A stretch of 64,000 nt of DNA from Acidobacteriota bacterium (GTDB lineage: Bacteria; Acidobacteriota; Vicinamibacteria; Vicinamibacterales; Fen-181), in the NCBI GenBank assembly GCA_003170135.1, contig PMZR01000140.1:4382-68381 (forward strand), in the 5' to 3' direction. Below are positions 1 to 64,000 of this stretch, one piece after another; position 1 is the first letter of the stretch; every line of letters starts with the position of its first letter. The notes under the pieces are model-generated. The model did no database searches, was not told where the DNA came from, and saw nothing but the letters and a program-made list of their open reading frames with translations. A program made the translations under genes and the position numbers.

Positions 1-5
1 GAACC

Positions 6-404
6 ATGCGTGACTTCGCGATCACACCGAGCATCGCGGTAACGATTGGCCGGCAGACGCGCCTCTATCACGCGTTCGTCACGACCGCGCCGGCCGAACT
101 CGACAGCCCGTCGACGCTCACGCTTTACCTGTCAACCCTCGCCGATGTCTCCGGCTTCGCCGCTACGCCCGTCGTTCAGGAAAACCGGAGCTCGCAGGTC
201 TGTGCACGACTGGTGCTCGTCGATGCCAGCGAGCTGGCATGGCAGCGCGCTCGCTGCCGCGGCTATCACCACGTTTTCGCGCCCGCCGATCCTGTGCTGG
301 TTGCCCCCAACACGCTCCAGCACTGGCTCTGGCAGCGCCTCCAGGCTCCCGCTGATCGCGAAGGCGCGAGCGACGGGAACTCGCGACCGACGTCGTCGAA
401 GTGA
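6..404 (+). CDS. hypothetical protein (cargo of the tRNA-Gln-linked element; may begin upstream of the window)
   Basis: 132-aa ORF with G/C-rich third codon positions, on the same strand as the downstream element genes. No recognisable motif. Confidence 0.4.
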   Translation: MRDFAITPSIAVTIGRQTRLYHAFVTTAPAELDSPSTLTLYLSTLADVSGFAATPVVQENRSSQVCARLVLVDASELAWQRARCRGYHHVFAPADPVLVAPNTLQHWLWQRLQAPADREGASDGNSRPTSSK

Positions 405-461
405 ACCGAACGATCGTCAACCCGTTCGCCCAAGTGGCGAACTACATCAGGAGATCCAACC

Positions 462-776
462 ATGGACGGAATGGTCGTCAAAATCGTCGCGAACGACCGC
501 AGCAACCCGCCGGGAAAGCTGGCCGACGCCGAACTCCACTTCACGAGTGGCCCGCTCGAGGGGCTGAAGCTGATTGGCTTCGGGATCTGGGAGCGGCGGA
601 GCGGTGCCGGCCGGAACGTCACGTTCCCGGCGCGGCAGTACAGCGTGAACGGTGAACGCCGCAGCTTCGCGCTGCTGCGGCCGATCGTGGATGCGACCGC
701 GCAGGACCGCATCCGCGAGCTGCTGCTGCAGGCGTACGCCCAGTACGAGGAACAGACGGAGGAACTCCGCGCGTAG
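462..776 (+). CDS. small hypothetical protein, tentatively SpoVG-like fold
   Basis: ATG preceded by GGAG (caggagatccaaccATG). 104 aa. The segment FPARQYSVNGERRSFALLRP resembles the SpoVG MPSKRTPDGEFRDIAHP region, by eye only. Confidence 0.55.
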   Translation: MDGMVVKIVANDRSNPPGKLADAELHFTSGPLEGLKLIGFGIWERRSGAGRNVTFPARQYSVNGERRSFALLRPIVDATAQDRIRELLLQAYAQYEEQTEELRA

Positions 777-864
777 CAGTCAACTGGTCCCGGATGCCGC
801 CATCGTGGCGGCGTCCGGGACGTTCGTTCGTTGCCGGCGCACTACTTGCTGAAGGAGCCATCCA

Positions 865-1095
865 ATGATTACGAAGATCTGGCTGACCGTCGCAGAAGGC
901 GCAGAGTACTGCGGCCTGAGCAAGGATACGATCTACGCAGCCTGCGAACGCGGCGAACTGCGCCACGCCCGTGTCGGCGGACGGCGCGCGATTCGACTCC
1001 GCTCGGAGTGGATCGACGCCTGGCTGGAACAGTTCACCCGGGCGGTCGAATTCACGCCGGCGCCGCGCGAATCGTCTGGCGCCGCGATCGGGTAA
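865..1095 (+). CDS. excisionase/AlpA-type helix-turn-helix DNA-binding protein
   Basis: AAGGAG RBS. LTVAEGAEYCGLSKDTIYAACERGELRHARVGGRRAIRLRSEWIDAWL fits the Xis/MerR-superfamily HTH pattern. Lies just upstream of the integrase. Confidence 0.75.
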   Translation: MITKIWLTVAEGAEYCGLSKDTIYAACERGELRHARVGGRRAIRLRSEWIDAWLEQFTRAVEFTPAPRESSGAAIG

Positions 1096-1177
1096 GACGC
1101 AGCGGAAGAGCGAAAGACCGGGAGGGTCGACGTGCAGCGGTGCGCCGGCCCGCTCCGACTTGGAAGGGAGACGGCCA

Positions 1178-1495
1178 ATGGGCGACACGTGGATCACCGA
1201 TCTGACGCATTTCCTGAACGAGGACGGCTCCTTTCCGGCGAACATCCCCGGCCCCGCTCTGAACCTCGCGCTGTTCCTCAGCGCCATCGTCGCGTGGGTC
1301 ACGAGCCACGCGCCGGACGAGTACGACGAAACGAACGTGACGTGCCGGCGAAGTCCGGGCCGGAAGCGGTGCCTGGGCACCATCGTCGCGCGACTCAAGG
1401 ACGGCGAGGCGGTCGAATGGGGCTGTCCGGTGTGCGGCGACAACGGCGTCATTCGCGGTTGGGAATCGACCCCGTGGGACCGTCGCGACGGATGA
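1178..1495 (+). CDS. hypothetical Cys-containing protein of the integrative element
   Basis: Internal ATG at 1178 preceded by GGAAGGGAG. 105 aa with C..C and WGCPVCGD, a possible zinc ribbon. The longer upstream ORF extension is Arg/Ser-rich and unlikely to be coding. Confidence 0.5.
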   Translation: MGDTWITDLTHFLNEDGSFPANIPGPALNLALFLSAIVAWVTSHAPDEYDETNVTCRRSPGRKRCLGTIVARLKDGEAVEWGCPVCGDNGVIRGWESTPWDRRDG

Positions 1496-1590
1496 GTTTC
1501 GCGGGCGGGATGTTGGGGCGCAGATGCGCAACAACGGGGCGTCAGACGCGGTAGGATCGGTACCGTATTCCGGACAAGGGACGGTTGGTG

Positions 1591-3147
1591 ATGGGGCTCT
1601 ACAAGCTCTGCGAGCACAAAGGCCGTGCGAGGGATCGGTGCCCTCATCCGTGGTGGGGAGGCTACCGCGGGCATCGAGTCAGTCTGTCGCGATGGGCGAA
1701 TCGGGAGATCCTCGGCAAGGACGACGCCGCGTCGCTGCTCGAACAACTCCGAAAGGCCGTTCGTGCGGGGACCTTCGACGACCGCGGCCTCGAACCGCCC
1801 AAGGAGTCGGCGTCGCTCACGTTCGCCGAGCTGGCCGAGAAATACAAGCAACGTCACGTCATCGCCAAGGGCCTGGCCCTGGCGAAGGTGATCGACTACC
1901 GCCTGAAGCCCCTCGTCGAGCGCTTTGGCGACCAGCCGCTGGCGAGCATCCGCACGGCCGATATCGAGGACTTCATCGCGGACTTGAAGAAGCTGCCGCG
2001 CAGCGGTGGCCGAACGAGCGGACGCCCGCTGTCGCCGGCGTCCATCAACCGCAACATCGAGCTGCTGCGGCACATGATGAACTGGGCGGTGGGTCGGGAG
2101 TATCTCGATCGGACGCCGTTCCGCCGAGGAACGGAGACGCTGATTCGCAAACAGTACGAAGACAATCAGCGCCGACGACGACTGACCGAGGAGGAGGAAG
2201 GGAAGCTCCTGAGCGTCGCGGCGCCGATGCTCCGCTCGGTGATCATCGCCGCGCTCGACACCGGCATGCGGCGTGGCGAGATGCTCGCGCTGCGGTTCGC
2301 GGACATCGACTTCGGACGCCTGCTCATCACGCTTCGCGGATCCACCACCAAGAGCGGCAAGACGAGGTTCGTGCCCATTCCGACCGAGCGGCTGCGCGCG
2401 GTACTCGAGTGGCTGCGCCTCGACGCGGCGGGCCAGGAGAAGCCAGACGAGGCACGCGTGTTCAGCGATGAAGTCGGCGACCCGGTGGGATCGTTCCGCA
2501 GAGCCTGGATGACCGCGGTCCTCAAAGCGCACGACGTGGACGTCAAGTGGTGCGCCGACGGCGGCTGGCGGCATCTGTCGCCCGAGTGTGAGGAGGCGTT
2601 TCGGAAGATCGATCTGCACTGGCACGACCTGCGGCATGAGTACGCCTCGCGCCTAGTCGAACACGGCGTGCCGCTGGCACAAGTGCGCGACCTTCTCGGC
2701 CACGCGTCGATCACCACCACCGAGCGGTACGACAACCAGAAGCTCGAGAACCTGCAGGCGTCCGCGGCGAAGCTCGAGGCAGGAAAGATCTTCGCGCCGT
2801 CACCCTCGACGGCCACCAAGCCGGCGCCACCCAAGCCGCGCAAGGTCCGCACGCTGGCGAGCGCGCCCGCGCAAACGCCGAGCGATCTCACCCGCCCGTC
2901 GCGAGGCACGAACGACGCCACCCGACACGCGCCGACACCGCCACCCATGGCCCCGTCCAATCGGGATGCCGCAACTTTTTGTCAAGTTTTTGTCAAGATC
3001 GGCCCTCAGGAGGCCTGCTCAGCTAACGTAGATCGAGCCCTCGAAATGGAGCTTAAAGCTTTGAAGGAGAAGGGCTTGCAGGATTGGCTGGGAGGCAGGG
3101 ATTCGAACCCCGATAACGTGGTCCAGAGCCACGTGTCCTACCGTTGA
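1591..3147 (+). CDS. tyrosine recombinase / phage-type integrase
   Basis: Catalytic-domain motifs TGMRRGEMLAL, HWHDLRHEYASRL and LLGHASITTTERY. Adjacent to the tRNA 3' end. The ORF has no stop until 3147, so its Pro/Ala-rich tail runs antisense into the tRNA gene. The start could be TTG 1585, GTG 1588 or ATG 1591. Confidence 0.85.
   Translation: MGLYKLCEHKGRARDRCPHPWWGGYRGHRVSLSRWANREILGKDDAASLLEQLRKAVRAGTFDDRGLEPPKESASLTFAELAEKYKQRHVIAKGLALAKVIDYRLKPLVERFGDQPLASIRTADIEDFIADLKKLPRSGGRTSGRPLSPASINRNIELLRHMMNWAVGREYLDRTPFRRGTETLIRKQYEDNQRRRRLTEEEEGKLLSVAAPMLRSVIIAALDTGMRRGEMLALRFADIDFGRLLITLRGSTTKSGKTRFVPIPTERLRAVLEWLRLDAAGQEKPDEARVFSDEVGDPVGSFRRAWMTAVLKAHDVDVKWCADGGWRHLSPECEEAFRKIDLHWHDLRHEYASRLVEHGVPLAQVRDLLGHASITTTERYDNQKLENLQASAAKLEAGKIFAPSPSTATKPAPPKPRKVRTLASAPAQTPSDLTRPSRGTNDATRHAPTPPPMAPSNRDAATFCQVFVKIGPQEACSANVDRALEMELKALKEKGLQDWLGGRDSNPDNVVQSHVSYR
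2976..2997. repeat. perfect tandem direct repeat TTTTTGTCAAG x2 (AT-rich)
   Basis: Read directly. The two 11-mers are head to tail, about 90 nt from the tRNA-Gln 3' end and inside the integrase ORF tail. Confidence 0.9.
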
Positions 3148-3158
3148 ACGACCTCCCA
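3085..3158 (-). tRNA. tRNA-Gln (anticodon CUG), CCA encoded
   Basis: Hand-folded cloverleaf. Acceptor stem TGGGAGG/CCTCCCA, D stem GTTC/GGAC, anticodon stem CGTGG/CCACG with loop CTCTGGA, T arm CGGGG-TTCGAAT-CCCTG, discriminator G, then CCA. 74 nt. Confidence 0.93.
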
Positions 3159-3220
3159 CCATGGGCACCCCAACGCGGCTGCCGCATCGGGGAACCCCGC
3201 CACTGGCGGGCGAACACTGC

Positions 3221-3250
3221 ATTGTATCGAACAGGGATGAGCCGGCGCAA
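3221..3250 (-). promoter_or_regulatory. possible sigma70-type promoter for tRNA-Gln
   Basis: On the minus strand: TTGCGC (3250-3245), an 18-nt spacer, then TACAAT (3226-3221), about 60 nt upstream of the mature tRNA 5' end. Pattern match only. Confidence 0.3.
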
Positions 3251-3367
3251 GAGCCACGTCGCGCAAGCGAAGAGTCGATCGCTCGCGTCAAGCTTGCACG
3301 CTGGGTTGTCGAGGTGGGGACGAGCGGGCAACGAAATGCCGCGCGCCGGTGCCCGGCGATCCGTCAT

Positions 3368-3478
3368 CGACAACGCACGGACGCCGGACACCAGAACGCG
3401 GAGAGCGGACGAGAACGAAGAACGACGACAAACGATGCGAACGAAACGACGACGAACGAACGACGACGACGAACGACC
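3368..3478. repeat. T-depleted ACG-rich low-complexity tract
   Basis: I count one T in about 111 nt on the plus strand. AACGA/GACGA motifs recur, e.g. gaacgaagaacgacgacaaacgatgcgaacgaaacgacgacgaacgaacgacgacgacgaacgac. Confidence 0.8.
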
Positions 3479-3772
3479 CTTCGACTCGCGCCGCACGATG
3501 CGACGCTCACTCAGGGCAAGCGACGCGACGATCGAAGCGATGCGAACGACGTGAGCGAAAAGGAGACGCTCGCGTCAAGAGCACGAGGAATGCCAGTCCC
3601 GACTGGCGCCTGACCGCGCGGTTTTCGCGGCCGACCAGGCCGGCCGTCCTCAGATCTGGGCGGCTGCGGTGTCTTCTCGCGGTGACGCCAGGCTGCCCGG
3701 AAAACGGCTTCTGCAGGATCAATACGCCCGCGATCGGCGCGCGTTTCACCTCCGAAACACGCGCGCGGGACC

Positions 3773-5308
3773 TCATCGTTTCAGCGGGTAGATGTCCCTC
3801 GGGACGTTCTTGTACGGAATCGTCGTGACGTCGGCCGGCCCGAGGCCGGGCGCGTCGATGACCACGACCGCCTTCGCGAGGCCGTCCTCCACGAAGCCGC
3901 GCCAGAAGTGCACGCGCGACTTCAGCATGATGATGTCGAGCTTCGCCAGGTCGATGTGCAGGGCGCTGAAGATGCCGGGATCGGTGACCTGGTCGAGGTC
4001 CGGCGTGAGGATCACGCGGTTGTTGTCACCAAAGAGCAGCACCGCCACCGTCTTGAACTGCTGGTACGGCCCGAGGAACTCCACCGTGCCGTCAATCTTC
4101 ACCGGCTTCCCCGCCAGCTCCTCGGCCCAGCCGCCGACATCCACCACGATCCGGTCGCCGACCTTCGCCTTCGCGGCGATCTCGGCGATCGCCTTCTCGT
4201 CGGAGATCGTGGTCACGCAGAAGTTCTTCGCGCCCTGGCGGACGAGCTCCGCGAGAATCCACGTCGAGTTGCCGGTGCGATCCGACTGGTCGGCCACCAC
4301 GACCGGCGTGTGGCCGGCGCGCGCCTCCGCGATCGCCTTCGTGACGCCCTCCTTCGTCTTCGGCAGCGTCGTGCCCGCGAACGCCTCGCGCTTCTTCCAG
4401 ATGAACCCCGACATGTCGTCGGCGATTCGCTCGGCCAGCTTCGGATCCTTGTTGGTGACGACCATGACGGTGGCGCCGACATCAGGCACGTCGGCGTAGG
4501 CGAAGCCGTAGGCCACCGACACGTACGCATCCTTCGTGCGCTCCTCCCAGATCCGCGCGCGCTCCATGATCTCCATCGACGGCGACGTGCCCGTGCCCTG
4601 GAACACGCTCGGCGTCAGCACGCCGGGCTTTCTCGTGGCCATCGTCGGCGTGTAGGTGCCCTTGATCGTGCGCAGCATGATGCGCGCGGCGCGCTCGCCC
4701 TGCAGCGCGGCGTCATAGTGCGGGTACCGCTTGATGATGAAGACGGCGTCGGCGACGTCCGACAGCTCGCGATCCTCGTTGGCGTGCAGGTCGAGCGTGA
4801 CGAAGATCGGCGTCTTGCCGGCGACTTTGCGCACGCGGCGCACGAGTTCGGCCTCCGGCTTCGGCACGCCGGTCACGGCCATCGCGCCGTGCAGCGCCAG
4901 GTAGATGCCATCGACCGGACCTGCCTGTTTCAGATCGCTCGCGATGCCGTTCGAGTACTTGTCGAACGCCTCCTCTGTGACCCAGCTCCCCGACGATCCG
5001 CCCTTCGCATCCCTGGGCGACAGCAGGCCGACGAGTTCGACGTTGTCGTACTCGCGCGCCGCATCGACGAAGCCGCGGATGTACCCGTTCTGCTTCAGCA
5101 CCTGGTCGCCGCGGACCGGCGGGCCGTAGAACTCCCACTCGGCGATGCCGGTCGGCTCCGGGCAGAAGGTGCAGGTTTCGTGTGAGAAGGTTGCGACGGC
5201 AAGACGAATCTTCTTCGGCGCCGGCGTCGACGTCTGCTGCGCAGGCATCGCACAGGCGGCAGCGAGAACCGGACACACAACAATGATGATCGCAAAGAGT
5301 AATCGCAC
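3773..5308 (-). CDS. M81 family metallopeptidase (MlrC-like), exported
   Basis: SHETCTF, LALHGAM, LDLHAN and IIKRYPHYD are typical of the MlrC N- and C-terminal domains. GTG start at 5308 is preceded by AAGGAGG. Signal-like N-terminus VRLLFAIIIVVCPVLAAACA. Confidence 0.85.
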   Translation of the reverse strand: MRLLFAIIIVVCPVLAAACAMPAQQTSTPAPKKIRLAVATFSHETCTFCPEPTGIAEWEFYGPPVRGDQVLKQNGYIRGFVDAAREYDNVELVGLLSPRDAKGGSSGSWVTEEAFDKYSNGIASDLKQAGPVDGIYLALHGAMAVTGVPKPEAELVRRVRKVAGKTPIFVTLDLHANEDRELSDVADAVFIIKRYPHYDAALQGERAARIMLRTIKGTYTPTMATRKPGVLTPSVFQGTGTSPSMEIMERARIWEERTKDAYVSVAYGFAYADVPDVGATVMVVTNKDPKLAERIADDMSGFIWKKREAFAGTTLPKTKEGVTKAIAEARAGHTPVVVADQSDRTGNSTWILAELVRQGAKNFCVTTISDEKAIAEIAAKAKVGDRIVVDVGGWAEELAGKPVKIDGTVEFLGPYQQFKTVAVLLFGDNNRVILTPDLDQVTDPGIFSALHIDLAKLDIIMLKSRVHFWRGFVEDGLAKAVVVIDAPGLGPADVTTIPYKNVPRDIYPLKR

Positions 5309-5436
5309 CCCAGCCTCCTTATGCGGTGTCCCGGCCCGAAAGGCAAAAGCCGGGACGCGGCAGCCTACCATACGGTCGAGGTCGATGGAGCAGGCCGAGG
5401 CCGGGTGGCGGGCAAGGGAGAAGGTAGAATGGTGGC

Positions 5437-6333
5437 GTGGAATCGGACCGCGACAAGCTGCAGGCCGCATGGCGGCGCCACGAGCGCCGCTTTGCCGACA
5501 ACCTCTACGTCTACGCGGTCGTGTCGCGACGCAGCGGCGGCGTGTCGGTCGGCATCAACCTGAATCCGGGCAAGGAGTGCAATTTCGATTGCGTGTACTG
5601 CCAGGTGGACCGGACGACGCCCGCGGTCACGCGCAAGGTGGATCTGGTACGCCTGGCCGCGGAACTCGACCGCGTGCTCGCCGCGGAACACGACGGCTCG
5701 CTCTACCAGGCGATGCCCTTCGCCGTGCTGGCGGCCGATCGGCGCGGCGTGCGCGACATCGCCTTCTCGGGCGACGGCGAGCCGACGACGTATCGTCGAT
5801 TCGGCGACGCGGTGCGGATTGCCGCCGACGCGCGCCGCCGGTTCGGGCTCGACGCCACCAAGCTCGTGTTGATTACCGACTCGGCGTACCTCGCGAAGCC
5901 CGCCGTACGTGACGGGCTGGTCTTGATGGACGCGAACAACGGGGAGGTGTGGGCGAAACTCGACGCGGGTACCGAGGAGTACCTGCGCCTGGTCGATCGG
6001 CCGAACGTGTCGCTGCAGGTTCTGCTCGACAACATCCTGGCGACCGCCCGCGTGCGCCCGATCGTGATCCAGACGCTCTGGCTGCGCGTGAACGGCGAGC
6101 CGCCGCCGCCGGCCGAGATCGACGCGTATTGCGCGAGGGTGAACGATCTCGTCGGGGCGGGCGCGCAGATGAAGGCGATCCAGCTTCACACGATCGCGCG
6201 CGCGCCGGCCGAACGGTTCGCGGCGCCGCTCTCCGACGGAGCGCTCGATGCGATCGCCGCCGTCGTCGCCGCGCGCGTGCCCGTGCCGATTGAGAAGTTC
6301 TACGGGATACAGATCGACGAGGCGAACCAGTAG
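5437..6333 (+). CDS. radical SAM protein
   Basis: CNFDCVYC (CxxxCxxC) about 50 aa from the N-terminus, followed by the glycine-rich FSGDGEPT. GTG start. Confidence 0.8.
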   Translation: MESDRDKLQAAWRRHERRFADNLYVYAVVSRRSGGVSVGINLNPGKECNFDCVYCQVDRTTPAVTRKVDLVRLAAELDRVLAAEHDGSLYQAMPFAVLAADRRGVRDIAFSGDGEPTTYRRFGDAVRIAADARRRFGLDATKLVLITDSAYLAKPAVRDGLVLMDANNGEVWAKLDAGTEEYLRLVDRPNVSLQVLLDNILATARVRPIVIQTLWLRVNGEPPPPAEIDAYCARVNDLVGAGAQMKAIQLHTIARAPAERFAAPLSDGALDAIAAVVAARVPVPIEKFYGIQIDEANQ

Positions 6334-6400
6334 TCAGTAGTCAGTAGACAGTAGTCAGTAGACAGTAGTCAGTAGACAGTAGTCAGTAAACGGTAGACGG
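6331..6400. repeat. heptamer tandem array, 10 units TAGTCAG/TAGACAG
   Basis: Read directly. The first unit contains the TAG stop of the radical SAM gene. Confidence 0.95.
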
Positions 6401-6461
6401 CGTGTCACGAGATGCCTGCGCCGTTCCACGGCCCAGTGCGAGCCCAGCCCAGCACCCCGCA

Positions 6462-6496
6462 CCCTACTCCCTACTGCCTACTCTCTACTGTCTACT
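6462..6496. repeat. heptamer tandem array, 5 units NNCTACT (complement of the 6331 array)
   Basis: ccctact ccctact gcctact ctctact gtctact. This is the inverted partner of 6331-6400 and ends 19 nt from the stop of the convergent gene. Confidence 0.9.
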
Positions 6497-6514
6497 GTTT
6501 CCTGTTCCACGCGT

Positions 6515-8404
6515 TCAATTCGTCGTCTTCCTCGCCGCAGCGGGCACCTTGACCATCGCAGCCTGCAGCACGCGCCGCACAGGCGACGGCGCCTCGGCCC
6601 TGCCGCCGCCCGCCTGCGCGCCGGCCGCGGGCGTGTCGGCCGCGGCCGTGGCAGCCTTGTCCTGCGCCGGATCCTCATCCTGCACGAAGGCCACCACCAG
6701 CAGTCGCGACGCGTCGATGTCGTCCCTGCGCCCGTCGGTGAAGGTCGGCTTGTCGCCGCCGCGGAAGGGCTTCGAGAGGAACTCGTCGATGGCCTTCCGG
6801 TTGTCGGCCAGGATCTTCGCCAGGTCGAACACGTGCTCGACCTTCGCGCCCTTCTTGGCGTCCACGGCGAAGCCCTTGCTGTCGGCGCCCGCGAGGCTGC
6901 GCACCACCATCGGGTGGAAGCGGATTCCGTTCGGCCCGCTGTAGCGCTGCTGCTCCTCCACCAGCGCGATCTGCAGCTTCAGCTTGCTCGATGCGCTGGC
7001 GATCCGGCTGACGTCGGCCGTCACGCGAATCGCCGATCCAACCAACGCGGCATTCAGCTTGATCTGCGCCTCGGGCGCGACGGCCAGCTGCTTCTCGACG
7101 ACCGGGTTGATGTCGTCCTTGAAGATCCCCTCGGCCGCGTCGGCGCCGCCGCCGCCCACCTTGCTCCTCCCGTCGATCGCGAACGTCGGCACGCCGCGCA
7201 GCGCGTAGATCTCCTTGCGCGCCTCGGTGGACGGATTGGTCATCGGGTCGGGCCCGGGAATGTGCTGGTGGTAGACGATGAGCGCCATGTCCTGGCGGGA
7301 GAAGCGCTCGAATGCGGCGTCGAACGCCATGTCGGCGCCGACGCAGGGCGGACAGGCCGCGCCGGTGAACAGTTCGGCCAGCACGAGCCGCGGAGTTGTC
7401 GCCTTCGGCCGCGCGTACGGCTTCACTTCGAGCGGTTTGGTGAACTTGCGGTACCTCTCGTCGAGCAGCGCCTCGAGGCCGTCGGTGGATCCGTTGTGCG
7501 CCTTCTTGTAGATCGCCTCGAGCGCCTGCCGGGTCGCGGCCGAGGCGCCACCGAGCACGTAGGCGCTCGCGCGATACTCGATCTCGCCTTGCGTGTCGCC
7601 TGCCTTCGCGCTCAGATCGGCCAGCGCCGCCGCCACCGTCCGTCGCGTGGCAGGCACATCAGCCGCCCAGGCCTCTCTGAGGGTCTTCTCGGCCTCGGCT
7701 GTCTTGCCGCGCTTCAGGTAGATCTGACCGAGCGTCGACAGCGCGCTCACGTGCGTCGTCTTGAACTGGCTTCGCAGGTTGTCGTCGCTGACCTCGCGAC
7801 CGGATCGGCCGCCTCGCCCGCCGACGGTCAACCCCTCCGTGTAGTACGACACACCGTCGCGTATCGTTCTGACGAGCGGCGTGCCCGCGGCGCGGGCGTC
7901 CTTGGTTGCGGCGATGTAAGTCTCTTCGTCGATGGCGGCCGCGCGCTTGGCGGCCGTCTCCGCTTCGTCGAGGAACAGGTCCGCGCCGAGCAGGTTCGAC
8001 GCGAACTGGGCCACCTCGGCCAGGTTCTTCGAGTCCGCGACCTGCTTTGCGAGCGCCTGCACGGCGCTCTTGTCGGCCCGCAGGCTCGTGGCCAGCTGGC
8101 TGGCCAGCTGCGTCCTCGCCACGCCGGCGGCCGCGCTCTTCGGATAGTCATCGATCACCTTTTGCAGCGCGGGGAACCTCTTCGCGTTGTCGGTGATCTT
8201 GAGCGCGTCGTTCAACGCGGCCAGCTCGGGCGGCTGGGTGGACGCCGCCTGATCCGGCTTCGCCTTGGCGTCAGGTGCCTGGCCCTGAACAGCCGGCGGT
8301 GCCTGCGCGGCCTGTTGGGCCGCCAGCGGACGCGGGGACAGCGCGAAAGCGAACAAGGCGACCGGTGCAAGCGCGCATGCGCCGGCCCATCGAATGCGGA
8401 TCAT
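6515..8404 (-). CDS. exported TPR plus thioredoxin-like (CPPC) protein, paralogue 1
   Basis: Signal peptide MIRIRWAGACALAPVALFAFALS. Helical repeat region (LGQIYLKRGKTAEAEKTLREA). ELFTGAACPPCVGADMAF...YHQHIPGPDPMTN thioredoxin-fold motif. ATG 8404 with GGAG upstream. Confidence 0.75.
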   Translation of the reverse strand: MIRIRWAGACALAPVALFAFALSPRPLAAQQAAQAPPAVQGQAPDAKAKPDQAASTQPPELAALNDALKITDNAKRFPALQKVIDDYPKSAAAGVARTQLASQLATSLRADKSAVQALAKQVADSKNLAEVAQFASNLLGADLFLDEAETAAKRAAAIDEETYIAATKDARAAGTPLVRTIRDGVSYYTEGLTVGGRGGRSGREVSDDNLRSQFKTTHVSALSTLGQIYLKRGKTAEAEKTLREAWAADVPATRRTVAAALADLSAKAGDTQGEIEYRASAYVLGGASAATRQALEAIYKKAHNGSTDGLEALLDERYRKFTKPLEVKPYARPKATTPRLVLAELFTGAACPPCVGADMAFDAAFERFSRQDMALIVYHQHIPGPDPMTNPSTEARKEIYALRGVPTFAIDGRSKVGGGGADAAEGIFKDDINPVVEKQLAVAPEAQIKLNAALVGSAIRVTADVSRIASASSKLKLQIALVEEQQRYSGPNGIRFHPMVVRSLAGADSKGFAVDAKKGAKVEHVFDLAKILADNRKAIDEFLSKPFRGGDKPTFTDGRRDDIDASRLLVVAFVQDEDPAQDKAATAAADTPAAGAQAGGGRAEAPSPVRRVLQAAMVKVPAAARKTTN

Positions 8405-8432
8405 GAGCGGACTCCAGGGGGACGTAGACATC

Positions 8433-10334
8433 TCAATTCGTCGTTCTCTTCCCGGGCGCCGGCACCTTCACCGACGCCGCCTGAAGAATGTGCCGGAGCG
8501 GCACCTCGCGCTGCGTCGGCTTGCCATTGACGATGGTCTCACCGGTGCCCTGCGCCGCATCTTCATCCTGCACGAACGCGACGACCACCAGGTGCGTCGG
8601 ATCGATGTCGTCCATGCGCGAGCTGAACGTCGGCTTCTCGGTGCCGCCGCGGAACGGCTTCGACAGGAACTCGTCGATGAACTTCCTGTTCTCGGCGAGG
8701 ATCTTCGGGAGATCGAACACCCACTCGGCGCGGGCGCCCTTGCCCGCGGGCACCGCGAAGCCGGCCCCGTCCGTCCCCGCCATCGCGCGCACGACCATCG
8801 GGTGGTACCTGATGCCGTTGCCGCCGTGGTAGCGCAGGCGTTCTTCCGCCAGCACGATGTGCAGGCGCAGCTTGTTCGACTTGCTCGTCACCTTGTCCAC
8901 CGCCGCGCTCACCCTGATGCCCGAGGCGGTCACGCTGGCCTTGAGATTCAACCTGGCTTCGGGCTGCACCGCGAGGGCCTTTTCGATTGCCGGGCTGATG
9001 CTGCGCGTGAAGTAGCGCACGGCCTGGTCGGCGCCCCCGCCGCCCGCGCCGTCCGTCTTTCCGTCGATGTAGTTGGTCGGCACGCCGCGGACGTTGTAGA
9101 ACTTCAGCCGCTTCTCCGTTGACGGATTCGTCATCGGGTCGGGACCCGGGATGTGCTGGTGGTAGACGAGCAACGCCAGGTCCCGGGGCTTGTAGCGTTC
9201 GAGCGCCGCTTCGAACGCCAGGTCGATCCCGACGCACGGCGGGCATTCGGCGCCCGTGAAGAGCTCCGCCACCACGAGGCGCGGCTCCTTCGTCTTCGGC
9301 CGCGCGAAGGGCGCGGCGTCGATTTTCGGCAGCGACTTCGCGTACATCGCATCGAGCGTCGCCTCGAGGCCCTCGATCGATCCGCCGTGGGTCTTCTTGT
9401 AGGCATCGCGGAGCTCGGTGTGCACCTCCGGCCGCGCCCCGGCGACGACGCTGTCGAGCAGGTACTGCACCAGCGCCTTGTCGTCCCCGGCCTTGCGCGC
9501 GAAGTTGGCCAGCTCGCGCACCGCAATCGTCTTGGCCGAGGAGGGCAGATCGGGATTCGCGTAGACCTCCCTGAAGGTCTTCTCCGCTTCCGCGTTCTTC
9601 CCGCGCTTCAGGTAAATCTGGCCGAGCGTGTTCTGCAGCTGCGCCCGCTGCGACCGGAACTGCGCGCGCAGGTCATCGTCGGTCGGCGCGCTCGGGGCGG
9701 CATCGGTTCGCGGGGGCATGAGCGTGGCCGTCACCTGGCCGCCGATGCCGGAGAACATCACGCCGCCCGTTGCCGCCTTTGGCTTGCTGGCGGCGGCTTT
9801 CGCGCGCTCGCGCACCCCCTTGATGTAGCCGGCTTCGTCTTCAGCCGCGAGCCCCTTCAGGGCGTAGTCCTCTGCCTGCTCGAAGAGCACGCCCGCGCGC
9901 AGCATCTCGCTCGCAATCAGGTAGTGGTTCATCATCGCAAACGACGTGGTCGACTGGACGTACTTGTCGGCCTCGACGAAGTACTTCTTCGTGGCGTCGC
10001 CCAGGCTGCGCAGATACTGGCTTCGGATCTCGGACGTCGCGGTCGATTTCAGCTGACTGTCCGGAAAATCCGTCACGAACTTCTGCAGCGCGTCGATCCG
10101 TTTCTGCGGCTCGGCCGTTCTCGACGCCTCGTTGAACGCCTTGAAGTCGGCCGGCTGATCGACGCCCTGACCGGCATCCGCCGGTGGCTTCGCCTGGGGC
10201 GCCTGCGCGGGCGGTTGCGGTGCATGCACCTGCCTCTCGTGCGGCGAGGCGGCCAGGGAGGTCGCGAGGGGGCTGGCAGCGACCAGCAGAAGAAGGCCGA
10301 AGGCCACGGCGGCGATCCAGTGAACGCGTCTCAT
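8433..10334 (-). CDS. exported TPR plus thioredoxin-like (CPPC) protein, paralogue 2
   Basis: Same architecture as paralogue 1 (ELFTGAECPPCVGIDLAF...YHQHIPGPDPMTN, C-terminus ...KRTTN). ATG 10334 sits in the same tcatgagcgg context as paralogue 1. The longer ORF extension is rejected. Confidence 0.75.
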   Translation of the reverse strand: MRRVHWIAAVAFGLLLLVAASPLATSLAASPHERQVHAPQPPAQAPQAKPPADAGQGVDQPADFKAFNEASRTAEPQKRIDALQKFVTDFPDSQLKSTATSEIRSQYLRSLGDATKKYFVEADKYVQSTTSFAMMNHYLIASEMLRAGVLFEQAEDYALKGLAAEDEAGYIKGVRERAKAAASKPKAATGGVMFSGIGGQVTATLMPPRTDAAPSAPTDDDLRAQFRSQRAQLQNTLGQIYLKRGKNAEAEKTFREVYANPDLPSSAKTIAVRELANFARKAGDDKALVQYLLDSVVAGARPEVHTELRDAYKKTHGGSIEGLEATLDAMYAKSLPKIDAAPFARPKTKEPRLVVAELFTGAECPPCVGIDLAFEAALERYKPRDLALLVYHQHIPGPDPMTNPSTEKRLKFYNVRGVPTNYIDGKTDGAGGGGADQAVRYFTRSISPAIEKALAVQPEARLNLKASVTASGIRVSAAVDKVTSKSNKLRLHIVLAEERLRYHGGNGIRYHPMVVRAMAGTDGAGFAVPAGKGARAEWVFDLPKILAENRKFIDEFLSKPFRGGTEKPTFSSRMDDIDPTHLVVVAFVQDEDAAQGTGETIVNGKPTQREVPLRHILQAASVKVPAPGKRTTN

Positions 10335-10412
10335 GAGCGGGCTCCGGGGGCAGGGCGCGAACGGGGGAGGCGCGTATGTTAGCAGAGCCCGGGCACGGCA
10401 GGTAGGGCGGAG

Positions 10413-10466
10413 GTGCGGGGTGCGCCGTGCGAAGTGCGTGGTGCGGTGCCGGGTGCGCCGTGCGGG
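10413..10466 (+). repeat. heptamer tandem array GTGCGNN (about 7 units, single arm)
   Basis: gtgcggg gtgcgcc gtgcgaa gtgcgtg gtgcggt (gccgg) gtgcgcc gtgcggg, in a divergent intergenic region. Confidence 0.9.
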
Positions 10467-10530
10467 CGGGCATGCCGCTCGCTCATCCGTTATAGTTACG
10501 CGGACATCCTCGCACAGAGGTGACTGCATC

Positions 10531-11040
10531 ATGCGCGTGCTTTCGCCGGCCTGGATCGTCGTTCTCGTCCTCTGTGTCGCTCCGGCGGCCTGGGCGCAGG
10601 ATCGTGCCGACACCGTGCTCGTGTTCCGCGGCGCAAACTCGCACGAGACGTACTTCACGATGCACAACATCCGCGCAGCACACGCGATCACGAAAGGGAA
10701 GGGCGCGAAGATCGGCATTCTCGACCACTCGTTCGGGTTCGACGTGCATCCCGGCCTGTACGCCGGCGGCCAGCCGTTCCAGGCCGACGACTGGGCGCAG
10801 ACCTTCCACGAGCGCTCGCACCACGGCTACTGGATGGCGCTCGTTGCGCACGAGATCGCGCCCGAGGCCGAGATCTACGCGCTCGGCACGTCGAGCAGCG
10901 ACGAAAGGGTGAAGGTGGACGCGATGGTGAAGGCGATCGACTGGGCGATCGCCCACGACAGTAGAGGGCGGCGAGCGGCAGGCGGGTCCTACCAGACGAA
11001 CGGCACGATGCGTTTGGTGCGCGCCATGTACTGGCGATAG
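10531..11040 (+). pseudogene. truncated S8 (subtilisin-family) peptidase remnant
   Basis: Signal peptide, an Asp-region GILDHSFG and a His-region SHHGYWMA are present. The reading frame degenerates after AIDWAIAHD and no catalytic Ser region follows. The 3' end overlaps the convergent gene by 52 nt. Confidence 0.5.
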
Positions 11041-11576
11041 GGATCGCCCAGCGTCGCGACGAGCGCCGCTTCCTCGACGTGCATGCGATAGCCGTAGACG
11101 ACGGCGAGCATTACGAGAATGACGAGCACGCTCGCCCAGTTGGTCAATGCGAACCCGAGGCCGAGAAAGAGCAGGGTGGCGCCCGCGTAGGACGGATGGC
11201 GCAGCACGCGATAGGCGCCGCGTTCGACGATGGCCTGGCTGGGTTCCACGTCGACGACCGGCTTGAACGAGGCGCCCAGCACCCGGAAGCAGTGCTGGCG
11301 GACGAGCGCCCCGGCCGCGATGAGCGCGAGCCCGATCCAGAAAACGACCACGCGCCCGGTGACGATCGCGGCGCCGCGCGCTTCGAACGCGCACACGAAC
11401 GCGATGGTCGCGCCGACGCCGTTACCGAGCATGATCACGAAGACCGAGCCGCGGTCCTGGCGGGCCGGCCGCCGGCGGCCCGCTTTTCGGATGAGCAGGA
11501 ACTCCGGGACGAAGACCCCGACGTAGAGCGTCCAGAAGACGATGACGTACGGGTACACGAAGGGCAGTGGGCGCAC
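10989..11576 (-). CDS. isoprenylcysteine carboxyl methyltransferase (ICMT) family membrane protein
   Basis: Multi-pass membrane profile. C-terminal motif RHPSYAG...EE..L...G..Y..Y is typical of the ICMT/PEMT family. Confidence 0.8.
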   Translation of the reverse strand: MRPLPFVYPYVIVFWTLYVGVFVPEFLLIRKAGRRRPARQDRGSVFVIMLGNGVGATIAFVCAFEARGAAIVTGRVVVFWIGLALIAAGALVRQHCFRVLGASFKPVVDVEPSQAIVERGAYRVLRHPSYAGATLLFLGLGFALTNWASVLVILVMLAVVYGYRMHVEEAALVATLGDPYRQYMARTKRIVPFVW

Positions 11577-11711
11577 GGGCTTCCTCTAATATTCCACATT
11601 CGCTGTGCCGCGATCCAGATTGCCCGCCGGCTCAACTGCAGCCAATTGCCTTCAGCCTTCACGTCCGATTGCGGCGAGTCGGCGCACGGTTGCCGCTGGT
11701 ATTCTCATCGG

Positions 11712-12719
11712 ATGGAAACCCCGACCATCAATGCCGAAAGCGGTGTCTTCGCGTCCGAGCTTCTCCTGCGCCGCGACCGGCTCGAACGCGCGGTGGCGCG
11801 AAATCTCGGAGACCGCCACCTGGAGCACCTCCTGTCCGAAGTCGATGCGGCGTTGCAGCGCATCGAGAAGGGGACCTTCGGGTTGTGCGAGACGTGCGGC
11901 GGCGAAATCGAGCACGATCGCCTGCTGGCCGATCCCCTGGTGCGGTACTGCCTCGAGGATCTCACGCCGGGTGAGCAGCGCGCGCTCGAACAGGACCTGC
12001 AGCTCGCGGCAGAGATCCAGCGCGGCCTGCTGCCGCAGCCCTCGGTCCGGACCCACGGCTGGGAAGTGTCGCATCACTTCGCGCCGCTCGGCGTCGTCAG
12101 CGGCGACTATTGCGACGTGGTGGTGCCTGACGGCAGCGACGGGCACGGCTTCTTCCTGCTTGGCGACGTCTCCGGCAAGGGTGTGGCCGCCTCGATCCTG
12201 ATGGCCAACCTGCACGCCACGTTCCGCACGCTGCTGGCGAGCCGCCTGCCGATCGACGCGCTGCTGGAGCGCGCGAACCGCCTGTTCTGCGAGAGCACGA
12301 TCGCGAGCCAGTACGCCACGCTCGTGTGCGTGAAGGCCTCGCCGGACGGCGAGGTGGAGGTTGCCAACGCCGGGCACTGCCCGGTGCTGGTCCGTTCGGA
12401 GGCGGGCACCCGCGTGATGCAGTCTGGCGGCCTGCCGCTCGGCATGTTCTGCAGCTCGCAGTACCCGATCGAGCGCACGCGCCTCGACCGCGGCGATCTC
12501 ATGCTGCTGTACACGGACGGCGTGATCGAAGCGCGCAACGCGGCTGACGCCGAGTACGGCCACGACCGGCTGCTGGCCATGTTCGAAGGCCTGGCCCCCG
12601 AGACCCGGAGGGACCCGGCGCGCGTCACGCAGGCCTGCCTCGATCACCTGGCGGCATTTCGGGACGGCGCCCCGCGACGCGACGACGTGACCATCATGGC
12701 CGTGCGGCGGATGGAGTGA
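11712..12719 (+). CDS. DksA/TraR-type zinc-finger domain fused to a PP2C (SpoIIE-family) phosphatase
   Basis: N-terminal coiled region plus CETCGGEIEHDRLLADPLVRYC. C-terminal SGDYCDV...LGDVSGKGVAASILMA...LLYTDGVIEA PP2C/SpoIIE motifs. In-frame ATG 11712. Confidence 0.8.
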   Translation: METPTINAESGVFASELLLRRDRLERAVARNLGDRHLEHLLSEVDAALQRIEKGTFGLCETCGGEIEHDRLLADPLVRYCLEDLTPGEQRALEQDLQLAAEIQRGLLPQPSVRTHGWEVSHHFAPLGVVSGDYCDVVVPDGSDGHGFFLLGDVSGKGVAASILMANLHATFRTLLASRLPIDALLERANRLFCESTIASQYATLVCVKASPDGEVEVANAGHCPVLVRSEAGTRVMQSGGLPLGMFCSSQYPIERTRLDRGDLMLLYTDGVIEARNAADAEYGHDRLLAMFEGLAPETRRDPARVTQACLDHLAAFRDGAPRRDDVTIMAVRRME

Positions 12720-12732
12720 GGCGCGACGCAGA

Positions 12733-12781
12733 GGGGTCAGGTCGTGAAAAAACTGGCCAATCAAGACCTGACCCCACTTGG
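12733..12781. repeat. REP-like palindromic element, type 1 (GGGGTCAGGTC...GACCTGACCCC)
   Basis: ggggtcaggtcgtgaaaaaactggccaatcaagacctgaccccacttgg. A near-identical copy lies at 24963-25011. Located between convergent genes. Confidence 0.85.
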
Positions 12782-12812
12782 CGCATGATCTCGTGGACCT
12801 GAACGGCCTGCG

Positions 12813-13343
12813 CTACTGCAGCAGGCTCTCCACCAGTTTCTCGAACTGGCGCTCGCGGTCGTCGCTGTTCAATCGCACCTTCGCCACGACGCGACCCTGC
12901 CGGTCGATGACGTACTCGGTCGGCGCGCCGCCGACGCCGTAGGCTTTCTTGATGTCCGGACTGCCCTTGAACGCCGCGAACGTGTAGTGCTTCTCGTCCA
13001 GGAACGGCTGCACCAGGTCATCCTGCTTCTCGACGATGTTGACGGCCAGCACCGTGAGGCCCTTGCCACGGTACTTCTCGGTCACGCGCTGCAGGCGAGG
13101 GAACTCCTCGCGGCAGTACGGTCACGTGGGGAAGAAGAAGTAGAGCAGCACGACGTTGCCGCGCACGTCCGACAGCGACACGTCGCGATCGTGTGTGTAC
13201 GGCGTCAGCGAGAAATCCGGCGCCGCCTGCGGCTCCGCAGCCTGTGGGTCGCCGTCCATGCCCGCCGCGGCGATCGCCCGTGGCGGCGAGGTCAGCGGCA
13301 GTGTCACGACCAACAGTGCAAGGAGCAGCGGAGTGCGGCGCAT
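12813..13343 (-). CDS. TlpA/redoxin-family thiol-disulfide oxidoreductase, candidate selenoprotein (UxxC; TGA at 13122-13124 read as Sec)
   Basis: Two ORFs (13343-13122 and 13085-12813) share one frame and are separated only by a single TGA. The joined product reads ...VVLLYFFFPT-U-PYCREEFPRLQRVTEKYRGKGLTVLAVN..., which parallels the WCxxC...KGL.V..V core of TlpA/ResA. N-terminal signal peptide present. Confidence 0.6.
13089..13116 (-). promoter_or_regulatory. SECIS-like stem-loop immediately downstream of the in-frame UGA
   Basis: The mRNA CUGC-C-GCGAGG-AGUUC-CCUCGC-CU-GCAG folds as 4 bp, a small internal loop, 6 bp and a 5-nt apical loop containing GU. By hand fold the apical loop begins 16 nt after the UGA. 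Confidence 0.45.
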
Positions 13344-13409
13344 GATGTCTCCCGGCGGTCCTGGGTTCCGACCGCCCGGCGTTCAGGAGCCCGGTCGGCC
13401 ACGGCAAGT

Positions 13410-13421
13410 ATAGGTACCTAT
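13410..13421. promoter_or_regulatory. perfect 12-bp palindrome ATAGGTACCTAT, candidate operator
   Basis: Read directly. Lies in the divergent region between the Sec-TlpA gene and ferritin, about 100 nt upstream of the ferritin ATG. Confidence 0.3.
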
Positions 13422-13521
13422 CGGCACGACAGCCGTTTTTTTATTGGGGTTCCGTGCCAAATGGCTGGGCTGTCCGTTTCTCAGCTATGATGGAGGTTCA
13501 ACCCTTTCACGAGGCACCGAC

Positions 13522-14004
13522 ATGCTGATCAGCAAGGAACTGAACGCGGCGGTCAACGAGGAGATCGGTCTCGAGCTGTTCGCCTCGCACCAGTACATGG
13601 CGATGGCGGCCTATTTCGATGAAATTGCGCTGAAGAAGCTGTCGCAGCTGTTCTTCAAACAGGGCGAGGAAGAGCGGTCGCACGCGATGAAGTTCATCAA
13701 GTACCTGATGGACGCCGGCGGCAAAGTGGAGATTCCGGCCATCAAGGCGCCGCAGGCCGCCTTCGCGACCGTCGAAGAAGCCATCCGCGTCTCGCTGGAC
13801 TGGGAGCTGGAAGTGACCCGCCGCATCAACGCGCTGATGGCGCTCGCGATCGACCAGAAGGATTACATCGCCCAGGACTTCCTGCGGTGGTTCGAGACCG
13901 AGCAGCTCGAGGAAGTGTCCACGATGGACCGGTTGCTGAAGGTCGTCAAGCTGACGGGCGAGCGGAACCTGATTATGATCGAGGGTTATCTGTCGCACGA
14001 ATAG
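13522..14004 (+). CDS. ftn: ferritin (non-haem, Ftn-type)
   Basis: Ferroxidase-centre pattern LN..VNEE...S..Y..MA.Y, EERSHA and QLEEV. 160 aa. Confidence 0.9.
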   Translation: MLISKELNAAVNEEIGLELFASHQYMAMAAYFDEIALKKLSQLFFKQGEEERSHAMKFIKYLMDAGGKVEIPAIKAPQAAFATVEEAIRVSLDWELEVTRRINALMALAIDQKDYIAQDFLRWFETEQLEEVSTMDRLLKVVKLTGERNLIMIEGYLSHE

Positions 14005-14013
14005 ATCATCAAT

Positions 14014-14062
14014 GTCCGGAGTCCGGAGTCCGAAGTCGGAAAGTCCGGCCTCCGAGTCCTGC
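14014..14062. repeat. heptamer tandem array GTCCGGA/GTCCGAA (about 7 units, self-complementary unit)
   Basis: gtccgga gtccgga gtccgaa gtcggaa a gtccggc ctccga gtcctgc. Starts 10 nt after the ferritin stop. Confidence 0.9.
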
Positions 14063-14287
14063 ACACCGTTCGCGACGTGGGGGCCGAGCTTGCTCGGCCC
14101 CTCGCGCCTGCGGGGTGGAGCACGCTCCGCCCGTTCTGCCTTCCGCCCTCCCTCGTGAAGACGCCCTCCGCGCTCAATGTCGTTGACAGCAGACAGCTCA
14201 GCCGATAGGATGCGCGGCAACGGCCGGCGTTTGTTCCATTCGCCAACACGATCGCCAACTTATCACCACGCAGAATGGAGGCGGCAC

Positions 14288-14587
14288 ATGCTCCGCATCC
14301 TGCGAGCCAGCTTGGTCGTCATCGTGGGCGCGTTGTTCGTCAGTTGCCTCAATCCCCTGGCGCCTGTGCCACAGGATCCGTGCCCCGGCTCGCTCACGTG
14401 CAGATCCCCCTCGGTCCCGAACGGAGTCACCTGCTGCGTGAACCCGTACAACTCGTCGGTCGGGTACTTGTGCGCCTATGGCGCGAACTACCAGCCGGCA
14501 GGTTGCATGAACCAGGACCAGGCGAGCCAGACCTGCGGAGTGTACAACATGCCGTACACCGTCGTGCGGTGCGTGGCTGGCGGCTAG
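14288..14587 (+). CDS. small Cys-rich lipoprotein (hypothetical)
   Basis: Signal peptide with lipobox LFVSC. 8 further Cys residues in 79 mature residues. Immediately upstream of the DsbA-like gene. Confidence 0.6.
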   Translation: MLRILRASLVVIVGALFVSCLNPLAPVPQDPCPGSLTCRSPSVPNGVTCCVNPYNSSVGYLCAYGANYQPAGCMNQDQASQTCGVYNMPYTVVRCVAGG

Positions 14588-14608
14588 TCGCGATACAGGG
14601 AGGGCGTC

Positions 14609-15232
14609 ATGGGTTCCAGCCGGTTGCGCGACGCGTTCCCTACCACCTTTCTGCTGGTCCTGCTCGCGTTGAGCGTCGCGACGAACCTGGTCTTTGTCGC
14701 CAGGCAGATGGGATGGCACCTGCCGTCGAGGAGCGTGCAGATTCCAGCGGTGACGCCGTCGGACCACATCCGCGGCGACGCGCACGCGGCCGTCACGATC
14801 GTCGAGTACGGCGACTTCCAGTGTCCGTTCTGCGCGACGTTTCACGCGTCGATGGTGCAGCTGTCGCGCGAACGCAGATTCCGCTGGGTCTACCGGCACT
14901 TTCCGCTCACGACCATCCACGCATCGGCGCTGCAGGCCGCCGAGGCCGCCGAGTGCGCCGGCGACCAGGGGCGCTTCTGGCAGTACGCCGACGCGCTCTT
15001 CCAACGCCAGCAGAAGCTGTCGCCCGCCGAATTATCGAGCATCGCCGCCGATGTCGGCATCGACGCGGCCAAGTTCGGCCCGTGCCTCGCCTCGGAGCAG
15101 CACCGCCAGCGGGTGTTGGACGATGCGCAGGCCGGCGGGGCCCGCATCTCGGGAACGCCGACCTTCTACATCAACGGCAAGCGATTCGAGGGAGTTCTGC
15201 CGCTGCAGACCCTTGAACAGCTCGTTCGCTGA
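14609..15232 (+). CDS. DsbA-family thioredoxin-fold oxidoreductase, membrane-anchored
   Basis: N-terminal TM segment. YGDFQCPFCATF active site and the GTPTFYING cis-Pro loop motif. Confidence 0.85.
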   Translation: MGSSRLRDAFPTTFLLVLLALSVATNLVFVARQMGWHLPSRSVQIPAVTPSDHIRGDAHAAVTIVEYGDFQCPFCATFHASMVQLSRERRFRWVYRHFPLTTIHASALQAAEAAECAGDQGRFWQYADALFQRQQKLSPAELSSIAADVGIDAAKFGPCLASEQHRQRVLDDAQAGGARISGTPTFYINGKRFEGVLPLQTLEQLVR

Positions 15233-15233
15233 C

Positions 15234-18200
15234 CTACCGTTTTCCCACGCGCGGACCCGTCGCGGCTGGCTTCCGCGGAGTTGATGTCGCCGTCGCCACC
15301 GGTTCGGGCAGGTCCGGCACATACAACGCGCCGGCCGCAGCCAGCTTTGCCGCCGTCTCCTGCGCGGCCGTCATCGCGAGTATGCGCACGCGCTCATTGC
15401 GTGGGAGGACGATTGCGGTGGCGCCGGCCGGCACGTCGAGCGCGTATGCGAAGACATACGACAGCACATAGGGCTGGTTGGCGTCGCCCCCGTGACGGTG
15501 CGTGCCCACCCACGCCACCTCGTCGCGTTTCACGAACCCGGCGCGAATCCTGTCCAGGCCGCTCACGGTCCGCGTGGCCTGGTCGAACCGCGTGACCGTC
15601 AGGTTGTTGATCGCGTCGAGGGTCCACGACTGATTGTTGTCCTCGGGCGCGGCGTACACCGAGCGCAGCAGCCGGTCATCGACGACGCGGCTGTTCCACT
15701 GGCCAACCACGCCTTCCCATTCCTGCACCCGGACCGTCGTCGATTGCGCGGACGCGCCCTTTCTCGCGAAGGCGAACGTCGCCGGCGTGTCGCCGCCAAC
15801 CGCCGCCGCGAGCACGTAGAGACGGTTGTAGCTGCCTGCTGGCAGCGCCAGCGTCTGGCCCTTCGGGACGAGCACGTTGCGCGCGCCGGTTGCCGCCGAC
15901 CCGAACCGGAACGGGACGCCGTGCATTTCGAAAGGCGACGGCAGCAGCTCGGCCGCCAGGGTCTGCCCCTTGCCGTCGAAGTCGCCGTCCGTGCGGTCGC
16001 GATCGGTCGAGAAGCCGTCGAGGTTGAACGGCAGATCGAGCACGGTCGCGTCGCGGCCGATCCCGGGGCGCGGTCCCTGCTGGAGCTTCACCGCGACGGT
16101 GCGCGATTGATAGCGTCCGAGATCGACGCTCACCCGTCCGTCGGTCACACCGAGCAGACGTATCCCCTCCTCGGCGGCATTGACCTCGCGCGCGGCGGCG
16201 ATGGGCACCGCCATGCCGATGGTCGCGCGGGCGGGTTCACCGAACAGTTCCTGGACACGGACGACGATCTCGTCGCCGTCCTCGGCCTTCTTCACCGCCC
16301 GCACCGCAAAGTGCCCCTGCGATCCGGCGGTGCTGACGAGCGACATCCACGGGCCGAGCGGCCCGCCGTGCGCCGTCGTCTGGAACGCGAGGAGCGGTTG
16401 ATTGAGGGCCGTTGCATGCATCGGCACCAGGCCGTCCCGCCACGTACCCTTGTGCCCGGTGACCGCGTAGGTGAAGTGATGCCGGCCGATGTCGTTGCTG
16501 CTCTGGTAGACGTAGTTCTTCGTCGGCAGCGGCGTCCGCACGAGCGTCAGGCGCACGGTGTTGTCGTCCGGCTTGTCCCAGCCGTACTTGCTGTCGTTGA
16601 GGATCGCCGTGCCGAAGCGCTGGCTGCTGTCGGTCAGGTCCGCCCACTGCTGGCCCGGCACCTCGTAGCGGTTCGGCTCGTTGTTGCCGCGCGCGATCGT
16701 GCCGAGACCCAGGTCATAGGTGGCGAGGCGGTTGGAGGCGGCCAGCGGGAAGGCGGCCTTGAGCATCAGGCCGGGACTCTTCCAGTCGACGTCGTTTGCG
16801 AAGTCCACGCGGTCGCCGCCCTCGGTGAGGCTGAGGCGCTCGGCCACGGTCGATCCCGCGGCGGTGCGGGAGATCTCGAGCGTCACGCGCACCGGGCCGC
16901 GTTCGACGACGCGCACGCGCGGGCTCGAAAACCTCGCCTGCGGCGCGGCGCTCACCGATTCGAACAGGATTTCCCACGCCGGCCACCTGCCCGAGTCGTC
17001 TTTGAGCATCTGCAGCGCGATCGGGGCTTTCAGCAGTTCGACGCCCGCCTGCCTGTCGAAGATGGACGACACGTCGCCGTTGGCGTCGATCGTCACGGTG
17101 TAGCGCGCGTTCTGCAGCGACGACCGAGTGACGGCGACCGAGGAAGGCGCCGGCGCCTTTCGCAAAAGCGCGGGCCGCACCTCGAATACCTTGAAGCCGA
17201 CAGACGGGACGTCGGCGAGGAACAGGATGCGCAGCGAGCGGCCCGTTGTCGAGAGGATCTGCGACAGCACCTCCTGGCCCGTTTCGCGATCGACCACGCG
17301 CACGCCGGCGGGCGCGCGCACGGCGAACTGGACCGTGGCCTCCACCGCGTCCTTGCGGGCGCTGGCAACGGGGTTGTAGACGACCAGCGGGACGCCGGTC
17401 GTTCTCGTGTCGAGCGTTGCGGCGACGTTGCGAACGCCGTCGGTCACGATGCCCGCGAACTGGTTCATCGACAGCAGCTCGTCGTTCCACGAGAACTGGT
17501 AGGCTTGCGGGATGCTCGTCCCCGTGATGTCGTCGTGGAACTGATGCCAGAGAAACCGGGTCCACGCCGTGCGCAGCCGGTCGCGCGGGTAGGTGAGGCC
17601 CGCGAGCGCTTCCGCGGCGACGCTGGCCCGTTCGGCCGCGTCGGCCAGCAGTTCGTTCTGGCGATTGAACCGCTTCATCGCCGCCTGCGACGTGTAACAG
17701 CCGACGCCGTGCGTCTTCAGCAGCAGCTCGCCCTCGTACTCGGGCAGCGCGGCGATCTCCTTGTCGGTGAGATCGCGCGACAGCTGGTCGGCCGACGTCG
17801 GGCGCACCTCGACCTTCGCGTCGGGATTGGCGATCGCCTTCTCGACCCATTCGACCGATTGCGCGTCGGGCGCGCCGCCCTGGTCGCCGACGCCGAAGTA
17901 CTTGAAGCCCACCGAGCGGCCGTCACCGAGCGACACGAGATCGCCCATCCACTTCGGATCGATTGACGGATCGGTGCGGATCTCCTGCACGTAGTCCCCG
18001 GGCCGCAATTCCGCGACGAGCGTCGAACCATCGACGCCCTTCCAGCGCCCGACCGCGAACGGCGGCGGGAAGGGCGCGCCCCACGAGAGTTTCTGCGTGG
18101 AAAACGACTTGAGGCCCGAGGCCGCGGCGGTCGCGGGCAGCGCGAAGCCGAACCCGAAGCAATCGGGCAGGTAGACGTCCTGGCTGACCTTGCCGAACTC

Positions 18201-18635
18201 GGCGCGATAGAACCGCTTGCCGTAGAGCGCCTGGCGCATCAGCGACTCCGGCGACGGGATGTGCGTGTCGACGGCATTGATCCACGAACCGGCGAGGCGC
18301 CAGCGATCGCCGGCCACGTACTTCTGCAGCGTGGCCCACGCCTCGGGGTGGTATTCCTTGAACCACATGTAGTGGATCGCGCCCTCGAAGGTGAACACGT
18401 AGTGCGGAAAGCGCTCGAACAGCTTGAAGTTGTCGAAGAAGGTGGCCGGCACGAACTGCCGGATCGAGTCCTGCACGGTCCAGTTCCACTGCGTATCGAG
18501 GTGCGCAGTGGCGACCAGGTACAGGACCGGCTTCTGCGCGGCCGGCTGCGCCGGGCGCGTTTCCTGCGTCCGCACGCCGGTGGCTGCCAGGCCGACGCCA
18601 ACGACCGTCATCGCCGCCAGGATCCACTGCTTCAT
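15234..18635 (-). CDS. glycoside hydrolase family 38 (alpha-mannosidase-like), exported
   Basis: AHLDTQWNWT...PDCFGFG..LP GH38 N-terminal motifs. Signal peptide from ATG 18635 (MKQWILAAMTVVGVGLAA). Confidence 0.85.
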   Translation of the reverse strand: MKQWILAAMTVVGVGLAATGVRTQETRPAQPAAQKPVLYLVATAHLDTQWNWTVQDSIRQFVPATFFDNFKLFERFPHYVFTFEGAIHYMWFKEYHPEAWATLQKYVAGDRWRLAGSWINAVDTHIPSPESLMRQALYGKRFYRAEFGKVSQDVYLPDCFGFGFALPATAAASGLKSFSTQKLSWGAPFPPPFAVGRWKGVDGSTLVAELRPGDYVQEIRTDPSIDPKWMGDLVSLGDGRSVGFKYFGVGDQGGAPDAQSVEWVEKAIANPDAKVEVRPTSADQLSRDLTDKEIAALPEYEGELLLKTHGVGCYTSQAAMKRFNRQNELLADAAERASVAAEALAGLTYPRDRLRTAWTRFLWHQFHDDITGTSIPQAYQFSWNDELLSMNQFAGIVTDGVRNVAATLDTRTTGVPLVVYNPVASARKDAVEATVQFAVRAPAGVRVVDRETGQEVLSQILSTTGRSLRILFLADVPSVGFKVFEVRPALLRKAPAPSSVAVTRSSLQNARYTVTIDANGDVSSIFDRQAGVELLKAPIALQMLKDDSGRWPAWEILFESVSAAPQARFSSPRVRVVERGPVRVTLEISRTAAGSTVAERLSLTEGGDRVDFANDVDWKSPGLMLKAAFPLAASNRLATYDLGLGTIARGNNEPNRYEVPGQQWADLTDSSQRFGTAILNDSKYGWDKPDDNTVRLTLVRTPLPTKNYVYQSSNDIGRHHFTYAVTGHKGTWRDGLVPMHATALNQPLLAFQTTAHGGPLGPWMSLVSTAGSQGHFAVRAVKKAEDGDEIVVRVQELFGEPARATIGMAVPIAAAREVNAAEEGIRLLGVTDGRVSVDLGRYQSRTVAVKLQQGPRPGIGRDATVLDLPFNLDGFSTDRDRTDGDFDGKGQTLAAELLPSPFEMHGVPFRFGSAATGARNVLVPKGQTLALPAGSYNRLYVLAAAVGGDTPATFAFARKGASAQSTTVRVQEWEGVVGQWNSRVVDDRLLRSVYAAPEDNNQSWTLDAINNLTVTRFDQATRTVSGLDRIRAGFVKRDEVAWVGTHRHGGDANQPYVLSYVFAYALDVPAGATAIVLPRNERVRILAMTAAQETAAKLAAAGALYVPDLPEPVATATSTPRKPAATGPRVGKR

Positions 18636-18757
18636 CGTCGTACTCCGGAGGCAGGCCATTGTGGCACAGGCCAACGAAAAGGGGCATGGCGCCACAAACG
18701 CCATGCCCCGCAGATACGCAGGCCGAAGGCGAAAGCCCGCGGCCGAACGCCGAACGC

Positions 18758-20452
18758 CTAGAGCCCCGGCCCCGTCGTGGTCGTGGGCTTGGTCGGGATC
18801 TTCTTCCAGGTCAGCGAATCGAGCCATTCCTTGGACGGCGGCGTGCGCGGGCCGGCATTGTCGTTGTACTTCACGATGAGCGAGTCGGCCAGCTTCCACC
18901 ACTCGTCGAAGGTCTGCTGCGTGACCTTGTTCGTGTAGTCGTTCACGAACGCGCGGGCCGCGTTCGGATCCTTCTTATAGAGGTCCAGCGCCTGCTGCTC
19001 GATGCCCGCCTGGTCCGCCAGGAACTTGCCTTCGAGCTCGGCGCGCTTCGTCTTGATGTCCGCGAGCATCGCGTTGAAGCGCAGCTGGGCCCAGTTGCCG
19101 ACGAAGTCGAACGCCCACCACGCCGATTTGCGGTCGAACTCCGCGCGCGTGCCGATGTCGAACGCCTCCGGCAGCTTCGTGGCGCCCGCATAGAGCGGCA
19201 TGAAGTTCCCGGTCTTCGCATCGTCGGGCGTGAACCACGCGACGCCGCCGATCCACGACGGCATGTTGCCGCGCGCCTGGAGCACGACGGTGTACGAGCA
19301 GCCGATGATCGAGATGGTCCGTTCGTTGCCGATGGATCCCGCCGGCGCCTGTGCAGACGGCCGGTTCGGATTCCCCCACGGCCCGGCGATTGCGCCCGCG
19401 CTCGCGTCGAAATCCGTGCCCGCGTACCAGTCGCGGTGCAGGGCCATCAGGTCCTGCACGGTGAGCTTCTTCTCCGCCTTCACCGTGAAGGGCGGCGCCG
19501 GGTCATACGGGTCGAGGTTCAACGACGGCGCAACGGTGCTCAGCACGCGCCACTCGCGCAGCGTGCTGTAACGCGGCCGATTGCCGGCGTAGACCTTGTA
19601 GAACACGAACGGTTCGCCCTTCTTCCACCAGCCCATCTGCTCGCCGACGGTCATGACGCTGGCGGACGCCATGTAGTGGTCCTTGTCCTCCAGGTGCAGC
19701 TCCGGGATGCGCGACCAGTTCGCGCTGACACCCACGTGGCCCGCCGGGATGCGCACGGCGGCCCAGACCGCGCCTTTCTCGGCCGGCCCTGACCCGAAGA
19801 TCTCGAAGTGCCAGGCCTCGTTCGGGTCGATGACCGTCAGGCATTCGCCGCTGTCGCCGTACCCGTACTTGGTGGCCAGCTCGCCCATGATCTTGATGGC
19901 TTCGCGGGCGGTCGAGGCGCGCTCGAGCGCGACACGCTCGAGTTCCATGATGTCGAACCAGCCTTCGTCGTTGTGCAGCTCGCGCTTGCCGCCGATCGTC
20001 GTCTCGCCGATTTCCACCTGCTTCTCGTTCATGAACGGGTACGCCGCGTCGTAGCGGGTGAAGGTCGTCTCGACTTCGGGAATCTCGCCCACCTGCTTGC
20101 TCGGCGGCCGATCGGCTCCGACACCGCCGCCTCGCATCACCGGTCGTATCGACCCTTTCGGATGCGTGCCGCCCACGACGATATGGACGCGGACCTCGTA
20201 GTGGCCGTCACAGGAATGGCTCGTCATGCACGAGCCGTCGGCGGTCGCTCCCTTGTCCACCGGGATCGACGTGCACCAGAGCCCGATCTCGCTCGGATCC
20301 TGGACATCCTGCGGCTCCATCCCCGGCTTCAGCTTGGCGCCGTTGTCGCCGAAAATCTGCTGCTGCTGCTGCGGTTGCTGCGGCGCCGCGAAGCTGCCGA
20401 CGGCAGCGAAGAGGACGAGCAGGATGACGCAAAACAGTCGCGTCCGTTTCAT
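18758..20452 (-). CDS. C69 family dipeptidase, exported
   Basis: Signal peptide. A CTS nucleophile context follows the pro-region. GYGDSGECL and EAWHFEI motifs are typical of peptidase C69/U34. Confidence 0.8.
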   Translation of the reverse strand: MKRTRLFCVILLVLFAAVGSFAAPQQPQQQQQIFGDNGAKLKPGMEPQDVQDPSEIGLWCTSIPVDKGATADGSCMTSHSCDGHYEVRVHIVVGGTHPKGSIRPVMRGGGVGADRPPSKQVGEIPEVETTFTRYDAAYPFMNEKQVEIGETTIGGKRELHNDEGWFDIMELERVALERASTAREAIKIMGELATKYGYGDSGECLTVIDPNEAWHFEIFGSGPAEKGAVWAAVRIPAGHVGVSANWSRIPELHLEDKDHYMASASVMTVGEQMGWWKKGEPFVFYKVYAGNRPRYSTLREWRVLSTVAPSLNLDPYDPAPPFTVKAEKKLTVQDLMALHRDWYAGTDFDASAGAIAGPWGNPNRPSAQAPAGSIGNERTISIIGCSYTVVLQARGNMPSWIGGVAWFTPDDAKTGNFMPLYAGATKLPEAFDIGTRAEFDRKSAWWAFDFVGNWAQLRFNAMLADIKTKRAELEGKFLADQAGIEQQALDLYKKDPNAARAFVNDYTNKVTQQTFDEWWKLADSLIVKYNDNAGPRTPPSKEWLDSLTWKKIPTKPTTTTGPGL

Positions 20453-20560
20453 TGCGCTTCGCTCCTTTGTCGGAAATCGCCCGCGAGACGCGATTTCCAG
20501 CTAGACGGCAAGGCCGAAGCCTTGCCCTGCGTTCTCCCGAGCCTGCTTGCTTGCGGCCTG

Positions 20561-20610
20561 GCACCGAGCACCGCACAGCACCCCGCACCTCGCACCACGC
20601 ACGTCGCACG
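20561..20610 (-). repeat. heptamer tandem array (GTGCGNN on the minus strand, about 7 units)
   Basis: Plus strand: gcaccga gcaccg caca gcacccc gcacctc gcaccac gcacgtc gcacg. Lies directly 3' of the M14-like gene stop. Confidence 0.85.
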
Positions 20611-20615
20611 ATGGG

Positions 20616-21887
<1,272 letters not shown>

Positions 21888-21896
21888 CGGCGCGCC

Positions 21897-22049
21897 TCAC
21901 TTCAACCCGAAGATCCGCAGCAGGAATGGGATGAGGACGATCGCGTAGAGCGCCTCGTCTTCCCATTGCTTCGACTTCGCGAAGTTCCAGATCATGAAGA
22001 ACGCCGCGTAGGCGGCCAGGGCGAGGTAGAGGATGGTGACGATGGTCAT
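21897..22049 (-). CDS. 50-aa two-TM membrane protein (hypothetical)
   Basis: MTIVTILYLALAAYAAFFMIWNFAKSKQWEDEALYAIVLIPFLLRIFGLK. ATG at 22049 lies just after the repeat hairpin. The stop is 9 nt from the next ATG. The longer 118-aa ORF is repeat translation. Confidence 0.55.
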   Translation of the reverse strand: MTIVTILYLALAAYAAFFMIWNFAKSKQWEDEALYAIVLIPFLLRIFGLK

Positions 22050-22061
22050 GGCGTTCCTACC

Positions 22062-22253
22062 GTGCGAGGTGCGAGGTGCGAGGTGCGACGTGCGACGTGC
22101 GACGTGCGTGCGGTGTGCGACTTGCGTCATGCCCCGGTCATCCGCACCAAGCACTCCGCACTTTGCACCGCACGGCGCACTCCGTACGACGCACTTCGCA
22201 CTTCGCACCGCACTTCGCACCGCACTTCGCACAACGCACAACGCACTCCGCAC
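22062..22253. repeat. large inverted pair of heptamer arrays (GTGCGAG/GTGCGAC left arm, NTCGCAC-type right arm)
   Basis: Left arm 22062-22126, about 9 units. Loop tcatgccccggtcatc. Right arm 22143-22253, about 15 units (gcacttc gcacttc gcaccgc acttcgc ...). Fills the gap between the permease stop (22257) and the small-ORF start. Confidence 0.95.
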
Positions 22254-22256
22254 TAC

Positions 22257-23549
22257 TTAAATTCCCGTGAGAAACCCCAGGTGCTTGCTGTACACCACCA
22301 TCAGCGTGCCCATGACGATGATGATGACCGCGGGCACCGCGCACGTCTTGAGGAACTGCCCGTACGAGCCCTTGTAGCCGACCACGTCGACCGTCAGCCG
22401 GCCGATAATCGCGGTGGGCGGCAGCGCATCGCCGAGCGGCCAGATGACGCTCATGCCGGCCAGCGCGATGATCGGGTTCAGCCCCATCTTGTTGAAGAGC
22501 AGCACGAGCGGCACGCCCAGCACCGGCGCCGCCCCCCACATCAGCACCGCTTCCGAGACGGGCAGCACGATGAACAGCGTCGCGAAAATCACCGTCACGG
22601 GCAGCGTCACCGCCGCGACGGCGAGCAGGCCGCGCGCCCCGGTCAGCGTCATCATCTGCACGAGCACGCCCACGCAGGTCAGCGTCGCGACCAGCGGCAG
22701 CAGCTGATGGATGGTCTCCCGCGAGATGCGCGCGATATCGAGCCGCACCGGCGACACCAGGATCGACGTGATCGCGGCGGCCGCGAACATCAGCGGCAGG
22801 CCCGTGATCGGCGTCGAATGCGGCCACTGGCGGCCGACGTAGATGAACGCGCCGAAGATCGTAAACGGCAGCACCACCTTCCACCACCGCATGCCGGCCG
22901 GGGCCTCGGGCAACTCGCGCAGCGCCTGCCGCAGGTCGGCGGAGGTGCCCTTCCATCCGAGAATGAAGCTGGTCAGCAGACCGGCCACGACGCACGGGAT
23001 GAGCAGCGGCCAGAAGAAGCCGACGTACGGCATGTTCACGCCGGCCGCGGTCATCATGGCCCACAGGCTGATCGGCGGCGCCGCGGCGCTCAGGCCGGCA
23101 ATGATGAAGATGATGGCGGCGGTGCGCAGCTTCGAGATGCCCATGTAGTGCAGCACCACGGCGACCATGCTGCCCGTGACGAGCACCGTCACGCTGCCCG
23201 CGCCCGTCAGGGCGCCGGGGATGAGCAGCAGCAGCGTCAGCAGTGTCAGCAGCAGCGCCCGGCTGCGATGGAACCGCGAGACGATGCCGCGCACCACGTA
23301 GGCGACGCCCCCCGATTCCTTCAGCAGGTTCATGAAGAGCGTCGCGGTGATGAAGATCAGGTTGATGTCGAGGTAGGTGACGGCGCCCTCGGCAATGTGC
23401 CGCGACGGCAACCAGTGGCCGCCCGCGGCGGCGCCGCCCAGGGCCGCGGCCAGCATGGAGAGTTCCGTGCTCAGGCGCAGCGCCCGCACGCCGGCGTAGA
23501 CGACGACCATCGTCGCCAGGACGATGGCCGCCTGGGTGAACATGGTCAC
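22257..23549 (-). CDS. TRAP-type DctM-like large permease family protein
   Basis: 430 aa, about 12 TM. The hydrophobic profile and length resemble DctM-family permeases. GTG 23549 with AGGAGG 7 nt upstream. Confidence 0.7.
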   Translation of the reverse strand: MTMFTQAAIVLATMVVVYAGVRALRLSTELSMLAAALGGAAAGGHWLPSRHIAEGAVTYLDINLIFITATLFMNLLKESGGVAYVVRGIVSRFHRSRALLLTLLTLLLLIPGALTGAGSVTVLVTGSMVAVVLHYMGISKLRTAAIIFIIAGLSAAAPPISLWAMMTAAGVNMPYVGFFWPLLIPCVVAGLLTSFILGWKGTSADLRQALRELPEAPAGMRWWKVVLPFTIFGAFIYVGRQWPHSTPITGLPLMFAAAAITSILVSPVRLDIARISRETIHQLLPLVATLTCVGVLVQMMTLTGARGLLAVAAVTLPVTVIFATLFIVLPVSEAVLMWGAAPVLGVPLVLLFNKMGLNPIIALAGMSVIWPLGDALPPTAIIGRLTVDVVGYKGSYGQFLKTCAVPAVIIIVMGTLMVVYSKHLGFLTGI

Positions 23550-23560
23550 GGGGCGGCCTC

Positions 23561-24145
23561 CTACTTGGCGAAGATGCCCTTGAGCACGCCGACCAGGTCG
23601 AGGTTCTTCTCGAAGAGGACGAGCGGAATCTTCTTCGCCTTCGAAATCGCCGTGAAGCGGCCGTCCTCGTTGCCGTCCTTGCGCACGATCATGAAATTCG
23701 CCATCGGGCAGACGGCGTCGATCGACATCTCGTCGGAGTTGTCGCCGGGCGCCGCACCCGCCGACCGCCGGCTCATGCCCTCGATGTGCGCGCCTATGAC
23801 GGTCATGCCCTGCTTGCGCGCTTCGGCGATGAGCGCCTCGACCCGCTTCAACTCATCCTCGATCGACACGCCGGCGGCGCCCATGCCCTTGAGGCTCGCC
23901 CCGGTGACGACGATGAGCGACTTGAACTGCTTCGTCGCCAGGTCCTTCGCGACGGCGTCCTCCTTGAGCGTGTATTCCACGCCGGCGCGGCGCGCCAGCA
24001 CGTTCATGGCGTTGGCGCCAGGGCTCTGGCCGCACGAGGTGATGAGCACCGGCGCCGGCGCTTTCGGCGTGGTCTGGGCGGATGCGACGGCCATCAGGCA
24101 AATGAGAGCAAGGCCGAGCGTGAAGATGCGGCTGCGGACTGTCAT
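23561..24145 (-). CDS. secreted hypothetical protein (first gene of the permease operon)
   Basis: Signal peptide MTVRSRIFTLGLALICLMAVASA. 194 aa. GGAG RBS. No motif I can name with confidence. Confidence 0.6.
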   Translation of the reverse strand: MTVRSRIFTLGLALICLMAVASAQTTPKAPAPVLITSCGQSPGANAMNVLARRAGVEYTLKEDAVAKDLATKQFKSLIVVTGASLKGMGAAGVSIEDELKRVEALIAEARKQGMTVIGAHIEGMSRRSAGAAPGDNSDEMSIDAVCPMANFMIVRKDGNEDGRFTAISKAKKIPLVLFEKNLDLVGVLKGIFAK

Positions 24146-24196
24146 GGCGTTCTCCGGGATCGGGGGCAGGGGCGTGCGGGGGCGAGAATACCATAG

Positions 24197-24267
24197 TCGT
24201 TGGTCGTTAGTTGTTGGTTGTTGGTTGTTGGTCGGGGTCGTTGGTCGTTAGTCGGGGTCGTTGGTCG
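24197..24267 (+). repeat. heptamer tandem array TCGTTGG/TTGTTGG (about 10 units, single arm)
   Basis: tcgttgg tcgttag ttgttgg ttgttgg ttgttgg tcgggg tcgttgg tcgttag tcgggg tcgttgg. Lies in the divergent region upstream of pgsB. Confidence 0.9.
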
Positions 24268-24375
24268 CCTGCCCTGAGCGAGCGCAGCGAGTCGAAGGGT
24301 TGGCCGGAGCCGCCCCCGGGCCGTCTGACGTCGGCCGGCCGCCTTCGGTGTAAGCTGCTGCAGAATCAGGGGCTC

Positions 24376-25698
24376 ATGATTCTCTTCGCCTGCCTCGTCC
24401 TGCTCGTGACGCTCGGACTTTTCGAGCGGGTGGCCGTCCGCCGGGCGCGCGGCGCGATGCCCATTCGCATCCACGTGAACGGGACCCGCGGCAAGTCCAC
24501 GGTTACGCGGTTGATTGCCGCGGCGCTGCGGGAGGCGGGCATCCCCACGGTCGCGAAGACCACGGGCACCGCCCCGCGGCTCATCCTGCCGGACGGCTCC
24601 GAGCGGCCCGTCATCCGCCGGGCACCGGCCAGCATTCGCGAGCAGGCGTGGCTCGTCGGTCGCGCCGCTCGCGCGGGCGCCCGGGCGCTGGTGGCCGAGT
24701 GCATGGCCGTCCAGCCGGACCTGCAATGGGTGAGCGAGCGCGAGATGCTGCGGGCGACGATCGGCGTCATCACCAACGTGCGCCTCGATCACACCGAGGC
24801 GATGGGCCGGACGCTCGACCAGATTGCGCAGTCGCTGGCCAATAGCGTCCCGCGCGGCGGCGTGCTGGTGACAGGCGATCGGCGCGTCGCGACGGCAGCG
24901 GCCTCGCGGTGCGCCGCGCTCGGCACGCGGCTCGTCGTCGTGGCCGCGTCGGGCGACTTCACGGGGCCAGGTCGTGAAGAAAGTGGCAAATCAAGACCTG
25001 ACCCCATCTGGGTGGAGGATGCGCGCATCGCGCTCGCGGTCACGCGCGAGCTGGGCATCGCCGATGCGATTGCCGTGCGAGGGATGCAGAAGGCCGCCGC
25101 CGACCCCGGTGCGGTGACCCGCGGGGTCGCGACAATTGGCGAGCGCCAGGTCGCGTGGATCGACGCGACGGCCGCCAATGACCCGGAGTCGCTGGACCTG
25201 CTGATAACAGGGCTGAAGCCCTGTTCCACGTCAGGGCATGTCGAACCGGACTCGAGGGATGGCCCGGCAGCCGACCATGCGGCACCAGCGGCGACGGATG
25301 TGGCACAGGACTTCAGTCCTGTGCTCACGATCTACAACCACCGGGCCGATCGATCGGATCGCCTCCGCATCTTCGCCCAGTGCAGCACGGTGTTCCGACA
25401 CTCCGGGCAGGTCGTCGTGACCGGGGATCGGCCGAGCCTGTCACTGATGACGCGCGCGAGGCAACTGTGCCCGGGCATCGACATCCGGTTCGTGCCGCGC
25501 CGCCGCCTCGCCGCGGCGACCGGCGCAATCTTGTCCGCATTCCACGTTCCACCCTCGGCGTCGGACATTCCAGATGCCGGGCCCGGCGGCGACGATCCGA
25601 TGGTCATCTTCTGCGGCAACACGCGTGGCTTCGTTCGCCCCTTTTCCGCGAACGTGGACACCGGACACCGGACTCCGGACTCCGGACAGATTCCTTGA
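24376..25698 (+). CDS. pgsB: poly-gamma-glutamate synthase PgsB/CapB
   Basis: VNGTRGKSTVTRLIAAALREAG (Mur-ligase P-loop), ECMAVQPD, TNVRLDH and NHRADRSDR match my memory of Bacillus PgsB. It contains three palindromic elements and a 3'-terminal heptamer array in frame. Confidence 0.88.
   Translation: MILFACLVLLVTLGLFERVAVRRARGAMPIRIHVNGTRGKSTVTRLIAAALREAGIPTVAKTTGTAPRLILPDGSERPVIRRAPASIREQAWLVGRAARAGARALVAECMAVQPDLQWVSEREMLRATIGVITNVRLDHTEAMGRTLDQIAQSLANSVPRGGVLVTGDRRVATAAASRCAALGTRLVVVAASGDFTGPGREESGKSRPDPIWVEDARIALAVTRELGIADAIAVRGMQKAAADPGAVTRGVATIGERQVAWIDATAANDPESLDLLITGLKPCSTSGHVEPDSRDGPAADHAAPAATDVAQDFSPVLTIYNHRADRSDRLRIFAQCSTVFRHSGQVVVTGDRPSLSLMTRARQLCPGIDIRFVPRRRLAAATGAILSAFHVPPSASDIPDAGPGGDDPMVIFCGNTRGFVRPFSANVDTGHRTPDSGQIP
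24963..25011. repeat. REP-like palindromic element, type 1, embedded in frame in pgsB
   Basis: ggggccaggtcgtgaagaaagtggcaaatcaagacctgaccccatctgg, about 5 mismatches from the intergenic copy at 12733-12781. Encodes GPGREESGKSRPDPIW. Confidence 0.85.
25207..25224. repeat. short palindrome ACAGGGC-TGAA-GCCCTGT inside pgsB
   Basis: Perfect 7-bp stem with a 4-nt loop, read directly. A variant of the type 2 element. Confidence 0.8.
25303..25324. repeat. REP-like palindrome, type 2 (GCACAGGAC-TTCA-GTCCTGTGC) inside pgsB
   Basis: Identical over 25 nt (gtggcacaggacttcagtcctgtgc) to the copy at 63569-63593. Encodes AQDFSPV. Confidence 0.9.
25656..25690 (+). repeat. heptamer tandem array GGACACC/GGACTCC (5 units) forming the last codons of pgsB
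   Basis: ggacacc ggacacc ggactcc ggactcc ggacaga. Translated as DTGHRTPDSGQ. Confidence 0.9.
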
Positions 25699-25705
25699 GG
25701 CTCCA

Positions 25706-26146
25706 ATGCTCGAAACCGCCATCGGCGTCGGCATCACCGTGAACCTGCTGCTGACCGAGGTCTTCGGCCTCGCCTCGGCGGGCCTGGTGGTTCCCGGGTA
25801 TCTCGCGCTGTATCTCTCGCACCCGTGGCGACTGGTGGCGACCACCGTCGTCGCGCTCCTGACGTGGGCGGTGGTGCGATTCGGCCTCGCTCGCCTCATC
25901 GTCCTCTACGGCCGCCGGAGGTTTGGCATCACGGTGCTCGTCGGGTTCCTGCTGAACCTGCTCGCGCTGCGCGTCCTGCGCGCGATGCCCGCCGAGCCGG
26001 TTGACCTGCGCGCCATCGGCTTCATCATTCCGGGCCTGATCGCCAACCAGGCGCTCGTCCAGGGCGTGTGGCCGACGCTCGTCCTCACCGCGCTTGCCGC
26101 CGCGATCGTACGGCTCGTGTTGTTCGCCGCGGGCGGATGGGTGTGA
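25706..26146 (+). CDS. pgsC: poly-gamma-glutamate biosynthesis protein PgsC/CapC
   Basis: 146-aa polytopic membrane protein. GLVVPGYLALY and IIPGLIAN motifs match PgsC. GAGG RBS. Confidence 0.85.
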   Translation: MLETAIGVGITVNLLLTEVFGLASAGLVVPGYLALYLSHPWRLVATTVVALLTWAVVRFGLARLIVLYGRRRFGITVLVGFLLNLLALRVLRAMPAEPVDLRAIGFIIPGLIANQALVQGVWPTLVLTALAAAIVRLVLFAAGGWV

Positions 26147-27135
26147 TGGACAACGAAGGTCCCTTCCGGCCGCGCGTCGGCCTCTGGCCCGTGCGCCTCG
26201 GCGGCCTGACGTTGGTGGCCGGCGTTGCGCTGGCGGTCGCCCTCGGCGTCTCGGCTTCGCGGCCCTCGCCCGTCGCCCGCGTGCCGCGCGAGATCGCAGA
26301 CCGGGCTCGCGGCGCGGAGATGGCGATGAAGCGGGCCGCGCAGGTGATCGGGCAGGCGCGCGAGGCCGAAGCCGTCGCGAGCGAAGCGCCTGGCGGCGGG
26401 GCGATGTCGAGCCTCGTCGGTGCCGAGCTGACGCCGATTACCTCGACGTTCGGCAATCTCGAGGCGAAACGCGTGGCGACCAACCCCGCGTGGGCCAGCG
26501 TGCTGGTGCTTCGCCTGTACGAGGCGGGTCTGCGCCGCGGCGACGTCGCTGTCGCCGGCCTCTCCGGCTCGTTCCCCGGCCTCAACGCCGCGCTCGTCAT
26601 CGCGTGCCAGTCGATCGGCGTGGACGTGTTCGCGATCTCTTCGGTGACCGCCTCGAGTTGGGGCGCCAACCAGCCGGGCTTCACCTGGCCGGAGATGGAG
26701 ATCCGCCTTGTCCGGGCCGGCGTGATCCGCCAGGCGTCAATTGCCGTGACCGCGGGCGGCGCCGGCGATCGCGCCCTCGACCTGGAACCCGATGGACGCG
26801 CGCTGGCCCGGCAGATCGCGAAGGCGGCGAGCGTCGCCATGCGCGTGCCGCTGCTCGAGCCCAGCGACTTCGAAGACGCGGTTGCCCTGCGGTTGCTCGC
26901 CTACAAGCGGGCGTCGGGCACGCGTCCGATTCAGCTCTACGTGAACGTCGGCGGCACGGAGGCGAGCCTCGGCCGGTCGGCCGCGGTGCTTCACCTGAAG
27001 AACGGGTTCCTGCCCGGCGTGCCCTTCGATTTCTCCCGCGACCGCGGCGTGATGGCGCGCTTTGCCGAGCGCGGCGTGCGCGTGCTGACCTTGCTCAACG
27101 TGCGCGACCTGGCCCTGCGCTGGGGCATCCTCTAG
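26146..27135 (+). CDS. poly-gamma-glutamate system protein (non-PgsA third component)
   Basis: The ATG overlaps the pgsC stop (gTGATGg). N-terminal TM anchor. I infer family membership (the PGA system protein found beside pgsBC outside Bacillus) from position and length, without alignment. Confidence 0.6.
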   Translation: MDNEGPFRPRVGLWPVRLGGLTLVAGVALAVALGVSASRPSPVARVPREIADRARGAEMAMKRAAQVIGQAREAEAVASEAPGGGAMSSLVGAELTPITSTFGNLEAKRVATNPAWASVLVLRLYEAGLRRGDVAVAGLSGSFPGLNAALVIACQSIGVDVFAISSVTASSWGANQPGFTWPEMEIRLVRAGVIRQASIAVTAGGAGDRALDLEPDGRALARQIAKAASVAMRVPLLEPSDFEDAVALRLLAYKRASGTRPIQLYVNVGGTEASLGRSAAVLHLKNGFLPGVPFDFSRDRGVMARFAERGVRVLTLLNVRDLALRWGIL

Positions 27136-27326
27136 GCCGCCGGATTCACTTGTGTCCACGTCGGGCCTGGGGCTTGTTCCGCCGCCGCGAACCGGCCTTT
27201 TTCCGCCAATTTCCCAGCCAAAACGGGGCGTGCCTGCCGGCGGACTCTCCTCCCTTGAGCCGCGGGGCCGGGCCAGATATGCTTCAAAGACCTGCGCTCG
27301 CGGGTCGAGCGCGAACTGGAGGAAGC

Positions 27327-28061
27327 ATGTTTGGACGCCTTGCGCTCGCCCTGGGTCTGCTCCTGTCGGGGTCCGGTCTCGGCTACGCGCAGACCGTCGA
27401 CGACATCGTCGCGAAGACGATCGCCGCACAAGGCCTGGAGAAGATGAAGTCGGTCCAGACGATGCGGATGACCGGCACGATGACGATCACGCCGCCGGGA
27501 ATCGACGCGGCCATCGTCGTCGAGAACAAGCGCCCGATGAAGACGCGCGTCACCATCACGGTGCAGGGCATCGAGAATGCCCAGGCCTACGACGGCACGG
27601 CCGGCTGGTCGTTCATGCCGGTGCAGGGGAAAGCCGCGGCGGAGCCCGCCACCTCCGACGAAATGAAGGATCTGCGGCAGCAGTCCGACATGGACGGCAC
27701 GCTGATGGATTACAAGGCGAAGGGCCACAAGGTCGAACTCCTCGGCAAGGAAGCGGTGGAAGGGACCGATGCGTGGAAGCTGAAGGTCACGCTCAAGGAC
27801 GGCGACGTGCAATACACCTACGTCGACGCCGAACACTTCCTGCCGATCAAGATGGAGACGACCCGCATCATCAACGGCACCGAAATGAAGACGGAGACGA
27901 TGATCGGCGACTACAAGGACGAGAGCGGCGTCATGATGCCGCACGCGATCGAGGCGCGGGTGCCGGGAATCGGTGTCACGCAGAAGATCGCGGTCCAGAA
28001 GGTCGAAATGAACGTCGCGATCGACGACGCCCGGTTCAAGATGCCAGCGCCGGCAAAGTAA
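27327..28061 (+). CDS. LolA-like outer-membrane lipoprotein-sorting family protein
   Basis: Signal peptide. Beta-rich 244-aa protein with the MKSVQTMRMTGTM...AWKLKV pattern seen in LolA-like/DUF4367-type proteins. GGAGG RBS. Confidence 0.6.
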   Translation: MFGRLALALGLLLSGSGLGYAQTVDDIVAKTIAAQGLEKMKSVQTMRMTGTMTITPPGIDAAIVVENKRPMKTRVTITVQGIENAQAYDGTAGWSFMPVQGKAAAEPATSDEMKDLRQQSDMDGTLMDYKAKGHKVELLGKEAVEGTDAWKLKVTLKDGDVQYTYVDAEHFLPIKMETTRIINGTEMKTETMIGDYKDESGVMMPHAIEARVPGIGVTQKIAVQKVEMNVAIDDARFKMPAPAK

Positions 28062-28066
28062 GAACG

Positions 28067-28163
28067 GGCTCAAGGCTCAGGGCTTAAGGCTCACGGCTTT
28101 TTGGGGCCTCGAGGCCCTGAGCCGAGGCAGGCCCTGAGCCCTGAGCCTTAAGCCGTAAGCCGT
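28067..28163. repeat. inverted pair of heptamer arrays (GGCTCAN x5 / GCCCTGA-GCCTTAA-GCCGTAA x6)
   Basis: Left: ggctcaa ggctcag ggcttaa ggctcac ggctttt. Centre: palindrome gggcctcgaggccc. Right: gccctga gccgagg cag gccctga gccctga gccttaa gccgtaa gccgt. Confidence 0.9.
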
Positions 28164-28184
28164 CCTGTCACTCCGTCCACTTCT

Positions 28185-31174
28185 ATGTCTCTCCGCCTGC
28201 CCCTCGCTCTCGGCCTCCTCGTCCTGGCGGCCTCGGCCGCGCGCGCCCAGGCGGTCAGGATCGACTCGGAGACGCTCGGCGGCCTCGAGGCGCGATCGAT
28301 CGGTCCCGCCGCGATGGGCGGCCGCGTCACGGCGGTTGACGGTGTCGCCGGCGATCGGGTGACCATCTACGCGGGCGCGGCCGGCGGCGGCCTGTGGAAG
28401 TCGGCCGACGGCGCCGTGCAGTTCTCGCCGATCTTCGACAAGTACAACCAGTCGATCGGCGCCATCGCGATCGATCCGCACGCGCCGGCCACCCTCTGGG
28501 TCGGCACCGGCGAGCCGTGGACGCGCAACAGCGTGTCGGCAGGCGATGGCGTCTACAAGTCCACCGATGCGGGCGACACCTGGGTCAGAGTGGGCTTCGA
28601 GGACTCCGAGCGCATCGCGCGCATTGCCGTCCACCCGAACGACGGGAACACGGTCTTTGTCTGCGCGCTGGGCCACTTGTTCGACGATCACCAGGAACGT
28701 GGCGTGTACAGGACGCGCGACGGCGGGAAGTCGTGGGACCGGGTCCTCTATGTGGCCCCGGACACCGGCTGCGCCGACCTCGCGATCGATCCGCAGGATC
28801 CCGCCATTCTCTATGCCGCCATGTGGCAGGTGCGCCGTCGTCCCGACTTCTTCACGTCGGGCGGCCCTCGCAGCGCGTTCTTCAAGTCGATCGACGGCGG
28901 CAGCCACTGGCTGCCGATGAGGAACGGCCTCCCGGAGGGTGAGCTGGGGCGCATCGCGATCGCGATCGCACCATCGAAGCCGTCGACCGTGTACGCCACG
29001 GTCGAGGCGAAGACGAGCGGGCTCTATCGGTCGGACGATCGTGGCCAGAGCTGGGTCGTCGTGAACACCACGTCCACGGTCTCCCAGCGGCCGTTCTATT
29101 TTTCGCGACTGGTGGTCGATCCCGGCGATCCCAATCGTCTCTACAAGATGGGCACGATCGCCGCCTACAGTGACGATGGCGGCCGGACGTTCAATCAACT
29201 CGGAGTGTCCGGGCGCGGCCTCAGCTACCACGCCGACGTCCACGACATCTGGATCAATCCGAAGCACCCGGCGGATCTCGTGATCGGCACCGACGGCGGC
29301 GTGTACGTGTCGCATGACCGAGGGCATGCCTGGCGCTTCGTCGGGACGCTGCCCATCTCGCAGTTCTATCACGTCAGCTACGACATGGCGTGGCCCTACA
29401 ACGTGTACGGCGGGCTGCAGGACAACAGCAGCTGGTACGGACCGTCGCGCCGCTCGGGCGGCATCGGCAACCGGCACTGGCAGTCGCTGACCGGCGGCGA
29501 CGGGTTCTGGGCGTTTCCCGATCCGACCGATCCGGACCTGGTCTACGCGGAGTACCAGGGCGGCAACCTGTTCCGGGTCCGCCGCTCGACGCTCGAGACC
29601 AAGGACATCAGACCCGCGCCGGGCGAGAGCGATCCGAAGTTCCGCTTCAACTGGAACACGCCGATTCACCTCAGTCCCACGAACCGGGGCGTCATCTACT
29701 ACGGCGCGCAGGTGCTCTTCCGATCGAAAGACAAAGGCGAGTCGTGGCAGCAGATCTCCGGGGACCTGACGACCAACGATCCCGCCAATCTGCGGCAGGA
29801 CGCGTCGGGCGGGCTGACGCCGGACAATTCGTCCGCCGAGAACTACTGCACGATCTTCGCGATCGCCGAATCGCCCAGGAACGCGAACCTCATCTGGGTT
29901 GGCACCGACGATGGCAACCTGCAGGTGACCCGCGATGGCGGCGTCACGTGGACGAACGTGGTCGCCAACGTGCCGGGGCTGCAAAGGCGCACGTGGGTCT
30001 CGAGCGTCGAGCCCGGGCATTTCGACGAGGCGGTCGCCTACGTCACGTTCGACGGCCACATGACCGGCGACATGACGACCTACGTGTACCGGACCGCGGA
30101 TTTCGGGAAGACGTGGCAGCGGCTTGGGGTTGCGACCCCGGCAGGGCCGAAGCCCCGCGCCACGGCTGATCGTGCCGCCGCGGCGGACGCTCCGGTAGGG
30201 CAAGGCTTCAGCCTTGCCGGGGATCTGCGTGGCTACGCGCACGTCGTCAAGGAGGATTCAGTCAATCCGGCCCTGCTGTTCGTCGGCACGGAGTCGGGGC
30301 TGTTCGTGAGCGTGGACGGAGGCCGCCAGTGGGCGCAGTTCACCTCGGGGCTGCCCGGCGTCGCGGTGCGCGATCTGGCGATTCATCCCCGCGAGCACGA
30401 CCTCATCGTCGCGACCCATGGGCGCGCTACTACCTGAAGAAACGCCACGTATTTGGTGACTTGCGCGTCGAGGTGTACGATGCCAGCGGCGGCTTGGTGA
30501 CCACGCTGGCCGGTGGCAAGCGCCGCGGCCTCAACCGCGTCGAGTGGCCGATGCGTTCGCGCGCCCCGAGGATGGCCCCCGGCATCGGGATCATCCCGAG
30601 CGTGTTCTCGCTTCTCGGGCCTCGAGTCCTCGAGGGCACTTACGCGGTGAAGCTCGTGCGGGGAACCGAGATGCTGGCCTCGGAAATCCTCCTGGTGCCC
30701 GATCCCCGATCGCCGCACACGGCCGCCGACCGCGTGGCTCAACGCGACACGGCGCTGAAGCTCTACGGGCTGGTCGAGCGTCTTGCGTCGCTCGTGTCGA
30801 GCCTGGATGGAGTGCGGAATCAGACGCGCGCGAGGCTTGGCACACTACCGGCCGGCGACACGCTGGCGACCCGCCTCGGCGTGTTCGCGGCGGCGCTCGA
30901 CGACGAGCGGGCCGCGCTGGTCTCGGTGAGGCAGGGCGAAGGGATCTCGGCCGACGAGAAGCTGCGCGAGGAGCTGGGTCTGCTCTACGGCAACGTCAAC
31001 GGCTACGAGGGCCGTCCCACCGAGTCGCAGGTCCGTCGCATGGCGGTTCTCGCGAAACAGCTGGACGAGGCGATTGCGCGCTTCGAGCGCCTGGTCGCGG
31101 CCGATCTGCCGGCGTTGAACGCGGATCTGGCGGCGCGGAAGATGGATGGGATAACGGTAAAGGGCGGTCGATAG
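28185..31174 (+). pseudogene. BNR/Asp-box (sortilin/VPS10-type) repeat glycosidase-like gene, disrupted near 30425
   Basis: The N-terminal ORF 28185-30437 ends ...DLIVATHGRATT*. The C-terminal part continues in another frame from about 30427 (ARYYLKKRHVFGDLRVEVYDASG...) to 31174. Multiple SxDxGxTW-type repeats are present (STDAGDTW, RDGGKSW, SIDGGSHW, SDDRGQSW, DDGGRTF, TRDGGVTW). Confidence 0.6.
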
Positions 31175-31188
31175 TCGAAGGGGCCAGA

Positions 31189-31413
31189 ATGCCATTGTTT
31201 GAGTACGAGTGCACGGGGTGCGGGACCAAGTTCGAAATCCTGATTCGCGGCAGTGAGCAGGCTCATTGTCCGACGTGTGGAAGCGATCACCTCGACAAGT
31301 GCTTGTCGGTGTTTGCGGTGTCCACGAAAGCGGCGTCCTCGCCACAGGCCGATGGTGCGTGCGCGGCGTGTCCGCACGCCGGCGCGCCCGGTGGCTGCGG
31401 CATGGCGCACTGA
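31189..31413 (+). CDS. FmdB-family zinc-ribbon protein
   Basis: MPLFEYECTGCGTKFE...HCPTCGS is the CxxC...CxxC signature of the FmdB/CxxC_CxxC_SSSS family. Confidence 0.8.
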   Translation: MPLFEYECTGCGTKFEILIRGSEQAHCPTCGSDHLDKCLSVFAVSTKAASSPQADGACAACPHAGAPGGCGMAH

Positions 31414-31466
31414 GGCGTACGGGCACAACATGTTGTGCCCCTACCGTCCGGACTACAAGGATCACC

Positions 31467-33272
31467 ATGAACGAGAGCCTGCAGGACAAGCGCGACGTTC
31501 GCGCACAGTGGTCTTTCGACACCCGTCCGATCCTCGGCCGCTTCCACCTGTGGCTGGAGGACGTGGACGTGCACTGGGTGCGGGGCAAGCCGGCCAAGGA
31601 ATTCACGTATCAGTTGTCGTTCATGGACGGGCGCACCGAACGGCTGCTGGCGATGACCGCGGCGGTCACCGCGCTGGGCACGAAGCTGTTCGGCCGGTTC
31701 GGCGCCGGTGCCACGCTCGACAAGGCCGGGCTCAACCAGGTGAAGAAGGACGCCGACGCGATTTCGGCCTACGCCATGAGCGAGAGCCTGTGGTACTTGT
31801 CGCGGCAGCTGCCCGAGAACCACGCCATCATGGTGTGCCTGGGCGAGGGGTTGATGCCGAAGGCGGGCGAGACGCCCGAGATGGGCGCGAACCCGCAGCT
31901 CGGCTTCGGGCGCGTCTACGCGCGGCCGGAAGTCGCGCGCTGGCTCGACCAGCACGTCGTCCGACTGCTGAACGATCCCGAGTACGGATGGGACATGTTC
32001 TACCGCGACCTCCAGGCATCGGGCATCACGGTCTGGGGCGCGGCGATCGACACGCTCGAGAACACGTCGCGTTTCGCGAAGGGCTGCATCGACGGGCCGA
32101 TGACGGTCCTGCACCTGTTCAACCAGCCGGTGCACATCGCGCGGCCGTACGAGGGCTACATCGGCACCATGCTCCTGCCGCGCGAGGTCGTCCGCGTCGC
32201 GGCCGACCACGCCATCCTCGTCTCGGTGCGCACGCCGCGCGCGCTCGTGATGAAGGCCATCCAGCTGACCTATCCCGGCATCAAGCCGCACCACGTCCAC
32301 GTCTGGACGCTCGGCGGCAAGAGCCGGCTGCCGCGCATCGGCAACCTCTGGAAGCAGTGGCAGGATCTCGGCGCGCACATCGTCGAAGAGGGGTGGACGC
32401 TTCCGACCGGCCTGAAGGCGTTCACCGAGTCCGGCACGTATGCGCCCACCTACGCGGTGCGCGCGTGGCAGGACACGGCGGGTGAGACGCACCTGTTCTT
32501 CATCGACGGCTACGCGGCGTCGGCCGAAGCGGTGCAGGCGGCGAGTCTGGCGCCCGTGCTCGGTCTGGACGCGTCGCTGGCGGTGTTCACGTCGAAGTTC
32601 AAGCTGCCCTACGAACGCGAGCAGGACATCATGCCGCTCGATCCCGACGGCCCGGAGTTTGCCGCGAAGCTGGCGGACGTCATCGGCGAGCCGGTGAATG
32701 CGGCAACACGCGACGACTACCGGCGCATGATCATGGAGGGACGCTCGGCGGGCATCGACCTGACGAAGCGCACGCTCACCGCCGACGACTTCTTCCAGGA
32801 GCGCAAGTGGGAAGTGCTGGCGCTCACCGGCTACATGGGACCGGATCCGTATTCGGGGATCGAGGGCGTCGAAGAGCTCGCGCCAGGCGTGTACCGGTCG
32901 ACCGTGCGGCTCGCCTCGGCGCGGGGCGACAAGCGGATCGCGTTCACGCTGCGGCTGATGGAGACGTTCGACCAGAGCCGGCTCGTGTTCAGCCCCCTGC
33001 TCAACCGCTTCCTGGCCGGCGAGAACTACGAAACCCGGCCGGTGAAGATCTCCGACTCGGGCCGCATCCGCAACGAGCTGCAGACGCTGTGCGCGGAGGC
33101 GCTGGAGTTCTACGACGCGGACCACATCCGCGTCCACTTCGACAAGATCCCGCCCGAGGTGATCTCTCTCGAGCATCAGAAGAAGCTGCTCGAGGTGCTG
33201 CGCTGGTACAAATCGCGTCACCCGATCTGGTTTTCCTGGCTCGAGATTGCCGAAGCGCGCGTGCCCGCGTAG
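31467..33272 (+). CDS. hypothetical 601-aa protein, possibly a divergent GlpX-like (class II FBPase fold) domain plus C-terminal extension
   Basis: By eye, AAIDTLENTSRFAKG, VWTLGGKSRLPRI and FIDGYAASAEAVQAASLAPVLG loosely parallel GlpX AVDPIDGT, ILDRPRH and GGAPEGV..AAAL.CLGG. Remote and unverified. Confidence 0.55.
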   Translation: MNESLQDKRDVRAQWSFDTRPILGRFHLWLEDVDVHWVRGKPAKEFTYQLSFMDGRTERLLAMTAAVTALGTKLFGRFGAGATLDKAGLNQVKKDADAISAYAMSESLWYLSRQLPENHAIMVCLGEGLMPKAGETPEMGANPQLGFGRVYARPEVARWLDQHVVRLLNDPEYGWDMFYRDLQASGITVWGAAIDTLENTSRFAKGCIDGPMTVLHLFNQPVHIARPYEGYIGTMLLPREVVRVAADHAILVSVRTPRALVMKAIQLTYPGIKPHHVHVWTLGGKSRLPRIGNLWKQWQDLGAHIVEEGWTLPTGLKAFTESGTYAPTYAVRAWQDTAGETHLFFIDGYAASAEAVQAASLAPVLGLDASLAVFTSKFKLPYEREQDIMPLDPDGPEFAAKLADVIGEPVNAATRDDYRRMIMEGRSAGIDLTKRTLTADDFFQERKWEVLALTGYMGPDPYSGIEGVEELAPGVYRSTVRLASARGDKRIAFTLRLMETFDQSRLVFSPLLNRFLAGENYETRPVKISDSGRIRNELQTLCAEALEFYDADHIRVHFDKIPPEVISLEHQKKLLEVLRWYKSRHPIWFSWLEIAEARVPA

Positions 33273-33280
33273 GGGCGCGC

Positions 33281-35872
33281 CTACTCGCTGCGCAGCGCCC
33301 GGAGCGGCGCCACCTTCATCGCGCGCCGGGCCGGGAAGTAACAGGCCAGCAGCATCGCGGCGGCGAGCAGCAGCGGCGCGACGACGAAGGTGAGCGGATC
33401 GAGCGCGCTCACCTGGTACAGCAGGCTGCGCACGCCCTGCCCGACCGCCACCGCGAGGACCAGGCCGACGCCGATGCCGGCGGCCGTCAGCACGAGACCT
33501 TCGCGCAGCACCAGCCACAGCACGTCGCGCGGCGTGGCCCCGAGCGACATGCGGATGCCAATTTCGCGCGTGCGCCGCGACACCAGGTATGCCTTCACGC
33601 CGTACACGCCGACCAGCGCAAGGAACACGGCCGCCAGGCCGATCGCGCTGAACAGGTTCGCGCCGGTCTTCACCATCCACAGGCTCATGCTGGCGTCGCG
33701 ATGTGCGGCCATGGTCCGCAACGACAGCACGGGCAGCCGGTCATCGAGCAGCCGCAGGTCCTGCCGGACGAGGCGCAGCACCGCGGGCTCGCCGCCCGGC
33801 TGCCTGACCCGCAGGTGCACGAACATGTTCGCCTGGTAGTGCTGGCCGAACGCGACGTACACCTGGGGCTGCACATCCTCCTGGAGCAGGCTGTGGCGGA
33901 TCGGCCGTGCGATGCCGATGATCTCGAGCGGCGCGGCCTGCGTCCCCGGGCTGGTCCCACGCGCATCGGAGTCGACGATGCGGATGAATTGTCCGAGCGG
34001 ATCCGCCTTCGGGAACAGCCGCCGCGCGAGCGTCTCGTCGATGACCACGCGCGGTGCGGCCGTCGCCCTCAGCTCCTCGTCCGCGTTGAACCCGCGCCCG
34101 CGCAGGATCCTGATGCCGAGCGTTTCGAAATAGCCGGCGCCGACGATATAGTAGTTGACGCCAATCGCGTTGCCGCGATCGCGGGGCGGAGCGCCATTGC
34201 CCATCGTGAACGAGGCGTCGTCTGGTCCCGCAGGCGCCTGGTTCCCTTCGGTCCCGACCTTCTCCACCCGGCGCCCCATCGTCATGTCGCCGAAGGGGAC
34301 GACCGAGGCGAGGCTTGCCGCCTCGACGCCGGGCAGCGCGCGCATCCGCTCCAGCAGGTGCCGGTAGAGTTCACGGCCTTTCGCTTCGTCGTACCCGGCC
34401 ATGCTCGGATCGACGTTCGCGACGATCGATTGCGCGAGGCTGAACCCCGGCTCGGCCGAGGCGGCCTTGCCCGCCGCCCGGATGAACAGGCCTGCCGCCG
34501 TCAGCAACCCGAGCGACAGCGCCACCTGCCCGACCACCAGGGCGTTGCGCAGGCTGATGCGGCGCCAGCGCCTGCGGCCGGTCTCGCCGCCCTGTTCCTT
34601 CAACTCGGGCACGACGTCGGTGCGCGACAGCTTCCACGCCGGGCCGAGGCCGAAGACGAGCGTGCTGAGGGCGCTGAAGCCGAGCGTCGCCAGGAGCACG
34701 CGAAGATCGGGTGCCGGATCGAGCGCCAGCGCGAACATGCCCTGCATCGCGGGCGCCATCGACGCCACGAGCAGCCGCGTCGCCCAGAACGCGATGAGCA
34801 GGCCGCCGGCGCCCCCGGCGAGCGACAGGAGGAAGCCCTCCACCAGCAGCTGCCGGACGATCGGGCCGCGGCCGCTGCCGAGCGCCAGCCGAATCGCGAT
34901 TTCCTTGCGGCGGCTCGTCCCGCGCGCCAGCAGCATGTTGGCGAGGTTCAGGCACGCGATGGCCAGCACGATCGCCGTCATCGCCATGAGCAGGATCGAG
35001 AGGCTGGCCGTCTGCGAATCGTCCTGCGGGTTGCTCGAGACGCCGAAGCGCGTCAGCGCGTGCGCCAGCAGCACCTGGTTCTTGTTCTCGGCAGGGTACT
35101 CCCGCTGCAACTCGGTCGAGAGCCCGGCCAGCAGCGATTCGGTCTTCGCCACGTCGACGCCCGGCTTCAGGCGCCCGAAGAGCATCAGGCTGTGGTTCAG
35201 CCGGTCGCCGAGCAGCGGGTGCTCCGCCGTCCGGAACATGTCGTTGACGACCATCTCGTAGGTGCCGGTCGGCAGCCAGAATTCGGGCGAAATGATCGAG
35301 GCGGCCGCCGTGAAGCCCTGCGGTGCCACGCCGACAACGGTGAACGGCCGGGAGTTGAGGCGCACCGGCGTGCCGACGATGTGCGGATCGAACCCGTGGG
35401 CCTTCCAGTGTTCGTATGACACGACGACGACGGGAATGCCCGCGCCGGGTTTCTCCTCGTCGAGGCTGAAGTCGCGGCCCACCTCCAGGTGCCCGGCGAA
35501 GGTGGCGAAGTAGTTGGCGGTGACGATGGCCGTGAAGACGCGGCGCGTCTGGTCGGCGTCCTTGTACCCGACGAGCGCCAGCGTCATGCCAGCCAGGTCG
35601 GAGAACACGGGGTTGCGCGAGCGGATGTCCTGGTAGTCCGGGTAGGAGAAGTCGCGGTAGGTGCCCGGGTGCGCGCGGTCGCGGCTGTAAAGGCCGACGA
35701 CCTGTGTCGCGCCGCGCTCGGCGGGCGAGGGGCGAATCAGCGCCGCGTTGACCAGGCTGAACACGGCCGTGTTGGCGCCGATCCCGAGCGCCAGCACGAC
35801 AATGGCGACGACGCTGAAGCCCGGCGTCCTCAACAGGCTGCGGACCGCGAACCGGATGTCCTTGATGAGCAT
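33281..35872 (-). CDS. ADOP-family duplicated FtsX/MacB-type ABC transporter permease
   Basis: The N-terminus MLIKDIRFAVRSLLRTPGFSVVAIVVLALGIGANTAVFS is characteristic. Two MacB_PCD/FtsX modules in 863 aa. Confidence 0.88.
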   Translation of the reverse strand: MLIKDIRFAVRSLLRTPGFSVVAIVVLALGIGANTAVFSLVNAALIRPSPAERGATQVVGLYSRDRAHPGTYRDFSYPDYQDIRSRNPVFSDLAGMTLALVGYKDADQTRRVFTAIVTANYFATFAGHLEVGRDFSLDEEKPGAGIPVVVVSYEHWKAHGFDPHIVGTPVRLNSRPFTVVGVAPQGFTAAASIISPEFWLPTGTYEMVVNDMFRTAEHPLLGDRLNHSLMLFGRLKPGVDVAKTESLLAGLSTELQREYPAENKNQVLLAHALTRFGVSSNPQDDSQTASLSILLMAMTAIVLAIACLNLANMLLARGTSRRKEIAIRLALGSGRGPIVRQLLVEGFLLSLAGGAGGLLIAFWATRLLVASMAPAMQGMFALALDPAPDLRVLLATLGFSALSTLVFGLGPAWKLSRTDVVPELKEQGGETGRRRWRRISLRNALVVGQVALSLGLLTAAGLFIRAAGKAASAEPGFSLAQSIVANVDPSMAGYDEAKGRELYRHLLERMRALPGVEAASLASVVPFGDMTMGRRVEKVGTEGNQAPAGPDDASFTMGNGAPPRDRGNAIGVNYYIVGAGYFETLGIRILRGRGFNADEELRATAAPRVVIDETLARRLFPKADPLGQFIRIVDSDARGTSPGTQAAPLEIIGIARPIRHSLLQEDVQPQVYVAFGQHYQANMFVHLRVRQPGGEPAVLRLVRQDLRLLDDRLPVLSLRTMAAHRDASMSLWMVKTGANLFSAIGLAAVFLALVGVYGVKAYLVSRRTREIGIRMSLGATPRDVLWLVLREGLVLTAAGIGVGLVLAVAVGQGVRSLLYQVSALDPLTFVVAPLLLAAAMLLACYFPARRAMKVAPLRALRSE

Positions 35873-35968
35873 CGCAACTTCCCCCCGCGCGGCAGCCCGG
35901 TGCAGGCCGCTACGAAGGAAGACGCGGGGAAGGGCCCAGATGTTCCGTGTCCCGACCCGGTTTCGCGG

Positions 35969-37504
35969 CTAGTGCGTCGTCACGGTCGCGGGCGCGTTTG
36001 CCATCTCCACGACCGACAGGTACACCAGTCGCGCCAAATCCTGCAGGATCTCCGGGTTGACGAACTCCGGTGTGTCGTGCGTCGTGTGATAGGTCGGCAC
36101 GGGAATCGATCGGCCGCCCGACGCGCCGAAGCTGATGGTCGGGATGTTCGCCCACATGAAGTGCGCCGCATCCTGCCGTGGCCGCCCGAGGTTGGTCGTC
36201 GGCCGCACGCCGATCTGCCGGTGGACGTACTTCGCGTTGTTGCGCTCGAAGAACGCCCACGCGTCCGCGAAGTTCCCGCCGCCGCCGCTCGCGGTGATGC
36301 GGTCGCCGTGCCCGACGCTCTCCAGGTTCAGCATCGCCTTCACCCGGTTGTTCGGCGTGACCGGGTGCGCGACGTAATACTCGGAACCCTTCACCCCCTG
36401 CTCCTCGGCCCCGAACAGGATGAAGACGACGGTGCGTTTGAGCGGGACGCCGCTTTGCCCGAGGGCCTGCGCCGCGCCCAGCAGCACCGCGTCGGCCGAC
36501 GCGTTGTCGTTGGCGCCGGGCATCAGCTGATCGTTCATGCCCAGGTGATCGAGGTGCGCGCCGATGATGATGACCTCGTTCTTGAGCGCCGGGTCGCTGC
36601 CCTCGAGGATGCCGACGACGTTCGCGCCGATGCCCTCGGGATGATGCTCGGTGACGTTCTTCATCGTCATCGTCTTCTTCAGATCGAACGATGCCGGCTT
36701 GCGCGTCTGCCGAATCAGCTGCACGACGGCGTCGTGCTTCCTCCCGGTGCCCGCGAACAGGTCGTCGGCGACGGTGGTGCCGACGTAGCTGAGCAGGAAG
36801 TTCCTGACGAAGACGCAGTTCGGGTTGGCGATGTGATAGTCGTAGACCATCCCGGCGGCGCCGTGCCTGCTCGCGTTCTGCACCTTGTAATCGTGGAAGG
36901 AGTAGGGTCGCCACTTCGCGAATTCATCCCCGTTGGTCTCCGGCTGCACAGGGACTTCCGGTTCCACCAGCACCAGCTTGCCCTTCACATCCAGGCCCTG
37001 GTACTCGTCGTAGCCGAGTTCGGGCGCCGTGATGCCGTACCCGACATAGACGACATCGGAAGTGACCGTGCCCGAATCCGACGTCGATCCGGGAAAGTAC
37101 TCGTCGTCGTAGACGTACGGGCGTTCGATGAACTCGTCGGGCGCGACCGGGATGCGAAGGCTCAGCCGTTCGCCGGGAAGCACGAGCGTGTAGGGATTCG
37201 GGAAGTGCTGCTCGTAGGCGCCGTTGTCGCCGGCCGGCCTCACCTTCCAGTCCTTCAGCAACTGCTCGGCCCACTTTGCGGCGGCCTCGAACCCCGGCGT
37301 GCCGGTGAGGCGCCCCTGGTATTTGGGCGACGCCAGCTCCTTCACGTAATCGAACAGCGTCACGCTCGAAATCGCGTGCATCGCGGCGAGCAGATGCTGG
37401 TCGTTTGCGACCGGCGCGGATGCCTGCTGCGCCGCCAGTACGCCGATGCTCGCCACCGCCACGAGCGCGAGAACGGCCTTCCTGCGGAGCCCTCTCGAAT
37501 CCAT
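35969..37504 (-). CDS. M28 family metallopeptidase with PA domain, exported
   Basis: IIIGAHLDHLG, NDNASADAVLL and FILFGAEEQGVKGS zinc-ligand motifs. Signal peptide. Confidence 0.85.
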   Translation of the reverse strand: MDSRGLRRKAVLALVAVASIGVLAAQQASAPVANDQHLLAAMHAISSVTLFDYVKELASPKYQGRLTGTPGFEAAAKWAEQLLKDWKVRPAGDNGAYEQHFPNPYTLVLPGERLSLRIPVAPDEFIERPYVYDDEYFPGSTSDSGTVTSDVVYVGYGITAPELGYDEYQGLDVKGKLVLVEPEVPVQPETNGDEFAKWRPYSFHDYKVQNASRHGAAGMVYDYHIANPNCVFVRNFLLSYVGTTVADDLFAGTGRKHDAVVQLIRQTRKPASFDLKKTMTMKNVTEHHPEGIGANVVGILEGSDPALKNEVIIIGAHLDHLGMNDQLMPGANDNASADAVLLGAAQALGQSGVPLKRTVVFILFGAEEQGVKGSEYYVAHPVTPNNRVKAMLNLESVGHGDRITASGGGGNFADAWAFFERNNAKYVHRQIGVRPTTNLGRPRQDAAHFMWANIPTISFGASGGRSIPVPTYHTTHDTPEFVNPEILQDLARLVYLSVVEMANAPATVTTH

Positions 37505-37586
37505 GCGTCACCTTTTGAATGGCGGGGGCCCGAACAGGAAATACCACGACCGGTGGCGAGGATGCAAATGGGGGCAGGCGGGGCAG

Positions 37587-37662
37587 GTGCGGGGTGCGGT
37601 GTGCGACGTGCAGGGTGCGACGTGCGAAATGCGGAGTGCGCCGTCGAGGTGCGAAGTGCGAC
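37587..37662 (+). repeat. heptamer tandem array GTGCGNN (about 11 units, single arm)
   Basis: gtgcggg gtgcggt gtgcgac gtgcagg gtgcgac gtgcgaa atgcgga gtgcgcc gtcgag gtgcgaa gtgcgac. Confidence 0.9.
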
Positions 37663-37895
37663 GTCCCGGAGCCCGCGGTCCCGTGCGAACCGGGCCACCG
37701 GCGAGAGCCGTAGAGTCAGGGCAAGCGGCAGGCGTCGAAACCTGCGGCGGAGGCCACCGGGCACCATGGCGTGGGGATGGGGGCGACACCGAAGTCACCA
37801 CCCCGCGCCGTTCGCCGATCGATGAGCCGACGTCGCAGGTTTGCCGGGGACTGGGCTCGAGCGGTGGCCCGGCTCGCGCGGGACCGGTCCGCTGC

Positions 37896-37923
37896 GTGCA
37901 AAGTGCAATGTGCGACGTGCTGT
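37896..37923 (+). repeat. heptamer tandem array GTGCAAN/GTGCGAC (4 units), same orientation as 37587
   Basis: gtgcaaa gtgcaat gtgcgac gtgctgt. Confidence 0.8.
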
Positions 37924-38026
37924 TCCGGAGCGCGCGGTGAGAGACGCGGAGTGCAAATGGAGCCCTCGCCGAGCCGAAGCCAGACCGATGACAGGGCGAA
38001 GGCGGGTGTGGTGATACTCTGCGGCC

Positions 38027-39190
38027 ATGGTGATCCGGACAACGCTCGGCGCGGTGCCCGTCACCGTCAGCCTGACGGACCGCGCCATCACCGTCAGCCG
38101 CGACGACGAGTTCGTGGTCGCCTGGGATTCGGGCGGCCGGCTGTACAGCGTTGTCGAAGGGGAAGCAACATATCGGCGCGGGCTGAACGGGCGCGTGCTC
38201 GTGAAGCGGCGGGTGAACGGCGTACGCCAGCACGAGTGGGCAAGCGACGAACACGCCGCTGCGATCGTGGATCGCGGGGCGGCACTGGCCCGTGAGCTGT
38301 TGCAGGCCGGCGCGCTCGCCCACGATGTCGTCGTCGCGCTCGAGAAGGTTGCCCGGTTCGACAGCCGCGTGGCCGCTGACGATGCCATCCGCTTCGACCG
38401 GGTGTATCGGCCGATCGGCATCCTGCCTCCGGACGAGTACCTGGCCCTCGTGCTGCAGGCGACCGAGGGCTGCTCGTTCCGTTCGTGCACGTTCTGCCAG
38501 TTCCATCGCGAACCGTACCGTGTCAAGAGCGTCCGGCAGTTTGAAGATCACGTCGCGGCCGTGCGCGAGTATCTCGGCGATTCGCTGCGGTTGCGCGACC
38601 GCACGGTGTTCCTCGGATCCGCCAACGCGCTGGCCGTTCCTATGCCGGGCCTCGTGCCGATCGTTGACGTCCTCGCGCGAGAATTCCCCGGGCGGCCGGT
38701 GCACGCGTTTCTCGACGGCTTCACCGGAGTGATGAAGAGTGCGGACGATTACGCCGCGCTTGCCGCGCGGGGCCTGCGTCGCGTGTATATCGGCCTTGAA
38801 TCGGGCCACGACCCACTGCTGGCGCTGGTCGGCAAGCCGTCGACGAGCGAGCAGGTGGTCGAGACGGTGCAGGTCATCAAGTCTTGCGGCGTGAAAGTCG
38901 GCGTGATCGCGATGGTGGGCCTGGGCGGCGATCGCTTCGCGGACGCGCATATGATGGAGACCGCCGAGGCGATTAACGCCATGCACCTCGGCGCCGGCGA
39001 TCTCGTCTACTTCAGCGACCTCGTCGATCTCCCGGGCAGTCCCTATCTGAAGGCCGCCGGGGACGCGGGCATTCGCGGGCTCGACGCCGGCGAACGCCTC
39101 GCGCAGCGCCAGGCTATCCGGAGCCGGCTCGCGTTTGCCCGTCCCGCGCCGCAAATGGCGACCTACGACATCCGCGAATTCGTGTACTAG
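38027..39190 (+). CDS. radical SAM-like protein with non-canonical Cx4Cx2C cluster motif and an N-terminal extra domain
   Basis: LQATEGCSFRSCTFCQF, followed by GSANAL, YIGLESG and the downstream TIM-barrel-like pattern of radical SAM enzymes. Confidence 0.7.
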   Translation: MVIRTTLGAVPVTVSLTDRAITVSRDDEFVVAWDSGGRLYSVVEGEATYRRGLNGRVLVKRRVNGVRQHEWASDEHAAAIVDRGAALARELLQAGALAHDVVVALEKVARFDSRVAADDAIRFDRVYRPIGILPPDEYLALVLQATEGCSFRSCTFCQFHREPYRVKSVRQFEDHVAAVREYLGDSLRLRDRTVFLGSANALAVPMPGLVPIVDVLAREFPGRPVHAFLDGFTGVMKSADDYAALAARGLRRVYIGLESGHDPLLALVGKPSTSEQVVETVQVIKSCGVKVGVIAMVGLGGDRFADAHMMETAEAINAMHLGAGDLVYFSDLVDLPGSPYLKAAGDAGIRGLDAGERLAQRQAIRSRLAFARPAPQMATYDIREFVY

Positions 39191-39221
39191 GACGTGTCGC
39201 CGGCGGGATCCATGTTCTGTG

Positions 39222-39243
39222 GAGCAGGACTTCAGTCCTGCTC
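39222..39243. repeat. REP-like palindrome, type 2 variant (GAGCAGGAC-TTCA-GTCCTGCTC)
   Basis: The 16-nt core caggacttcagtcctg is identical to the copies at 25303 and 63572. Lies 32 nt after the radical SAM stop. Confidence 0.85.
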
Positions 39244-39347
39244 TCAGCCCCAGCAGTGGCTTCTCCGCGCTCCGGTCCGGCCGGCCTGTCGTGCTCCCGC
39301 GCGCTCCCGTGCCGCGCCAGGCAAACACGCCAGCGTACAATGATGGT

Positions 39348-39818
39348 ATGGCAGGCCCCTCCCTGGACGACAAAGGTGTGATCGCCCCGTGTTCGAAGTG
39401 CGGTCAGAAGGTTCGCAGCTCGTTCGCGCGGCTGGGTGAAACCGTCCGCTGCCCGCGCTGCAAGGCCGACATCGCTCCGCCGTCCGAACCGATCGACGTT
39501 CCGACGGCCGCGTTGTTCGACGCGCTCGTCTCCTCGTCTTCGCTGCCCCTCGTCGTCGACTACTGGGCGCCGTGGTGCGGTCCGTGTCGCATGGTCGCGC
39601 CCGAGCTGAAGAAGATCGCCGCCGCGCACAAGGGCCGCCTCATCGTTGTCAAGGTGAACACCGAGGCGCTCCCGGACGTCGCGGCGCGGCAGCGCATTCA
39701 GTCGATTCCGACCATGGCGTTGATGAGCGGCGGACGGGAAGTGGCGCGCACGGTCGGAGCCAGGCCCGCAGCCGCCATCCAGGCGTTCATCGATCAGGCG
39801 ATCGGACAGGCCAGGTGA
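39348..39818 (+). CDS. trxC: thioredoxin 2 (TrxC-type, N-terminal zinc finger)
   Basis: CSKCGQK...CPRCK zinc-finger extension plus the WAPWCGPC active site. Confidence 0.9.
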   Translation: MAGPSLDDKGVIAPCSKCGQKVRSSFARLGETVRCPRCKADIAPPSEPIDVPTAALFDALVSSSSLPLVVDYWAPWCGPCRMVAPELKKIAAAHKGRLIVVKVNTEALPDVAARQRIQSIPTMALMSGGREVARTVGARPAAAIQAFIDQAIGQAR

Positions 39819-39833
39819 TCGGCTAGTCGCACC

Positions 39834-39875
39834 AAGGACCAAGGACCAAGGACCAGGGACCAGGGACCAGAGACC
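39834..39875 (+). repeat. heptamer tandem array AAGGACC/AGGGACC (6 units) ending at the next start codon
   Basis: aaggacc aaggacc aaggacc agggacc agggacc agagacc, followed directly by ATG 39876. Confidence 0.95.
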
Positions 39876-41126
39876 ATGCCCATCGACACACTGTTCCTCG
39901 ACGCGGGCGGCGTCCTGGTGTTTCCGAACTGGGCGCGGGTGAGCGAGGTGCTGGCGCGTCACGGCGTCCGCGCCGATGCGCACGCGCTGGCCGCAGCCGA
40001 GCCGCACGTCAAGCGCCAGATCGACGTCGCCGACATCATCTCGACGACCGATGACAAGCAGCGCGGCTGGCGATACTTCGACTTGATCTTCGAACGGATC
40101 GGCGTCCCGTCGAGCGACGCCACCGCTGCGGCCGTAGGCGAGCTCTACCAGTATCACCAGGCGCTGAATCTGTGGGAATGCGTGCCCGAGACGGTCGAGG
40201 CGCGGCTGCGTGACCTCCGACGGCTCGGACTGCGCCTGGCGGTTGTGTCGAACGCGAACGGCCGGTTGGGCGTGGTGTTCGAGCGCCTGGGCCTCGCGAA
40301 GTACTTCGACTGCCTGATCGATTCGTTCCACGAGGGCGTCGAGAAGCCCGATCCGCGGCTGTTCGAGATCGCCTTGTCGCGCTGCGGCGCACGCGCCGAG
40401 CGCACCCTTCACGTCGGGGATCTCTATCACGTGGACGTCGTCGGCGCTCGGGCCGCGGGGCTCTCGGCGGTGCTGTTCGACGCCGCGGATCTCTATGGGG
40501 ACGTCGACTGTCCCCGCGTGCGATCGCTCGAAGACCTCGTCCGGATGCTCGGTGGGGCAGGTGGGGGCCCCGCCATCCAGGAGAAGCCCGAACGCGTGCC
40601 GTATCGTGTTACCGATCTGGCGGCGTCCTACGATCCGATCCGCACGCTGCCTGTCGCGGTGGTGCTCGACAACGTGCGCAGCGCCTACAACGTCGGCGCG
40701 TTTTTTCGGACGGCCGACGGCGTCCGGGCGGAGAAGCTATACCTGTGCGGGTTCACCGCGCGGCCGCCGCACGCAATGGTCGCCAAGACCGCGCTCGGTG
40801 CCGAGGCCTCGGTCGCCTGGCAGGGCGAGAGCGAGGCGGTTGAGATCATCCGCGCGCTGACGTCCCGTGGCTACGAGATTGCGGCCATCGAGACCAGCCT
40901 GCAAGCGGTGGATTTGTTCGAGTGGCGTCCGGCCTTCCCGGTCTGCGTCGTCTTCGGGCACGAAGTGGACGGCCTGCCACCGAAGATCCTCGACACGTGC
41001 GACGCCCGCATCCGCATACCCATGCTCGGTTCGAAGCACTCGCTCAATGTCGCCACGGCCGGGGGCGTGGTGCTCTACGAACTGCTCCGCAAATACCGGC
41101 TGCTCGGTGGCAGGGATGGCGGGTAG
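39876..41126 (+). CDS. HAD-superfamily hydrolase fused to a SpoU/TrmH-family RNA 2'-O-methyltransferase
   Basis: N-terminal DAGGVL (DxD-type motif I), VVSNANG, EKPDPRLF and GDLYHVDVVGA. C-terminal VLDNVRSAYNVGAFFRTAD, VFGHEVDGL and SLNVATAGGVVLYE SPOUT motifs. Confidence 0.8.
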   Translation: MPIDTLFLDAGGVLVFPNWARVSEVLARHGVRADAHALAAAEPHVKRQIDVADIISTTDDKQRGWRYFDLIFERIGVPSSDATAAAVGELYQYHQALNLWECVPETVEARLRDLRRLGLRLAVVSNANGRLGVVFERLGLAKYFDCLIDSFHEGVEKPDPRLFEIALSRCGARAERTLHVGDLYHVDVVGARAAGLSAVLFDAADLYGDVDCPRVRSLEDLVRMLGGAGGGPAIQEKPERVPYRVTDLAASYDPIRTLPVAVVLDNVRSAYNVGAFFRTADGVRAEKLYLCGFTARPPHAMVAKTALGAEASVAWQGESEAVEIIRALTSRGYEIAAIETSLQAVDLFEWRPAFPVCVVFGHEVDGLPPKILDTCDARIRIPMLGSKHSLNVATAGGVVLYELLRKYRLLGGRDGG

Positions 41127-41180
41127 GGCAGATGGGGCGAGTAGGGCGGGTCGGGCAGCGGGCTTGCCCGCCGAAGCGCG

Positions 41181-41939
41181 TCAGCGCGAAGGCGGGTCGA
41201 ACGTGGCCATCACCGGGGCATGATCGCTCGTCCCGACATCGGCGAGCACGGGGCAGGCCGTGACGCGCTCCGCCATGTCGCGGCTCGCGAGCACGTAGTC
41301 GAGGCGCCACCCGATGTTGCGCTGCCGCATGTTGCGCCAGGGCGCCCACCAGGTGAACATCTGATCGTTGTCTGGCGCGAGGCTCCGACCCAGGTCCACG
41401 AGTCCGCGCGCCAGGATGCGCTCGAACTGCGCGCGCTCGTCGGGCCGTTGTCCGATGATGCCCGGCTTCCGCTCTTTCGGATGCACGTCCATGTCGGCGC
41501 GCGCCACGTTCAAATCGCCGCAGAGGACGACTCTCCGGCCCTCCGCGCACAGCGTGCCGACGTAGTCTTCCATCGCCTGGAGGAACTGCATCTTCGCGGG
41601 GAAGTCCTTGCCGCCATTCGGCACGTACACCGAGGCCACCACCAGGTCGCCGCGCGAGACGACGACGATGCGGTGCTCGAAGTCGAACGGCGGGTGCGAG
41701 AAATCCGGGCGATCGGGGAACGTGTCGCGGCGCAGGTGCAGCGCGACACCCGAGTACCCTTTCGCGCCGTGCCAGTAACACCAGTACCCCTCCATCTCGC
41801 ACAGCGCGGCGGGCACCTGGTCCGAGGCGGCCTTGATCTCCTGCAGGCAGACGATGTCGGGCCGGTCGCGTTCCACCCAGGTCTGCACCTCGGCCTGGCG
41901 CGCGCGGATGCCGTTCACGTTCCAGGTGGCAATCTTCAT
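41181..41939 (-). CDS. xth: exodeoxyribonuclease III
   Basis: MKIATWNVNGIRAR, VCLQEIK, GDLNVA, WRLDY and SDHAP motifs of the ExoIII/APE1 family. ATG 41939. Confidence 0.92.
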   Translation of the reverse strand: MKIATWNVNGIRARQAEVQTWVERDRPDIVCLQEIKAASDQVPAALCEMEGYWCYWHGAKGYSGVALHLRRDTFPDRPDFSHPPFDFEHRIVVVSRGDLVVASVYVPNGGKDFPAKMQFLQAMEDYVGTLCAEGRRVVLCGDLNVARADMDVHPKERKPGIIGQRPDERAQFERILARGLVDLGRSLAPDNDQMFTWWAPWRNMRQRNIGWRLDYVLASRDMAERVTACPVLADVGTSDHAPVMATFDPPSR

Positions 41940-42414
41940 GACGCAAGATATGAGATATGCTAACAATATTAGGACAATCCAGCCAGAGCCCGGTTGCTTC
42001 CGCAGCGCGCCAGCCCTGACCCTCGAATTCTGTCCGCTTCTCATTCGCCCGGCTCCACGGATCTCGGTCCGAGCCGGGTTCGTTCTGGGCTCCCCTGCGA
42101 CCACCAATTGCCGCCTCGCCGACGCCTTTCGTCGTAGATCGACCGCTGCTGCCGCCCTTTTCGCGTGGGTGCAGACGCGGATGGCGGTTCCTTTACGGCA
42201 CCACGAATCAGGGCGGAGCCGCGGGATTCGGGACGATGTTCAGGCTGTCCACGGCCTGCCGCGGATGAGTTGTTCCGCACGGGCGCAGAGCTTCCGACCC
42301 ATCCGGTCAACGCCAGAAATTGCTTGAAAATCGGGTGGGAATTGCGTGAGATTGCCCACAGGTGTTTCTTCGAAGCGCGAACGTTCATTCGGACTCCGAC
42401 GAAGGGAACGACAG

Positions 42415-44232
42415 ATGAAGATCCGACGTACCGGATTCGCGAGCAGGATGACGGTGGCCTTGCTGGTGGGCTGGTTGGCGATCGCGGCTCGGGTTATGGC
42501 CGACACGTATCCCCGCCAACCCGGGATCAAGATCACGAACTACACCTTCGACATCACCGTGAACGACGCGAACAGCGAATTCGTCGTCCAGGACACGGTG
42601 GAGGTGCAGTTTCTCGCCGCGGGCATCACCAGCGTCGAGCTCGACCTGTGCAAGTTCAACGCCCAGGCACGCAGCCCTCAGATGGCCGCCGGGATTATCG
42701 ACCCCTGCGCGGAACCGTCGGGAGGCCGCGGTGGCAATACCGCCGCACCGTCCGGCGGCAAGGGCATGATGGTGACCGGCGTGACCTCCGGCGGGCAGCC
42801 CCTCGCGTTTCAACACGAGAACGATCGCGTACACGTCACCTTGCCGCGCGCCTTCCGGCCCGGCGACCGCTACGCGTTCACGATCAGCTACCACGGCGTT
42901 CCCGCCACTGGCATTCTGATCGCCGACAACAAGTACGGGGACCGGGAGTTCTTCTCCAACCCCTGGCCCCACAAGGCTCGCAACTACCTGGCGGTGGTCG
43001 ACCACCCGTCCATGAAATCGCCCGTGGTGACGATGGTGACGGCGCCGCGCCATTACCAGGTGATCTCAAACGGGAGCCTGGTGGAGCAGACCGATCTGCC
43101 CGGCGATTTGCGGCGCACCGTCTGGAAGGAGGCCAGCCCCGTCTGCCCGTGCCTGATGGCGATGGGGGTGGCCCCGTTTGCCGTGGATCACTTCGGGGAG
43201 TATCGCGGCATTCCGCTTTCGTCCTGGGTCTATCCGCAGGAGAAGGATGTCAGCTTCAGGAACTTCCGCGCCTTCACGCAGCCGATCCTGGAGTTCTTCA
43301 TCGATCGCATCGGTCCCTACTCGTACGAGAAGCTGGCCCAGGTGGAGGCCAACGGCATCGGCGGCGGCATGGAGCTGGCTTCGGCCATCTTCTACGGCTA
43401 CGGCGCGACGGGGCCCGGCCGCCAGCTGATCGCCCACGAGATGGCGCATCAATGGTTCGGCGATTCGGCGGCGGAACTGGACTGGGACGACGTGTGGCTG
43501 AGCGAGGGCTTCGCCACTTATTTCGCGTTGCTCTACCAGGAATTCCAGGACGGCCACGACGCCTTCCTGGACGGCGTCAAACGCAGCAAGGAGCAGGCGA
43601 TTCGCTACGCGCTGGCCAATCCCGGTTCGACGATCGTGCACGACAACCTGGCGGACCTCAGCAAGGTGATCGCCAACAACGCCCAGATCTATCAGGGCGG
43701 AGCGCAGGTACTGCACAACATTCGAGGCGTGATCGGCACCAGCACCTTCTGGGACGGCATCCGCCTGTACTACAGCCGCTTCCAGAACGGCAACGCCACG
43801 ACCGACGACCTGCGGCATGCCTTCGAAGAGGCGTGCGCGAAGGCGGGTGACCGCTGTCCGGCCGAGGGCAGGGATCTCGCGTGGCTCTTCCACGAACTGC
43901 TGAACCGGGGCGGCGTCCTGCAGGTGAAGGGACGCTGGCATTACGACGCCGCAGCCAGACAGCTGCAGGTGACGCTCGATCAAACCCAGACCACCGGCCT
44001 CTATCGGATGCCCGTTGAAGTGAGCATCACGGTGATGGAGACGCCGCAACCGGCCGGTCGCGCCGGGGCCGGTGGCGCACCGCCGCCGCCGCTGCCGGTG
44101 CAGCACATCCACGTCATGCAGCTCACCGAGCAGCACCAGGTGTTCACGTTTCCGATCGACAGCGAGCCGGTGAGCGTGACGCTCGATCCCCAGGCGTGGG
44201 TCATGATGCAGGCCACGCTGGACAGAAATTAG
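42415..44232 (+). CDS. M1 family aminopeptidase, exported
   Basis: [10 protein letters not shown]...WLSEGFATY (HExxH-x18-E), with a GGMEL (GxMEN-like) motif upstream. Signal peptide. Confidence 0.88.
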
Positions 44233-44359
44233 CGAACCGGCCGGAATCGCCTCCCTGCGGCCCGTCGTGCCGCTCGACTCAATTGGGGACGCGGGTACGA
44301 CTTGCTGGTACCCTTTCTTCTGGCGTACCCTAGACTGTTCTGCATTCCTTGTATCCAGC

Positions 44360-46105
44360 ATGAAAACGACCGCATCTGAACCTCTGCACCCCGACGGGCC
44401 CGGCCCGGTGCCGGACACCGCGCCGCCGCTCGACTTCATCCGCGAAATCGTCGCCGAGGACGTCGGCAGCGGCAAGCACGGCGGCCGCGTCGCCACGCGC
44501 TTCCCGCCCGAGCCGAACGGCTACCTGCACATCGGGCATGCGAAGTCGATCTGCCTGAATTTCGGCGTCGCGCAGGAGTTCGGCGGCACCTGCAACCTGC
44601 GCTTCGACGACACCAACCCGGCCAAGGAAGACGTCGAGTACGTCGATTCCATCATCGACAGTGTCCGCTGGCTCGGCTTCGACTGGGGCGATCGCCTCTT
44701 CCACGCCTCCGATTACTTCGACACGATCTACGAGTACACCGTCCAGCTGATCACGGACGGCAAGGCATACGTCGACGACCAGTCGGCCGACCAGATCCGC
44801 GAACACCGCGGCACGCTGACCGAGCCCGGGCGCGAGAGCCCGTGGCGCAACCGTCCGGTCGAGGAGAACCTCGACCTGTTCGCGCGGATGAAGGCGGGTG
44901 AGTTCGCGGACGGCGAAAAGGTGCTGCGGGCGAAGATCGACATGGCGTCGCCGAACTTCAACCTGCGCGACCCGGTCCTTTATCGCATCCGTCATGCGAC
45001 GCACCACCGTACGGGCGACACGTGGTGCATTTACCCGATGTACGACAACACCCACGCGATCTCCGACGCGCTCGAGGGGATCACCCACTCGCTCTGCACG
45101 CTCGAGTTCGAGGATCACCGCCCCCTCTACGACTGGGTCATCGAGAATTGCCCGGTGCCGAGTCGGCCGCGCCAGATCGAGTTCGCGCGGCTGAACCTCA
45201 CCTACACCGTGATGAGCAAGCGCAAGCTGCTCGAACTGGTGCAGCGCGGCGACGTCTCGGGGTGGGACGACCCGCGCATGCCGACGCTCGTGGGGCTGCG
45301 GCGTCGCGGCTTCACCCCCGAGTCGATCCGGACCTTCGCGGCGCGGATCGGCGTGGCCAAGCGCGAGAACCTGGTGGACGTGGCGCTGCTCGAAGACGCG
45401 GTGCGGGAGGATCTGAACCGGCGGGCGCCGCGCGTCCTCGCCGTCCTGCGTCCGCTGCGCGTCGTGATCGAGAACTACCCGGAAGGGCAGGTGGAACAGG
45501 TCGAGCTCGCGAACAACCCGGAGGACCCCTCGTCCGGGACGCGGAAGGTCCCGTTCTCGCGCGTCCTCTACATCGAGCAGGACGATTTCCGCGAGCAGCC
45601 GCCACCGAAGTTCCACCGCCTCGCGCCCGGGCGCGAAGTGCGGCTGCGCGGCACCTACTTCATCACGTGCACGGGCGCCGTGAAGGATGCCGCGGGTTGC
45701 ATCACCGAGCTGCGGTGCACCTACGATCCCGCCACGCGGGCGGGCTCCGCGCCAGATGGCCGCAAGGTGAAGGGGACGATTCACTGGGTGGCGGCCGACC
45801 ACGCGCTCGACGCGGAAGTGCGCCTCTACGATCGGCTGTTCACGGTGCCGAACCCGGCCGACGACAAGAGCGGCCGCGATTACAAGGAGTTCCTCAACCC
45901 GGCTTCGCTGGACGTGCTCTCCGGCTGTCGTGTCGAACCGAGCCTGGCGGCGGCCGCCGCCGGCGATCGTGTCCAGTTCGAGCGGCTCGGCTACTTCGCG
46001 GTCGATCCCGATTCGTCCGCCGACCGGCTTGTGTTCAATCGGACCGTCACGTTGCGCGACACGTGGGCCCGGATTGAAGAGGCGCAGAAGAAAGAGAAAC
46101 GATAG
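44360..46105 (+). CDS. glnS: glutamine--tRNA ligase
   Basis: [16 protein letters not shown] (HIGH) and VMSKRKL (KMSKS). Overall GlnRS pattern NLRFDDTNP and YDW. Confidence 0.93.
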
Positions 46106-46131
46106 TCCGGAGTCCGCAGTCCGCAGTCCGA
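46104..46131 (+). repeat. heptamer tandem array AGTCCGN (4 units) overlapping the glnS stop
   Basis: agtccgg agtccgc agtccgc agtccga. The TAG stop is at 46103-46105. Confidence 0.9.
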
Positions 46132-46280
46132 GGCTACCCGCCGCTGGTCAGGCGAGGTTTCAGCCTGGCCAGGTTGGTAGAGCGAGGCTTCCCGCCTCCG
46201 CGCGCAGCCATCACGCCGGCGCGTTACGGCGAGGACACGCCGGAGCACGGCGAAGGCGGGCACCCTTGTCAGACCGGCGC

Positions 46281-46315
46281 GTCGGGCATCGGGCATCGGA
46301 CATCGGACGACAGCG
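46281..46315 (+). repeat. heptamer tandem array (G/A)TCGGGC / ATCGGAC (5 units)
   Basis: gtcgggc atcgggc atcgggc atcggac atcggac. Ends 10 nt before the lpxD ATG. Confidence 0.9.
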
Positions 46316-46325
46316 AGAGCGACCT

Positions 46326-47324
46326 ATGCCACTGTCCATCGAGGCGTTGGCGCGAATTGCCGGGGCCCGCGTCGTGAGTGGCGACCTCACGCGGTCGATC
46401 TCCGGAGTCGCGGAGATCGCGTCGGCCACCGACAGCGACCTCGTGTTCGTCGAGCGCGAGAAGGATCTGGCGGCCGCGCTCGCGTCGCGGGCCGGCGCAA
46501 TCATCGCCGGCGAATTCGCGGCGGCGTGCGGCACCAGCAAGACCGTGCTCGTCTGCGCGCAGCCCAAGCTCGGCTTCGTCCGCGCTGCCGCGTGCATCTG
46601 TCCCACGCCCCGACGGGCGCCTGGCGTGCATCCAACGTCCACGGTCCACGCGTCCGCGATGCTCGGGCCGGAGGTGGCGATTGGCGAACGCGTCAGCATC
46701 GAGGCCGGCGCGCGGGTCGGCGCCCGCACGCAGGTCGGCCCCGGCGCCGTCATCGGCCACGATGCCCACGTCGGCGCCGACTGCGACATCAAGGCGAACG
46801 TTGTCATCTACCCGGGCACGAAGATCGGCGATCGCGTCATCGTGCACGCGGGCGCGGTGCTCGGCAGCGACGGCTTCGGGTTCGTGCGCGACGAGACGAC
46901 GGGACGGTACGAGAAGTTCCCGCAGGTGGGGTGGCTGGAGATCGGCGCGGACGTCGAGATTGGGGCCAACGTCACCATCGATCGCGGCGCGCTCGGCGCG
47001 ACCATCGTGGAGGACGGCACCAAGTTCGACAATCTCGTGCACATCGGCCACAACGTGCACGTCGGCCGGAACGTCGTGATGGCCGCCCAGGCCGGCATTG
47101 CCGGGAGCAGCGTCATCGAGGACAACGTGATGATGGGCGGGCAGGTGGGCATCGGCGATCACGCGCGTGTCGGCGAGGGCGCGATTCTCGGCGGGCAGAG
47201 CGGCGTGTTGTCGGGCAAGGTGCTGCGCGGCAAGCGTGTCGTGTTCTGGGGAACGCCGGCGCGGCCGCTGCGGGAGTACCTGAAGGAACTCGCCGCCCTG
47301 GCCCGCCTGACGAAGAAGTCCTGA
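46326..47324 (+). CDS. lpxD: UDP-3-O-acylglucosamine N-acyltransferase
   Basis: Hexapeptide-repeat left-handed beta-helix core, with the FGF....G...K.PQ.G and IGHN motifs of LpxD. 332 aa. Confidence 0.88.
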   Translation: MPLSIEALARIAGARVVSGDLTRSISGVAEIASATDSDLVFVEREKDLAAALASRAGAIIAGEFAAACGTSKTVLVCAQPKLGFVRAAACICPTPRRAPGVHPTSTVHASAMLGPEVAIGERVSIEAGARVGARTQVGPGAVIGHDAHVGADCDIKANVVIYPGTKIGDRVIVHAGAVLGSDGFGFVRDETTGRYEKFPQVGWLEIGADVEIGANVTIDRGALGATIVEDGTKFDNLVHIGHNVHVGRNVVMAAQAGIAGSSVIEDNVMMGGQVGIGDHARVGEGAILGGQSGVLSGKVLRGKRVVFWGTPARPLREYLKELAALARLTKKS

Positions 47325-47335
47325 ATCCCGCCTCG

Positions 47336-47358
47336 GAAATGGGGTCAGACCCCATTTC
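47336..47358. repeat. perfect palindrome GAAATGGGGTC-A-GACCCCATTTC (REP-like, type 3)
   Basis: Read directly, 12 nt after the lpxD stop. A second partial copy lies at 47421-47439. Confidence 0.9.
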
Positions 47359-47420
47359 GGGTTCTGGATCTCGCCAAGGTCTTCCATTCCAAGCGTTTGC
47401 GTCAACGGAGGGCATGATCT

Positions 47421-47439
47421 TGGGGTCAGACCCCATTTC
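47421..47439. repeat. second copy of the GGGGTCAGACCCCATTTC element
   Basis: tggggtcagaccccatttc, read directly. Confidence 0.85.
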
Positions 47440-47551
47440 GGCGGAGAAGTTCGGGCTAAGTTGTCTGTTTTCAGGCTTTTCCGTCGTGGGAGCGTGCGAA
47501 CTGAGTCGGTCTGAATTTCGAAATTGTAATCGTCTTTTTCCGGAAGCCTCT

Positions 47552-47581
47552 TTGAGAGTGGTTATATCTATGTGATATCAT
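47552..47581 (+). promoter_or_regulatory. possible sigma70-type promoter for the SPFH gene
   Basis: TTGAGA (47552-57), an 18-nt spacer, then TATCAT (47576-81), in the only AT-rich stretch upstream. GGAGG RBS at 47600. Pattern match only. Confidence 0.3.
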
Positions 47582-47613
47582 TGTGCCATCACTGCCCCCG
47601 GAGGTGATGGTCG

Positions 47614-48513
47614 ATGATTCGCGAAACCGAACGCTCCACCGTTCCTGGGCTCCTGATGCTCGTCATCGTCGTGGTGCTGTTCGTCGCCAGCGTGCTGGGC
47701 ATCATTTTCGCCTCGACGGCGCTCGACACCCGCGACGAGCCTGCGTCCGCCGGCGCGATCGCTCTCCTGATTGCCTCCATCGCGGTCTGCGTCGCCGACG
47801 CGATCAGCCTGGGTGGATTCTTCATGGTGAATCCGAACGGGGCCAAGGTGCTGCAGCTGTTCGGCACCTACAAGGGCACGGTCAAAGCCGCGGGCCTGCA
47901 CTGGACGAACCCGTTCTACAGCCGCAAGGCCATCTCGCTGCGCGTGCGCAACTTCGAGAGCCAGCACTTGAAGGTCAACGACAAGGACGGCAACCCGATC
48001 GAAATCGCCGCCGTCGTCGTCTGGCGCGTCGTCGATACCGCCGAAGCCCTGTTCGAGGTGGACAACTTCGAGAACTACGTCCACATCCAGAGCGAGGCCG
48101 CGGTGCGCAACCTTGCCACCAGCTATCCGTACGATTCGCACGACGAGCAGGTGATGTCGCTTCGCGGCCAGACGGCCGCCATTGCCGAACACATGAAGAC
48201 GGAGATCCAGGACCGGCTCGCGAAGGCGGGCGTGGAGGTCATCGAGGCGCGAATCAGCCACCTGGCCTATGCGCCGGAGATCGCGGGCGCCATGCTGCAG
48301 CGGCAGCAGGCGGGCGCGATCATCGCGGCGCGGCAGCGCATCGTGGAAGGCGCGGTCGGGATGGTGGAGATGGCGCTCGACCTGCTGTCGAGCAAGGAGA
48401 TCGTGCACCTGGACGAGGAGCGACGGGCGGCGATGGTCAGCAACCTGCTCGTGGTCCTGTGCGGCGAACGCGGCGCGCAGCCGGTGCTCAACACCGGCAC
48501 GCTGTATCAATAG
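47614..48513 (+). CDS. SPFH/Band 7 domain membrane protein
   Basis: Two N-terminal TM segments, then an SPFH core ([23 protein letters not shown]...AVRNLA...) and a C-terminal coiled region. Confidence 0.85.
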
Positions 48514-48516
48514 GCC

Positions 48517-48717
48517 GTGGCGGAACGAAAAGCGTTTCTGCTGCGCGTGGATCCGGCCCTGTTCGAGGCGCTGCAGGCGTGGGCGAACGACGAACTGCGC
48601 AGCCTCAACGGCCAGATCGAATACCTGCTGCGCGAGGCCCTGCGGGAGGCCGGTCGACTGAAGAAAGACCGGCCCACCCCGCGAGTGCCGGCGGCCGACC
48701 GGGACGAAAAGGCCTAG
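48517..48717 (+). CDS. Arc/ribbon-helix-helix-type small DNA-binding protein
   Basis: 66 aa. The N-terminal beta-strand-like FLLRVDPALFEALQAWANDELRSLNGQIEYLLREAL fits an RHH fold. GTG start 3 nt after the SPFH stop. Confidence 0.6.
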   Translation: MAERKAFLLRVDPALFEALQAWANDELRSLNGQIEYLLREALREAGRLKKDRPTPRVPAADRDEKA

Positions 48718-50879
48718 GACTTCCCGACCACCCGCAGCATCGTCTCCCGCGCCGCGGGATGGTCGATGTCCAGGCGCGAACGCGCCTCGACGCGCAGCAT
48801 GTAGGACCCGGGCGGCACGCTCGCGAGCGGCACCTTCAACAAGTACCCGAATCCGCCATCCGCCCCCTGCAGCTCCCCGGTCGATCGCTTGTCCTCGTGC
48901 CGGTACCGTTCCTGCCCGTCTTCGCCGACGATGGTCGTGACGATGTCGATGTCGTGCGGGATGGCCAGCTTCGTGTCGTAGATCTCGGCGAGCACGCCCA
49001 TTTGATCGGTCTGGCCGAAATTGCGCATCACCGACGGCGACCCAGGCAGCATGGTCGTCAGGACCTTGTCCGGCCGCGGGTTCGCCAGCATCGTCTGCTC
49101 GGACGACACCACCAGGCCGCTCATCGACACCGGCGTCTTCGCGTAATCGGGCACCTCGACATCGCAGTGGACCGATCCCACGCGGTCGTTGCTGGTGTCG
49201 CGCGCGCCGACACGAAGCACGTAGCGGCCCGGCGGCAGCGACACGCGCGACTGGATCAGCAGCCCCGTCCGGTTCACGATGGCCTGCATGTCGCGCTTGA
49301 GCGGCATGGCCACTTCCAGGTGCTCGCCGCCGCGGGTCTTGCCCGTGTCGTCGATCGCCACGAACGACAGCTCCAGGTTGCCTTCCACCCGGTCGCTCTT
49401 CTCGACGAATTGCACCGCGCCCGGCGGCGTCTGCAGCATGACGAGCACCGACCCGTTCCCCGCCGCGCCGCGGAACGGCGTCGCCACCACGCTGATCGGC
49501 AGCTCGGCGGCGGGTAGCACCGACGCCAGCGCATCGCGCAGTTCAGGAGAGGTGCCCTCCTTGGTCTCGACCACGGCCGCTTCGGCCGCCTTGCCGGCCT
49601 TGGGCGCCTGGTAACCCTTGCGCGCCTGCACCTGCGTGCCGGCCCGTTTCACCCGCACCTCGATCTTCCGAAATTTGCCGTCGAGCTTATCGTTGCTGGG
49701 GTAGTAACCCAGGATGTAGTAGTGGCTGTTCTCGTTGCGGATGCGCTCGAAGGCGTTCTGCGCGGCCTTGAGCGACCCGGTCACCGCGAAGCCGCCGGTC
49801 TGGGCGGCCATCGTCCGCAGGTTGTCCTGCGCGGCCATCACGTCGTCCTGCAGCCTGGCGCTCTTGACGATTTCCTGCCCGTACTGGTCGAAGTCGCCAG
49901 GCATCGCCGAGGCGATGTCGATGAAGTCGTCGCCCCCCTGGGTGAAGACCGACGGATCGAGTGCGTAAAGCGTGACGTCGCCGCGGTTGGCGGCCACCAC
50001 GAAGTCGTTCAGCCGATCGCGCAGCTCGCGCCGCGGCACGCCGTTGTCCGCGAGATCACCGACCGGCCGCACGGCCTGGCCGTCTGCGGGCGTGGTGGTG
50101 GGGCCGCTCGTAATGTCCTGCTTGCCGAGGTCGTAGTCCACGCCCTCGCCCACCAGCACGATCGACTTGCGCCGGCTGTGGATGGTGCCGGCGTACGCCG
50201 CCAGGTAGGCCAGCGCGTCCAGCGTCGTGCGGGCATTGAAGATCCGCTGTTGCTCGTCGGCTTTGCCCGTGGCCATCCCCAGGACGGCATTGTCGTCGGC
50301 CAATCCGGGCGACATGATCTTGCGGCCGACGCACTTGTCCACCGCCTCGAACAGCAGGCGGCGGTTCCCCGTGAACTCCTGTGACGACTTGCGGTTGCCA
50401 GACGTCGTGATGACCGCCGCCAGGTCATTCGGCGCGACGTTGGTCTCGATGAACTGGCGGGCCAGCTTCCGCGCGCCCACCGAGCGCGCCGGGTTGATGT
50501 GCAGGTCGTCGAGCACGATCAGGTAGACGCGCCCCGGCGTCTGCGCGTTCGACACGACGTCGGGCTCGAACCGGCGCCCCGCCAGCACCGCGGGCGCCGG
50601 CTGCGTCTCCACCGGCACGTCGATGAGCTGCAGGTTGCTGATGTCCTGGCGCTTGCCGCCCTCGAGAACTTCGAACTCGTCCTTCTTCAAATCCGCGATG
50701 AACTGGCCGGCCTTGTCGCGGACGACCGCATCGACTTCGACGTACTCGACCTGCACGCGGAAGGTCGGCTGCGCCGGCTTCTGCTTCGACGCCGCCTGCC
50801 GGCCGTGGATCGGGGCGAGCGTCAACACGGCGAAGGACGTGACAAGAAAGACGAGCGCGCGAGTCGGCACAAACCTCAT
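48714..50879 (-). CDS. VWA domain protein (VWFA-related acidobacterial-type N-terminal domain)
   Basis: Signal peptide. FRVQVEYVEVDAVVRDKAGQFIADLKKDEFEVLEGGKRQ is the characteristic N-terminal module. A VWA core (LIVLDD...) follows. Confidence 0.8.
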   Translation of the reverse strand: MRFVPTRALVFLVTSFAVLTLAPIHGRQAASKQKPAQPTFRVQVEYVEVDAVVRDKAGQFIADLKKDEFEVLEGGKRQDISNLQLIDVPVETQPAPAVLAGRRFEPDVVSNAQTPGRVYLIVLDDLHINPARSVGARKLARQFIETNVAPNDLAAVITTSGNRKSSQEFTGNRRLLFEAVDKCVGRKIMSPGLADDNAVLGMATGKADEQQRIFNARTTLDALAYLAAYAGTIHSRRKSIVLVGEGVDYDLGKQDITSGPTTTPADGQAVRPVGDLADNGVPRRELRDRLNDFVVAANRGDVTLYALDPSVFTQGGDDFIDIASAMPGDFDQYGQEIVKSARLQDDVMAAQDNLRTMAAQTGGFAVTGSLKAAQNAFERIRNENSHYYILGYYPSNDKLDGKFRKIEVRVKRAGTQVQARKGYQAPKAGKAAEAAVVETKEGTSPELRDALASVLPAAELPISVVATPFRGAAGNGSVLVMLQTPPGAVQFVEKSDRVEGNLELSFVAIDDTGKTRGGEHLEVAMPLKRDMQAIVNRTGLLIQSRVSLPPGRYVLRVGARDTSNDRVGSVHCDVEVPDYAKTPVSMSGLVVSSEQTMLANPRPDKVLTTMLPGSPSVMRNFGQTDQMGVLAEIYDTKLAIPHDIDIVTTIVGEDGQERYRHEDKRSTGELQGADGGFGYLLKVPLASVPPGSYMLRVEARSRLDIDHPAARETMLRVVGKS

Positions 50880-51048
50880 GGCGTCTGCTCCGAACTTGAC
50901 AATCCGTTATGGCAGGGCTTGCGCAGCAGGCTGGTTGCCCGATTATAAGTCGATTCCCCGCGCACTGGTCCCCAGTATAATAGCAAGCCCCCGGTTCGCC
51001 GGGTTCCGATTCCGGGCGTCTCGCGAATTCCCGCACCAAGGAGGCTGC

Positions 51049-52155
51049 ATGCACATCGGCGTTCCGCGCGAGCGGCACGTGGACGAACACCGCGTCGGCC
51101 TGACGCCGGCCGGCGTCGAGCTGCTGACCGCCGCCGGGCATGTCTGCTCGGTGGAGAGCGACGCAGGCCGGGGCGCGGGCTTTTCCAGCGTCGACTACGA
51201 ACGGGCCGGCGGCCGCATCGTCTACTCGCCCGAAGAGGCGCACGGCCGAGCCGACCTCGTGTTCCGTGTCGGCCCGGTCACCGAGGACGAAGCCGCCTGG
51301 TTGCAGCCCGGCGCGATCATCGCAGGCTTCCTGCACCTGGCCGCGCGCGGACGGGCGGTCGTCGAGGCGCTCCTCGCGAAGCGCATCACCGCCATCGCGT
51401 ACGAGACCATCCAGCACGACGGCGCGCTGCCCGTGCTGACGCCGCTCAGCCAGGTGGCCGGCCGGATGGTGCCGCAGGTGGCCGCCCGGCTGCTCCAGAA
51501 CGATCACGGCGGCAAGGGGATCCTGCTCGGCGGCGTGCCCGGGGTGCCGCCGGCCGAAGTGGTCATCATCGGCGGCGGGACGCTCGGTGCCGCGGCGGCG
51601 CATTCGTTCCTCGGCATCGGCGCGACGGTGTACCTGCTGGACCGCGATCTCAGCCGCCTCCAGCACATCGACGAGGCGTGCGCCGGCGGCCGGCGGCCGA
51701 TCATGATGGTGTCGCACCCGTTCAACATCCGGAAGGCGGTGCGGTTCGCGGACGTGCTCGTCGGCGCCGTCCTCGTGCCCGGCACGCGGACGCCCATCGT
51801 GGTCACGCGCGAGATGGTGGCGTCGATGAAGCCGCGCTCCGTCATCCTCGACATCGCGATCGACCAGGGCGGGTGTGTCGAGACGAGCCGGCCCACCACG
51901 CATCGCGATCCGACGTTTGTCGAAGAAGGCATGATCCATTACTGCGTGCCGAACATGACCTCGGTCGTGGCCCGGACCGCGACGCACGCCTTCAACAACG
52001 CGATGTGGCCGTTCATGTGGGAGGTCGCGCGCGCCGGCCTGAACGATGCGCTCGCGAGCATGCCCGCCCTCAAGCAGGGCATCGCGACGCACGGAGGCCA
52101 CGTCGTGAACGCGGCGCTCGCCGCGCACCTGGGCGTGCACGAGGTGACGTTGTGA
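51049..52155 (+). CDS. ald: alanine dehydrogenase
   Basis: MHIGVPRE..HRVGLTPAGV, VIIGGGTLG Rossmann motif and DIAIDQGG. AAGGAGG RBS. Confidence 0.88.
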   Translation: MHIGVPRERHVDEHRVGLTPAGVELLTAAGHVCSVESDAGRGAGFSSVDYERAGGRIVYSPEEAHGRADLVFRVGPVTEDEAAWLQPGAIIAGFLHLAARGRAVVEALLAKRITAIAYETIQHDGALPVLTPLSQVAGRMVPQVAARLLQNDHGGKGILLGGVPGVPPAEVVIIGGGTLGAAAAHSFLGIGATVYLLDRDLSRLQHIDEACAGGRRPIMMVSHPFNIRKAVRFADVLVGAVLVPGTRTPIVVTREMVASMKPRSVILDIAIDQGGCVETSRPTTHRDPTFVEEGMIHYCVPNMTSVVARTATHAFNNAMWPFMWEVARAGLNDALASMPALKQGIATHGGHVVNAALAAHLGVHEVTL

Positions 52156-52160
52156 GCTGG

Positions 52161-53453
52161 ATGGACGAGTACCGGCGCAAGGTCGTCGGCGCCGACGAAG
52201 CCGTGTCGCACATCGAGTCGGGCCAGCGGCTGTTCTTCACCGGGAACTGCTCCATGCCGGCGCAGACGCTGGCGGCCCTGGTGAAGCGTGCCGCCACGCT
52301 GACCAACGTCGAGATCGTGCACGTCCTGACGATCGGGACCGACAGCTACGTCGCGCCCGAGATGGACGGGCACCTGCGCGTCAACACGCTGTTCATCAGC
52401 GACAACGTCCGCCGGGCGGTCAACGAGGGCCGGGCCGATTTCACGCCCGTCTTCCTGTCGGAGATCCCGGCGCTGTTCAAGAACGGGCAGCTGCCGCTCG
52501 ACGTGGCCGTCATTCACGTCACCCCGCCCGACGAGCACGGCTTCTGCTCGTTCGGCGTCGAGGTGAGCGTGACGAAGCCGGCGGCGCAGGCGGCGCGCCT
52601 GGTCATCGCGGAAGTGAACGCGCAGATGCCGCGCACGCTCGGCGACTCGTTCATCCACGTGTCGAAGCTCGACTACATCGTCCCGGTCGATTACCCGCTC
52701 ACCGAGATGCGGATGGGCGAGCCGGCGGGGCTGGCCCAGTGCATCGCCACCCACATCGCGCGGCTGATCCCCGACGGCGCCACGCTGCAGACCGGCATCG
52801 GCGCGATCCCCGACGCGGTCCTGCACCAGCTTGGCACGCACCAGCACCTGGGCATTCATACGGAGCTCTTTTCCGACGGCGTGATCGACCTGGTGGAGAA
52901 GGGCGTCATCGACGGCGAGCGCAAGTCGCTGCACCCGGGCAAGGTGATCTCCAGCTTCATGATCGGCACCAAGCGTCTCTACGATTTCGTGCACGACAAT
53001 CCGATCATCGAGATGCACCCGAGCGAATACACCAACGACCCGTTCATCGTCGCGCAGAACGACCGGATGGTGGCCATCAACTCCGCCATCGAGGTGGATC
53101 TGACCGGCCAGGTGTGCTCCGACAGCATCGGGACGCGGTTCTACAGCGGCGTGGGCGGGCAGGTGGATTTCATCTACGGGGCGTCGCGCAGCAAGGGAGG
53201 CGTGCCGATCATCGCGTTGCCGGCGACGGCGACGGTCAAGGGAGAGACGATCAGCAAGATCGTGCCGACGCTGAAGGTCGGGGCGGGCGTCGTGACGACG
53301 CGCAACCACGTGCACTACGTGGTGACCGAGCACGGCGCGGCCGACCTGTACGCGAAGACCATTCGCCAGCGCGCCCGCGCGCTCATCGACATCGCCGCGC
53401 CCGAGTTCCGCGCGGAACTCGAGGAGCAGGCGATCAGACTCAGGTATCTCTAG
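52161..53453 (+). CDS. acetyl-CoA hydrolase/transferase family protein (4-hydroxybutyrate CoA-transferase-like)
   Basis: LQTGIGAIPDAV, HTELFSDG and GSGGQVDF-like (YSGVGGQVDF) motifs. The start could be GTG 52152, overlapping the ald stop, or ATG 52161. Confidence 0.85.
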   Translation: MDEYRRKVVGADEAVSHIESGQRLFFTGNCSMPAQTLAALVKRAATLTNVEIVHVLTIGTDSYVAPEMDGHLRVNTLFISDNVRRAVNEGRADFTPVFLSEIPALFKNGQLPLDVAVIHVTPPDEHGFCSFGVEVSVTKPAAQAARLVIAEVNAQMPRTLGDSFIHVSKLDYIVPVDYPLTEMRMGEPAGLAQCIATHIARLIPDGATLQTGIGAIPDAVLHQLGTHQHLGIHTELFSDGVIDLVEKGVIDGERKSLHPGKVISSFMIGTKRLYDFVHDNPIIEMHPSEYTNDPFIVAQNDRMVAINSAIEVDLTGQVCSDSIGTRFYSGVGGQVDFIYGASRSKGGVPIIALPATATVKGETISKIVPTLKVGAGVVTTRNHVHYVVTEHGAADLYAKTIRQRARALIDIAAPEFRAELEEQAIRLRYL

Positions 53454-53455
53454 AT

Positions 53456-53532
53456 AGTCCGGAGTCCGGAGTCCGGAGTCAGGCCAAGGTCTAAGGCCCA
53501 AGGCCCAGGGACCAGGGACCAAGGACCAGGGA
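53456..53532 (+). repeat. composite heptamer array, 11 contiguous in-phase units of three unit types
   Basis: agtccgg x3, agtcagg, ccaaggt, ctaaggc, ccaaggc, ccaggga x2, ccaagga, ccaggga. Starts 3 nt after the TAG stop. Confidence 0.95.
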
Positions 53533-53545
53533 CTTCGTCTCCGTC

Positions 53546-54319
53546 CTATCTTGCGTGCACCACTAACCTCCCCGATTGCGGCCGGTTAAGGACGAGCGCC
53601 TTCAGCCGCTTCAAGATCGCCAGTGACGGCCGGTGCCGCACGTCCACCTGCGTGAATCCCGCAGCCGCCAGCATCTGCTTCATGCACTCGATGGTCGGGA
53701 TCGCCGTGAACTCGTAGCGGGTGCCTCGCTCGTGGCCGTCGCCCGGGAAGAAGCTGATGAGCGGGTAGCGCCCGTGCAGCGCGGGCACGAGCGCGTGCGT
53801 CTCGCAGACGAGCGTGCCGCGCGTGACGCCGCGCAGGCAATCGAGCACGTCGATGGGCGAGCGGAGGTGGTAGAGGACGCCGAGGAAGAGCACCAGGTCG
53901 AACTGGCCGATGACCTGCGGGTCCAGGTCCTCCGCGGCCAGGCGCATCGATTCGACCTTCGAGCCGAGCGCCGAGTGCGCCAGCAGGAAGCCGTCCTTGC
54001 CGTGCACGTCCCACGCGTAGGTGTCGATGGCCACGACGCGCGCCGCGCCCCGCCGCTCGCACTCGAACGAGAAGAACCCGTCCCAGGCGCCGACGTCGAG
54101 CACCGACTTGCCCGTCAGATCCTCGGGCAGCGAGAGGAACCGCAGCCGGCGGACAAACCGCTGGCGCACGTGCCACTCGGGCCGCGTCACCAGCCCGCCG
54201 CCGAGATCGATCGGATGGCACCACTTGATGGCGCGGACGCGGCGTTCGAGTTCGGCGCGGTCCACGTCCCCGCGCGGGGCTGCCCCAGCCGTTTGCTGCT
54301 CAATCATCCCGGGGAACAT
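53546..54319 (-). CDS. class I SAM-dependent methyltransferase
   Basis: VLDVGAWDGFFSF (motif I) and DLVLFLGVLYHL. Start ambiguous: TTG 54343, ATG 54319 or ATG 54307. Confidence 0.75.
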   Translation of the reverse strand: MFPGMIEQQTAGAAPRGDVDRAELERRVRAIKWCHPIDLGGGLVTRPEWHVRQRFVRRLRFLSLPEDLTGKSVLDVGAWDGFFSFECERRGAARVVAIDTYAWDVHGKDGFLLAHSALGSKVESMRLAAEDLDPQVIGQFDLVLFLGVLYHLRSPIDVLDCLRGVTRGTLVCETHALVPALHGRYPLISFFPGDGHERGTRYEFTAIPTIECMKQMLAAAGFTQVDVRHRPSLAILKRLKALVLNRPQSGRLVVHAR

Positions 54320-54388
54320 GCCATTGATTGGAGCGCGCGTCAACTCGCGGGACCGTTAACGCGGGCAGAGCAGGTTGGGCAGGCCTTC

Positions 54389-54679
54389 CTAGAGTTTTCC
54401 CCAGCCTCGCGTCAGGTAGTCGCTCAGCGACAACGCGAACAGGATGCCGACCCAGAACAGGCTCGCGCCGGCGACGACCCACGTGAGGCGCGTGCTGTAG
54501 CGCAGGTGCATGAAGAAGAGGACCACCAGCGACGCCTTCAGGACCGCGATGGTCAGCGCGACCACGGGGCTGAAGAACCCGAGGTCGAAGAACGCGACCC
54601 AGCTCGTCAGGCCGGTGAGGATGAGCAGCGCCCCGAAGACGGTGTAGTAGACGCGCAGCGGAACGATGTGTTCAGACAT
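54389..54679 (-). CDS. ctaF: cytochrome c oxidase subunit IV (caa3-type small subunit)
   Basis: 96 aa, 3 TM. HIVPLRVYYTVFGALLILT...VVLFFMHL is typical of the bacterial CoxIV/CtaF family. Last gene of the oxidase operon. Confidence 0.8.
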   Translation of the reverse strand: MSEHIVPLRVYYTVFGALLILTGLTSWVAFFDLGFFSPVVALTIAVLKASLVVLFFMHLRYSTRLTWVVAGASLFWVGILFALSLSDYLTRGWGKL

Positions 54680-54691
54680 GGATTATTCCAC

Positions 54692-54832
54692 GTGCGAAGT
54701 GCGATGTGCGACGTGCGACGTGCGACGTGCGGTGCGACGTGCGAGGTGCGGTGCGACGTGCGAGCATCCCGCACGCAGTCTGCACTCGGCACCCAGCACC
54801 GCACTTTGCACCTCGCACTCCGCACTCCGCAC
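54692..54832. repeat. inverted pair of heptamer arrays (GTGCGAN x11 / NNCGCAC-type arm) between ctaE and ctaF
   Basis: Left arm 54692-54764: gtgcgaa gtgcgat gtgcgac x3 gtgcg gtgcgac gtgcgag gtgcg gtgcgac gtgcgag. Right arm 54765-54832: ...gcactttgcacctcgcactccgcactccgcac. Confidence 0.95.
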
Positions 54833-54837
54833 AATCG

Positions 54838-55536
54838 TCACCTGTGTCGATCCACCAGGTACAACAGCGGGAACAGGAAAATCCAGATGATGTCCACGAA
54901 GTGCCAGTACAGGCCCGCCACCTCGATCGGCGTGTGCCACTTCTCGTTGAACACGTTGCGCCACGCCATGTACATCATCGTCAGGATGATGCCGAAGCCG
55001 ATGAATATGTGCAGCGCGTGCAGTCCCGTCATCGTGAAGTAGAGCGAGAAGAAGATCTGCGCGTGGTTCGGATCCGTCCCCTCGATCTGGAAGCCGTGCC
55101 CGGGAATGTGGTGGTCCAGGTACTCGTGGTAGTACTCGAGGAACTTCAGCCCGACGAAGATCACGCCGAGCAGCAGCGTCAGCCCCAGGAACCCCACAAT
55201 CCGTCCACGCCGCCCGTTGGCCGCCGCGTGCACCGCCATCGCCATCGTCAGGCTGCTCGTGATGAGGACGACCGTCATCCCCGCGCCCGAGTAGATGTTG
55301 AGCTGGCGGCTCGCGACGCCGAACGTGGACGGGTACCAGACGCGATAGAGCATGTAGGCGGCGAACAGGCCGCCGAAGAACAGCACTTCGGTCACCAGGA
55401 AGACCCACATGCCGAGCGTGGCCGCTTCGCGCTGCTGCTCCATGTCGTCGAAGTGGTGCGCAAGACGCGGATCGTGCGGGGGATGTGGCTGCCCCGCATG
55501 CGAGGGCGGCGACTGAGGGCTCGCCACTTCAGCCAA
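54838..55536 (-). CDS. ctaE: cytochrome c oxidase subunit III
   Basis: [32 protein letters not shown]...[20 protein letters not shown] start overlaps the ctaD stop. Confidence 0.9.
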
Positions 55537-57151
55537 GTTGGGCCTCCTGCTTCTCGTAGTCGTAGGCCGGGCCGGTCACAATCGGCGTCTCGTCGAAGTT
55601 GAAGGTCGGCGGCGGCGACGTCGTCTGCCACTCGAGGCCGGTGGCGCCCCAGGGGTTCGGCCCCGCGACTCTTCCGTACTTCAATGACAGCAGCAGGTAG
55701 ACGAGCGGCATCAGGTAGCCGATGCCGAGCACCGAGGCCCCTGCGGTGGACAGCACGTTGAGCGCCTGGAACTCGGGCGGATACGCGTGGTAGCGGCGCG
55801 GCATGCCCAGGTAGCCGAGGATGAACTGCGGGAAGAACGTCAGGTTGAAGCCGAGGAACACCGTGAGCGCCGCCAGCTTCGCCCAGATCTCCGGGTACAG
55901 GCGTCCCGTGATCTTCGGCCACCAGTAATGGATCGCCCCCAGGTACCCCATCAGCGCGCCGCCGACCATGATGTAGTGGAAGTGCGCGACGACGAAGTAG
56001 GTGTCGTGCACGTGCACGTCGATACCCAGCGTGGCGAGGAACAGCCCCGTGAGGCCGCCGATGGTGAAGAGGCCGATGAACCCGAACGCGTACAGCATCG
56101 GCGCGGTGAGCGAAATCGAGCCCTTGTAGAGCGTCGCCGTCCAGTTGAACACCTTGATCGCCGACGGGATGGCCACCAGGAAGCTGAGCACCGAGAAAAT
56201 CATCGCCGAGTACATCGAAATGCCGGCGACGAACATGTGGTGGCCCCAGACGAAGAAGCCGAGGACGGCGATCGCCAGGCTCGAGAAGGCCACCATCTTG
56301 TAGCCGAAGACGCTGTGGCGCGTGAAGGCCGCGACCAGTTCGCTGACCACGCCCATCGACGGCAGGATCATGATGTAGACGGCCGGGTGCGAGTAGAACC
56401 AGAACAGGTGCTGGAAGAGGAGCGGGTCGCCGCCATAGGCCGGGTTGAAAATCCCGAGGTGGAACGCGCGCTCAACCGCCACGAGCACCAGCGTGATCGC
56501 GAGCACGGGCGTGCCCAGCACGTTGATGAGGGCCGTCGCGTAGATCGACCAGAGGAACAGCGGCATCCGCATCCACGTCATGCCCGGCGCGCGCATGCGG
56601 TGGATCGTGACGATGAAATTGAGGCCCGTGAGGATCGACGAGAAGCCCGCGATGAAGACCCCGATCGCCGCGGTCAGCACGTTCGTGTTCGACGCCACCG
56701 TGCTGAACGGCGTGTAGAACGTCCAGCCGGTGTCCACGCCGCCGGTGGCGATGGCCCACAGCGTGAACGCCCCGCCCAGCACGTAGACGTACCAGCTGAG
56801 CAGGTTGATCTTCGGAAACGCCAGGTCGCGCGCGCCGATCATCATCGGCACCAGGAAATTGCCGAAGACAGCCGGAATCGACGGAATCAGGAAGAGGAAG
56901 ATCATCACGATGCCGTGCATCGTGAACAGCTTGTTGTAGGTGTCGTCCGACACGAGATCGCCCGGCGGCGTCAGCAACTCGAGGCGGATCACGCCGGCGA
57001 ACAGCGCGCCGATGCCGAAGAACACCGTGATGCTGATGAGGTACAGGATCGCAATCCGCTTGTGATCGGTCGTCAGCAGCCACGACTTGATGCCGTAGTC
57101 GGCGTTGAGGTAGTGCGTCTTCGGGAGCGCGAGCGCTTCGGGTGATTCCAT
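55529..57151 (-). CDS. ctaD: cytochrome c oxidase subunit I
   Basis: [29 protein letters not shown] and VVAHFHY haem-copper oxidase signatures. Confidence 0.95.
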
Positions 57152-57157
57152 AAGGAC

Positions 57158-58189
57158 CTACCGCTTCGGCATCGGACCCTGGGGCGGACGCGCCGGGGTC
57201 GTTTCACCCGGTCGCGGCCCCGTCGGTGCCTCGCCTTGCGGCTGGGGCGGGAGCGCCGTGGTGGCGATCGACTTGATGTACTCGATGAGCTGCAGCAACT
57301 GCTCTTCGCTGACGACGCCCTGGAACGACGGCATGATCGGCTGGAATCCCGCCACGTTCGTCCCTCCCGGCGTCAGGATGCACGTGCGCAGATAGGCTTC
57401 GTCGACCGTGGCGGCCTGGCCGTTCGCCAGCTGGACCTGGTGGCCGAACAGCCCCTGCAGCACCGGCCCGCGCCCCTGGCCATCGGATTTGTGGCAGGTC
57501 ACGCATCCGAGGTCCTGGAACAGCTTCTCGCCCGCCGACGCCATCGAGCCTTCGCCTGTCCCGCCCGCGAGCCACGTCTCATAGTCGGCCGGCGCCATGA
57601 CCACCACCTGGCCGATCATGCCGGAGTGTTTCGTGCCGCAGTATTGTGTGCAGAAGAAACGATAGGTGCCGGGCTGGGTCGGCCTGAACCAGATGGTCGT
57701 GTACCGCCCGGGCACGATGTCCGCCTTCATGCGAAACGCCGGCACGAACAGGTCGTGAATGACGTCCTCGGACGCCAGGGTCAGCTTGACGGCGCGGCCC
57801 GTGGGCACGTGCAGCTCGTCGATCTCGCGCTGGCCGCCCAGGTGCTGGAACTTGAACATCCACTGCTTGGCGACGACGTAGATGTCGAGCGTGTCGGAGG
57901 GCGGCGACCCCATCGAGAAGTACACGCCGGCGCCCCAGAAGAACATCACCATCGTCAGCAGCACGGGGATTGCCGTCCACAACACTTCGACGGCGTACCC
58001 GGCGTGGACAGGCTGGCCGATGTCGCCGCGTGCACGCTGGCGGTAGCGATAGGCGAAATACACGACCAGCGCGGCGATGAGGATGCTGAAGAAGGCGCTG
58101 ACGCCGACGAGGAAGAAGTACAACGCGTCGACGCGCCCGGCCATCGTCGAGGCGCGCTCGGGGAACACGGGGAAGAAACGCGGCCACAT
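57158..58189 (-). CDS. coxB: cytochrome c oxidase subunit II with fused C-terminal cytochrome c domain (caa3-type)
   Basis: CuA site FFCTQYCGTKHSGM and C-terminal CVTCH haem c motif. Two N-terminal TM segments. Confidence 0.92.
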   Translation of the reverse strand: MWPRFFPVFPERASTMAGRVDALYFFLVGVSAFFSILIAALVVYFAYRYRQRARGDIGQPVHAGYAVEVLWTAIPVLLTMVMFFWGAGVYFSMGSPPSDTLDIYVVAKQWMFKFQHLGGQREIDELHVPTGRAVKLTLASEDVIHDLFVPAFRMKADIVPGRYTTIWFRPTQPGTYRFFCTQYCGTKHSGMIGQVVVMAPADYETWLAGGTGEGSMASAGEKLFQDLGCVTCHKSDGQGRGPVLQGLFGHQVQLANGQAATVDEAYLRTCILTPGGTNVAGFQPIMPSFQGVVSEEQLLQLIEYIKSIATTALPPQPQGEAPTGPRPGETTPARPPQGPMPKR

Positions 58190-58195
58190 AGTCGG

Positions 58196-59167
58196 TCACC
58201 GATCGATGCGATGTTTCACGGACTCGGGGCGCGTCGTCGCGCCCGGCTGGTCTCGGCTCGTCGCCGGCGAGCCCGGCACGTTCGGCGGCGGCTCCCCGGT
58301 CTTCGTGCGCTTGCGCTCGCGCGAGACCATGGCCACGATGAACGACCCGAGCACCACGACGGTGACGATGCCACCCAGGCGGATCACGTTCAGGACGACG
58401 AGGCCGTACTTTCCCGTCTTCGGGTCGTAGTGGTAGCAGTAGAGGAGCACGCGGTCCACGGGCGTGCCGATGCGGCCCGCGGACGCGTCCACCAGCGCCA
58501 GCCGGAGATCGCGCGGGGAATATTCGATGCCGTAGAGATACTTCGCGAGACGGCCGTCGGCGGTGGCCACCATGATGCCCGACGCGTGCGCGTAGATGCC
58601 GGTGGCCTCGTCGTAGACGTAATGGAACCCGACCGCGTCGGTGAGCGGCTTGATCGACGCGTCCTGCCCGGTCAAAAAATGCCAGGCAGATGCGGCGTCC
58701 GCGTGCCCGTAGCGCTGGATGTAGGACTTCTTCTTCCGGGCGGCGAGCTGCGGCGTCTCACGCGGATTGAAGCTGACGGTGACCAGTTCGTAGTCGCTGC
58801 CCGGGTTGAGCGACATGCCTTTCATCGCGCCCGCCAGGCCGTTCAGGACCAGCGTGCACAACATCGGACAGTCGTAGTAGACGAGCGTCAGGACGACCGG
58901 CTTCCGGTGATTGAAGTACTGGGCGAGCGTGACCGACCGTCCCGCCTCGTCTTTGAAGGGCAGGTCGAGCGGAATCTGCGCGTTCAGCCGTTGATCGAAC
59001 GCGATTTTCTGCAGGTCGGCCGGCTGCACGCCCGCCGGCAAGTCGCCCTTGGACATCATGCCGTTGGCCGGAACGCCGTTGTACTGCGCCAGCGCGCCCG
59101 CCGGCCACGCGAGCGCGGCGGCGAGAACGAGTCCACAGAGCGCCGCTTTCATGGTCCTGTCCTTCAT
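58196..59167 (-). CDS. SCO1/SenC family copper chaperone with C-terminal TM anchor
   Basis: VLTLVYYDCPMLCT (CxxxC) plus a downstream conserved His region. ATG 59167 overlaps the upstream stop (ATGA). It is only the last third of the 912-aa ORF in the track. Confidence 0.85.
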   Translation of the reverse strand: MKDRTMKAALCGLVLAAALAWPAGALAQYNGVPANGMMSKGDLPAGVQPADLQKIAFDQRLNAQIPLDLPFKDEAGRSVTLAQYFNHRKPVVLTLVYYDCPMLCTLVLNGLAGAMKGMSLNPGSDYELVTVSFNPRETPQLAARKKKSYIQRYGHADAASAWHFLTGQDASIKPLTDAVGFHYVYDEATGIYAHASGIMVATADGRLAKYLYGIEYSPRDLRLALVDASAGRIGTPVDRVLLYCYHYDPKTGKYGLVVLNVIRLGGIVTVVVLGSFIVAMVSRERKRTKTGEPPPNVPGSPATSRDQPGATTRPESVKHRIDR

Positions 59168-59640
59168 CGCGTCATCGGCGGCTCGGGCCCCTTCGCGGGG
59201 CTCGAGCCCTCCGGCGCATTCGCCGTGCCCGGCGCCGCAGGCCCGGCCACCGGGAATCCCTGCTGCATCACCTGGTTCATCGCCTGCCAGATCGGGATGC
59301 GCACGGCGCCGGCCTGCTGGTTGACCCAGGTGTAGGAGTTCAGCAAGTCGTCTTCCTGCCTCCGAAGCGCCTTGAGGTCTTCGCGGGGCTTCAATTGCAG
59401 GCGCGGGCTGGGCGGCAGGCGGAGCTCGCCGCCCCTCTGCGCGATCGGGTACTCGCTCACCTGCGTGCTCGTCTCCTGGTGTCGATAGAAGCCGAACAAC
59501 AGCCAGACCACCAGACAGATCACGATCCCCGCGACGACGAGCGAGGCGCCAAAGCCGACGATGACGCGAATGTCGATGTCGCGCCCCTCGTGGCCGACCG
59601 CGGGGTCGTCGACGCCTGAACCGTGCGGTGTGTCGTTCAT
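59164..59640 (-). CDS. single-TM membrane protein of the ACIII/oxidase operon (possibly ActG-like)
   Basis: One TM (VIVGFGASLVVAGIVICLVVWLLFGF). Positioned between actF and SCO. ATG 59640 is chosen because upstream codons are heptamer repeat. Confidence 0.55.
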   Translation of the reverse strand: MNDTPHGSGVDDPAVGHEGRDIDIRVIVGFGASLVVAGIVICLVVWLLFGFYRHQETSTQVSEYPIAQRGGELRLPPSPRLQLKPREDLKALRRQEDDLLNSYTWVNQQAGAVRIPIWQAMNQVMQQGFPVAGPAAPGTANAPEGSSPAKGPEPPMTR

Positions 59641-59685
59641 GCCAAAGCCAAGGCCCAAGGCCGAAAGCCGAAAGCCGAAAGCCCT
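59641..59685. repeat. heptamer-type array GCCAAA/GCCCAAG/GCCGAAA (7 units) exactly filling the actF to next-gene gap
   Basis: gccaaa gccaag gcccaag gccgaaa gccgaaa gccgaaa gccctc. Confidence 0.9.
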
Positions 59686-60867
59686 CTAGTGTCTCTTCAG
59701 CGCGTTCGCCAGCTCCAGAGAATCGTGCAGCGGCAGCAACGGCCGGCTCGCCAGCTGCCACGCAAAAACGCTGACGAACAGTCCGCCGACGGCGATCGTC
59801 GTCGCGAAATCCTGCCAGCTCACCACCAGGCGCCCCTGGTGCGTTTCGGGCGCCACCATCCAGAACAGATCCAGCAGCCGCATGAACAGCAACAGGACCA
59901 CGACCGCGCGCAGCACCGGCAGGGCCCGCTTGGTCCGCCGCATGAGCAGCAGCACGAACGGCACGAAGAAATGGAACACGGCGAGCGTGAGAGCGATCCA
60001 CTGCCAGCCGACGCCCAGCCGGTGCACGTACCAGGGGATCTCCTCCGGCAGGTTGCCGGCCCAGATGAGCAGCAGCTGCGAGAACGACGTGTAGGCCCAT
60101 AGCATGACGAAGGCCAGCACCATGTTGCCGACGTCCCGCATCGTTGTGACGCGCAGCAGCGTCGAGAACGGGGCATCGCGCGACAGCTGGACGAGCACGA
60201 GGGTGGCGAACGCTAGCGCGCTCAATCCCTGGCCCGTCATGAAGATCATCCCGAAGATCGTGGAGTACCAATGCGGCTCGAGCGACATTACCCAGTCGAT
60301 CGTAGCAAACGTGATCGTGAAGGCGTAGAGGACGAGCCCGGGTGCCGCGAGGCGCCCGAGGCGGCGGAAGTAGGTCGGATCGCCCGTTCGATCGTTCTCC
60401 CGCGACCAGTGATTGACCAGGAAGGCCAGCAGCAGCCAGGCGGCGAAGTAGATGAGGGCGCGCACGACGAAGAACGGCACGTTCAGGTAGAGCGCCTTTG
60501 CCCGGATCGTCGCGTCCACGCCCGGCAGCGTCCAGGGATACAGCCAGTGCAGGCCCAGGAGAATCGGCAGGAAGAGAATGGCCATGAGCGGCAGCGTGCG
60601 CGTGGCGGCTTCGAGCGGGCGCCGCATGACGAACGCCCACACGCCGCCGGTCAGGTACTGCATCATCGCGATGGCCAGCGAGCCGAGCGCCACGCCCAGC
60701 CAGAACATGAAGGCCATCAGGTACGAGTGGAAGAACTGGTTCGGGTCGGCCATCGCGCCGGCGACGCAGGCGGCGGCGCCGACCAGGCCGACGACGAGCC
60801 CGGTGGTCCGGGCCCGCTGCAATCCCGCCGGAGGCGCGACGTTGAGGTCGAGGAGGTCGTCGTTCAC
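59686..60867 (-). CDS. actF: Alternative Complex III subunit ActF (NrfD-like membrane subunit 2)
   Basis: 393 aa, about 10 TM. Position after actE in the conserved actABCDEF order. GTG start. Confidence 0.75.
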   Translation of the reverse strand: MNDDLLDLNVAPPAGLQRARTTGLVVGLVGAAACVAGAMADPNQFFHSYLMAFMFWLGVALGSLAIAMMQYLTGGVWAFVMRRPLEAATRTLPLMAILFLPILLGLHWLYPWTLPGVDATIRAKALYLNVPFFVVRALIYFAAWLLLAFLVNHWSRENDRTGDPTYFRRLGRLAAPGLVLYAFTITFATIDWVMSLEPHWYSTIFGMIFMTGQGLSALAFATLVLVQLSRDAPFSTLLRVTTMRDVGNMVLAFVMLWAYTSFSQLLLIWAGNLPEEIPWYVHRLGVGWQWIALTLAVFHFFVPFVLLLMRRTKRALPVLRAVVVLLLFMRLLDLFWMVAPETHQGRLVVSWQDFATTIAVGGLFVSVFAWQLASRPLLPLHDSLELANALKRH

Positions 60868-60882
60868 AGCGCGTTACCCATC

Positions 60883-60955
60883 GTGCGAGGTGCGAGGTGC
60901 CAGCACCCGGCACACCAGCACTTCGCACGAGCACTCAGCACCCAGCACCTGGCAC
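60883..60955. repeat. inverted pair of heptamer arrays (GTGCGAG x2-3 / NNNGCAC x7) between actE and actF
   Basis: gtgcgag gtgcgag gtgccag | cacccggcacaccagcacttcgcacgagcactcagcacccagcacctggcac. Confidence 0.9.
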
Positions 60956-61542
60956 TACTTCGGCGCATCGTGGACCTCGTTGCGCTTCCCGGGCGGCACG
61001 TCGGCGATTGACGCCGCGGTGGTGGCCTGAAGCGCCCGGATGTAGGCGACGATCGCCCACCTGTCGCGGACCGGCACCTGCTGCTTGTAGTCCGGCATCG
61101 CGCCGAAGCCGTTCGTGATCACGTCGAAGAAGTGGCCCGCCGGCGCCTGCCGCAACCGGTCGACGTGCAGCGAGGGCGGCGCGCGGAACCCGCGGCGCAC
61201 GATCATCCCGTCGCCGTTGCCCGTCCGCGAATGGCACGGCGCGCAGAAGATGTCGTAGCGCTCGTGCCCGCGCGTCATGACGTCCCAGGTGACCGGGAAC
61301 GGGAACACCGTGGCAAGCTCACCGTTCACCTTGCCGGTGTACAGCACGTCGTCGCCTTCCACGTCGCCTCGCGCGACCGTCCCTTCGACGAGCGGCCGCT
61401 CCGAGCGGTGATCAGCGAAGAACTCGCTCTCCCGCAGCGGGATGTATTTCGGCTGGTCGTGCATGTCCTGCCGGCAGCCGCCAAGCGCCAGCAGTCCAAT
61501 CAGCCCGAGGCCTGCGCAGAGTCGTTCGCGGTTACGCCACAA
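60955..61542 (-). CDS. actE: Alternative Complex III subunit ActE (monohaem cytochrome c lipoprotein)
   Basis: Lipobox LALGGC and CAPCH haem-binding motif. TTG start overlaps the actD stop. Confidence 0.8.
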   Translation of the reverse strand: MWRNRERLCAGLGLIGLLALGGCRQDMHDQPKYIPLRESEFFADHRSERPLVEGTVARGDVEGDDVLYTGKVNGELATVFPFPVTWDVMTRGHERYDIFCAPCHSRTGNGDGMIVRRGFRAPPSLHVDRLRQAPAGHFFDVITNGFGAMPDYKQQVPVRDRWAIVAYIRALQATTAASIADVPPGKRNEVHDAPK

Positions 61543-62065
61543 CGTCCGACACCTCTCGCGGCGCCAGGCTCAGCAGGAACTGGCGCGTGGCGTGCGCATC
61601 GAACTTCGGATCCGCGGCTTCGATGCACAGGAAGAACCGATCGCGCGTTGCGAGCGCGAACCGCGGAACGTTGAACACCGGGTGGTAGAGCATCGGCAGC
61701 CGATTCAGCGCGAGCATGCCGAAGACCGCTGTCGCCGCGGCCAGCAGCACCGTCATCTCGAAGGTGACCGGCACGAACGCGGGCCAGCTGTTGTACGGGC
61801 GGCCGCCGACATTGAGCGGATAAGCGATGACCGCCACCCAGTACTGCAGCGCGAAGCCGGACAGGGCGCCGATGGCGCCGCCACACAGGACGAGCAGCGG
61901 CACCGCCGTGCCGTGGATGCCCAGCGCCTCGGTCAGTTCCTCGATCGGGAACGGCGCATACGCGTCCATCTGGCGGTAGCCCTCGTCGTACGCGCGGCGG
62001 GTGACGTCCACCAGCGTCTTCGGATCGTCGAATTCGGCCATCAGGCCGTATAACGGCTCGGCCAT
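61532..62065 (-). CDS. actD: Alternative Complex III subunit ActD (DUF3341-type)
   Basis: LYGLMAEFDDP..L......Y..GY...DAY.PFP N-terminal pattern plus two TM segments. ATG 62065. Confidence 0.8.
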   Translation of the reverse strand: MAEPLYGLMAEFDDPKTLVDVTRRAYDEGYRQMDAYAPFPIEELTEALGIHGTAVPLLVLCGGAIGALSGFALQYWVAVIAYPLNVGGRPYNSWPAFVPVTFEMTVLLAAATAVFGMLALNRLPMLYHPVFNVPRFALATRDRFFLCIEAADPKFDAHATRQFLLSLAPREVSDVVA

Positions 62066-62085
62066 GCTCAAACGCCTCGCGCGTC

Positions 62086-62127
62086 GTCCGGAGTCCGAGG
62101 TCCGAACTCGACACCGGACTCCGGACT
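62086..62127. repeat. inverted pair of heptamer arrays (GTCCGGA/GTCCGAG/GTCCGAA vs CCGGACT x2) between actC and actD
   Basis: gtccgga gtccgag gtccgaa ctcgaca ccggact ccggact. Confidence 0.9.
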
Positions 62128-62129
62128 CG

Positions 62130-63530
62130 CTACGTCTTCTCCGTGTGTCCGACCTGGGCCTCGGGCAGCAGCCCGCGCATCTCGAAGATCGAGATCATCG
62201 GCAGCAGCCTGATGAACAGGAACAGCAGCGTCGAAAACAGCCCGATCGTGCCGAGGAACGTGGCCCAGTCCCAGACGGTCGGGTAATACATGCCCCACGA
62301 CGAGGGGTCGAAATCGCGGTGCAGGCTCGTGACGATGATCACGAACCGCTCGAGCCACATCCCGACATTCACCACGAGTGCCACGCAGAACAACGCGAGG
62401 ACGCTCCGGCGCACCCGTTTGAACCAGAGCGACTGCGGGATGATGACGTTGGTGAGGATGAGCGCCCAGTACGCCCAGTGGTACGGCCCGAGCATCCGGT
62501 TGAGCGTCATGTAGCGCTCGAAGACGTCCGCGCTGTAGAACGACATGAACGCTTCGATCGCGTAGCCATAGGCCACGATGAGGCCCGTGGCGAGCATCAC
62601 CTTCGCCATGTTGTCGAGGTGCCGCATCGTGATGAAATCGCCCAGCCCGTAGATCGCCCGCAACGGGATGGCGAGCGCCAGCACCATGGCGAAGCCGGAG
62701 TAGATGGCGCCGGCCACGAAGTACGGCGGGAAGATCGTCGTGTGCCACCCGGGAACGATCGAGATGGCGAAGTCGAAGCTCACCACGGTGTGCACCGAGA
62801 CGACCAGCGGTGTCGCCAGGCCCGCGAGCAGCAGGTAGGCGACCTCGTAGCGCGCCCAGTGCCGTCCGGAGCCGCGCCAGCCCAGCGCCCCGATGCCGTA
62901 CAGGACGCGGCCGACCTTCGAACGCGCGCGATCGCGCAGCGCCGCCAGGTCCGGCACGAGACCGACGTACCAGAAGAGGAGCGACACCGTCAGGTAGGTG
63001 GACACCGCGAAGACATCCCAGATGAGCGGGCTGCGGAACTGCGGCCACACGGTCATCGTGTTCGGATACGGCACCAGCCAGTACGCGAGCCAGGGCCGGC
63101 CGAGGTGCAGGACCGGGAACAGTCCCGCGCACGCCACGGCGAACAGGGTCATCGCCTCGGCGAAGCGGTTGATCGACTGGCGCCACTGCTGGTGCAGGAG
63201 CAGGAGGATCGCGGAGATGAGGGTGCCCGCGTGGCCGATCCCGATCCACCAGACGAAGTTGACGATGTCGAACCCCCACGCGACCGGGATGTTGATGCCC
63301 CAGATGCCCACGCCCTTGACGAACAGATACGTGCAGGCGACGAAGAGGATCATCACGAACACGAACGACAGGGCAAAGCCGCCCAGCCAGCCGATCCCGA
63401 CGCGGTTCGTCAGGACGATCGCGCTGATCTTGTCGGTGATCGATCCGAACGTGTGGCCGGGGGCAATGACCGGCGGCTCGCCGGTCAGCTTGTCCTCGGT
63501 CGTCGTCTCGGGCACGGGGCGTTGCGCCAT
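62130..63530 (-). CDS. actC: Alternative Complex III subunit ActC (NrfD/PsrC-family quinol-interacting membrane subunit)
   Basis: 466 aa polytopic. WGINIPVAWGFDIVNFVWWIGIGHAGTLISAILL is typical of NrfD-like ActC. Confidence 0.85.
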   Translation of the reverse strand: MAQRPVPETTTEDKLTGEPPVIAPGHTFGSITDKISAIVLTNRVGIGWLGGFALSFVFVMILFVACTYLFVKGVGIWGINIPVAWGFDIVNFVWWIGIGHAGTLISAILLLLHQQWRQSINRFAEAMTLFAVACAGLFPVLHLGRPWLAYWLVPYPNTMTVWPQFRSPLIWDVFAVSTYLTVSLLFWYVGLVPDLAALRDRARSKVGRVLYGIGALGWRGSGRHWARYEVAYLLLAGLATPLVVSVHTVVSFDFAISIVPGWHTTIFPPYFVAGAIYSGFAMVLALAIPLRAIYGLGDFITMRHLDNMAKVMLATGLIVAYGYAIEAFMSFYSADVFERYMTLNRMLGPYHWAYWALILTNVIIPQSLWFKRVRRSVLALFCVALVVNVGMWLERFVIIVTSLHRDFDPSSWGMYYPTVWDWATFLGTIGLFSTLLFLFIRLLPMISIFEMRGLLPEAQVGHTEKT

Positions 63531-63571
63531 CTCGCGTTGTCCTCACATCCGGCTGAAACCGGCCTCCCGTG

Positions 63572-63593
63572 GCACAGGACTTCAGTCCTGTGC
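63572..63593. repeat. REP-like palindrome, type 2 (GCACAGGAC-TTCA-GTCCTGTGC); its loop carries the actB stop codon
   Basis: Identical to the copy at 25303-25324. The minus-strand TGA at 63582-63584 lies in the loop. Confidence 0.9.
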
Positions 63594-64000
63594 GCTCTCT
63601 TTCCCGCTGCCGGGCGGCTCGATCTCCGGATTCGGATTTCGCACCGCCGCGAGGTACGTCGTGCGCGGTCGCGTGTTCAATTCGCCCAGCAGCGCGTAGT
63701 CGCGCGGGTCGTTCTTGAGCTTCGCCACCGCGCTCGTCGTGTCGTTGATGTTGCCGAAGGTGATCGCCTGGGCCGGGCACGCCGCCTGGCACGCCGTCAG
63801 GATCTCCCCGTCCCGCACCGGCCGGTTCTCTTTTTCGGCCTCGATCTTCCCCTCGTTGATGCGCTGCACGCAGTAGGTGCACTTCTCCATGACGCCGCGG
63901 CTTCGCACCGTCACGTCGGGATTGCGCTGCATCTTCAGGCTGGGCGTTTCCCAGTCGGAGTACAGGTAGAAGTTGAACCGGCGCACCTTGTACGGGCAGT
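63582..64000 (-). CDS. actB: Alternative Complex III subunit ActB, C-terminal 4Fe-4S ferredoxin part (5' end outside the window)
   Basis: [11 protein letters not shown]...[14 protein letters not shown] iron-sulfur cluster motifs. Followed by actC. Confidence 0.8.

What the first reader, a model, noticed from the sequence alone, without database searches (positions are those of the whole stretch)
24963..25324. pgsB carries three palindromic repeat elements in frame, plus a heptamer array as its last codons
Three hairpin-forming repeats lie inside the pgsB reading frame without breaking it:
- Type 1 element, 24963-25011, encoding GPGREESGKSRPDPIW.
- ACAGGGC-TGAA-GCCCTGT, 25207-25224, encoding TGLKPC.
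- GCACAGGAC-TTCA-GTCCTGTGC, 25303-25324, encoding AQDFSPV.

In addition, five GGACNCC units (25656-25690) encode the C-terminal DTGHRTPDSGQ.

From my memory of Bacillus PgsB, the stretch between the conserved AAND and NxRADRxDR motifs is roughly 25 residues longer here, and that excess is where the two small palindromes sit.

The loop of each palindrome (TTCA/TGAA) would give a TGA in one frame or orientation. The copies in pgsB are in frames that avoid it. The identical copy at 63572 uses that TGA as the actB stop.

This looks like repeat-element insertion tolerated in surface loops of an essential-domain enzyme, or alternatively a decaying gene.
Basis: partly seen in the sequence, partly recalled or inferred. 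Interest (0 to 1): 0.6.

Follow-up and report, generated by a model that had tools for sequence, protein, structure and literature searches.

The report
Palindromic repeats translated inside pgsB
An intact poly-gamma-glutamate synthase gene of an uncultured, probably acidobacterial genome carries three copies of the genome's own hairpin repeats and a 7-base repeat tail, all read in frame as floppy loops; this kind of event is already known, and the gene is not decaying.

Summary
pgsB (24376-25698, 440 aa) passes the PgsB model, is predicted to adopt a Mur-ligase fold, and keeps every invariant residue of its relatives.

It contains:
- One 44-nt "Type 1" hairpin. This family has about 51 copies, and two inverted copies flank each side of a RAYT-like tyrosine transposase gene elsewhere in the genome.
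- Two small REP-type hairpins with a GTGG/CCAC tag (76 tagged copies). They form an inverted, REPIN-like doublet.
- A GGACNCC heptamer array just before the stop codon.

All of these fall where this protein is longer than 14 family-level orthologues. In an AlphaFold model the excess segments are low-confidence coil, and third-position GC falls from about 0.9 to about 0.6 there.

The gene is not decaying. dN/dS against relatives is 0.27-0.29, the same as among the relatives themselves.

Not everything is recent. The first small hairpin and the heptamer tail are shared at DNA level with metagenomic relatives of 62-74% protein identity. The second small hairpin belongs to a subfamily seen only in this genome.

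The behaviour is genome-wide: 32 of 76 small hairpins lie inside called genes, including CysRS, and 10 supply a gene's stop codon.

In-frame REPs are already documented (Rickettsia RPEs; Di Nocera 2013), so this is a new member of a known kind.

The parts
24376..25698 (+). pgsB coding sequence (440 aa, P0001); stop TGA at 25696-25698; pgsC starts at 25706
   Evidence: TIGR04012 PgsB scores 286 bits against a cut-off of 222.7. PF08245 also matches. The AlphaFold model has pLDDT 86 and Foldseek finds FPGS/MurC/MurE at E about 1e-12.
24963..25006 (+). Type 1 hairpin element (REP family of the RAYT-like gene on contig C76), read in frame as G197-P210 (GPGREESGKSRPDP)
   Evidence: It is 91-97% identical over 39-45 nt to the closest other copies, and it is the only copy deep inside a called gene. 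It folds at -19.8 kcal/mol, z -3.1. It is absent from orthologues. pLDDT is about 66 in coil 189-210.
25206..25229 (+). Small REP 1, TGAA orientation: AACAGGGC-TGAA-GCCCTGTT plus CCAC tag; read as (I)TGLKPCST
   Evidence: It belongs to the 76-copy tagged family, in the CAGGGC subfamily that relatives also carry. An orthologous copy with the same non-REP 3' flank is in L042, and a degenerate one is in L043.
25230..25299 (+). 70-nt spacer of the doublet, read as SGHVEPDSRDGPAADHAAPAATD
   Evidence: GC3 is 0.60-0.67 here and pLDDT is below 50 for residues 282-307. The spacer differs in sequence and length in the relatives.
25300..25324 (+). Small REP 2, inverted orientation: GTGG tag plus GCACAGGAC-TTCA-GTCCTGTGC; read as VAQDFSPV
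   Evidence: It belongs to the CAGGAC subfamily, found only in this genome among the 41 searched. It is identical to the copy at 63573-63592. With REP 1 it folds into a long hairpin of -60.6 kcal/mol, z -3.6.
25540..25590 (+). Lineage-specific extra loop (about aa 389-405, HVPPSASDIPDAGPGG); not assignable to a repeat family
   Evidence: It is absent from L041, L042 and the family-level orthologues. pLDDT is 61-71 in coil. There is no clear k-mer spike.
25656..25690 (+). GGACNCC heptamer array (2 GGACACC, 2 GGACTCC, 1 degenerate unit), encoding (V)DTGHRTPDSGQ just before the stop
   Evidence: TRF reports 4.7 copies at 92% match. The 13-mer count reaches 188 in the genome. The same array, with different unit numbers, sits before the conserved TGAGG in L041 and L042. 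pLDDT is below 50 for residues 431-440.
25706..27135 (+). pgsC (25706-26146) and a poly-gamma-glutamate system protein (26143-27135), the rest of the operon
   Evidence: TIGR04011 scores 112 bits and TIGR04332 scores 249.9 bits. Gene order is the same in L041 and L043.
63569..63592 (-). Reference copy of small REP 2 whose loop TGA (63582-63584) is the stop codon of an ActB-like gene
   Evidence: fused QrcB-like and QrcC-like domains.

Best explanation
pgsB is a working poly-gamma-glutamate synthase gene that has accumulated the genome's own non-autonomous repeat DNA at sites coding for permissive loops.

Two palindromic families are involved.
- The 44-nt Type 1 hairpin is the repeat that flanks a RAYT-like HUH tyrosine transposase gene. 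It is presumably moved by that enzyme as a single-stranded hairpin.
- The roughly 24-nt hairpin with a GTGG head occurs singly and as inverted, REPIN-like doublets.

Insertions survive only where they keep the frame, avoid the TGA that one frame of the loop would create, and land in loops between secondary-structure elements. There they are translated as disordered linkers.

The heptamer array belongs to a separate, slippage-prone class that fills spacers in this genome. The pgsB frame runs through it to a conserved TGAGG, whose GAGG, 8 nt before the pgsC ATG, could be that gene's ribosome-binding site.

The repeat content has built up over a long time. REP 1 and the heptamer tail predate the split from relatives of 62-74% identity. 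REP 2 belongs to a subfamily private to this genome, so it is inferred to be a later addition; the intact Type 1 element is absent from the three relatives whose DNA was read, but its age is unresolved.

Shown here: family membership, absence from orthologues, loop location, purifying selection, and the transposase association for Type 1.

Inferred: the mobilisation mechanism, actual translation of the inserts, and neutrality of the inserts.
For: - Identity of the gene: PgsB model above cut-off, and pgsC plus TIGR04332 downstream.
- Repeat families: Type 1 has about 51 copies, of which the pgsB copy is the only one deep in a gene. The small REP has 76 tagged copies with covarying stems (CA/TG, CG/CG, AG/CT) and a CCAC tag.
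- Transposase link: a Y1_Tnp gene at C76:33133-34098 has two Type 1 copies on each side in inverted orientation. It scores 41.9 bits on PF01797 and 75.2 bits on NF047646 REP_Tyr_transpos over the full profile.
- Inserts against orthologues: 14 family-level PgsB proteins of 362-389 aa lack all four excess segments.
- Composition: GC3 is 0.60-0.67 at the inserts and 0.87-0.97 elsewhere.
- Structure: pLDDT 86 and pTM 0.86. The only low-confidence stretches are 191-210, 282-307, 391-410 and 431-440, all coil. The fold matches FPGS/Mur ligases.
- Selection: dN/dS 0.27-0.29 against L041, L042 and L043, compared with 0.24-0.30 among them. All invariant columns are kept.
- Age and turnover: REP 1 is shared with L042 including a non-REP flank, is degenerate in L043, and is missing from L041, which is 94% identical to L042. 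The heptamer array is at the same place in L041 and L042. The CAGGAC subfamily occurs only in this genome.
- Generality: in-frame small REPs lie in CysRS, an ABC-2 permease, a PLP decarboxylase, LysE and a MutS-V protein. The 12-aa CysRS insert is absent from 7 orthologues.
- Not an assembly artefact: the exact 440-aa protein is on 6 contigs from NCBI, JGI and ENA.
- Precedent: intragenic REPs and RPEs are described in PMC3733652. The GT(A/G)G head and REP-flanked RAYT genes are described in PMC2817692.
Against: - No transposase was found for the small REP family. The assembly holds only two Y1 genes, and small REPs flank neither.
- The RAYT model score is just below its curated cut-off (75.2 against 80).
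- There is no relative closer than 74% protein identity, so no empty site at near-identical sequence is available and the age of the Type 1 insertion is unresolved. RPPDP in the relatives resembles the element's right arm.
- REP 1 keeps a perfect stem although synonymous divergence from the relatives that share it is about 0.63. Pure neutrality does not predict that.
- No expression, protein or activity data exist.
- dN/dS of about 0.28 is only moderate constraint.
Confidence: 0.8

Rival explanations
1. The gene is decaying. The repeat insertions, the loss of the C-terminal helix seen in family-level orthologues and the repeat-coded tail mark a PgsB that is already inactive or about to be lost.
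For: - pgsB has the lowest coding score per codon in its neighbourhood: 0.18 (78.6/441) against about 0.34-0.60 for the nearby genes listed.
- The C-terminal LDVPRLLEEAA helix of family-level orthologues is replaced by FVRPFSAN plus repeat-coded residues.
- A gene three positions downstream (28185-31174) is split.
Against: - There is no stop or frameshift in 440 codons.
- All invariant residues of 112 homologues are kept.
- dN/dS is 0.27-0.29, equal to that among relatives.
- The altered C-terminus and heptamer tail are shared by a whole clade (P0003-P0016) whose members remain under purifying selection.
- pgsC and the third gene are intact, with high GC3.
- The identical protein was recovered on six contigs.
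Confidence: 0.07
2. The hairpins are kept because they do something in the mRNA or the protein. They might pause ribosomes between domains, protect the transcript, or tune the PgsB/PgsC ratio. On this reading the elements are domesticated, not merely tolerated.
For: - REP 1 sits at the same codon position in several relatives, and its stem is perfect here despite dS of about 0.63.
- The doublet can form a -60.6 kcal/mol structure.
- The heptamer array always precedes the conserved TGAGG stop, whose GAGG may serve as the pgsC ribosome-binding site.
- From my own knowledge, not checked here: E. coli REPs close to stop codons have been reported to reduce expression through ribosome stalling (Liang, Rudd and Deutscher 2015).
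Against: - L041 lacks REP 1 although it is 94% identical to L042, which has it.
- Stems are broken in L042 and L043, and spacers differ completely.
- The same elements sit in unrelated genes and in spacers.
- The peptides are predicted to be disordered.
- No known RNA family matches.
Confidence: 0.1
3. The resemblance is coincidental, or an assembly artefact. The segments would then be ordinary PgsB sequence or chimeric joins at short repeats.
For: GLKPC recurs in several PgsB relatives, which could look like a protein motif.
Against: - The DNA of those relatives encodes the same tagged hairpin.
- The segments are missing from all 14 family-level orthologues.
- Nucleotide identity to intergenic copies is 90-100%.
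- The repeats are shorter than a sequencing read.
- The identical protein was assembled on six contigs from three sources.
Confidence: 0.02

Closest known systems
REP / REPIN elements with RAYT tyrosine transposases (REPtrons): Nunvar 2010 PMC2817692; Bertels and Rainey 2011 PMC3116915; Di Nocera 2013 PMC3733652
   Same: - Short GC-rich palindromes with a GT(A/G)G head (here GTGG).
- Covarying stems.
- Tens of dispersed copies, mostly after genes.
- Frequent inverted doublets.
- A Y1 HUH transposase gene flanked by inverted copies (the Type 1 family).
- Di Nocera et al. already list REPs inside coding genes, including uvrA and tRNA synthetase genes, with dimers that encode 20-30 residues.
   Different: - The host is probably Acidobacteriota, not Proteobacteria.
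- Copy numbers are modest (about 51 and 76).
- The GTGG-headed family has no identified RAYT in this assembly.
- Type 1 lacks a clear GTAG head.
- An unusually high share of the small family (32 of 76) lies inside called genes, with a strong reading-frame bias.
Rickettsia palindromic elements (RPEs; Ogata et al. 2000, as summarised in PMC3733652)
   Same: Palindromic repeats are inserted in frame in many unrelated protein genes, including essential ones. They are tolerated because they fall in loops, and they are retained across related species.
   Different: - There is no sequence relationship.
- RPE-1 elements are longer, over 100 bp by my recollection; that figure was not checked here.
- The host here is a large, free-living, high-GC genome and not a reduced intracellular one.
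Heptameric intergenic tandem repeats of Xanthomonas (GGGAATC) and Nostoc (GGGGAYT): Rehm et al. 2015, PMC4692102
   Same: Period-7 arrays are spread over the genome, mostly non-coding, with variable unit number, and are often placed within 50 bp of stop codons.
   Different: - The units here are many different heptamers (GGACNCC, GTCGTTG, GTGCGAN and others), not one G-tract motif.
- 133 of 805 arrays run into the 3' ends of genes, and the pgsB frame reads through one.
PgsB/CapB amide ligase of the PgsBCA poly-gamma-glutamate synthetase (TIGR04012)
   Same: It shares the Mur-ligase fold, the GTRGKS P-loop, an N-terminal membrane helix and a pgsC gene immediately downstream.
   Different: - It has about 50-75 extra residues in four loops.
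- The C-terminal helix is replaced.
- The third gene is TIGR04332, not PgsA/CapA.

Membership tests
PgsB (TIGR04012, poly-gamma-glutamate synthase) | Score above the curated equivalog cut-off | tested here: met
   286 bits against 222.7. The match covers profile positions 1-271 of 380 and stops at the REP doublet.
PgsB (TIGR04012, poly-gamma-glutamate synthase) | Mur-ligase/FPGS fold with an ATP-binding P-loop | tested here: met
   GTRGKS is at residues 36-41. Foldseek finds FPGS, MurC and MurE at E 5e-13 to 1e-11.
PgsB (TIGR04012, poly-gamma-glutamate synthase) | Operon partner PgsC directly downstream | tested here: met
   TIGR04011 scores 112 bits at 25706-26146.
PgsB (TIGR04012, poly-gamma-glutamate synthase) | Makes poly-gamma-glutamate | not testable with these tools
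   This needs expression and a polymer assay.
REP with RAYT (REPtron): Type 1 element | Y1 HUH transposase gene flanked by inverted copies of the repeat | tested here: met
   At C76:33133-34098(-), copies lie at 33022-33065 and 33093-33136 on one side and at 34092-34134 and 34151-34194 on the other, in opposite orientation.
REP with RAYT (REPtron): Type 1 element | The transposase belongs to the RAYT family and is not an ordinary IS200/IS605 TnpA | tested here: inconclusive
   NF047646 REP_Tyr_transpos gives E 4.6e-21 and 75.2 bits over profile positions 4-146 of 146, but the curated cut-off is 80. PF01797 scores 41.9 bits.
REP with RAYT (REPtron): Type 1 element | GT(A/G)G head 5' of the palindrome | tested here: not met
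   Copies start (A/C)GGGG(C/T)CAGG. Only some begin with GTGG.
REP with RAYT (REPtron): small hairpin | GT(A/G)G head plus a short imperfect palindrome with compensatory stem variation | tested here: met
   The unit is GTGG-NN-CAGGRC-TTCA-GYCCTG-NN. Outer pairs covary as CA/TG, CG/CG and AG/CT, and the inner pair as A/T or G/C.
REP with RAYT (REPtron): small hairpin | Cognate RAYT flanked by this repeat | tested here: not met
   The 141-contig assembly holds only two Y1 genes, and small REPs flank neither. One could lie in unassembled sequence.
REP with RAYT (REPtron): small hairpin | Inverted doublets (REPIN/BIME-like) | tested here: met
   Nine tail-to-tail pairs have spacers of 8-84 nt. The pgsB pair folds as one long hairpin.
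Rickettsia palindromic elements | In-frame insertion into conserved protein genes, absent from orthologues | tested here: met
   pgsB and CysRS. This is a likeness in behaviour only; no sequence relationship was tested.

The most novel reading that the evidence does not exclude
The small REP family may be coupled to the reading frame. Among copies associated with genes, the core is almost always in the phase where CAG is a codon.
- In one orientation this gives a Q(D/G)FSP(A/V) loop: 22 of 32 intragenic copies, and 10 of 11 independent single insertions.
- In the other orientation the loop TGA becomes the gene's stop codon: 10 genes, including the ActB-like gene.

Neither the phase distribution of GTGG target sites nor avoidance of stop codons fully explains this. 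It suggests either phase-specific insertion or strong selection for the one codon-compatible frame.

If so, this REP lineage habitually remodels the loops and C-termini of proteins. In addition, changes in heptamer unit number (-1 or +2 units) would fuse PgsB to PgsC in frame.
Probability: 0.25. Interest if true: 0.55.

Novelty: new member of a known kind. Interest (0 to 1): 0.33.

Why it matters
- It shows that REP-type hairpins and heptamer arrays are written into proteins well outside Proteobacteria and Rickettsia, in a large high-GC soil or sediment genome. The affected genes include CysRS, an essential enzyme.
- For annotation, such inserts depress HMM coverage and coding scores. The PgsB model match stops at the doublet. 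They can therefore make intact genes look broken.
- For evolution, the pgsB loop gives a dated series. It holds an old shared REP, a lineage-private REP, and gain and loss between relatives that are 94% identical. That series could be used to measure REP turnover inside coding DNA.
- For protein engineering, the four sites mark permissive loops of PgsB.

Tried and rejected
- Rfam scan of 24100-25800 found only a chance-level hit (ASdes, 20 bits against a gathering score of 40).
No read-level test for presence/absence polymorphism or transcription could be made.
- Members of the 90% cluster (P0002, P0122, P0123) are identical fragments, so no allele without inserts was found.
- No protein closer than 67% local identity was found among 5.8 billion sequences, so no near-identical empty site exists.
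- PDB sequence search found no solved PgsB, only FPGS.
- I tested whether the frame bias of intragenic REPs follows from the codon phase of GTGG in coding DNA. Phase 0 holds 65% of sense-strand GTGG, about 41% of all six classes. That is not enough to give 10 of 11 singles in one class, and it does not explain the stop-in-loop cases.
- P0022, an apparent PgsB-PgsC fusion, lacks the AANDPES motif and looks frameshifted, so I did not use it as evidence.
- Possible remnants of Type 1 in relatives (RPPDP in L041 and L042; GGGCCAGGTCG in L043) are in inconsistent phases and were left unresolved.
- My first gene caller missed pgsB because of long spurious N-terminal extensions, and I replaced it.

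Full report
**The gene.** The window lies on contig C128 of a 5.8-Mb, 67.5% GC assembly of 141 contigs. The frame 24376-25698 encodes a 440-aa protein, P0001.
- It scores 286 bits on TIGR04012 PgsB, against a cut-off of 222.7.
- It is followed by pgsC (TIGR04011, 112 bits) and a poly-gamma-glutamate system protein (TIGR04332, 250 bits).
- Named relatives in the protein database are labelled Acidobacteriota or Vicinamibacterales. The taxon of this genome is therefore an inference.

All three palindromes and the heptamer array are at the stated coordinates and in the stated frames.
- None of the three patterns is expected by chance. No match occurred in 100 shuffles for any of them.
- Each hairpin folds better than all 200 of its shuffles.

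**What the elements are: Type 1.** The Type 1 element (24963-25006) belongs to a family of about 51 copies with consensus GGGGYCAGGTCGTGAA-loop-CAAGACCTGACCCCA.
- A Y1 HUH transposase gene at C76:33133-34098 has two copies of this element on each side, in opposite orientation. That is the arrangement which defines RAYT genes (PMC2817692).
- The protein matches PF01797 at 41.9 bits. It matches the NCBIfam REP-associated tyrosine transposase model over its whole length at 75.2 bits, just under the cut-off of 80.

**What the elements are: the small palindromes.** Each has an 8-bp stem with covarying outer pairs, a TGAA loop and a CCAC tail. Read on the other strand this is the GT(A/G)G head typical of REPs (PMC2817692).
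- There are 76 tagged copies.
- In pgsB the two copies (25206-25229 and 25300-25324) are inverted with tails inward and 70 nt apart. Nine such tail-to-tail doublets exist in the genome.
- The pgsB pair can fold as one long hairpin of -60.6 kcal/mol, z -3.6, like a REPIN (PMC3116915).

**What the elements are: the heptamer array.** It is one of 805 period-7 arrays in the genome, and 133 of them overlap or abut gene 3' ends.

**They are inserts, and they sit in loops.**
- Fourteen family-level PgsB orthologues (362-389 aa, 52-60% identity) lack four segments: about residues 197-212, 280-318 and 389-405, and the tail.
- Third-position GC falls to 0.60-0.67 over the repeat-derived stretches, against 0.87-0.97 elsewhere in the gene.
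- An AlphaFold model built on 112 homologues is confident (pLDDT 86, pTM 0.86). Its only weak stretches are 191-210, 282-307, 391-410 and 431-440. All are coil between conserved strands and helices.
- The fold matches FPGS, MurC and MurE.

**The gene is not decaying.**
- Every invariant column of the 18- and 112-sequence alignments is kept.
- dN/dS against three syntenic metagenomic relatives is 0.27-0.29, the same as among those relatives (0.24-0.30). dS is 0.63 to the nearest relative.
- The identical protein is on six contigs from three archives.

**Age and turnover.** DNA of the relatives changes the picture from a recent hit to a long-lived, changing repeat patch.
- REP 1 is present at the same codon in L042, together with the same non-REP flank TCAGGG, but with a broken stem.
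- REP 1 is degenerate in L043, which also has a decayed inverted partner.
- REP 1 is absent from L041, although L041 is 94% identical to L042. Both L041 and L042 carry another copy, SPAGLKPC.
- REP 2 belongs to the CAGGAC subfamily, which occurs only in this genome among the 41 searched. The CAGGGC subfamily of REP 1 is spread through the family (81 copies in G001) and beyond it.
- The intact Type 1 element is absent from all three relatives whose DNA was read. Whether RPPDP in those relatives is a remnant of its right arm is unresolved.
- Type 1 itself is patchy. It is rare in the same family but has 70 copies in G029, which belongs to another family of the order.
- The GGACNCC array sits before a conserved TGAGG in L041 and L042, with different unit counts. 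The TGAGG holds the stop, and its GAGG may be the ribosome-binding site of pgsC.
- Other clade members end in tails coded by other heptamers, for example PTTNDQ.

**The behaviour is genome-wide.**
- With my own codon-statistics gene caller (4700 genes, 85% coding), 32 of 76 small REPs lie inside genes and 10 have the loop TGA as the stop codon.
- Pfam confirms real domains on both sides of the insert in CysRS, an ABC-2 permease and LysE. In a PLP decarboxylase and a MutS-V protein the domain match ends before the insert.
- The 12-aa CysRS insert is missing from seven orthologues.
- Di Nocera et al. (PMC3733652) already describe intragenic REPs, often as dimers encoding 20-30 residues, in uvrA and tRNA synthetase genes. 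They relate them to Rickettsia RPEs.

**An unexplained frame bias.**
- 22 of the 32 intragenic copies are read as Q(D/G)FSP(A/V). By my count of independent events, 10 of 11 single insertions are.
- The stop-in-loop copies are in the same CAG phase.
- The phase distribution of GTGG in coding DNA (65% of sense-strand sites in phase 0) and codon quality both point the right way but do not fully account for it. The favoured frame has the best codon log-odds.

**Verdict.** This is a new example of a documented phenomenon, with a useful comparative series and two side observations worth a systematic test: the frame bias, and stop codons supplied by the hairpin loop.

Noticed in passing
window 63569-63592; genome C12:34292, C35:5957 and 26110, C42:71585, C48:12180, C56:81810, C64:14666, C66:11277, C112:97509: Ten genes end with the TGA in the loop of a small REP (...CAG GRC TGA), including the ActB-like gene in this window. 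That is far more than random placement after genes would give.
   Followed up: partly
genome-wide (list): Intragenic small REPs are read almost only in one of the five open frames, as Q(D/G)FSP(A/V). Doublets give GLK(S/P)C ... QDFSP. Neither the phase of GTGG sites nor codon quality fully explains this.
   Followed up: partly
genome C108:49546-50994: Cysteinyl-tRNA synthetase carries a 12-aa REP-coded insert (…TPAEQDFSPA…) between the catalytic and DALR domains. Seven orthologues lack it.
   Followed up: yes
genome C74:3485-4207 (-): A second Y1_Tnp gene (35% identical to the C76 one) is flanked by inverted 28-nt repeats, CGTGAGAAAAGGYGCCWGACCCCATTAC. These are not small REPs or Type 1 copies.
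   Followed up: partly
window 28185-31174: The Sortilin/BNR-like gene is split into two frames (28185-30437 and 30461-31174). About 60 residues are missing and the frame shifts relative to the 1066-aa orthologue in L041. It is a broken gene or an assembly error. It also holds a degenerate REP doublet at about 30142-30217 (…AGPKPRAT…VGQGFSLA…).
   Followed up: partly
window 25656-25706: Removing one heptamer unit, or adding two, would put pgsB in frame with pgsC and give a 587- or 594-aa fusion. Adding one or removing two extends the tail by 10-17 residues. Only 2+2 perfect units are present, so slippage is probably rare.
   Followed up: partly
genome-wide: 63 period-7 arrays, many GTCCGGA-like, lie deep inside called genes. 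So heptamer arrays too may be read in frame in many proteins. This was not checked against orthologues.
   Followed up: no
genome C74:4800-10139: A 1779-aa frame consists of two UvrA-like halves joined across a REP doublet (aa about 863-900) with no stop. This recalls the REP-bearing uvrA genes of Di Nocera 2013. It may be a true fusion or read-through of a spacer.
   Followed up: no
genome C1:4571-5461 and C14:1-1617 (contig ends): A protein with tandem repeats whose units contain REP cores (…VEQDLSPAADVEQDFSPA…). REP-derived DNA has apparently been amplified as a coding repeat. The contigs break inside it.
   Followed up: no
window 26143-27135: The third gene of the operon is a TIGR04332 'poly-gamma-glutamate system protein' with no Pfam hit, not PgsA/CapA. 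The arrangement is conserved in L041 and L043.
   Followed up: no
relatives G029 and G001: Type 1 is abundant (70 copies) in a genome of a different family of the same order but rare in closer relatives. The small REP has 81 copies in G001. These are patchy, lineage-specific expansions.
   Followed up: no

What the first reader, a model, noticed from the sequence alone, without database searches (positions are those of the whole stretch)
53456..53532. Composite array keeps one 7-nt register across three different unit types
Eleven contiguous units (agtccgg x3, agtcagg, ccaaggt, ctaaggc, ccaaggc, ccaggga x2, ccaagga, ccaggga) stay in perfect phase from 53456 to 53532 while the unit sequence changes completely. 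If arrays arose only by local slippage of one seed, a phase-preserving junction between unrelated units would not be expected. This argues for selection on, or a mechanism that imposes, the 7-nt period itself.
Basis: seen in the sequence. Interest (0 to 1): 0.6.

Follow-up and report, generated by a model that had tools for sequence, protein, structure and literature searches.

The report
Two abutting seven-base repeat arrays
The 77-base tract is two ordinary 7-base tandem-repeat runs, each attached to the end of its own gene, that touch in the gap between two converging genes; their "shared register" comes from how the tract was cut into sevens, so it says nothing new about why these bacteria favour 7-base repeats.

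Summary
The letters are as described (53456-53532). They are not one composite array with three unit types. They are two unrelated heptamer arrays: (AGTCCGG)4 at 53456-53483 and (CCARGGN)7 at 53484-53533. They fill a 92-nt spacer between a convergent acetyl-CoA hydrolase/transferase gene and a methyltransferase gene.

In syntenic relatives (91-92% identical flanking protein), the first array starts at the same place, 2 nt after the hydrolase stop. In one relative the second lies 13 nt before the methyltransferase stop. There, 100-330 nt of REP-like repeats separate them.

"Phase" across the junction cannot be measured. In-register similarity is 1/7, no better than after deleting 1-6 nt. Any two abutting period-7 arrays parse into one register. 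Where a register can be defined genome-wide, it is kept more often than chance but far from always: 62% at 3 nt or less, about 30% beyond 10 nt. In the only definable register (GTCC to GGCC units), this junction is 3 nt out of phase.

The 7-nt period really is favoured: 912 blocks against about 20 at periods 4, 5 and 8, and unit families turn over at the orthologous spacer. That is the already described, still unexplained heptanucleotide-repeat class.

The parts
52152..53453 (+). Acetyl-CoA hydrolase/transferase gene (433 aa). Its stop codon TAG is at 53451-53453.
   Evidence: Codon-model gene call. Pfam AcetylCoA_hydro plus AcetylCoA_hyd_C, E 1e-30 and 3e-65. 433-aa homologues at 85-92% identity.
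53456..53483 (+). Array A: AGTCCGG x3 plus AGTCAGG. It starts 2 nt after the hydrolase stop.
   Evidence: perfect to 53480. Same start ('TAA AT AGTCCG...') in relatives L031-L035. AGTCCGG is the commonest unit of the genome, with 100 blocks that have unique flanks.
53484..53533 (+). Array B: CCAAGGT CTAAGGC CCAAGGC CCAGGGA CCAGGGA CCAAGGA CCAGGGA C. These are point variants of one unit.
   Evidence: 7.1 copies, 83% matches. Relative L033 has CCAAGGC CCAAGGA CC at the same 13-nt distance from the methyltransferase stop. The same unit family occurs at 39831-39876 and about 60 other blocks.
53534..53545 (.). Unique 12-nt flank (TTCGTCTCCGTC) between array B and the methyltransferase stop. It is partly conserved in relatives.
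   Evidence: Hand comparison of G000 with L033 and L036: GTCTCCGTC-CTA / GTTCCCGGC-CTA / GTTCCCGTC-CTA.
53546..54319 (-). Convergent class I SAM methyltransferase gene (257 aa). Its stop is CTA at 53546-53548 on the + strand.
   Evidence: Pfam Methyltransf_9 and Methyltransf_23. Syntenic in L030, L031, L033 and L036-L039.
53452..53464 (.). Left arm of a 13-nt inverted repeat (AGATAGTCCGGAG) that overlaps the hydrolase stop.
   Evidence: I2: 85% complementary to 53539-53551. It closes the predicted spacer-spanning hairpin.
53539..53551 (.). Right arm of the same inverted repeat (CTCCGTCCTATCT). It overlaps the methyltransferase stop.

Best explanation
The tract is the contact zone of two independent heptanucleotide microsatellites in the 92-nt 3'-3' spacer between convergent genes.

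Shown:
- Array A, (AGTCCGG)n, is anchored 2 nt after the hydrolase stop.
- Array B, (CCARGGN)n, is anchored 13 nt before the methyltransferase stop.
- Both anchors are found in relatives, where REP-like elements and their 21-30-nt tandem copies lie between the arrays.
- This genome lacks those inserts, so the two arrays abut.

Inferred:
- Each array grew and diversified in place by replication slippage of 7-nt units and by point substitution of single units, followed by further slippage. This keeps register within an array.
- Growth is tolerated in the space after stop codons and stops at coding sequence or at the neighbouring array.
- The single register across the A|B junction is a consequence of abutment and of choosing B's unit frame from A's. 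It is not a preserved property.
- The genome-wide preference for 7 rather than 5, 6 or 8 most likely reflects a length-specific slippage bias of the replication machinery (the polymerase-footprint idea of Mrazek 2007), together with escape of loops longer than 4 nt from mismatch repair (general knowledge). Neither was tested here.

A role of the whole spacer as a 3' stem-loop on both convergent transcripts is possible but not specifically supported.
For: - Sequence and TRF split the tract into two arrays.
- Junction-shift test: the real register gives 1/7 cross-junction matches, against 0-4/7 for shifted junctions.
- Orthologous spacers: L031, L032, L034 and L035 begin 'TAA AT AGTCCGG...'. L033 begins 'TAA AT AGTCCGA TGTCCGG...' and ends '...CCAAGGC CCAAGGA CC' plus 13 nt plus CTA. 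Between them are 196- and 421-nt spacers that hold a REP-like hairpin and 21-mer x6 tandem copies. That REP-like element has at least 14 copies in this genome.
- More distant syntenic relatives carry other heptamers at the same site: GTAGTCG, GAATTCA, GAATTGA. Only period 7 is detected in all seven spacers.
- Genome census: 912 period-7 blocks, 780 of them intergenic. Arrays cover 3.6-3.8% of tandem and convergent spacer bases, against 1.2% of divergent ones. 84 array edges lie at 0 nt from a stop-codon side.
- Core-to-core spacing is overwhelmingly 7 or 14 nt, with 3-20% off-phase spacings depending on family. The in-phase fraction decays with distance.
- GTCC-to-GGCC unit junctions: 6 of 13 are in the homologous register (p = 0.006 against 1/7), with graded intermediates such as AGTCCGA, GGTCCGA, AAGCCGA, ACGCCCA, AGGCCCA. 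This is the substitution route. The present junction is offset by 3.
Against: - No read-level or strain-level copy-number variation could be shown. The same-strain contig L030 is identical. Four independent assemblies of the L031 lineage are identical to each other. Slippage is therefore inferred from pattern, not observed.
- In-situ slippage from random seeds does not explain why one unit (AGTCCGG) recurs at 100 loci with unique flanks, or why 152 unit types are so unevenly used.
- In L033 the distance from the start of A to the start of B is 392 = 56 x 7 nt.
- The direction of change between G000 and its relatives (inserts never gained, or inserts lost) cannot be decided.
Confidence: 0.8

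Rival explanations
1. One array diversified in place. Array B descends from array A by substitutions in register, so the shared register is inherited.
For: Elsewhere in the genome, GTCC-type arrays do grade into GGCC-type arrays in register through intermediate units (C9, C51, C56, C109, C141). Within array B, all variants are in-register point changes.
Against: At this junction the in-register similarity is 1/7, and the best similarity (4/7) is at a shift of 3-4 nt. In the GTCC/GGCC register the junction is offset by 3. There are no intermediate units. In L033 the two arrays sit 392 nt apart at opposite gene ends.
Confidence: 0.05
2. A ruler-like mechanism or selection fixes a single 7-nt register over the whole spacer, whatever the unit. 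Examples would be a protein or RNA structure read every 7 nt, or addition of whole heptamers.
For: Period 7 is strongly favoured over 5, 6 and 8 for 152 unit types. It persists at the orthologous spacer while units turn over. Units have a conserved 5-nt core plus a variable 2-nt linker (GTCCG-NN, GTGCG-NN). L033 has a start-to-start distance of 392 = 56 x 7 nt.
Against: - Register is not kept between arrays. In-phase fractions fall from 62% to 30% with distance.
- (GGTCGTT)n neighbour pairs are always 1 nt out of phase.
- Units of 5 and 6 nt are mixed into CGCAC arrays (TRF periods 12, 19 and 26).
- In L031, same-core arrays in this very spacer are out of register by 1.
- Perfect arrays of three or four units show no preference for whole-unit lengths (21-27 nt: 15, 16, 7, 12, 9, 12, 11).
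- Spacer lengths modulo 7 differ among relatives: 1, 1, 0, 4, 0, 0.
Confidence: 0.08
3. The spacer is a functional bidirectional 3' stem-loop (terminator or mRNA stabiliser). The arrays are the material the stem is built from.
For: - The 98-nt spacer folds into one hairpin that closes at the two stop codons: -45.2 kcal/mol (z = -3.5) on the + strand and -45.9 kcal/mol (z = -2.8) on the - strand.
- A 13-nt inverted repeat spans both stops.
- In relatives the same spacer holds inverted pairs of heptamer arrays (L031 z = -6.7, L037 z = -7.1).
- Blocks have an inverted partner within 150 nt 3.7 times more often than after shuffling unit labels among blocks (118 against 32 +/- 9).
- Arrays prefer stop-codon sides.
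Against: - There is no U-tract and no terminator-like site.
- Arrays A and B are not complementary to each other.
- Genome-wide, array-bearing spacers of 60-150 nt do not fold better than array-free ones: -0.39 against -0.41 kcal/mol per nt in convergent spacers and -0.35 against -0.37 in tandem spacers, p about 0.2.
- L036 and L038 have weak z-scores (-2.1 and -1.4).
- No RNA data could be consulted.
Confidence: 0.2

Closest known systems
Heptanucleotide long simple-sequence repeats of prokaryotes (Mrazek et al. 2007, as quoted by Rehm et al. 2015, PMC4692102)
   Same: Tandem 7-nt units are over-represented relative to other unit lengths, are dispersed over many intergenic sites, and vary between related genomes. 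A polymerase-footprint slippage bias has been proposed for the period.
   Different: This genome uses about 150 unit types dominated by GTCCG-NN and GTGCG-NN cores, in a 67% G+C genome that is probably acidobacterial. As far as I found, that lineage is not among those described.
GGGAATC repeats of Xanthomonas and GGGGA(C/T)T repeats of Nostoc PCC 7120 (Rehm et al. 2015, PMC4692102)
   Same: Heptamer arrays of 2-26 units lie near stop codons and between same-direction genes, are rare between divergent genes, sometimes occur as inverted pairs, and differ in length and sequence between close species at the same gene pair. The same biases are seen here.
   Different: Those arrays have one G-rich unit per genome with G-quadruplex potential and a preference for four units. 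Here there are many units. Array A has no G3 tract. Array B has only three GGG tracts.
Cyanobacterial STRR heptanucleotides (Calothrix PCC 7601; cited in PMC4692102) and TAACTGA direct repeats of marine Beggiatoaceae (PMC4679880)
   Same: Several different tandem heptamers per genome (STRR), and abundant intergenic 7-nt direct repeats with variable copy number (abstract).
   Different: The unit sequences and lineages differ. No associated alternative RNA polymerase subunit or other candidate factor was examined here.
Compound microsatellites (adjacent arrays of different motifs; general knowledge from eukaryotic SSR studies)
   Same: Two arrays of different motif lie directly next to each other. 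Variant motifs arise by substitution within an array and then expand.
   Different: In eukaryotes the units are usually 1-6 nt. Here both arrays have the lineage-favoured 7-nt unit, which is what creates the appearance of one register.

Membership tests
Prokaryotic heptanucleotide long SSRs | Head-to-tail tandem copies of a 7-nt unit, at least 2-3 copies | tested here: met
   TRF: 3.6 copies at 100% matches and 7.1 copies at 83%. Lag-7 identity is 80%.
Prokaryotic heptanucleotide long SSRs | Genome-wide excess of period 7 over neighbouring periods | tested here: met
   912 blocks at period 7, against 162 (period 6), 19 (period 8), 20 (period 5) and 25 (period 4). TRF gives 1558 rows and 55 kb at period 7.
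Prokaryotic heptanucleotide long SSRs | Mainly non-coding location | tested here: met
   780 of 912 blocks are mostly intergenic by my own codon-model gene calls.
Prokaryotic heptanucleotide long SSRs | Copy number and unit sequence differ between related genomes at the same gene pair | tested here: met
   Seven orthologous spacers hold at least five unit families.
Prokaryotic heptanucleotide long SSRs | Copy-number polymorphism within a population (active slippage) | tested here: inconclusive
   L030 is identical to the window. Four assemblies of the L031 lineage are identical to each other. Read-level data were not available.
G-quadruplex-forming heptamer repeats (Rehm et al. 2015) | Four or more consecutive G3+ tracts with short loops | tested here: not met
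   Array A has GG only. Array B has three GGG tracts, interrupted by one AAGG unit.
REP/BIME-type dispersed palindromic elements | A conserved imperfect palindrome of fixed length, dispersed as a unit with conserved ends | tested here: not met
   100 AGTCCGG arrays differ in length and have no shared flanks. A separate true REP-like element exists in the genome but is absent from this spacer.
Intrinsic (Rho-independent) terminator | G+C-rich hairpin followed by a U-tract | tested here: not met
   No terminator-like site in 53300-53700 on either strand. A hairpin is predicted but has no U-tract. The orthologue in G023 does have a classical hairpin plus T7.

The most novel reading that the evidence does not exclude
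In this lineage the property maintained after stop codons would be the 7-nt periodicity itself, not any sequence.

Evidence that fits this reading:
- The same convergent spacer carries heptamer arrays in seven lineages through at least five complete changes of unit.
- In at least four of the relatives the arrays form inverted pairs that fold into stems of 5-6-bp helices interrupted every 7 nt.
- Within one genome the units are drawn from a small vocabulary of 5-nt cores plus free 2-nt linkers, at hundreds of loci with unique flanks.

This could mean one of two things. Either a trans-acting factor reads 7-nt-spaced cores on RNA or DNA, or a dedicated process seeds and copies heptamers between loci. 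In both cases passive slippage would not be the whole story.
Probability: 0.12. Interest if true: 0.6.

Novelty: new member of a known kind. Interest (0 to 1): 0.15.

Why it matters
The result mainly prevents a false lead. A "single register across different unit types" looks like evidence for a molecular ruler. For abutting arrays of equal period it is automatic, and the genome-wide census shows that register is lost within tens of bases.

What remains worth knowing is the old, unsolved question of why some bacteria favour exactly 7-nt repeats. This locus adds a clean orthologous series in which the period persists while the unit sequence is replaced. The series could be used to test slippage-bias explanations against selection explanations.

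Tried and rejected
- **Whole-unit test.** Array length modulo 7 looked non-uniform. This was an artefact of the 17-nt detection threshold. For perfect arrays of three or four units the lengths are flat.
- **A-B-A sandwiches.** I looked for the same unit on both sides of an unrelated block, which would be the cleanest test of register. None exists in this genome.
- **First gene caller.** The first version picked antisense shadow ORFs. I retrained it on ORFs with GC1 > GC2 and high G at codon position 1.
- **Relatives in the genome set.** Same-family genomes hold only 45-46% paralogues of the hydrolase. The 75-76% orthologues in other families are not syntenic downstream: one has a classical terminator, two have no array, and one has GAATGCN arrays. 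Informative syntenic relatives came from metagenome contigs instead.
- **Right flank as a decayed inverted copy of array A.** Rejected. The flank next to the methyltransferase stop is partly conserved in relatives that have other units.
- **Hairpin as a general property of array-bearing spacers.** Not supported.
- **Mobile element with conserved ends.** Rejected for AGTCCGG arrays.
- **Metagenome scan.** The scan with the gene-end pattern returned only two contigs, both identical to L031.
- **Organism name.** It was not verified. Homologues of this gene are labelled Acidobacteriota/Vicinamibacterales, but also Anaerolineae and others.

Full report
**1. What is in the sequence**

Lag-7 self-identity over 53456-53533 is 57/71 (80%). 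At lags 3-6 and 8-13 it is 9-43%.

Tandem Repeats Finder reports two arrays, not one: 53456-53480 (AGTCCGG, 3.6 copies, 100% matches) and 53484-53533 (CCAAGGA consensus, 7.1 copies, 83%).

There is therefore one complete change of unit, AGTCAGG|CCAAGGT.

**2. Setting**

A codon-usage gene caller trained on this genome and Pfam place the tract in a 92-nt spacer between two convergent genes.
- An acetyl-CoA hydrolase/transferase gene lies at 52152-53453 on the + strand, with stop TAG at 53451-53453.
- A class I SAM methyltransferase gene lies at 53546-54319 on the - strand, with its stop read as CTA at 53546-53548.
- Array A begins 2 nt after the first stop.
- Array B ends 12-13 nt before the second stop.

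The window is C128:4382-68381 of a 5.8-Mb draft of 141 contigs with 67.5% G+C. Homologues of this gene are labelled Acidobacteriota/Vicinamibacterales, among other names. I did not verify the taxon.

**3. Is the shared register a real property?**

For two arrays with unrelated units that touch each other, any cut into sevens that starts at the first array continues through the second. The second array's unit is simply read in whatever rotation results. A real continuity of phase would need similarity between A and B units in that register.
- The seven lag-7 comparisons that cross the junction give 1 match.
- After artificially deleting 1-6 nt at the junction they give 0-4 matches.
- Unit similarity by relative shift is [1,0,2,4,3,2,2] of 7.

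The observed register is therefore among the worst, not the best. The only coincidence left is that the A part is 28 nt, a whole number of units. That has a probability of about 1/7, and more if one accepts TRF's end at 53480 followed by a shortened B-like unit (AGGCC-).

**4. The orthologous locus**

The flanking protein has 85-92% identical homologues on metagenome contigs. Their contigs keep the same gene order: alanine dehydrogenase-like gene, hydrolase, then the convergent methyltransferase.

| Locus | Identity | Spacer | Content |
|---|---|---|---|
| L030 | same strain | 92 nt | Identical to the window |
| L031 (also L032, L120, L121 from three other samples) | 91% | 196 nt | TAA AT AGTCCGG TGTCCGG TGTCCGG TGTCCGA AGTC\|GAC (TTCGGAC)x4, then two 26-nt repeats and a REP-like hairpin, then (ACATCGG ACTTCGG)x2 next to the methyltransferase stop |
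| L033 | 92% | 421 nt | TAA AT AGTCCGA (TGTCCGG)x3 TGTCCGA, then a 21-mer x6, roughly 30-nt repeats x4 and a REP-like hairpin, then CCAAGGC CCAAGGA CC, 13 nt, CTA |
| L034, L035 | 92% | contigs end in the array | AT AGTCCGG AGTCCGA TGTCCGG TGTCCGA |
| L036 | 90% | 102 nt | (GTAGTCG)n, loop, (CTACCGN)n |
| L037 | 89% | 119 nt | (GAATTCA)n, loop, (TTCTGAA)n |
| L038, L039 | 85% | 105 nt | (GAATTGA)n, loop, (TTCTCAA)n |

Three points follow.
- Array A is tied to the hydrolase stop and array B to the methyltransferase stop.
- In L033 the two arrays are about 350 nt apart (392 nt start to start). They touch only in the window's genome.
- The material between them in the relatives belongs to a dispersed REP-like family, CCGGTCTGAAGACCGG-CGGTCCCACA, with at least 14 copies in this genome.

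Running the same block finder on the seven spacers detects period 7 in every one and no run at periods 5, 6, 8 or 9.

Orthologues at 75-76% identity in other families are not syntenic downstream. One has a classical hairpin plus T7 terminator, two have no array, and one has (GAATGCN)5 with inverted copies.

**5.

Period 7 dominates the genome.
- TRF finds 1558 rows covering 55 kb at period 7.
- My lag-p block finder finds 912 blocks at period 7, against 162, 19, 20 and 25 at periods 6, 8, 5 and 4.
- 780 of the 912 blocks are intergenic. They comprise 152 strand-collapsed unit types with a very uneven distribution.
- AGTCCGG is the commonest unit (100 blocks). ACCAGGG, AAGGACC and AAGGCCC have 32, 15 and 13 blocks.

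Phase can be defined only between related units. The results are as follows.
- Same-strand block pairs whose units agree at 6/7 or better at a unique shift are in phase in 16/26 cases at a gap of 3 nt or less, 8/17 at 4-10 nt, 5/15 at 11-30 nt and 3/10 at 31-150 nt. The commonest failures are -1 and -2 nt.
- All seven same-unit neighbour pairs of (GGTCGTT)n or its complement are out of phase by -1. This gives the 20-nt super-period seen at 24196-24267.
- Core-to-core spacings are mostly 7 or 14 nt. The CGCAC core also has 44 spacings of 5 nt, 13 of 6 nt and 21 of 12 nt, against 560 of 7 nt. The ACCAA core has 14 of 6 nt and 27 of 13 nt, against 159 of 7 nt and 44 of 14 nt.
- In L031, two CGGAC-core arrays within this same spacer are 1 nt out of register.
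- No A-B-A arrangement with an unrelated middle block exists in this genome, so that test could not be made.

Register is thus kept more often than chance at short range, as substitution within an array predicts. It is not imposed.

**6. The one definable register for A-to-B junctions**

Thirteen places in the genome have a run of GTCC-NNN units followed by GGCC-NNN units.
- Six are in the homologous register (p = 0.006 against 1/7). They show graded intermediates, for example C9: AGTCCGA x4, GGTCCGA, AAGCCGA, ACGCCCA, AGGCCCA x2.
- Seven are not in register, with offsets of 6, 6, 6, 3, 3, 3 and 4.
- The junction under study is one of the offset-3 cases.

In the only sense in which phase can be measured here, this junction does not preserve it.

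**7. What the arrays may do**

Evidence that fits a stem-loop role:
- The 98 nt from stop to stop fold into one hairpin that closes at the two stop codons: -45.2 kcal/mol with z = -3.5 on the + strand, and -45.9 kcal/mol with z = -2.8 on the - strand.
- A 13-nt inverted repeat spans both stops.
- In at least four relatives the spacer holds inverted pairs of heptamer arrays that give stems interrupted every 7 nt. L031's left part folds at -44.3 kcal/mol (z = -6.7) and L037 at -56.4 kcal/mol (z = -7.1).
- Genome-wide, 118 blocks have an inverted partner within 150 nt, against 32 +/- 9 after shuffling unit labels among blocks.
- Arrays favour stop-codon sides and are three times rarer in divergent spacers. 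Rehm et al. describe the same biases for Xanthomonas and Nostoc.

Evidence against a dedicated role:
- There is no U-tract and no terminator-like site.
- Arrays A and B are not complementary to each other.
- Array-bearing spacers of 60-150 nt fold no better per nucleotide than array-free ones.

I therefore treat a 3' stem-loop role as possible (about 0.2) and not established.

**8. Mechanism**

- Shown: there are two separately anchored arrays, and they abut only in this genome.
- Shown: variants within each array arise by substitution.
- Shown: register decays with distance.
- Shown: period 7 persists across unit turnover.
- Inferred: the arrays grew by replication slippage in the selectively free space after stop codons.
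- Inferred: the 7-nt preference comes from a length-specific slippage bias. This hypothesis is attributed to Mrazek et al. 2007 in PMC4692102. Loops longer than about 4 nt would also escape MutS, which is general knowledge and was not tested.
- Not explained: why the same few units recur at a hundred loci with unique flanks.
- Not shown: any population-level length variation.

**9. Comparison and verdict**

The tract meets the defining features of prokaryotic heptanucleotide long SSRs: tandem 7-mers, a genome-wide excess of period 7, non-coding location and differences between species at the same gene pair. It does not meet the features of G-quadruplex repeats, REP elements or intrinsic terminators.

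The phase argument offered for it is void. Earlier follow-ups in this scan reached the same general classification for other loci of this genome.

Interest is low. The orthologous series is a useful by-product.

Noticed in passing
L033:2796-3203 (orthologous spacer of a 92% relative): The distance from the start of the AGTCCGA array to the start of the CCAAGGC array is 392 = 56 x 7 nt, although about 330 nt of 21-mer and roughly 30-mer REP-like repeats lie between. The G000 and L033 spacers differ by 329 = 47 x 7 nt. This is a 1-in-7 coincidence. The 21-mer (3 x 7) tandem copies contribute to it.
   Followed up: partly
window 24196-24267 and six other loci of the genome: (GGTCGTT)n arrays are regularly interrupted by a 6-nt unit. 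All seven same-unit neighbour pairs are out of phase by -1, which gives a 20-nt (7+7+6) higher-order repeat.
   Followed up: partly
window 22151-22254, 54690-54832; genome-wide CGCAC/GTGCG-core arrays: This family mixes 5-, 6- and 7-nt units: 44 spacings of 5 nt, 13 of 6 nt and 21 of 12 nt, against 560 of 7 nt. In same-direction spacers it shows an orientation bias of the unit relative to transcription (ACGTCGC 26:6, ACCTCGC 16:4, ACATCGC 8:0). The AGTCCGG and AAGTCCG families show none (20:26, 16:16).
   Followed up: partly
genome-wide (100 loci), e.g. window 14014-14037, 53456-53480, 62110-62128: The unit AGTCCGG contains the 6-nt palindrome TCCGGA plus one G, so an array of it is self-complementary. 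It is the commonest unit, always has unique flanks, and often starts 0-3 nt after a stop codon. Why one unit recurs at so many independent sites is not explained by local slippage.
   Followed up: partly
L037:2500-2624, L038:2500-2610, L002:2800-2975: Relatives carry A+T-rich heptamers (GAATTCA, GAATTGA, GAATGCN) as inverted pairs in the same or an equivalent post-stop spacer, even though the flanking genes are G+C-rich.
   Followed up: no
G000 contigs C17, C27, C28, C54, C56, C136 and others: A dispersed REP-like element, CCGGTCTGAAGACCGG followed by CGGTCCCACA, has at least 14 copies (3 or fewer mismatches). In the relative L033 it is tandemly amplified as a 21-mer x6 inside the orthologous spacer.
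   Followed up: partly
window 53452-53464 and 53539-53551: A 13-nt inverted repeat (11/13 complementary) includes both convergent stop codons (TAG ... CTA). The predicted hairpin therefore closes exactly at the two gene ends.
   Followed up: partly
L032, L034, L035 (Logan contigs): Three short-read contigs end 30-32 nt after the hydrolase stop, inside the heptamer array. This fits assembly breaks at k-mers shared by many array loci. Arrays may be a systematic cause of contig ends in these genomes.
   Followed up: no

Follow-up and report, generated by a model that had tools for sequence, protein, structure and literature searches.

The period-7 arrays that occupy four intercistronic spacers of an ACIII–caa3 oxidase operon, within a 64-kb stretch of Acidobacteriota DNA (hereafter the window), are best explained as copies of a genome- and lineage-wide class of heptanucleotide SSR arrays. 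We consider it fairly probable that they are REP-like passengers, tolerated where intercistronic spacers are permissive. The class spans many Acidobacteriota, phylum-wide, and the arrays probably do not serve the respiratory operon as a purpose-built device for stoichiometry. Heptanucleotide repeats are the most over-represented class of long SSR in bacteria, and neither the work on cyanobacterial STRRs nor the Xanthomonas/Nostoc study has led to an explanation of their origin and role; to these the present lineage adds a very dense, non-G-quadruplex case across several classes of an abundant soil phylum.

Four arrays in the spacers of the respiratory operon

The initial annotation had described four repeat arrays in the gaps of a single same-strand respiratory operon (ACIII plus caa3 oxidase). 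The arrays are real and their coordinates were right to within 1 nt. The gene labels also hold: SCO, CoxB, CtaD, CtaE and CtaF/COX4_pro have Pfam matches, as have all but one of the genes listed below, and all genes of the operon lie on the minus strand in an order that is conserved across the phylum Acidobacteriota. ActF gave no match in Pfam or NCBIfam and was assigned by its match to solved ActF chains (6lod_F, E=7.5e-87).

62130-63530, minus strand: ActC/NrfD
61532-62065, minus strand: ActD
60955-61542, minus strand: ActE cytochrome c
59686-60867, minus strand: ActF

TRF reports period-7 arrays at all four sites, as follows.

62086..62127, minus strand: two-armed heptamer hairpin, ActC/ActD spacer; sense (GTCCGGN)2-GTCGAG-(NNCGGAC)3
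60883..60954, minus strand: asymmetric heptamer array/hairpin, ActE/ActF spacer; sense about eight G-rich GTGCKNN units, then three C-rich units (CTCGCAC)
59641..59685, minus strand: one-armed direct heptamer array, ActF/orfX spacer; sense (GGCTTTC)3(GGCCTTG)2GGCTTTGGC
54692..54832, minus strand: long two-armed heptamer hairpin, CtaE/CtaF spacer; GTGCGNN units in both arms

Three of the four fold as hairpins, the name under which all had been described, but the array at 59641-59685 is a one-armed direct array in which no inverted repeats were found (fold z -0.7). As had been noted, it fills its 45-nt spacer exactly, from stop codon to ATG. The other three lie in spacers of 64 nt (ActC/ActD, taking the ATG at 62065 as the ActD start), 87 nt (ActE/ActF) and 158 nt (CtaE/CtaF). 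In the first of these the array has 17-nt arms that are 88% complementary, with a predicted RNA fold of -35.7 kcal/mol (z -3.5), and is followed by a GAGG Shine-Dalgarno-like motif and then the ActD ATG. The ActE/ActF array folds on the sense strand with -41.8 kcal/mol at a z of only -1.5, and the antisense z is -4.2. The CtaE/CtaF array has 51-nt arms with 75% complementarity and folds on both strands, with -90.6 kcal/mol on the sense strand (z -4.6) and -90.0 kcal/mol on the antisense strand (z -7.0); its stem is periodic, with helices of 5-6 bp separated by mismatches of 1-2 nt.

Genes without such an array had been said to overlap or to be separated by fewer than 10 nt. This is so for the four junctions originally named (overlaps of 11 nt at ActD/ActE and 8 nt at CtaD/CtaE, gaps of 6 nt at both SCO/CoxB and CoxB/CtaD) but not for ActB/ActC, with a 51-nt spacer and no heptamer array. 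The orfX/SCO gap is 11 nt, and the 69-nt CtaF/methyltransferase spacer after the last oxidase gene contains no array. At the ActB/ActC junction a different element is found:

63572..63593, minus strand: 9-bp non-heptameric stem-loop over the ActB stop codon; GCACAGGACT TCAG TCCTGTGC

Hairpins are also present at this junction in two of the related loci, L081 and L083, with sequences unrelated to that of the window.

Two candidate identities for the arrays were rejected. All four arrays lack a following U-tract, and a terminator scan gave nothing at the three hairpins and only a weak 5-bp match within the one-armed array, which rules out an intrinsic (Rho-independent) terminator. Likewise, the arrays have no match to a curated structured RNA family in Rfam 15: a tRNA was the sole match above the gathering score in the whole window, and a search of 53300-64000 with E up to 1 returned one spurious miRNA match only. 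The original view that plain terminators were unlikely is thus borne out, and a sequence scan found no promoter-like site within the operon.

Frequency and context of heptamer arrays in the window

The window holds 17 period-7 segments, compared with 0-1 for each other period from 4 to 12. The pattern (GTSCGNN)2GTSCG occurs 54 times when at most one mismatch is allowed; 0.73 occurrences are expected, and none of 100 shuffles gave more than 4. Occupancy was counted over 44 kb with external gene calls, for spacers of at least 35 nt: 12 of 21 carry arrays, with 4 of 5 occupied within the operon versus 8 of 15 outside it. The arrays outside the operon lie in co-directional, convergent and divergent gaps as well as in a second operon. 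Across the gene-called 44 kb the arrays are confined to spacers, the exception to non-coding placement being an array in the last codons of one gene (25653-25690); in other genomes some arrays extend through the ActE signal-peptide coding region. The further arrays are listed below.

6324..6508, no strand assigned: two-armed CAGTAGN / CTACTGN hairpin between convergent genes
14010..14043, plus strand: one-armed (GTCCGGA)3 array, 6 nt after a stop codon, then a separate GC-rich hairpin
20574..20611, minus strand: one-armed GTGCGNN array, G-rich on the sense strand, directly 3' of the stop codon of a 379-aa gene
21777-21868, minus strand: GTCCGNN hairpin in a second minus-strand gene string, on one flank of a 50-aa membrane-protein gene (21897-22049)
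22058-22257, minus strand: GTGCGNN hairpin in the same string, on the other flank of that gene
24194..24267, no strand assigned: one-armed (GTCGTTG)n array in a divergent (promoter) spacer
28066..28164, plus strand: two-armed GGCTYAN / GCCYTRA hairpin between co-directional plus-strand genes
37586..37920, no strand assigned: two same-orientation GTGCGNN / GTGCAAN arrays in a 522-nt divergent spacer, that at 37586-37664 lying in the divergent promoter gap
39826..39879, plus strand: one-armed (GACCARG)n array filling a 57-nt thioredoxin/HAD spacer up to the ATG
46100..46313, plus strand: split pair, with a GTCCGNN arm over a stop codon (46100-46134) and a complementary NNCGGAC arm 140 nt downstream (46276-46313)
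53451..53535, no strand assigned: two different, mutually non-complementary arrays in a convergent spacer

The second minus-strand gene string (21777..22257), for which gene calls were taken from loci 100% identical to the window (L090/L091), shows the same spacer-array pattern as the respiratory operon. In the convergent spacer at 53451..53535, (AGTCCGG)3 follows the plus-strand gene and (GGTCCYT)n the minus-strand gene, each G-rich in the sense of the gene that precedes it. Several cores coexist in this one genome (GTCCG, GTGCG, GGCTT, CAGTA, GTCGT), and units, arm lengths and loops all vary from copy to copy, with no family consensus. Within a unit, positions 1-5 are conserved and positions 6-7 vary, and both arms always have the same 5-nt core; a core shared by both arms while positions 6-7 drift suggests a constraint on pairing or a recognised motif. 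The GTCCGNN hairpins often begin with CGTC-GTCCG and end with CGGAC-GACG, the CGTC lying in the paired stem.

Arrays in relatives and across the phylum

The initial annotation had proposed conservation of array presence at orthologous junctions as a check, and the outcome is mixed. Arrays are present at ActC/ActD, ActF/orfX and CtaE/CtaF in the window, L081 and L083, with different copy numbers; L088 (CoxB 77% identical) has none at these three junctions, where its spacers are 7, 20 and 25 nt, and L092 and L093 have other content there. At ActC/ActD, L081 and L083 have an orthologous hairpin with the same GTCCGNN core, and the GAGG motif and start codon are left free in both as in the window. 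At ActF/orfX the GGCTTTS unit also occurs in L083 (one-armed) and L081 (two-armed), with a remnant in L093. The CtaE/CtaF hairpins of L081 and L083 have a GTCCGNN core versus GTGCG in the window, and L092 and L088 have non-heptameric hairpins or palindromes where the heptamer array is missing, a hairpin in the case of L092. At ActE/ActF, arrays of the GTGCT/GTGCG family are found in L088 and L093, and L083 has an 18-nt gap without an array. Copy number and unit thus vary at orthologous junctions among the window, L081, L083, L088 and L093. Judged from these junctions, the arrays are labile: they persist, change unit or vanish by junction among close relatives.

Across 82 ACIII-caa3 loci, 47 junction gaps bear arrays, with a period of 7 in 43, 8 in three and 9 in one, and 10 of 11 junction types are represented. 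The units are genome-specific and matched to the GC content of each genome; some relatives carry GGGATTC or GGGATCA units. REP-like palindromes of other families fill the same junctions in other Acidobacteriota, and the comparison with REP elements made at the outset was apt.

Placement, polarity and folding

Arrays lie close to the gene that they follow: the gap to its stop codon has a median of 3 nt, compared with 18 nt for the gap to the following start codon (p=0.003). In two-armed arrays the first arm has more G than C in 24 of 27 cases (p=5e-5), and all 15 one-armed arrays have more G than C on the sense strand (p=6e-5). Stop-codon adjacency, a G-rich arm first and the sense G-richness of one-armed arrays are three quantitative rules for any mechanism. 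A comparison of sense and antisense folding revealed no bias towards the sense strand (p=0.81). Junction spacers without arrays have a sense GC skew of +0.11 versus -0.007 in coding sequence (p=5e-12), and 31% of them have a folding z below -2 versus 5% of coding controls. That these spacers are unusually structured suggests that some hairpin function there may be selected, with arrays as one provider.

Origin and possible roles of the arrays

Most members of the class are imperfect palindromes in which a G-rich arm is followed by a complementary C-rich arm. Local copies of an element that fills over half of the longer spacers are most likely passengers rather than dedicated operon regulators. 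Replication slippage and inverted duplication of the DNA would both create such arrays and alter their length and unit, the duplication perhaps around a short palindromic centre such as GTC|GAC; contigs that are 99.6-100% identical showed no copy-number differences, and slippage was not seen directly. Because a 7-nt unit breaks the reading frame, arrays survive only in untranslated spacers, and there they are seen to occupy the stretch between the stop codon and the site where ribosomes bind for the next gene. Within operons only non-terminating versions would persist, those having no U-tract and a G-rich, C-poor arm that is transcribed first, which is the pattern found. With the G-rich arm first, C-rich RNA is never exposed unpaired, and avoidance of Rho loading and polarity may be the reason for this order. 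The arrays would be co-transcribed and, from the computed folds, would form very stable periodic hairpins that may, like REPs, bar 3'-exonucleases or serve as RNase III sites, any such effect probably being a by-product and not an operon-specific design. Several points count against the passenger reading: the structured array-free spacers, the 5-nt core shared by both arms and, although units turned over, the persistence of arrays at ActC/ActD, ActF/orfX and CtaE/CtaF in three of the four close relatives, which could reflect selection as well as descent.

That persistence favours intercistronic RNA regulators, selected to adjust ACIII/oxidase subunit output through segmental mRNA stability, processing or translation. 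Also in their favour are the position of the arrays just past stop codons, the free GAGG and start at ActC/ActD in three genomes, the structured array-free spacers, and the non-heptameric hairpins or palindromes at CtaE/CtaF in L092 and L088, where the array is missing. We nevertheless regard this as unlikely, and the suggestion in the initial annotation that the elements tune subunit stoichiometry finds no support: occupancy is generic, the same elements sitting in more than half of unrelated spacers, divergent promoter gaps included; any junction may carry an array across the phylum; L088 has lost three of the four and is left with short spacers; both strands fold equally well; and the array at ActF/orfX forms no hairpin. 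The ACIII and caa3 subunits are equimolar in the solved complexes, which for ACIII are cryo-EM structures with chains that match ActF, so there is no obvious need for differential dosing. A broader form of selection, which we hold to be quite unlikely, would make the arrays lineage-wide intercistronic 'insulators' that fold co-transcriptionally, their G-first order and stop-adjacent placement blocking Rho or exonucleases or loading a heptad-reading RNA- or DNA-binding protein. It pictures helices of 5-6 bp that alternate periodically with 1-2 nt loops. Were it true, the 7-nt period would be a molecular ruler and not a product of polymerase slippage, and arrays without G-quadruplexes would separate the question 'why seven?' from the G-quadruplex explanation offered for Xanthomonas and Nostoc. 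It seems very unlikely that the arrays act as partial attenuators, as had also been proposed, or as partial terminators, and so lower read-through from one gene to the next. The hairpins are indeed very stable (-36 to -91 kcal/mol), and some high-GC bacteria use terminator hairpins without U-tracts, but one-armed arrays cannot terminate, U-tracts are absent, the arrays separate genes whose products are obligate partners in a single complex, none lies in the spacer that follows the final oxidase gene, and the same elements occupy unrelated spacers outside the operon.

Strand symmetry, with equal folding on both strands, would also suit a role in duplex DNA, in which 5-bp cores with a 7-bp period, switching strand between the two arms, form binding arrays for nucleoid, topoisomerase or replication proteins, or cruciform sites. 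The arrays in divergent spacers, perhaps not transcribed through, and the conserved positions 1-5 beside variable 6-7 fit such a role, and three units (21 bp) would make two helical turns. The many cores per genome are hard to square with one sequence-specific protein, however, and the strict sense G bias of one-armed arrays points to transcription or RNA and not to duplex DNA; we think this role improbable. Insertion of mobile miniature elements (REP/RAYT-type or MITE) by a transposase is the explanation to which we give the least credence. The CGTC-GTCCG ... CGGAC-GACG ends recall CGTC-tagged REPs (PMC3733652), and true REP-like families occur at the same junctions in other Acidobacteriota, but the 'tag' is base-paired instead of unpaired, the copies have no family consensus and differ in units, arm lengths and loops, the arrays showed neither common flanking sequences nor target duplications, and no transposase was noticed among the gene calls within the window. 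Whatever their role, the arrays lengthen spacers within operons, and predictions of operons, terminators and start codons in Acidobacteriota MAGs can go astray because of them.

Comparison with known systems

The arrays of the window consist of head-to-tail 7-nt copies above chance, are non-coding and vary in copy number between relatives, which places them among heptanucleotide SSRs. An excess of such SSRs in bacteria was reported in a 2007 survey, as summarised in PMC4679880 and PMC4692102, where polymerase slippage is put forward as their origin. The cyanobacterial STRR heptanucleotide repeats of Calothrix/Anabaena (ref. 39 in PMC4692102) are likewise tandem, non-coding and of several unit types per genome; as summarised there, they are mainly direct arrays, whereas many of the arrays here are two-armed palindromes with periodic mismatches.

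REP/BIME elements of Enterobacteria and Pseudomonas are abundant intergenic palindromes that form stable transcribed hairpins, are not terminators, often lie between cistrons or at 3' ends, and are credited with segmental mRNA stabilisation (PMC3733652, PMC3333891). Each REP is a unit of 20-40 bp with a fixed consensus, its stem measures 5-13 bp and its tag, GTAG or CGTC, is unpaired; RAYT transposases are associated with the GTAG type (PMC3733652, PMC3333891). The window elements, by contrast, have tandem-repeat arms of variable unit and length, with neither a shared consensus nor an unpaired tag. In the marine Beggiatoaceae, TAACTGA forms direct intergenic arrays, many of which end right at the start codon (PMC4679880), as the one-armed arrays at 59641-59685 and 39826-39879 do. 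The TAACTGA arrays differ from ours in having one AT-rich unit genome-wide that almost never forms an inverted pair, and in sitting upstream of genes, where the window arrays sit downstream of the preceding stop codon.

The GGGAATC arrays of Xanthomonas and the GGGGAYT arrays of Nostoc PCC 7120 number hundreds of intergenic copies per genome (Rehm et al. 2015, PMC4692102). They occur between the same gene pairs in sister species with varying length and sequence, one Nostoc array lies within an operon, between pecE and pecF, and no function was found for them (PMC4692102). The Xanthomonas arrays lie a mean of 28 nt from the upstream ORF and include 70 convergent inverted pairs (PMC4692102). The window arrays differ from both in occurring in the phylum Acidobacteriota, in having many unrelated unit families in one genome, in their higher density (more than half of the longer spacers) and in units without a G3 tract (GTCCGNN, GTGCGNN, GGCTTTS, CAGTAGN). 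Lacking G-tracts, and hence the run of at least three G in every unit, over at least four units, by which G-quadruplexes are recognised, they cannot be explained by such structures. They resemble the arrays of both genera in the 7-nt unit, the intergenic position and a G-rich strand that is the coding strand downstream of ORFs, and those of Xanthomonas in the greater proximity to the upstream than to the downstream ORF; the G-first two-armed arrays correspond to the Xanthomonas convergent inverted pairs able to form stem-loops. The closest known relatives of the window arrays are these heptameric intergenic repeats of Xanthomonas and Nostoc.

Gene string and arrays of the respiratory operon

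Positions 54389-64000 hold a single gene string, all on the minus strand, in the order ActB (C-terminal part), ActC, ActD, ActE, ActF, orfX, SCO, CoxB, CtaD, CtaE and CtaF. Most gene labels come from Pfam and that of the Fe-S part of ActB from NCBIfam, and ActF is identified by its matches to the solved ActF chains 6lod_F (E=7.5e-87) and 6f0k_F. Start codons were set from external gene calls on L087, a contig that shares 99.96% identity with the window.

Spacers of the minus-strand gene string and the arrays of note within them
ActB/ActC: 51 nt
ActC/ActD: 64 nt, array at 62086-62127
ActD/ActE: -11 nt
ActE/ActF: 87 nt, array at 60883-60955
ActF/orfX: 45 nt, array at 59641-59685
orfX/SCO: 11 nt
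SCO/CoxB: 6 nt
CoxB/CtaD: 6 nt
CtaD/CtaE: -8 nt
CtaE/CtaF: 158 nt, array at 54692-54832
CtaF/methyltransferase: 69 nt

All four arrays lie where the initial annotation had placed them, and its description of them as hairpins holds for three. The CtaE/CtaF array has arms of 51 nt that are 75% complementary, with a fold of -90.6 kcal/mol (z -4.6), and its long stem is periodic, combining helices of 5-6 bp with 1-2-nt mismatches that fall at positions 6-7 of the unit. The arms of the ActC/ActD array are 17 nt long and 88% complementary (-35.7 kcal/mol, z -3.5). The ActE/ActF array is lopsided, with ~8 G-rich versus 3 C-rich units and a sense-strand fold z of just -1.5. At 59641-59685 there is no inverted repeat and the fold z is -0.7, so this element is a one-armed array of direct repeats and not a hairpin. 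The expectation that the elements are not plain terminators is borne out: U-tracts are absent, and a terminator and promoter scan found no U-tract terminators or promoters at the hairpins. Rfam gave nothing relevant, either across the full window at gathering score or across the operon at E <=1; the sole match above gathering score in the window is a tRNA gene (3088-3158, minus strand).

The ORF between ActF and SCO, orfX (158 aa; 59164-59640), had no match in Pfam or NCBIfam searches and has conserved orthologs of 133-160 aa in L081, L083, L088, L092 and L093. Its start codon in the window directly abuts the heptamer array, and a Shine-Dalgarno motif is absent. At the ActB/ActC junction, a non-heptameric stem-loop lies over the ActB stop codon in the window (63572-63593), L081 (4472-4519) and L083 (4543-4597). 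The three sequences are unrelated (GCACAGGAC-TGAA-GTCCTGTGC in the window, TAACAGGCCGTG…CACGGCCTGTTA in L081 and TAATTCTTCGGCG…CGCCGAAGAATTA in L083), and this could be a structural feature conserved despite sequence turnover.

Array turnover among close relatives

By its CoxB homologs the organism falls among Vicinamibacterales-like Acidobacteriota. Among the matches listed in a scan of genome contigs, relatives had at most 65% CoxB identity; closer syntenic relatives were found individually through exact protein look-up, namely L081 (83%), L083 (79%), L088 (77%), L093 (75%) and L092 (70%).

Arrays at orthologous junctions of the window and its relatives
ActC/ActD: hairpin of GTCCGNN units, 2.5 to 4.5 per arm, in the window, L081 and L083; short GGCTTTG hairpin in L093; 163 nt of degenerate G-rich sequence in L092; 7 nt only in L088
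ActD/ActE: array in L083 only
ActE/ActF: GTGCK-type hairpin in the window, L088 and L093; 264-nt composite in L081; empty 18-nt spacer in L083
ActF/orfX: array of GGCTTTS units, with one arm in the window and L083 and two arms in L081; a remnant left in L093; lost from L088 (spacer of 20 nt) and from L092 (3 nt)
CtaE/CtaF: hairpin with core GTGCG in the window and core GTCCG in L081 and L083; 25 nt in L088; non-heptameric hairpin in L092

Conservation of array presence, rather than sequence, at orthologous junctions had been proposed as a check. An array is often kept at the same junction, but it is dispensable and turns over among close relatives. On a shorter scale the arrays are stable: contigs recovered from the window's own genome (99.96-100% identical) differ by zero indels, and the L083-L086 set (99.6-99.98% identical) likewise has zero indels and a single substitution within an array. 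No copy-number change separates contigs 99.6-100% identical, and on that timescale the arrays do not behave as hypermutable loci of the contingency type. Metagenome contigs scanned for exact pattern matches yielded no further strains.

Two of the relatives carry further repeats. In L081 (7125-7388 and 13687-13944), a repeated hairpin element, …CTCCCGGGCTGAAGCCCGGAAGTCCCAC… and its reverse complement, stands alongside heptamer arrays, with one copy in the ActE/ActF spacer and four after CtaF. In L093 (5148-5172), the 25-nt SCO/CoxB spacer is filled by (GCCCTAA)3, the reverse complement of TTAGGGC units, which is C-rich on the sense strand.

Abundance in the window and across the phylum

The window contains 17 period-7 segments, versus 0-1 for each other period from 4 to 12, and 54 matches to (GTSCGNN)2GTSCG versus 0.73 expected. 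Gene calls from the window-identical contigs L090/L091 and L087 cover 44 kb of it, where 12 of the 21 spacers of at least 35 nt hold a period-7 array (4/5 in the operon, 8/15 outside). Arrays outside the operon occur in every spacer context, and the unit varies by site (GTCCGNN, GTGCGNN, GTGCTNN, GGCTTTS, GGCTYAN, CAGTAGN, GTCGTTG and GACCARG).

21777-21868 and 22058-22257: hairpins in a second minus-strand gene string, flanking a 50-aa membrane-protein gene
28066-28164 and 39826-39879: arrays between co-directional plus-strand genes
6324-6508 and 53451-53535: arrays in convergent gaps
24194-24267 and 37586-37920: arrays in divergent promoter gaps

The predicted 50-aa membrane protein between the two large hairpins (21897-22049, minus strand, MTIVTILYLALAAYAAFFMIWNF…) has no NCBIfam match. 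In the convergent gap at 53451-53535, either gene is trailed by its own distinct G-rich array, (AGTCCGG)3 and (GGTCCYT)n; the two are mutually non-complementary and hence form no hairpin, and the first overlaps the sequence immediately after the stop codon.

Among 82 non-redundant ACIII-caa3 loci of the phylum we found 47 array-bearing junction gaps, with a period of 7 in 43, 8 in three and 9 in one. Ten of the 11 junction types carry arrays, and only CoxB/CtaD lacks them (0/19). The array-bearing loci are labelled Vicinamibacteria, Thermoanaerobaculia and Blastocatellia/Pyrinomonadaceae/Chloracidobacterium, and arrays are rare in Terriglobia-type loci. Units of 8 nt (GACACGGA-type) or 9 nt (CGCAAAGGA, GGTGCCGCA), built into two-armed arrays of the same design, replace or stand beside heptamers in L004, L075, L072, L053 and L061.

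A REP-like palindrome family, GTTTAGAGGCGGGCTACYGCCCGCC…GGCGGGCRGTAGCCCGCCTCTAAAC, with fold z down to -12.8, occupies several operon junctions in the Blastocatellia/Pyrinomonadaceae genomes L046 (CoxB/CtaD, ActF/orfX and CtaE/CtaF), L058 (CoxB/CtaD, CtaD/CtaE and CtaE/CtaF), L042 and L057. Its presence in the same junctions marks the intercistronic spacers of the operon as generally permissive sites, which gather whatever palindromic repeats a genome has active.

Placement, polarity and folding

The arrays form a class that lies next to stop codons, is G-first and sense-G, lacks U-tracts, folds stably and turns over among relatives. They start a median of 3 nt past the upstream stop codon (IQR 0.5-15) and end a median of 18 nt ahead of the next start (IQR 8.5-42.5), a different distance from that on the stop side (p=0.003); in each of the three genomes with the ActC/ActD hairpin, it is followed by a GAGG motif and the ATG.

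In two-armed arrays, which pair a G-rich with a complementary C-rich arm, the 5' arm has G>C in 24/27 (p=5e-5). Because a palindrome is identical on both strands, this G-first polarity belongs to the element itself rather than to a strand. One-armed arrays in operon gaps have G>C on the sense strand in 15/15 (p=6e-5), the (GCCCTAA)3 spacer of L093 being an exception to the rule. Junction spacers free of arrays are likewise G-rich on the sense strand (GC skew +0.11 versus -0.007 in coding sequence, p=5e-12), with the skew peaking in the first 30 nt past the stop codon, and 31% of them fold with z < -2, versus 5% of coding controls (p=1.5e-6). Sense and antisense strands fold equally, the mean difference being -0.38 kcal/mol (p=0.81) and G·U pairs numbering 114/1358 versus 99/1334, so that the G·U-wobble and strand-asymmetry test gives no signature of RNA-specific selection. 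In a test for correlated copy number of the two arms, nearly all arms had 3-5 units, a range cut off by the detection threshold.

The arrays are restricted to spacers, with coding-sequence cases at 25653-25690 and in some ActE genes. At the former, C-rich (GGACWCC)5 lies in the last ~12 codons of a Mur-ligase-like gene (24376-25698), ending 6 nt short of the stop codon. No other array in the gene-called stretch of the window both lies in coding sequence and has a C-rich sense strand. In the Blastocatellia-type loci L046 (6477-6520), L061 (1888-1927) and L053 (6273-6371), the reading frame of ActE runs through a C-rich arm (CTGCTCA)n, which encodes the hydrophobic core and lipobox of the signal peptide (…LLLLTAHCSLLTGC/RRDMQDQ). 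In L053 the charged N-region may be encoded by the G-rich arm (CAGGAGA)n. Three heptamers make 21 nt, or seven codons, and such an array is thus translatable.

Origin and function

The arrays may have arisen by slippage of 7-nt units and inverted duplication about a short palindromic center, which in the GTCCGNN hairpins is GTC/GAC. Slippage of 7-nt units is proposed for the general heptamer excess in the literature (PMC4679880, PMC4692102). Arrays would be retained only where translation stays undisrupted and, within transcription units, only in forms whose unpaired RNA is never C-rich and G-poor, an exclusion that might reflect avoidance of Rho-dependent polarity. Periodic mismatches may allow long palindromes to remain viable in DNA, and may keep the double-stranded RNA imperfect.

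The initial annotation had compared the elements to REP sequences and suggested that they could tune subunit stoichiometry. The comparison stands as to placement, and if the arrays stabilize the polycistronic mRNA or affect its processing, they would do so much as REP elements do. For tuning specific to the operon we found no evidence, the arrays being generic, with 8 of the 15 spacers outside it occupied. An effect on the mRNA is more likely to be incidental than tuned, since the elements are generic, are dispensable in L088 and flank genes whose products assemble 1:1, as in the ACIII structures matched here. The value of the arrays lies in rules that run through the phylum and in heptamer arrays incapable of G-quadruplexes, rather than in the respiratory operon.

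Comparison with known systems

Judged by the defining features of these classes, the arrays are neither REP elements nor intrinsic terminators, and they fit no Rfam family. Membership of a REP or MITE family is ruled out by the lack of a consensus, an unpaired tag or shared flanks, and G-quadruplex formation by units without G-tracts. A full-text literature search returned no description of such arrays in Acidobacteria; its coverage was incomplete, so this does not show that none exists.

Among described systems, the nearest is the class of G-rich heptameric repeats in Xanthomonas (GGGAATC) and Nostoc (GGGGAYT). Xanthomonas campestris has 186 arrays per genome, 89-93% intergenic, at an average of 28 nt from the upstream ORF versus 160 nt from the downstream ORF, and 70 cases of convergent inverted pairs are reported in Xanthomonas (PMC4692102). 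G-rich arrays prefer the coding strand downstream of ORFs, arrays recur between the same gene pairs in sister species with varying length, and in Nostoc one array separates pecE from pecF; a regulatory role was not found (PMC4692102). All of these architectural features are common to the window's arrays. Unlike the Xanthomonas and Nostoc repeats, the window's arrays are incapable of forming G-quadruplexes and comprise many unit families. Sharing the architecture, without G-quadruplexes and with many units, they are the same kind of array in a new phylum.
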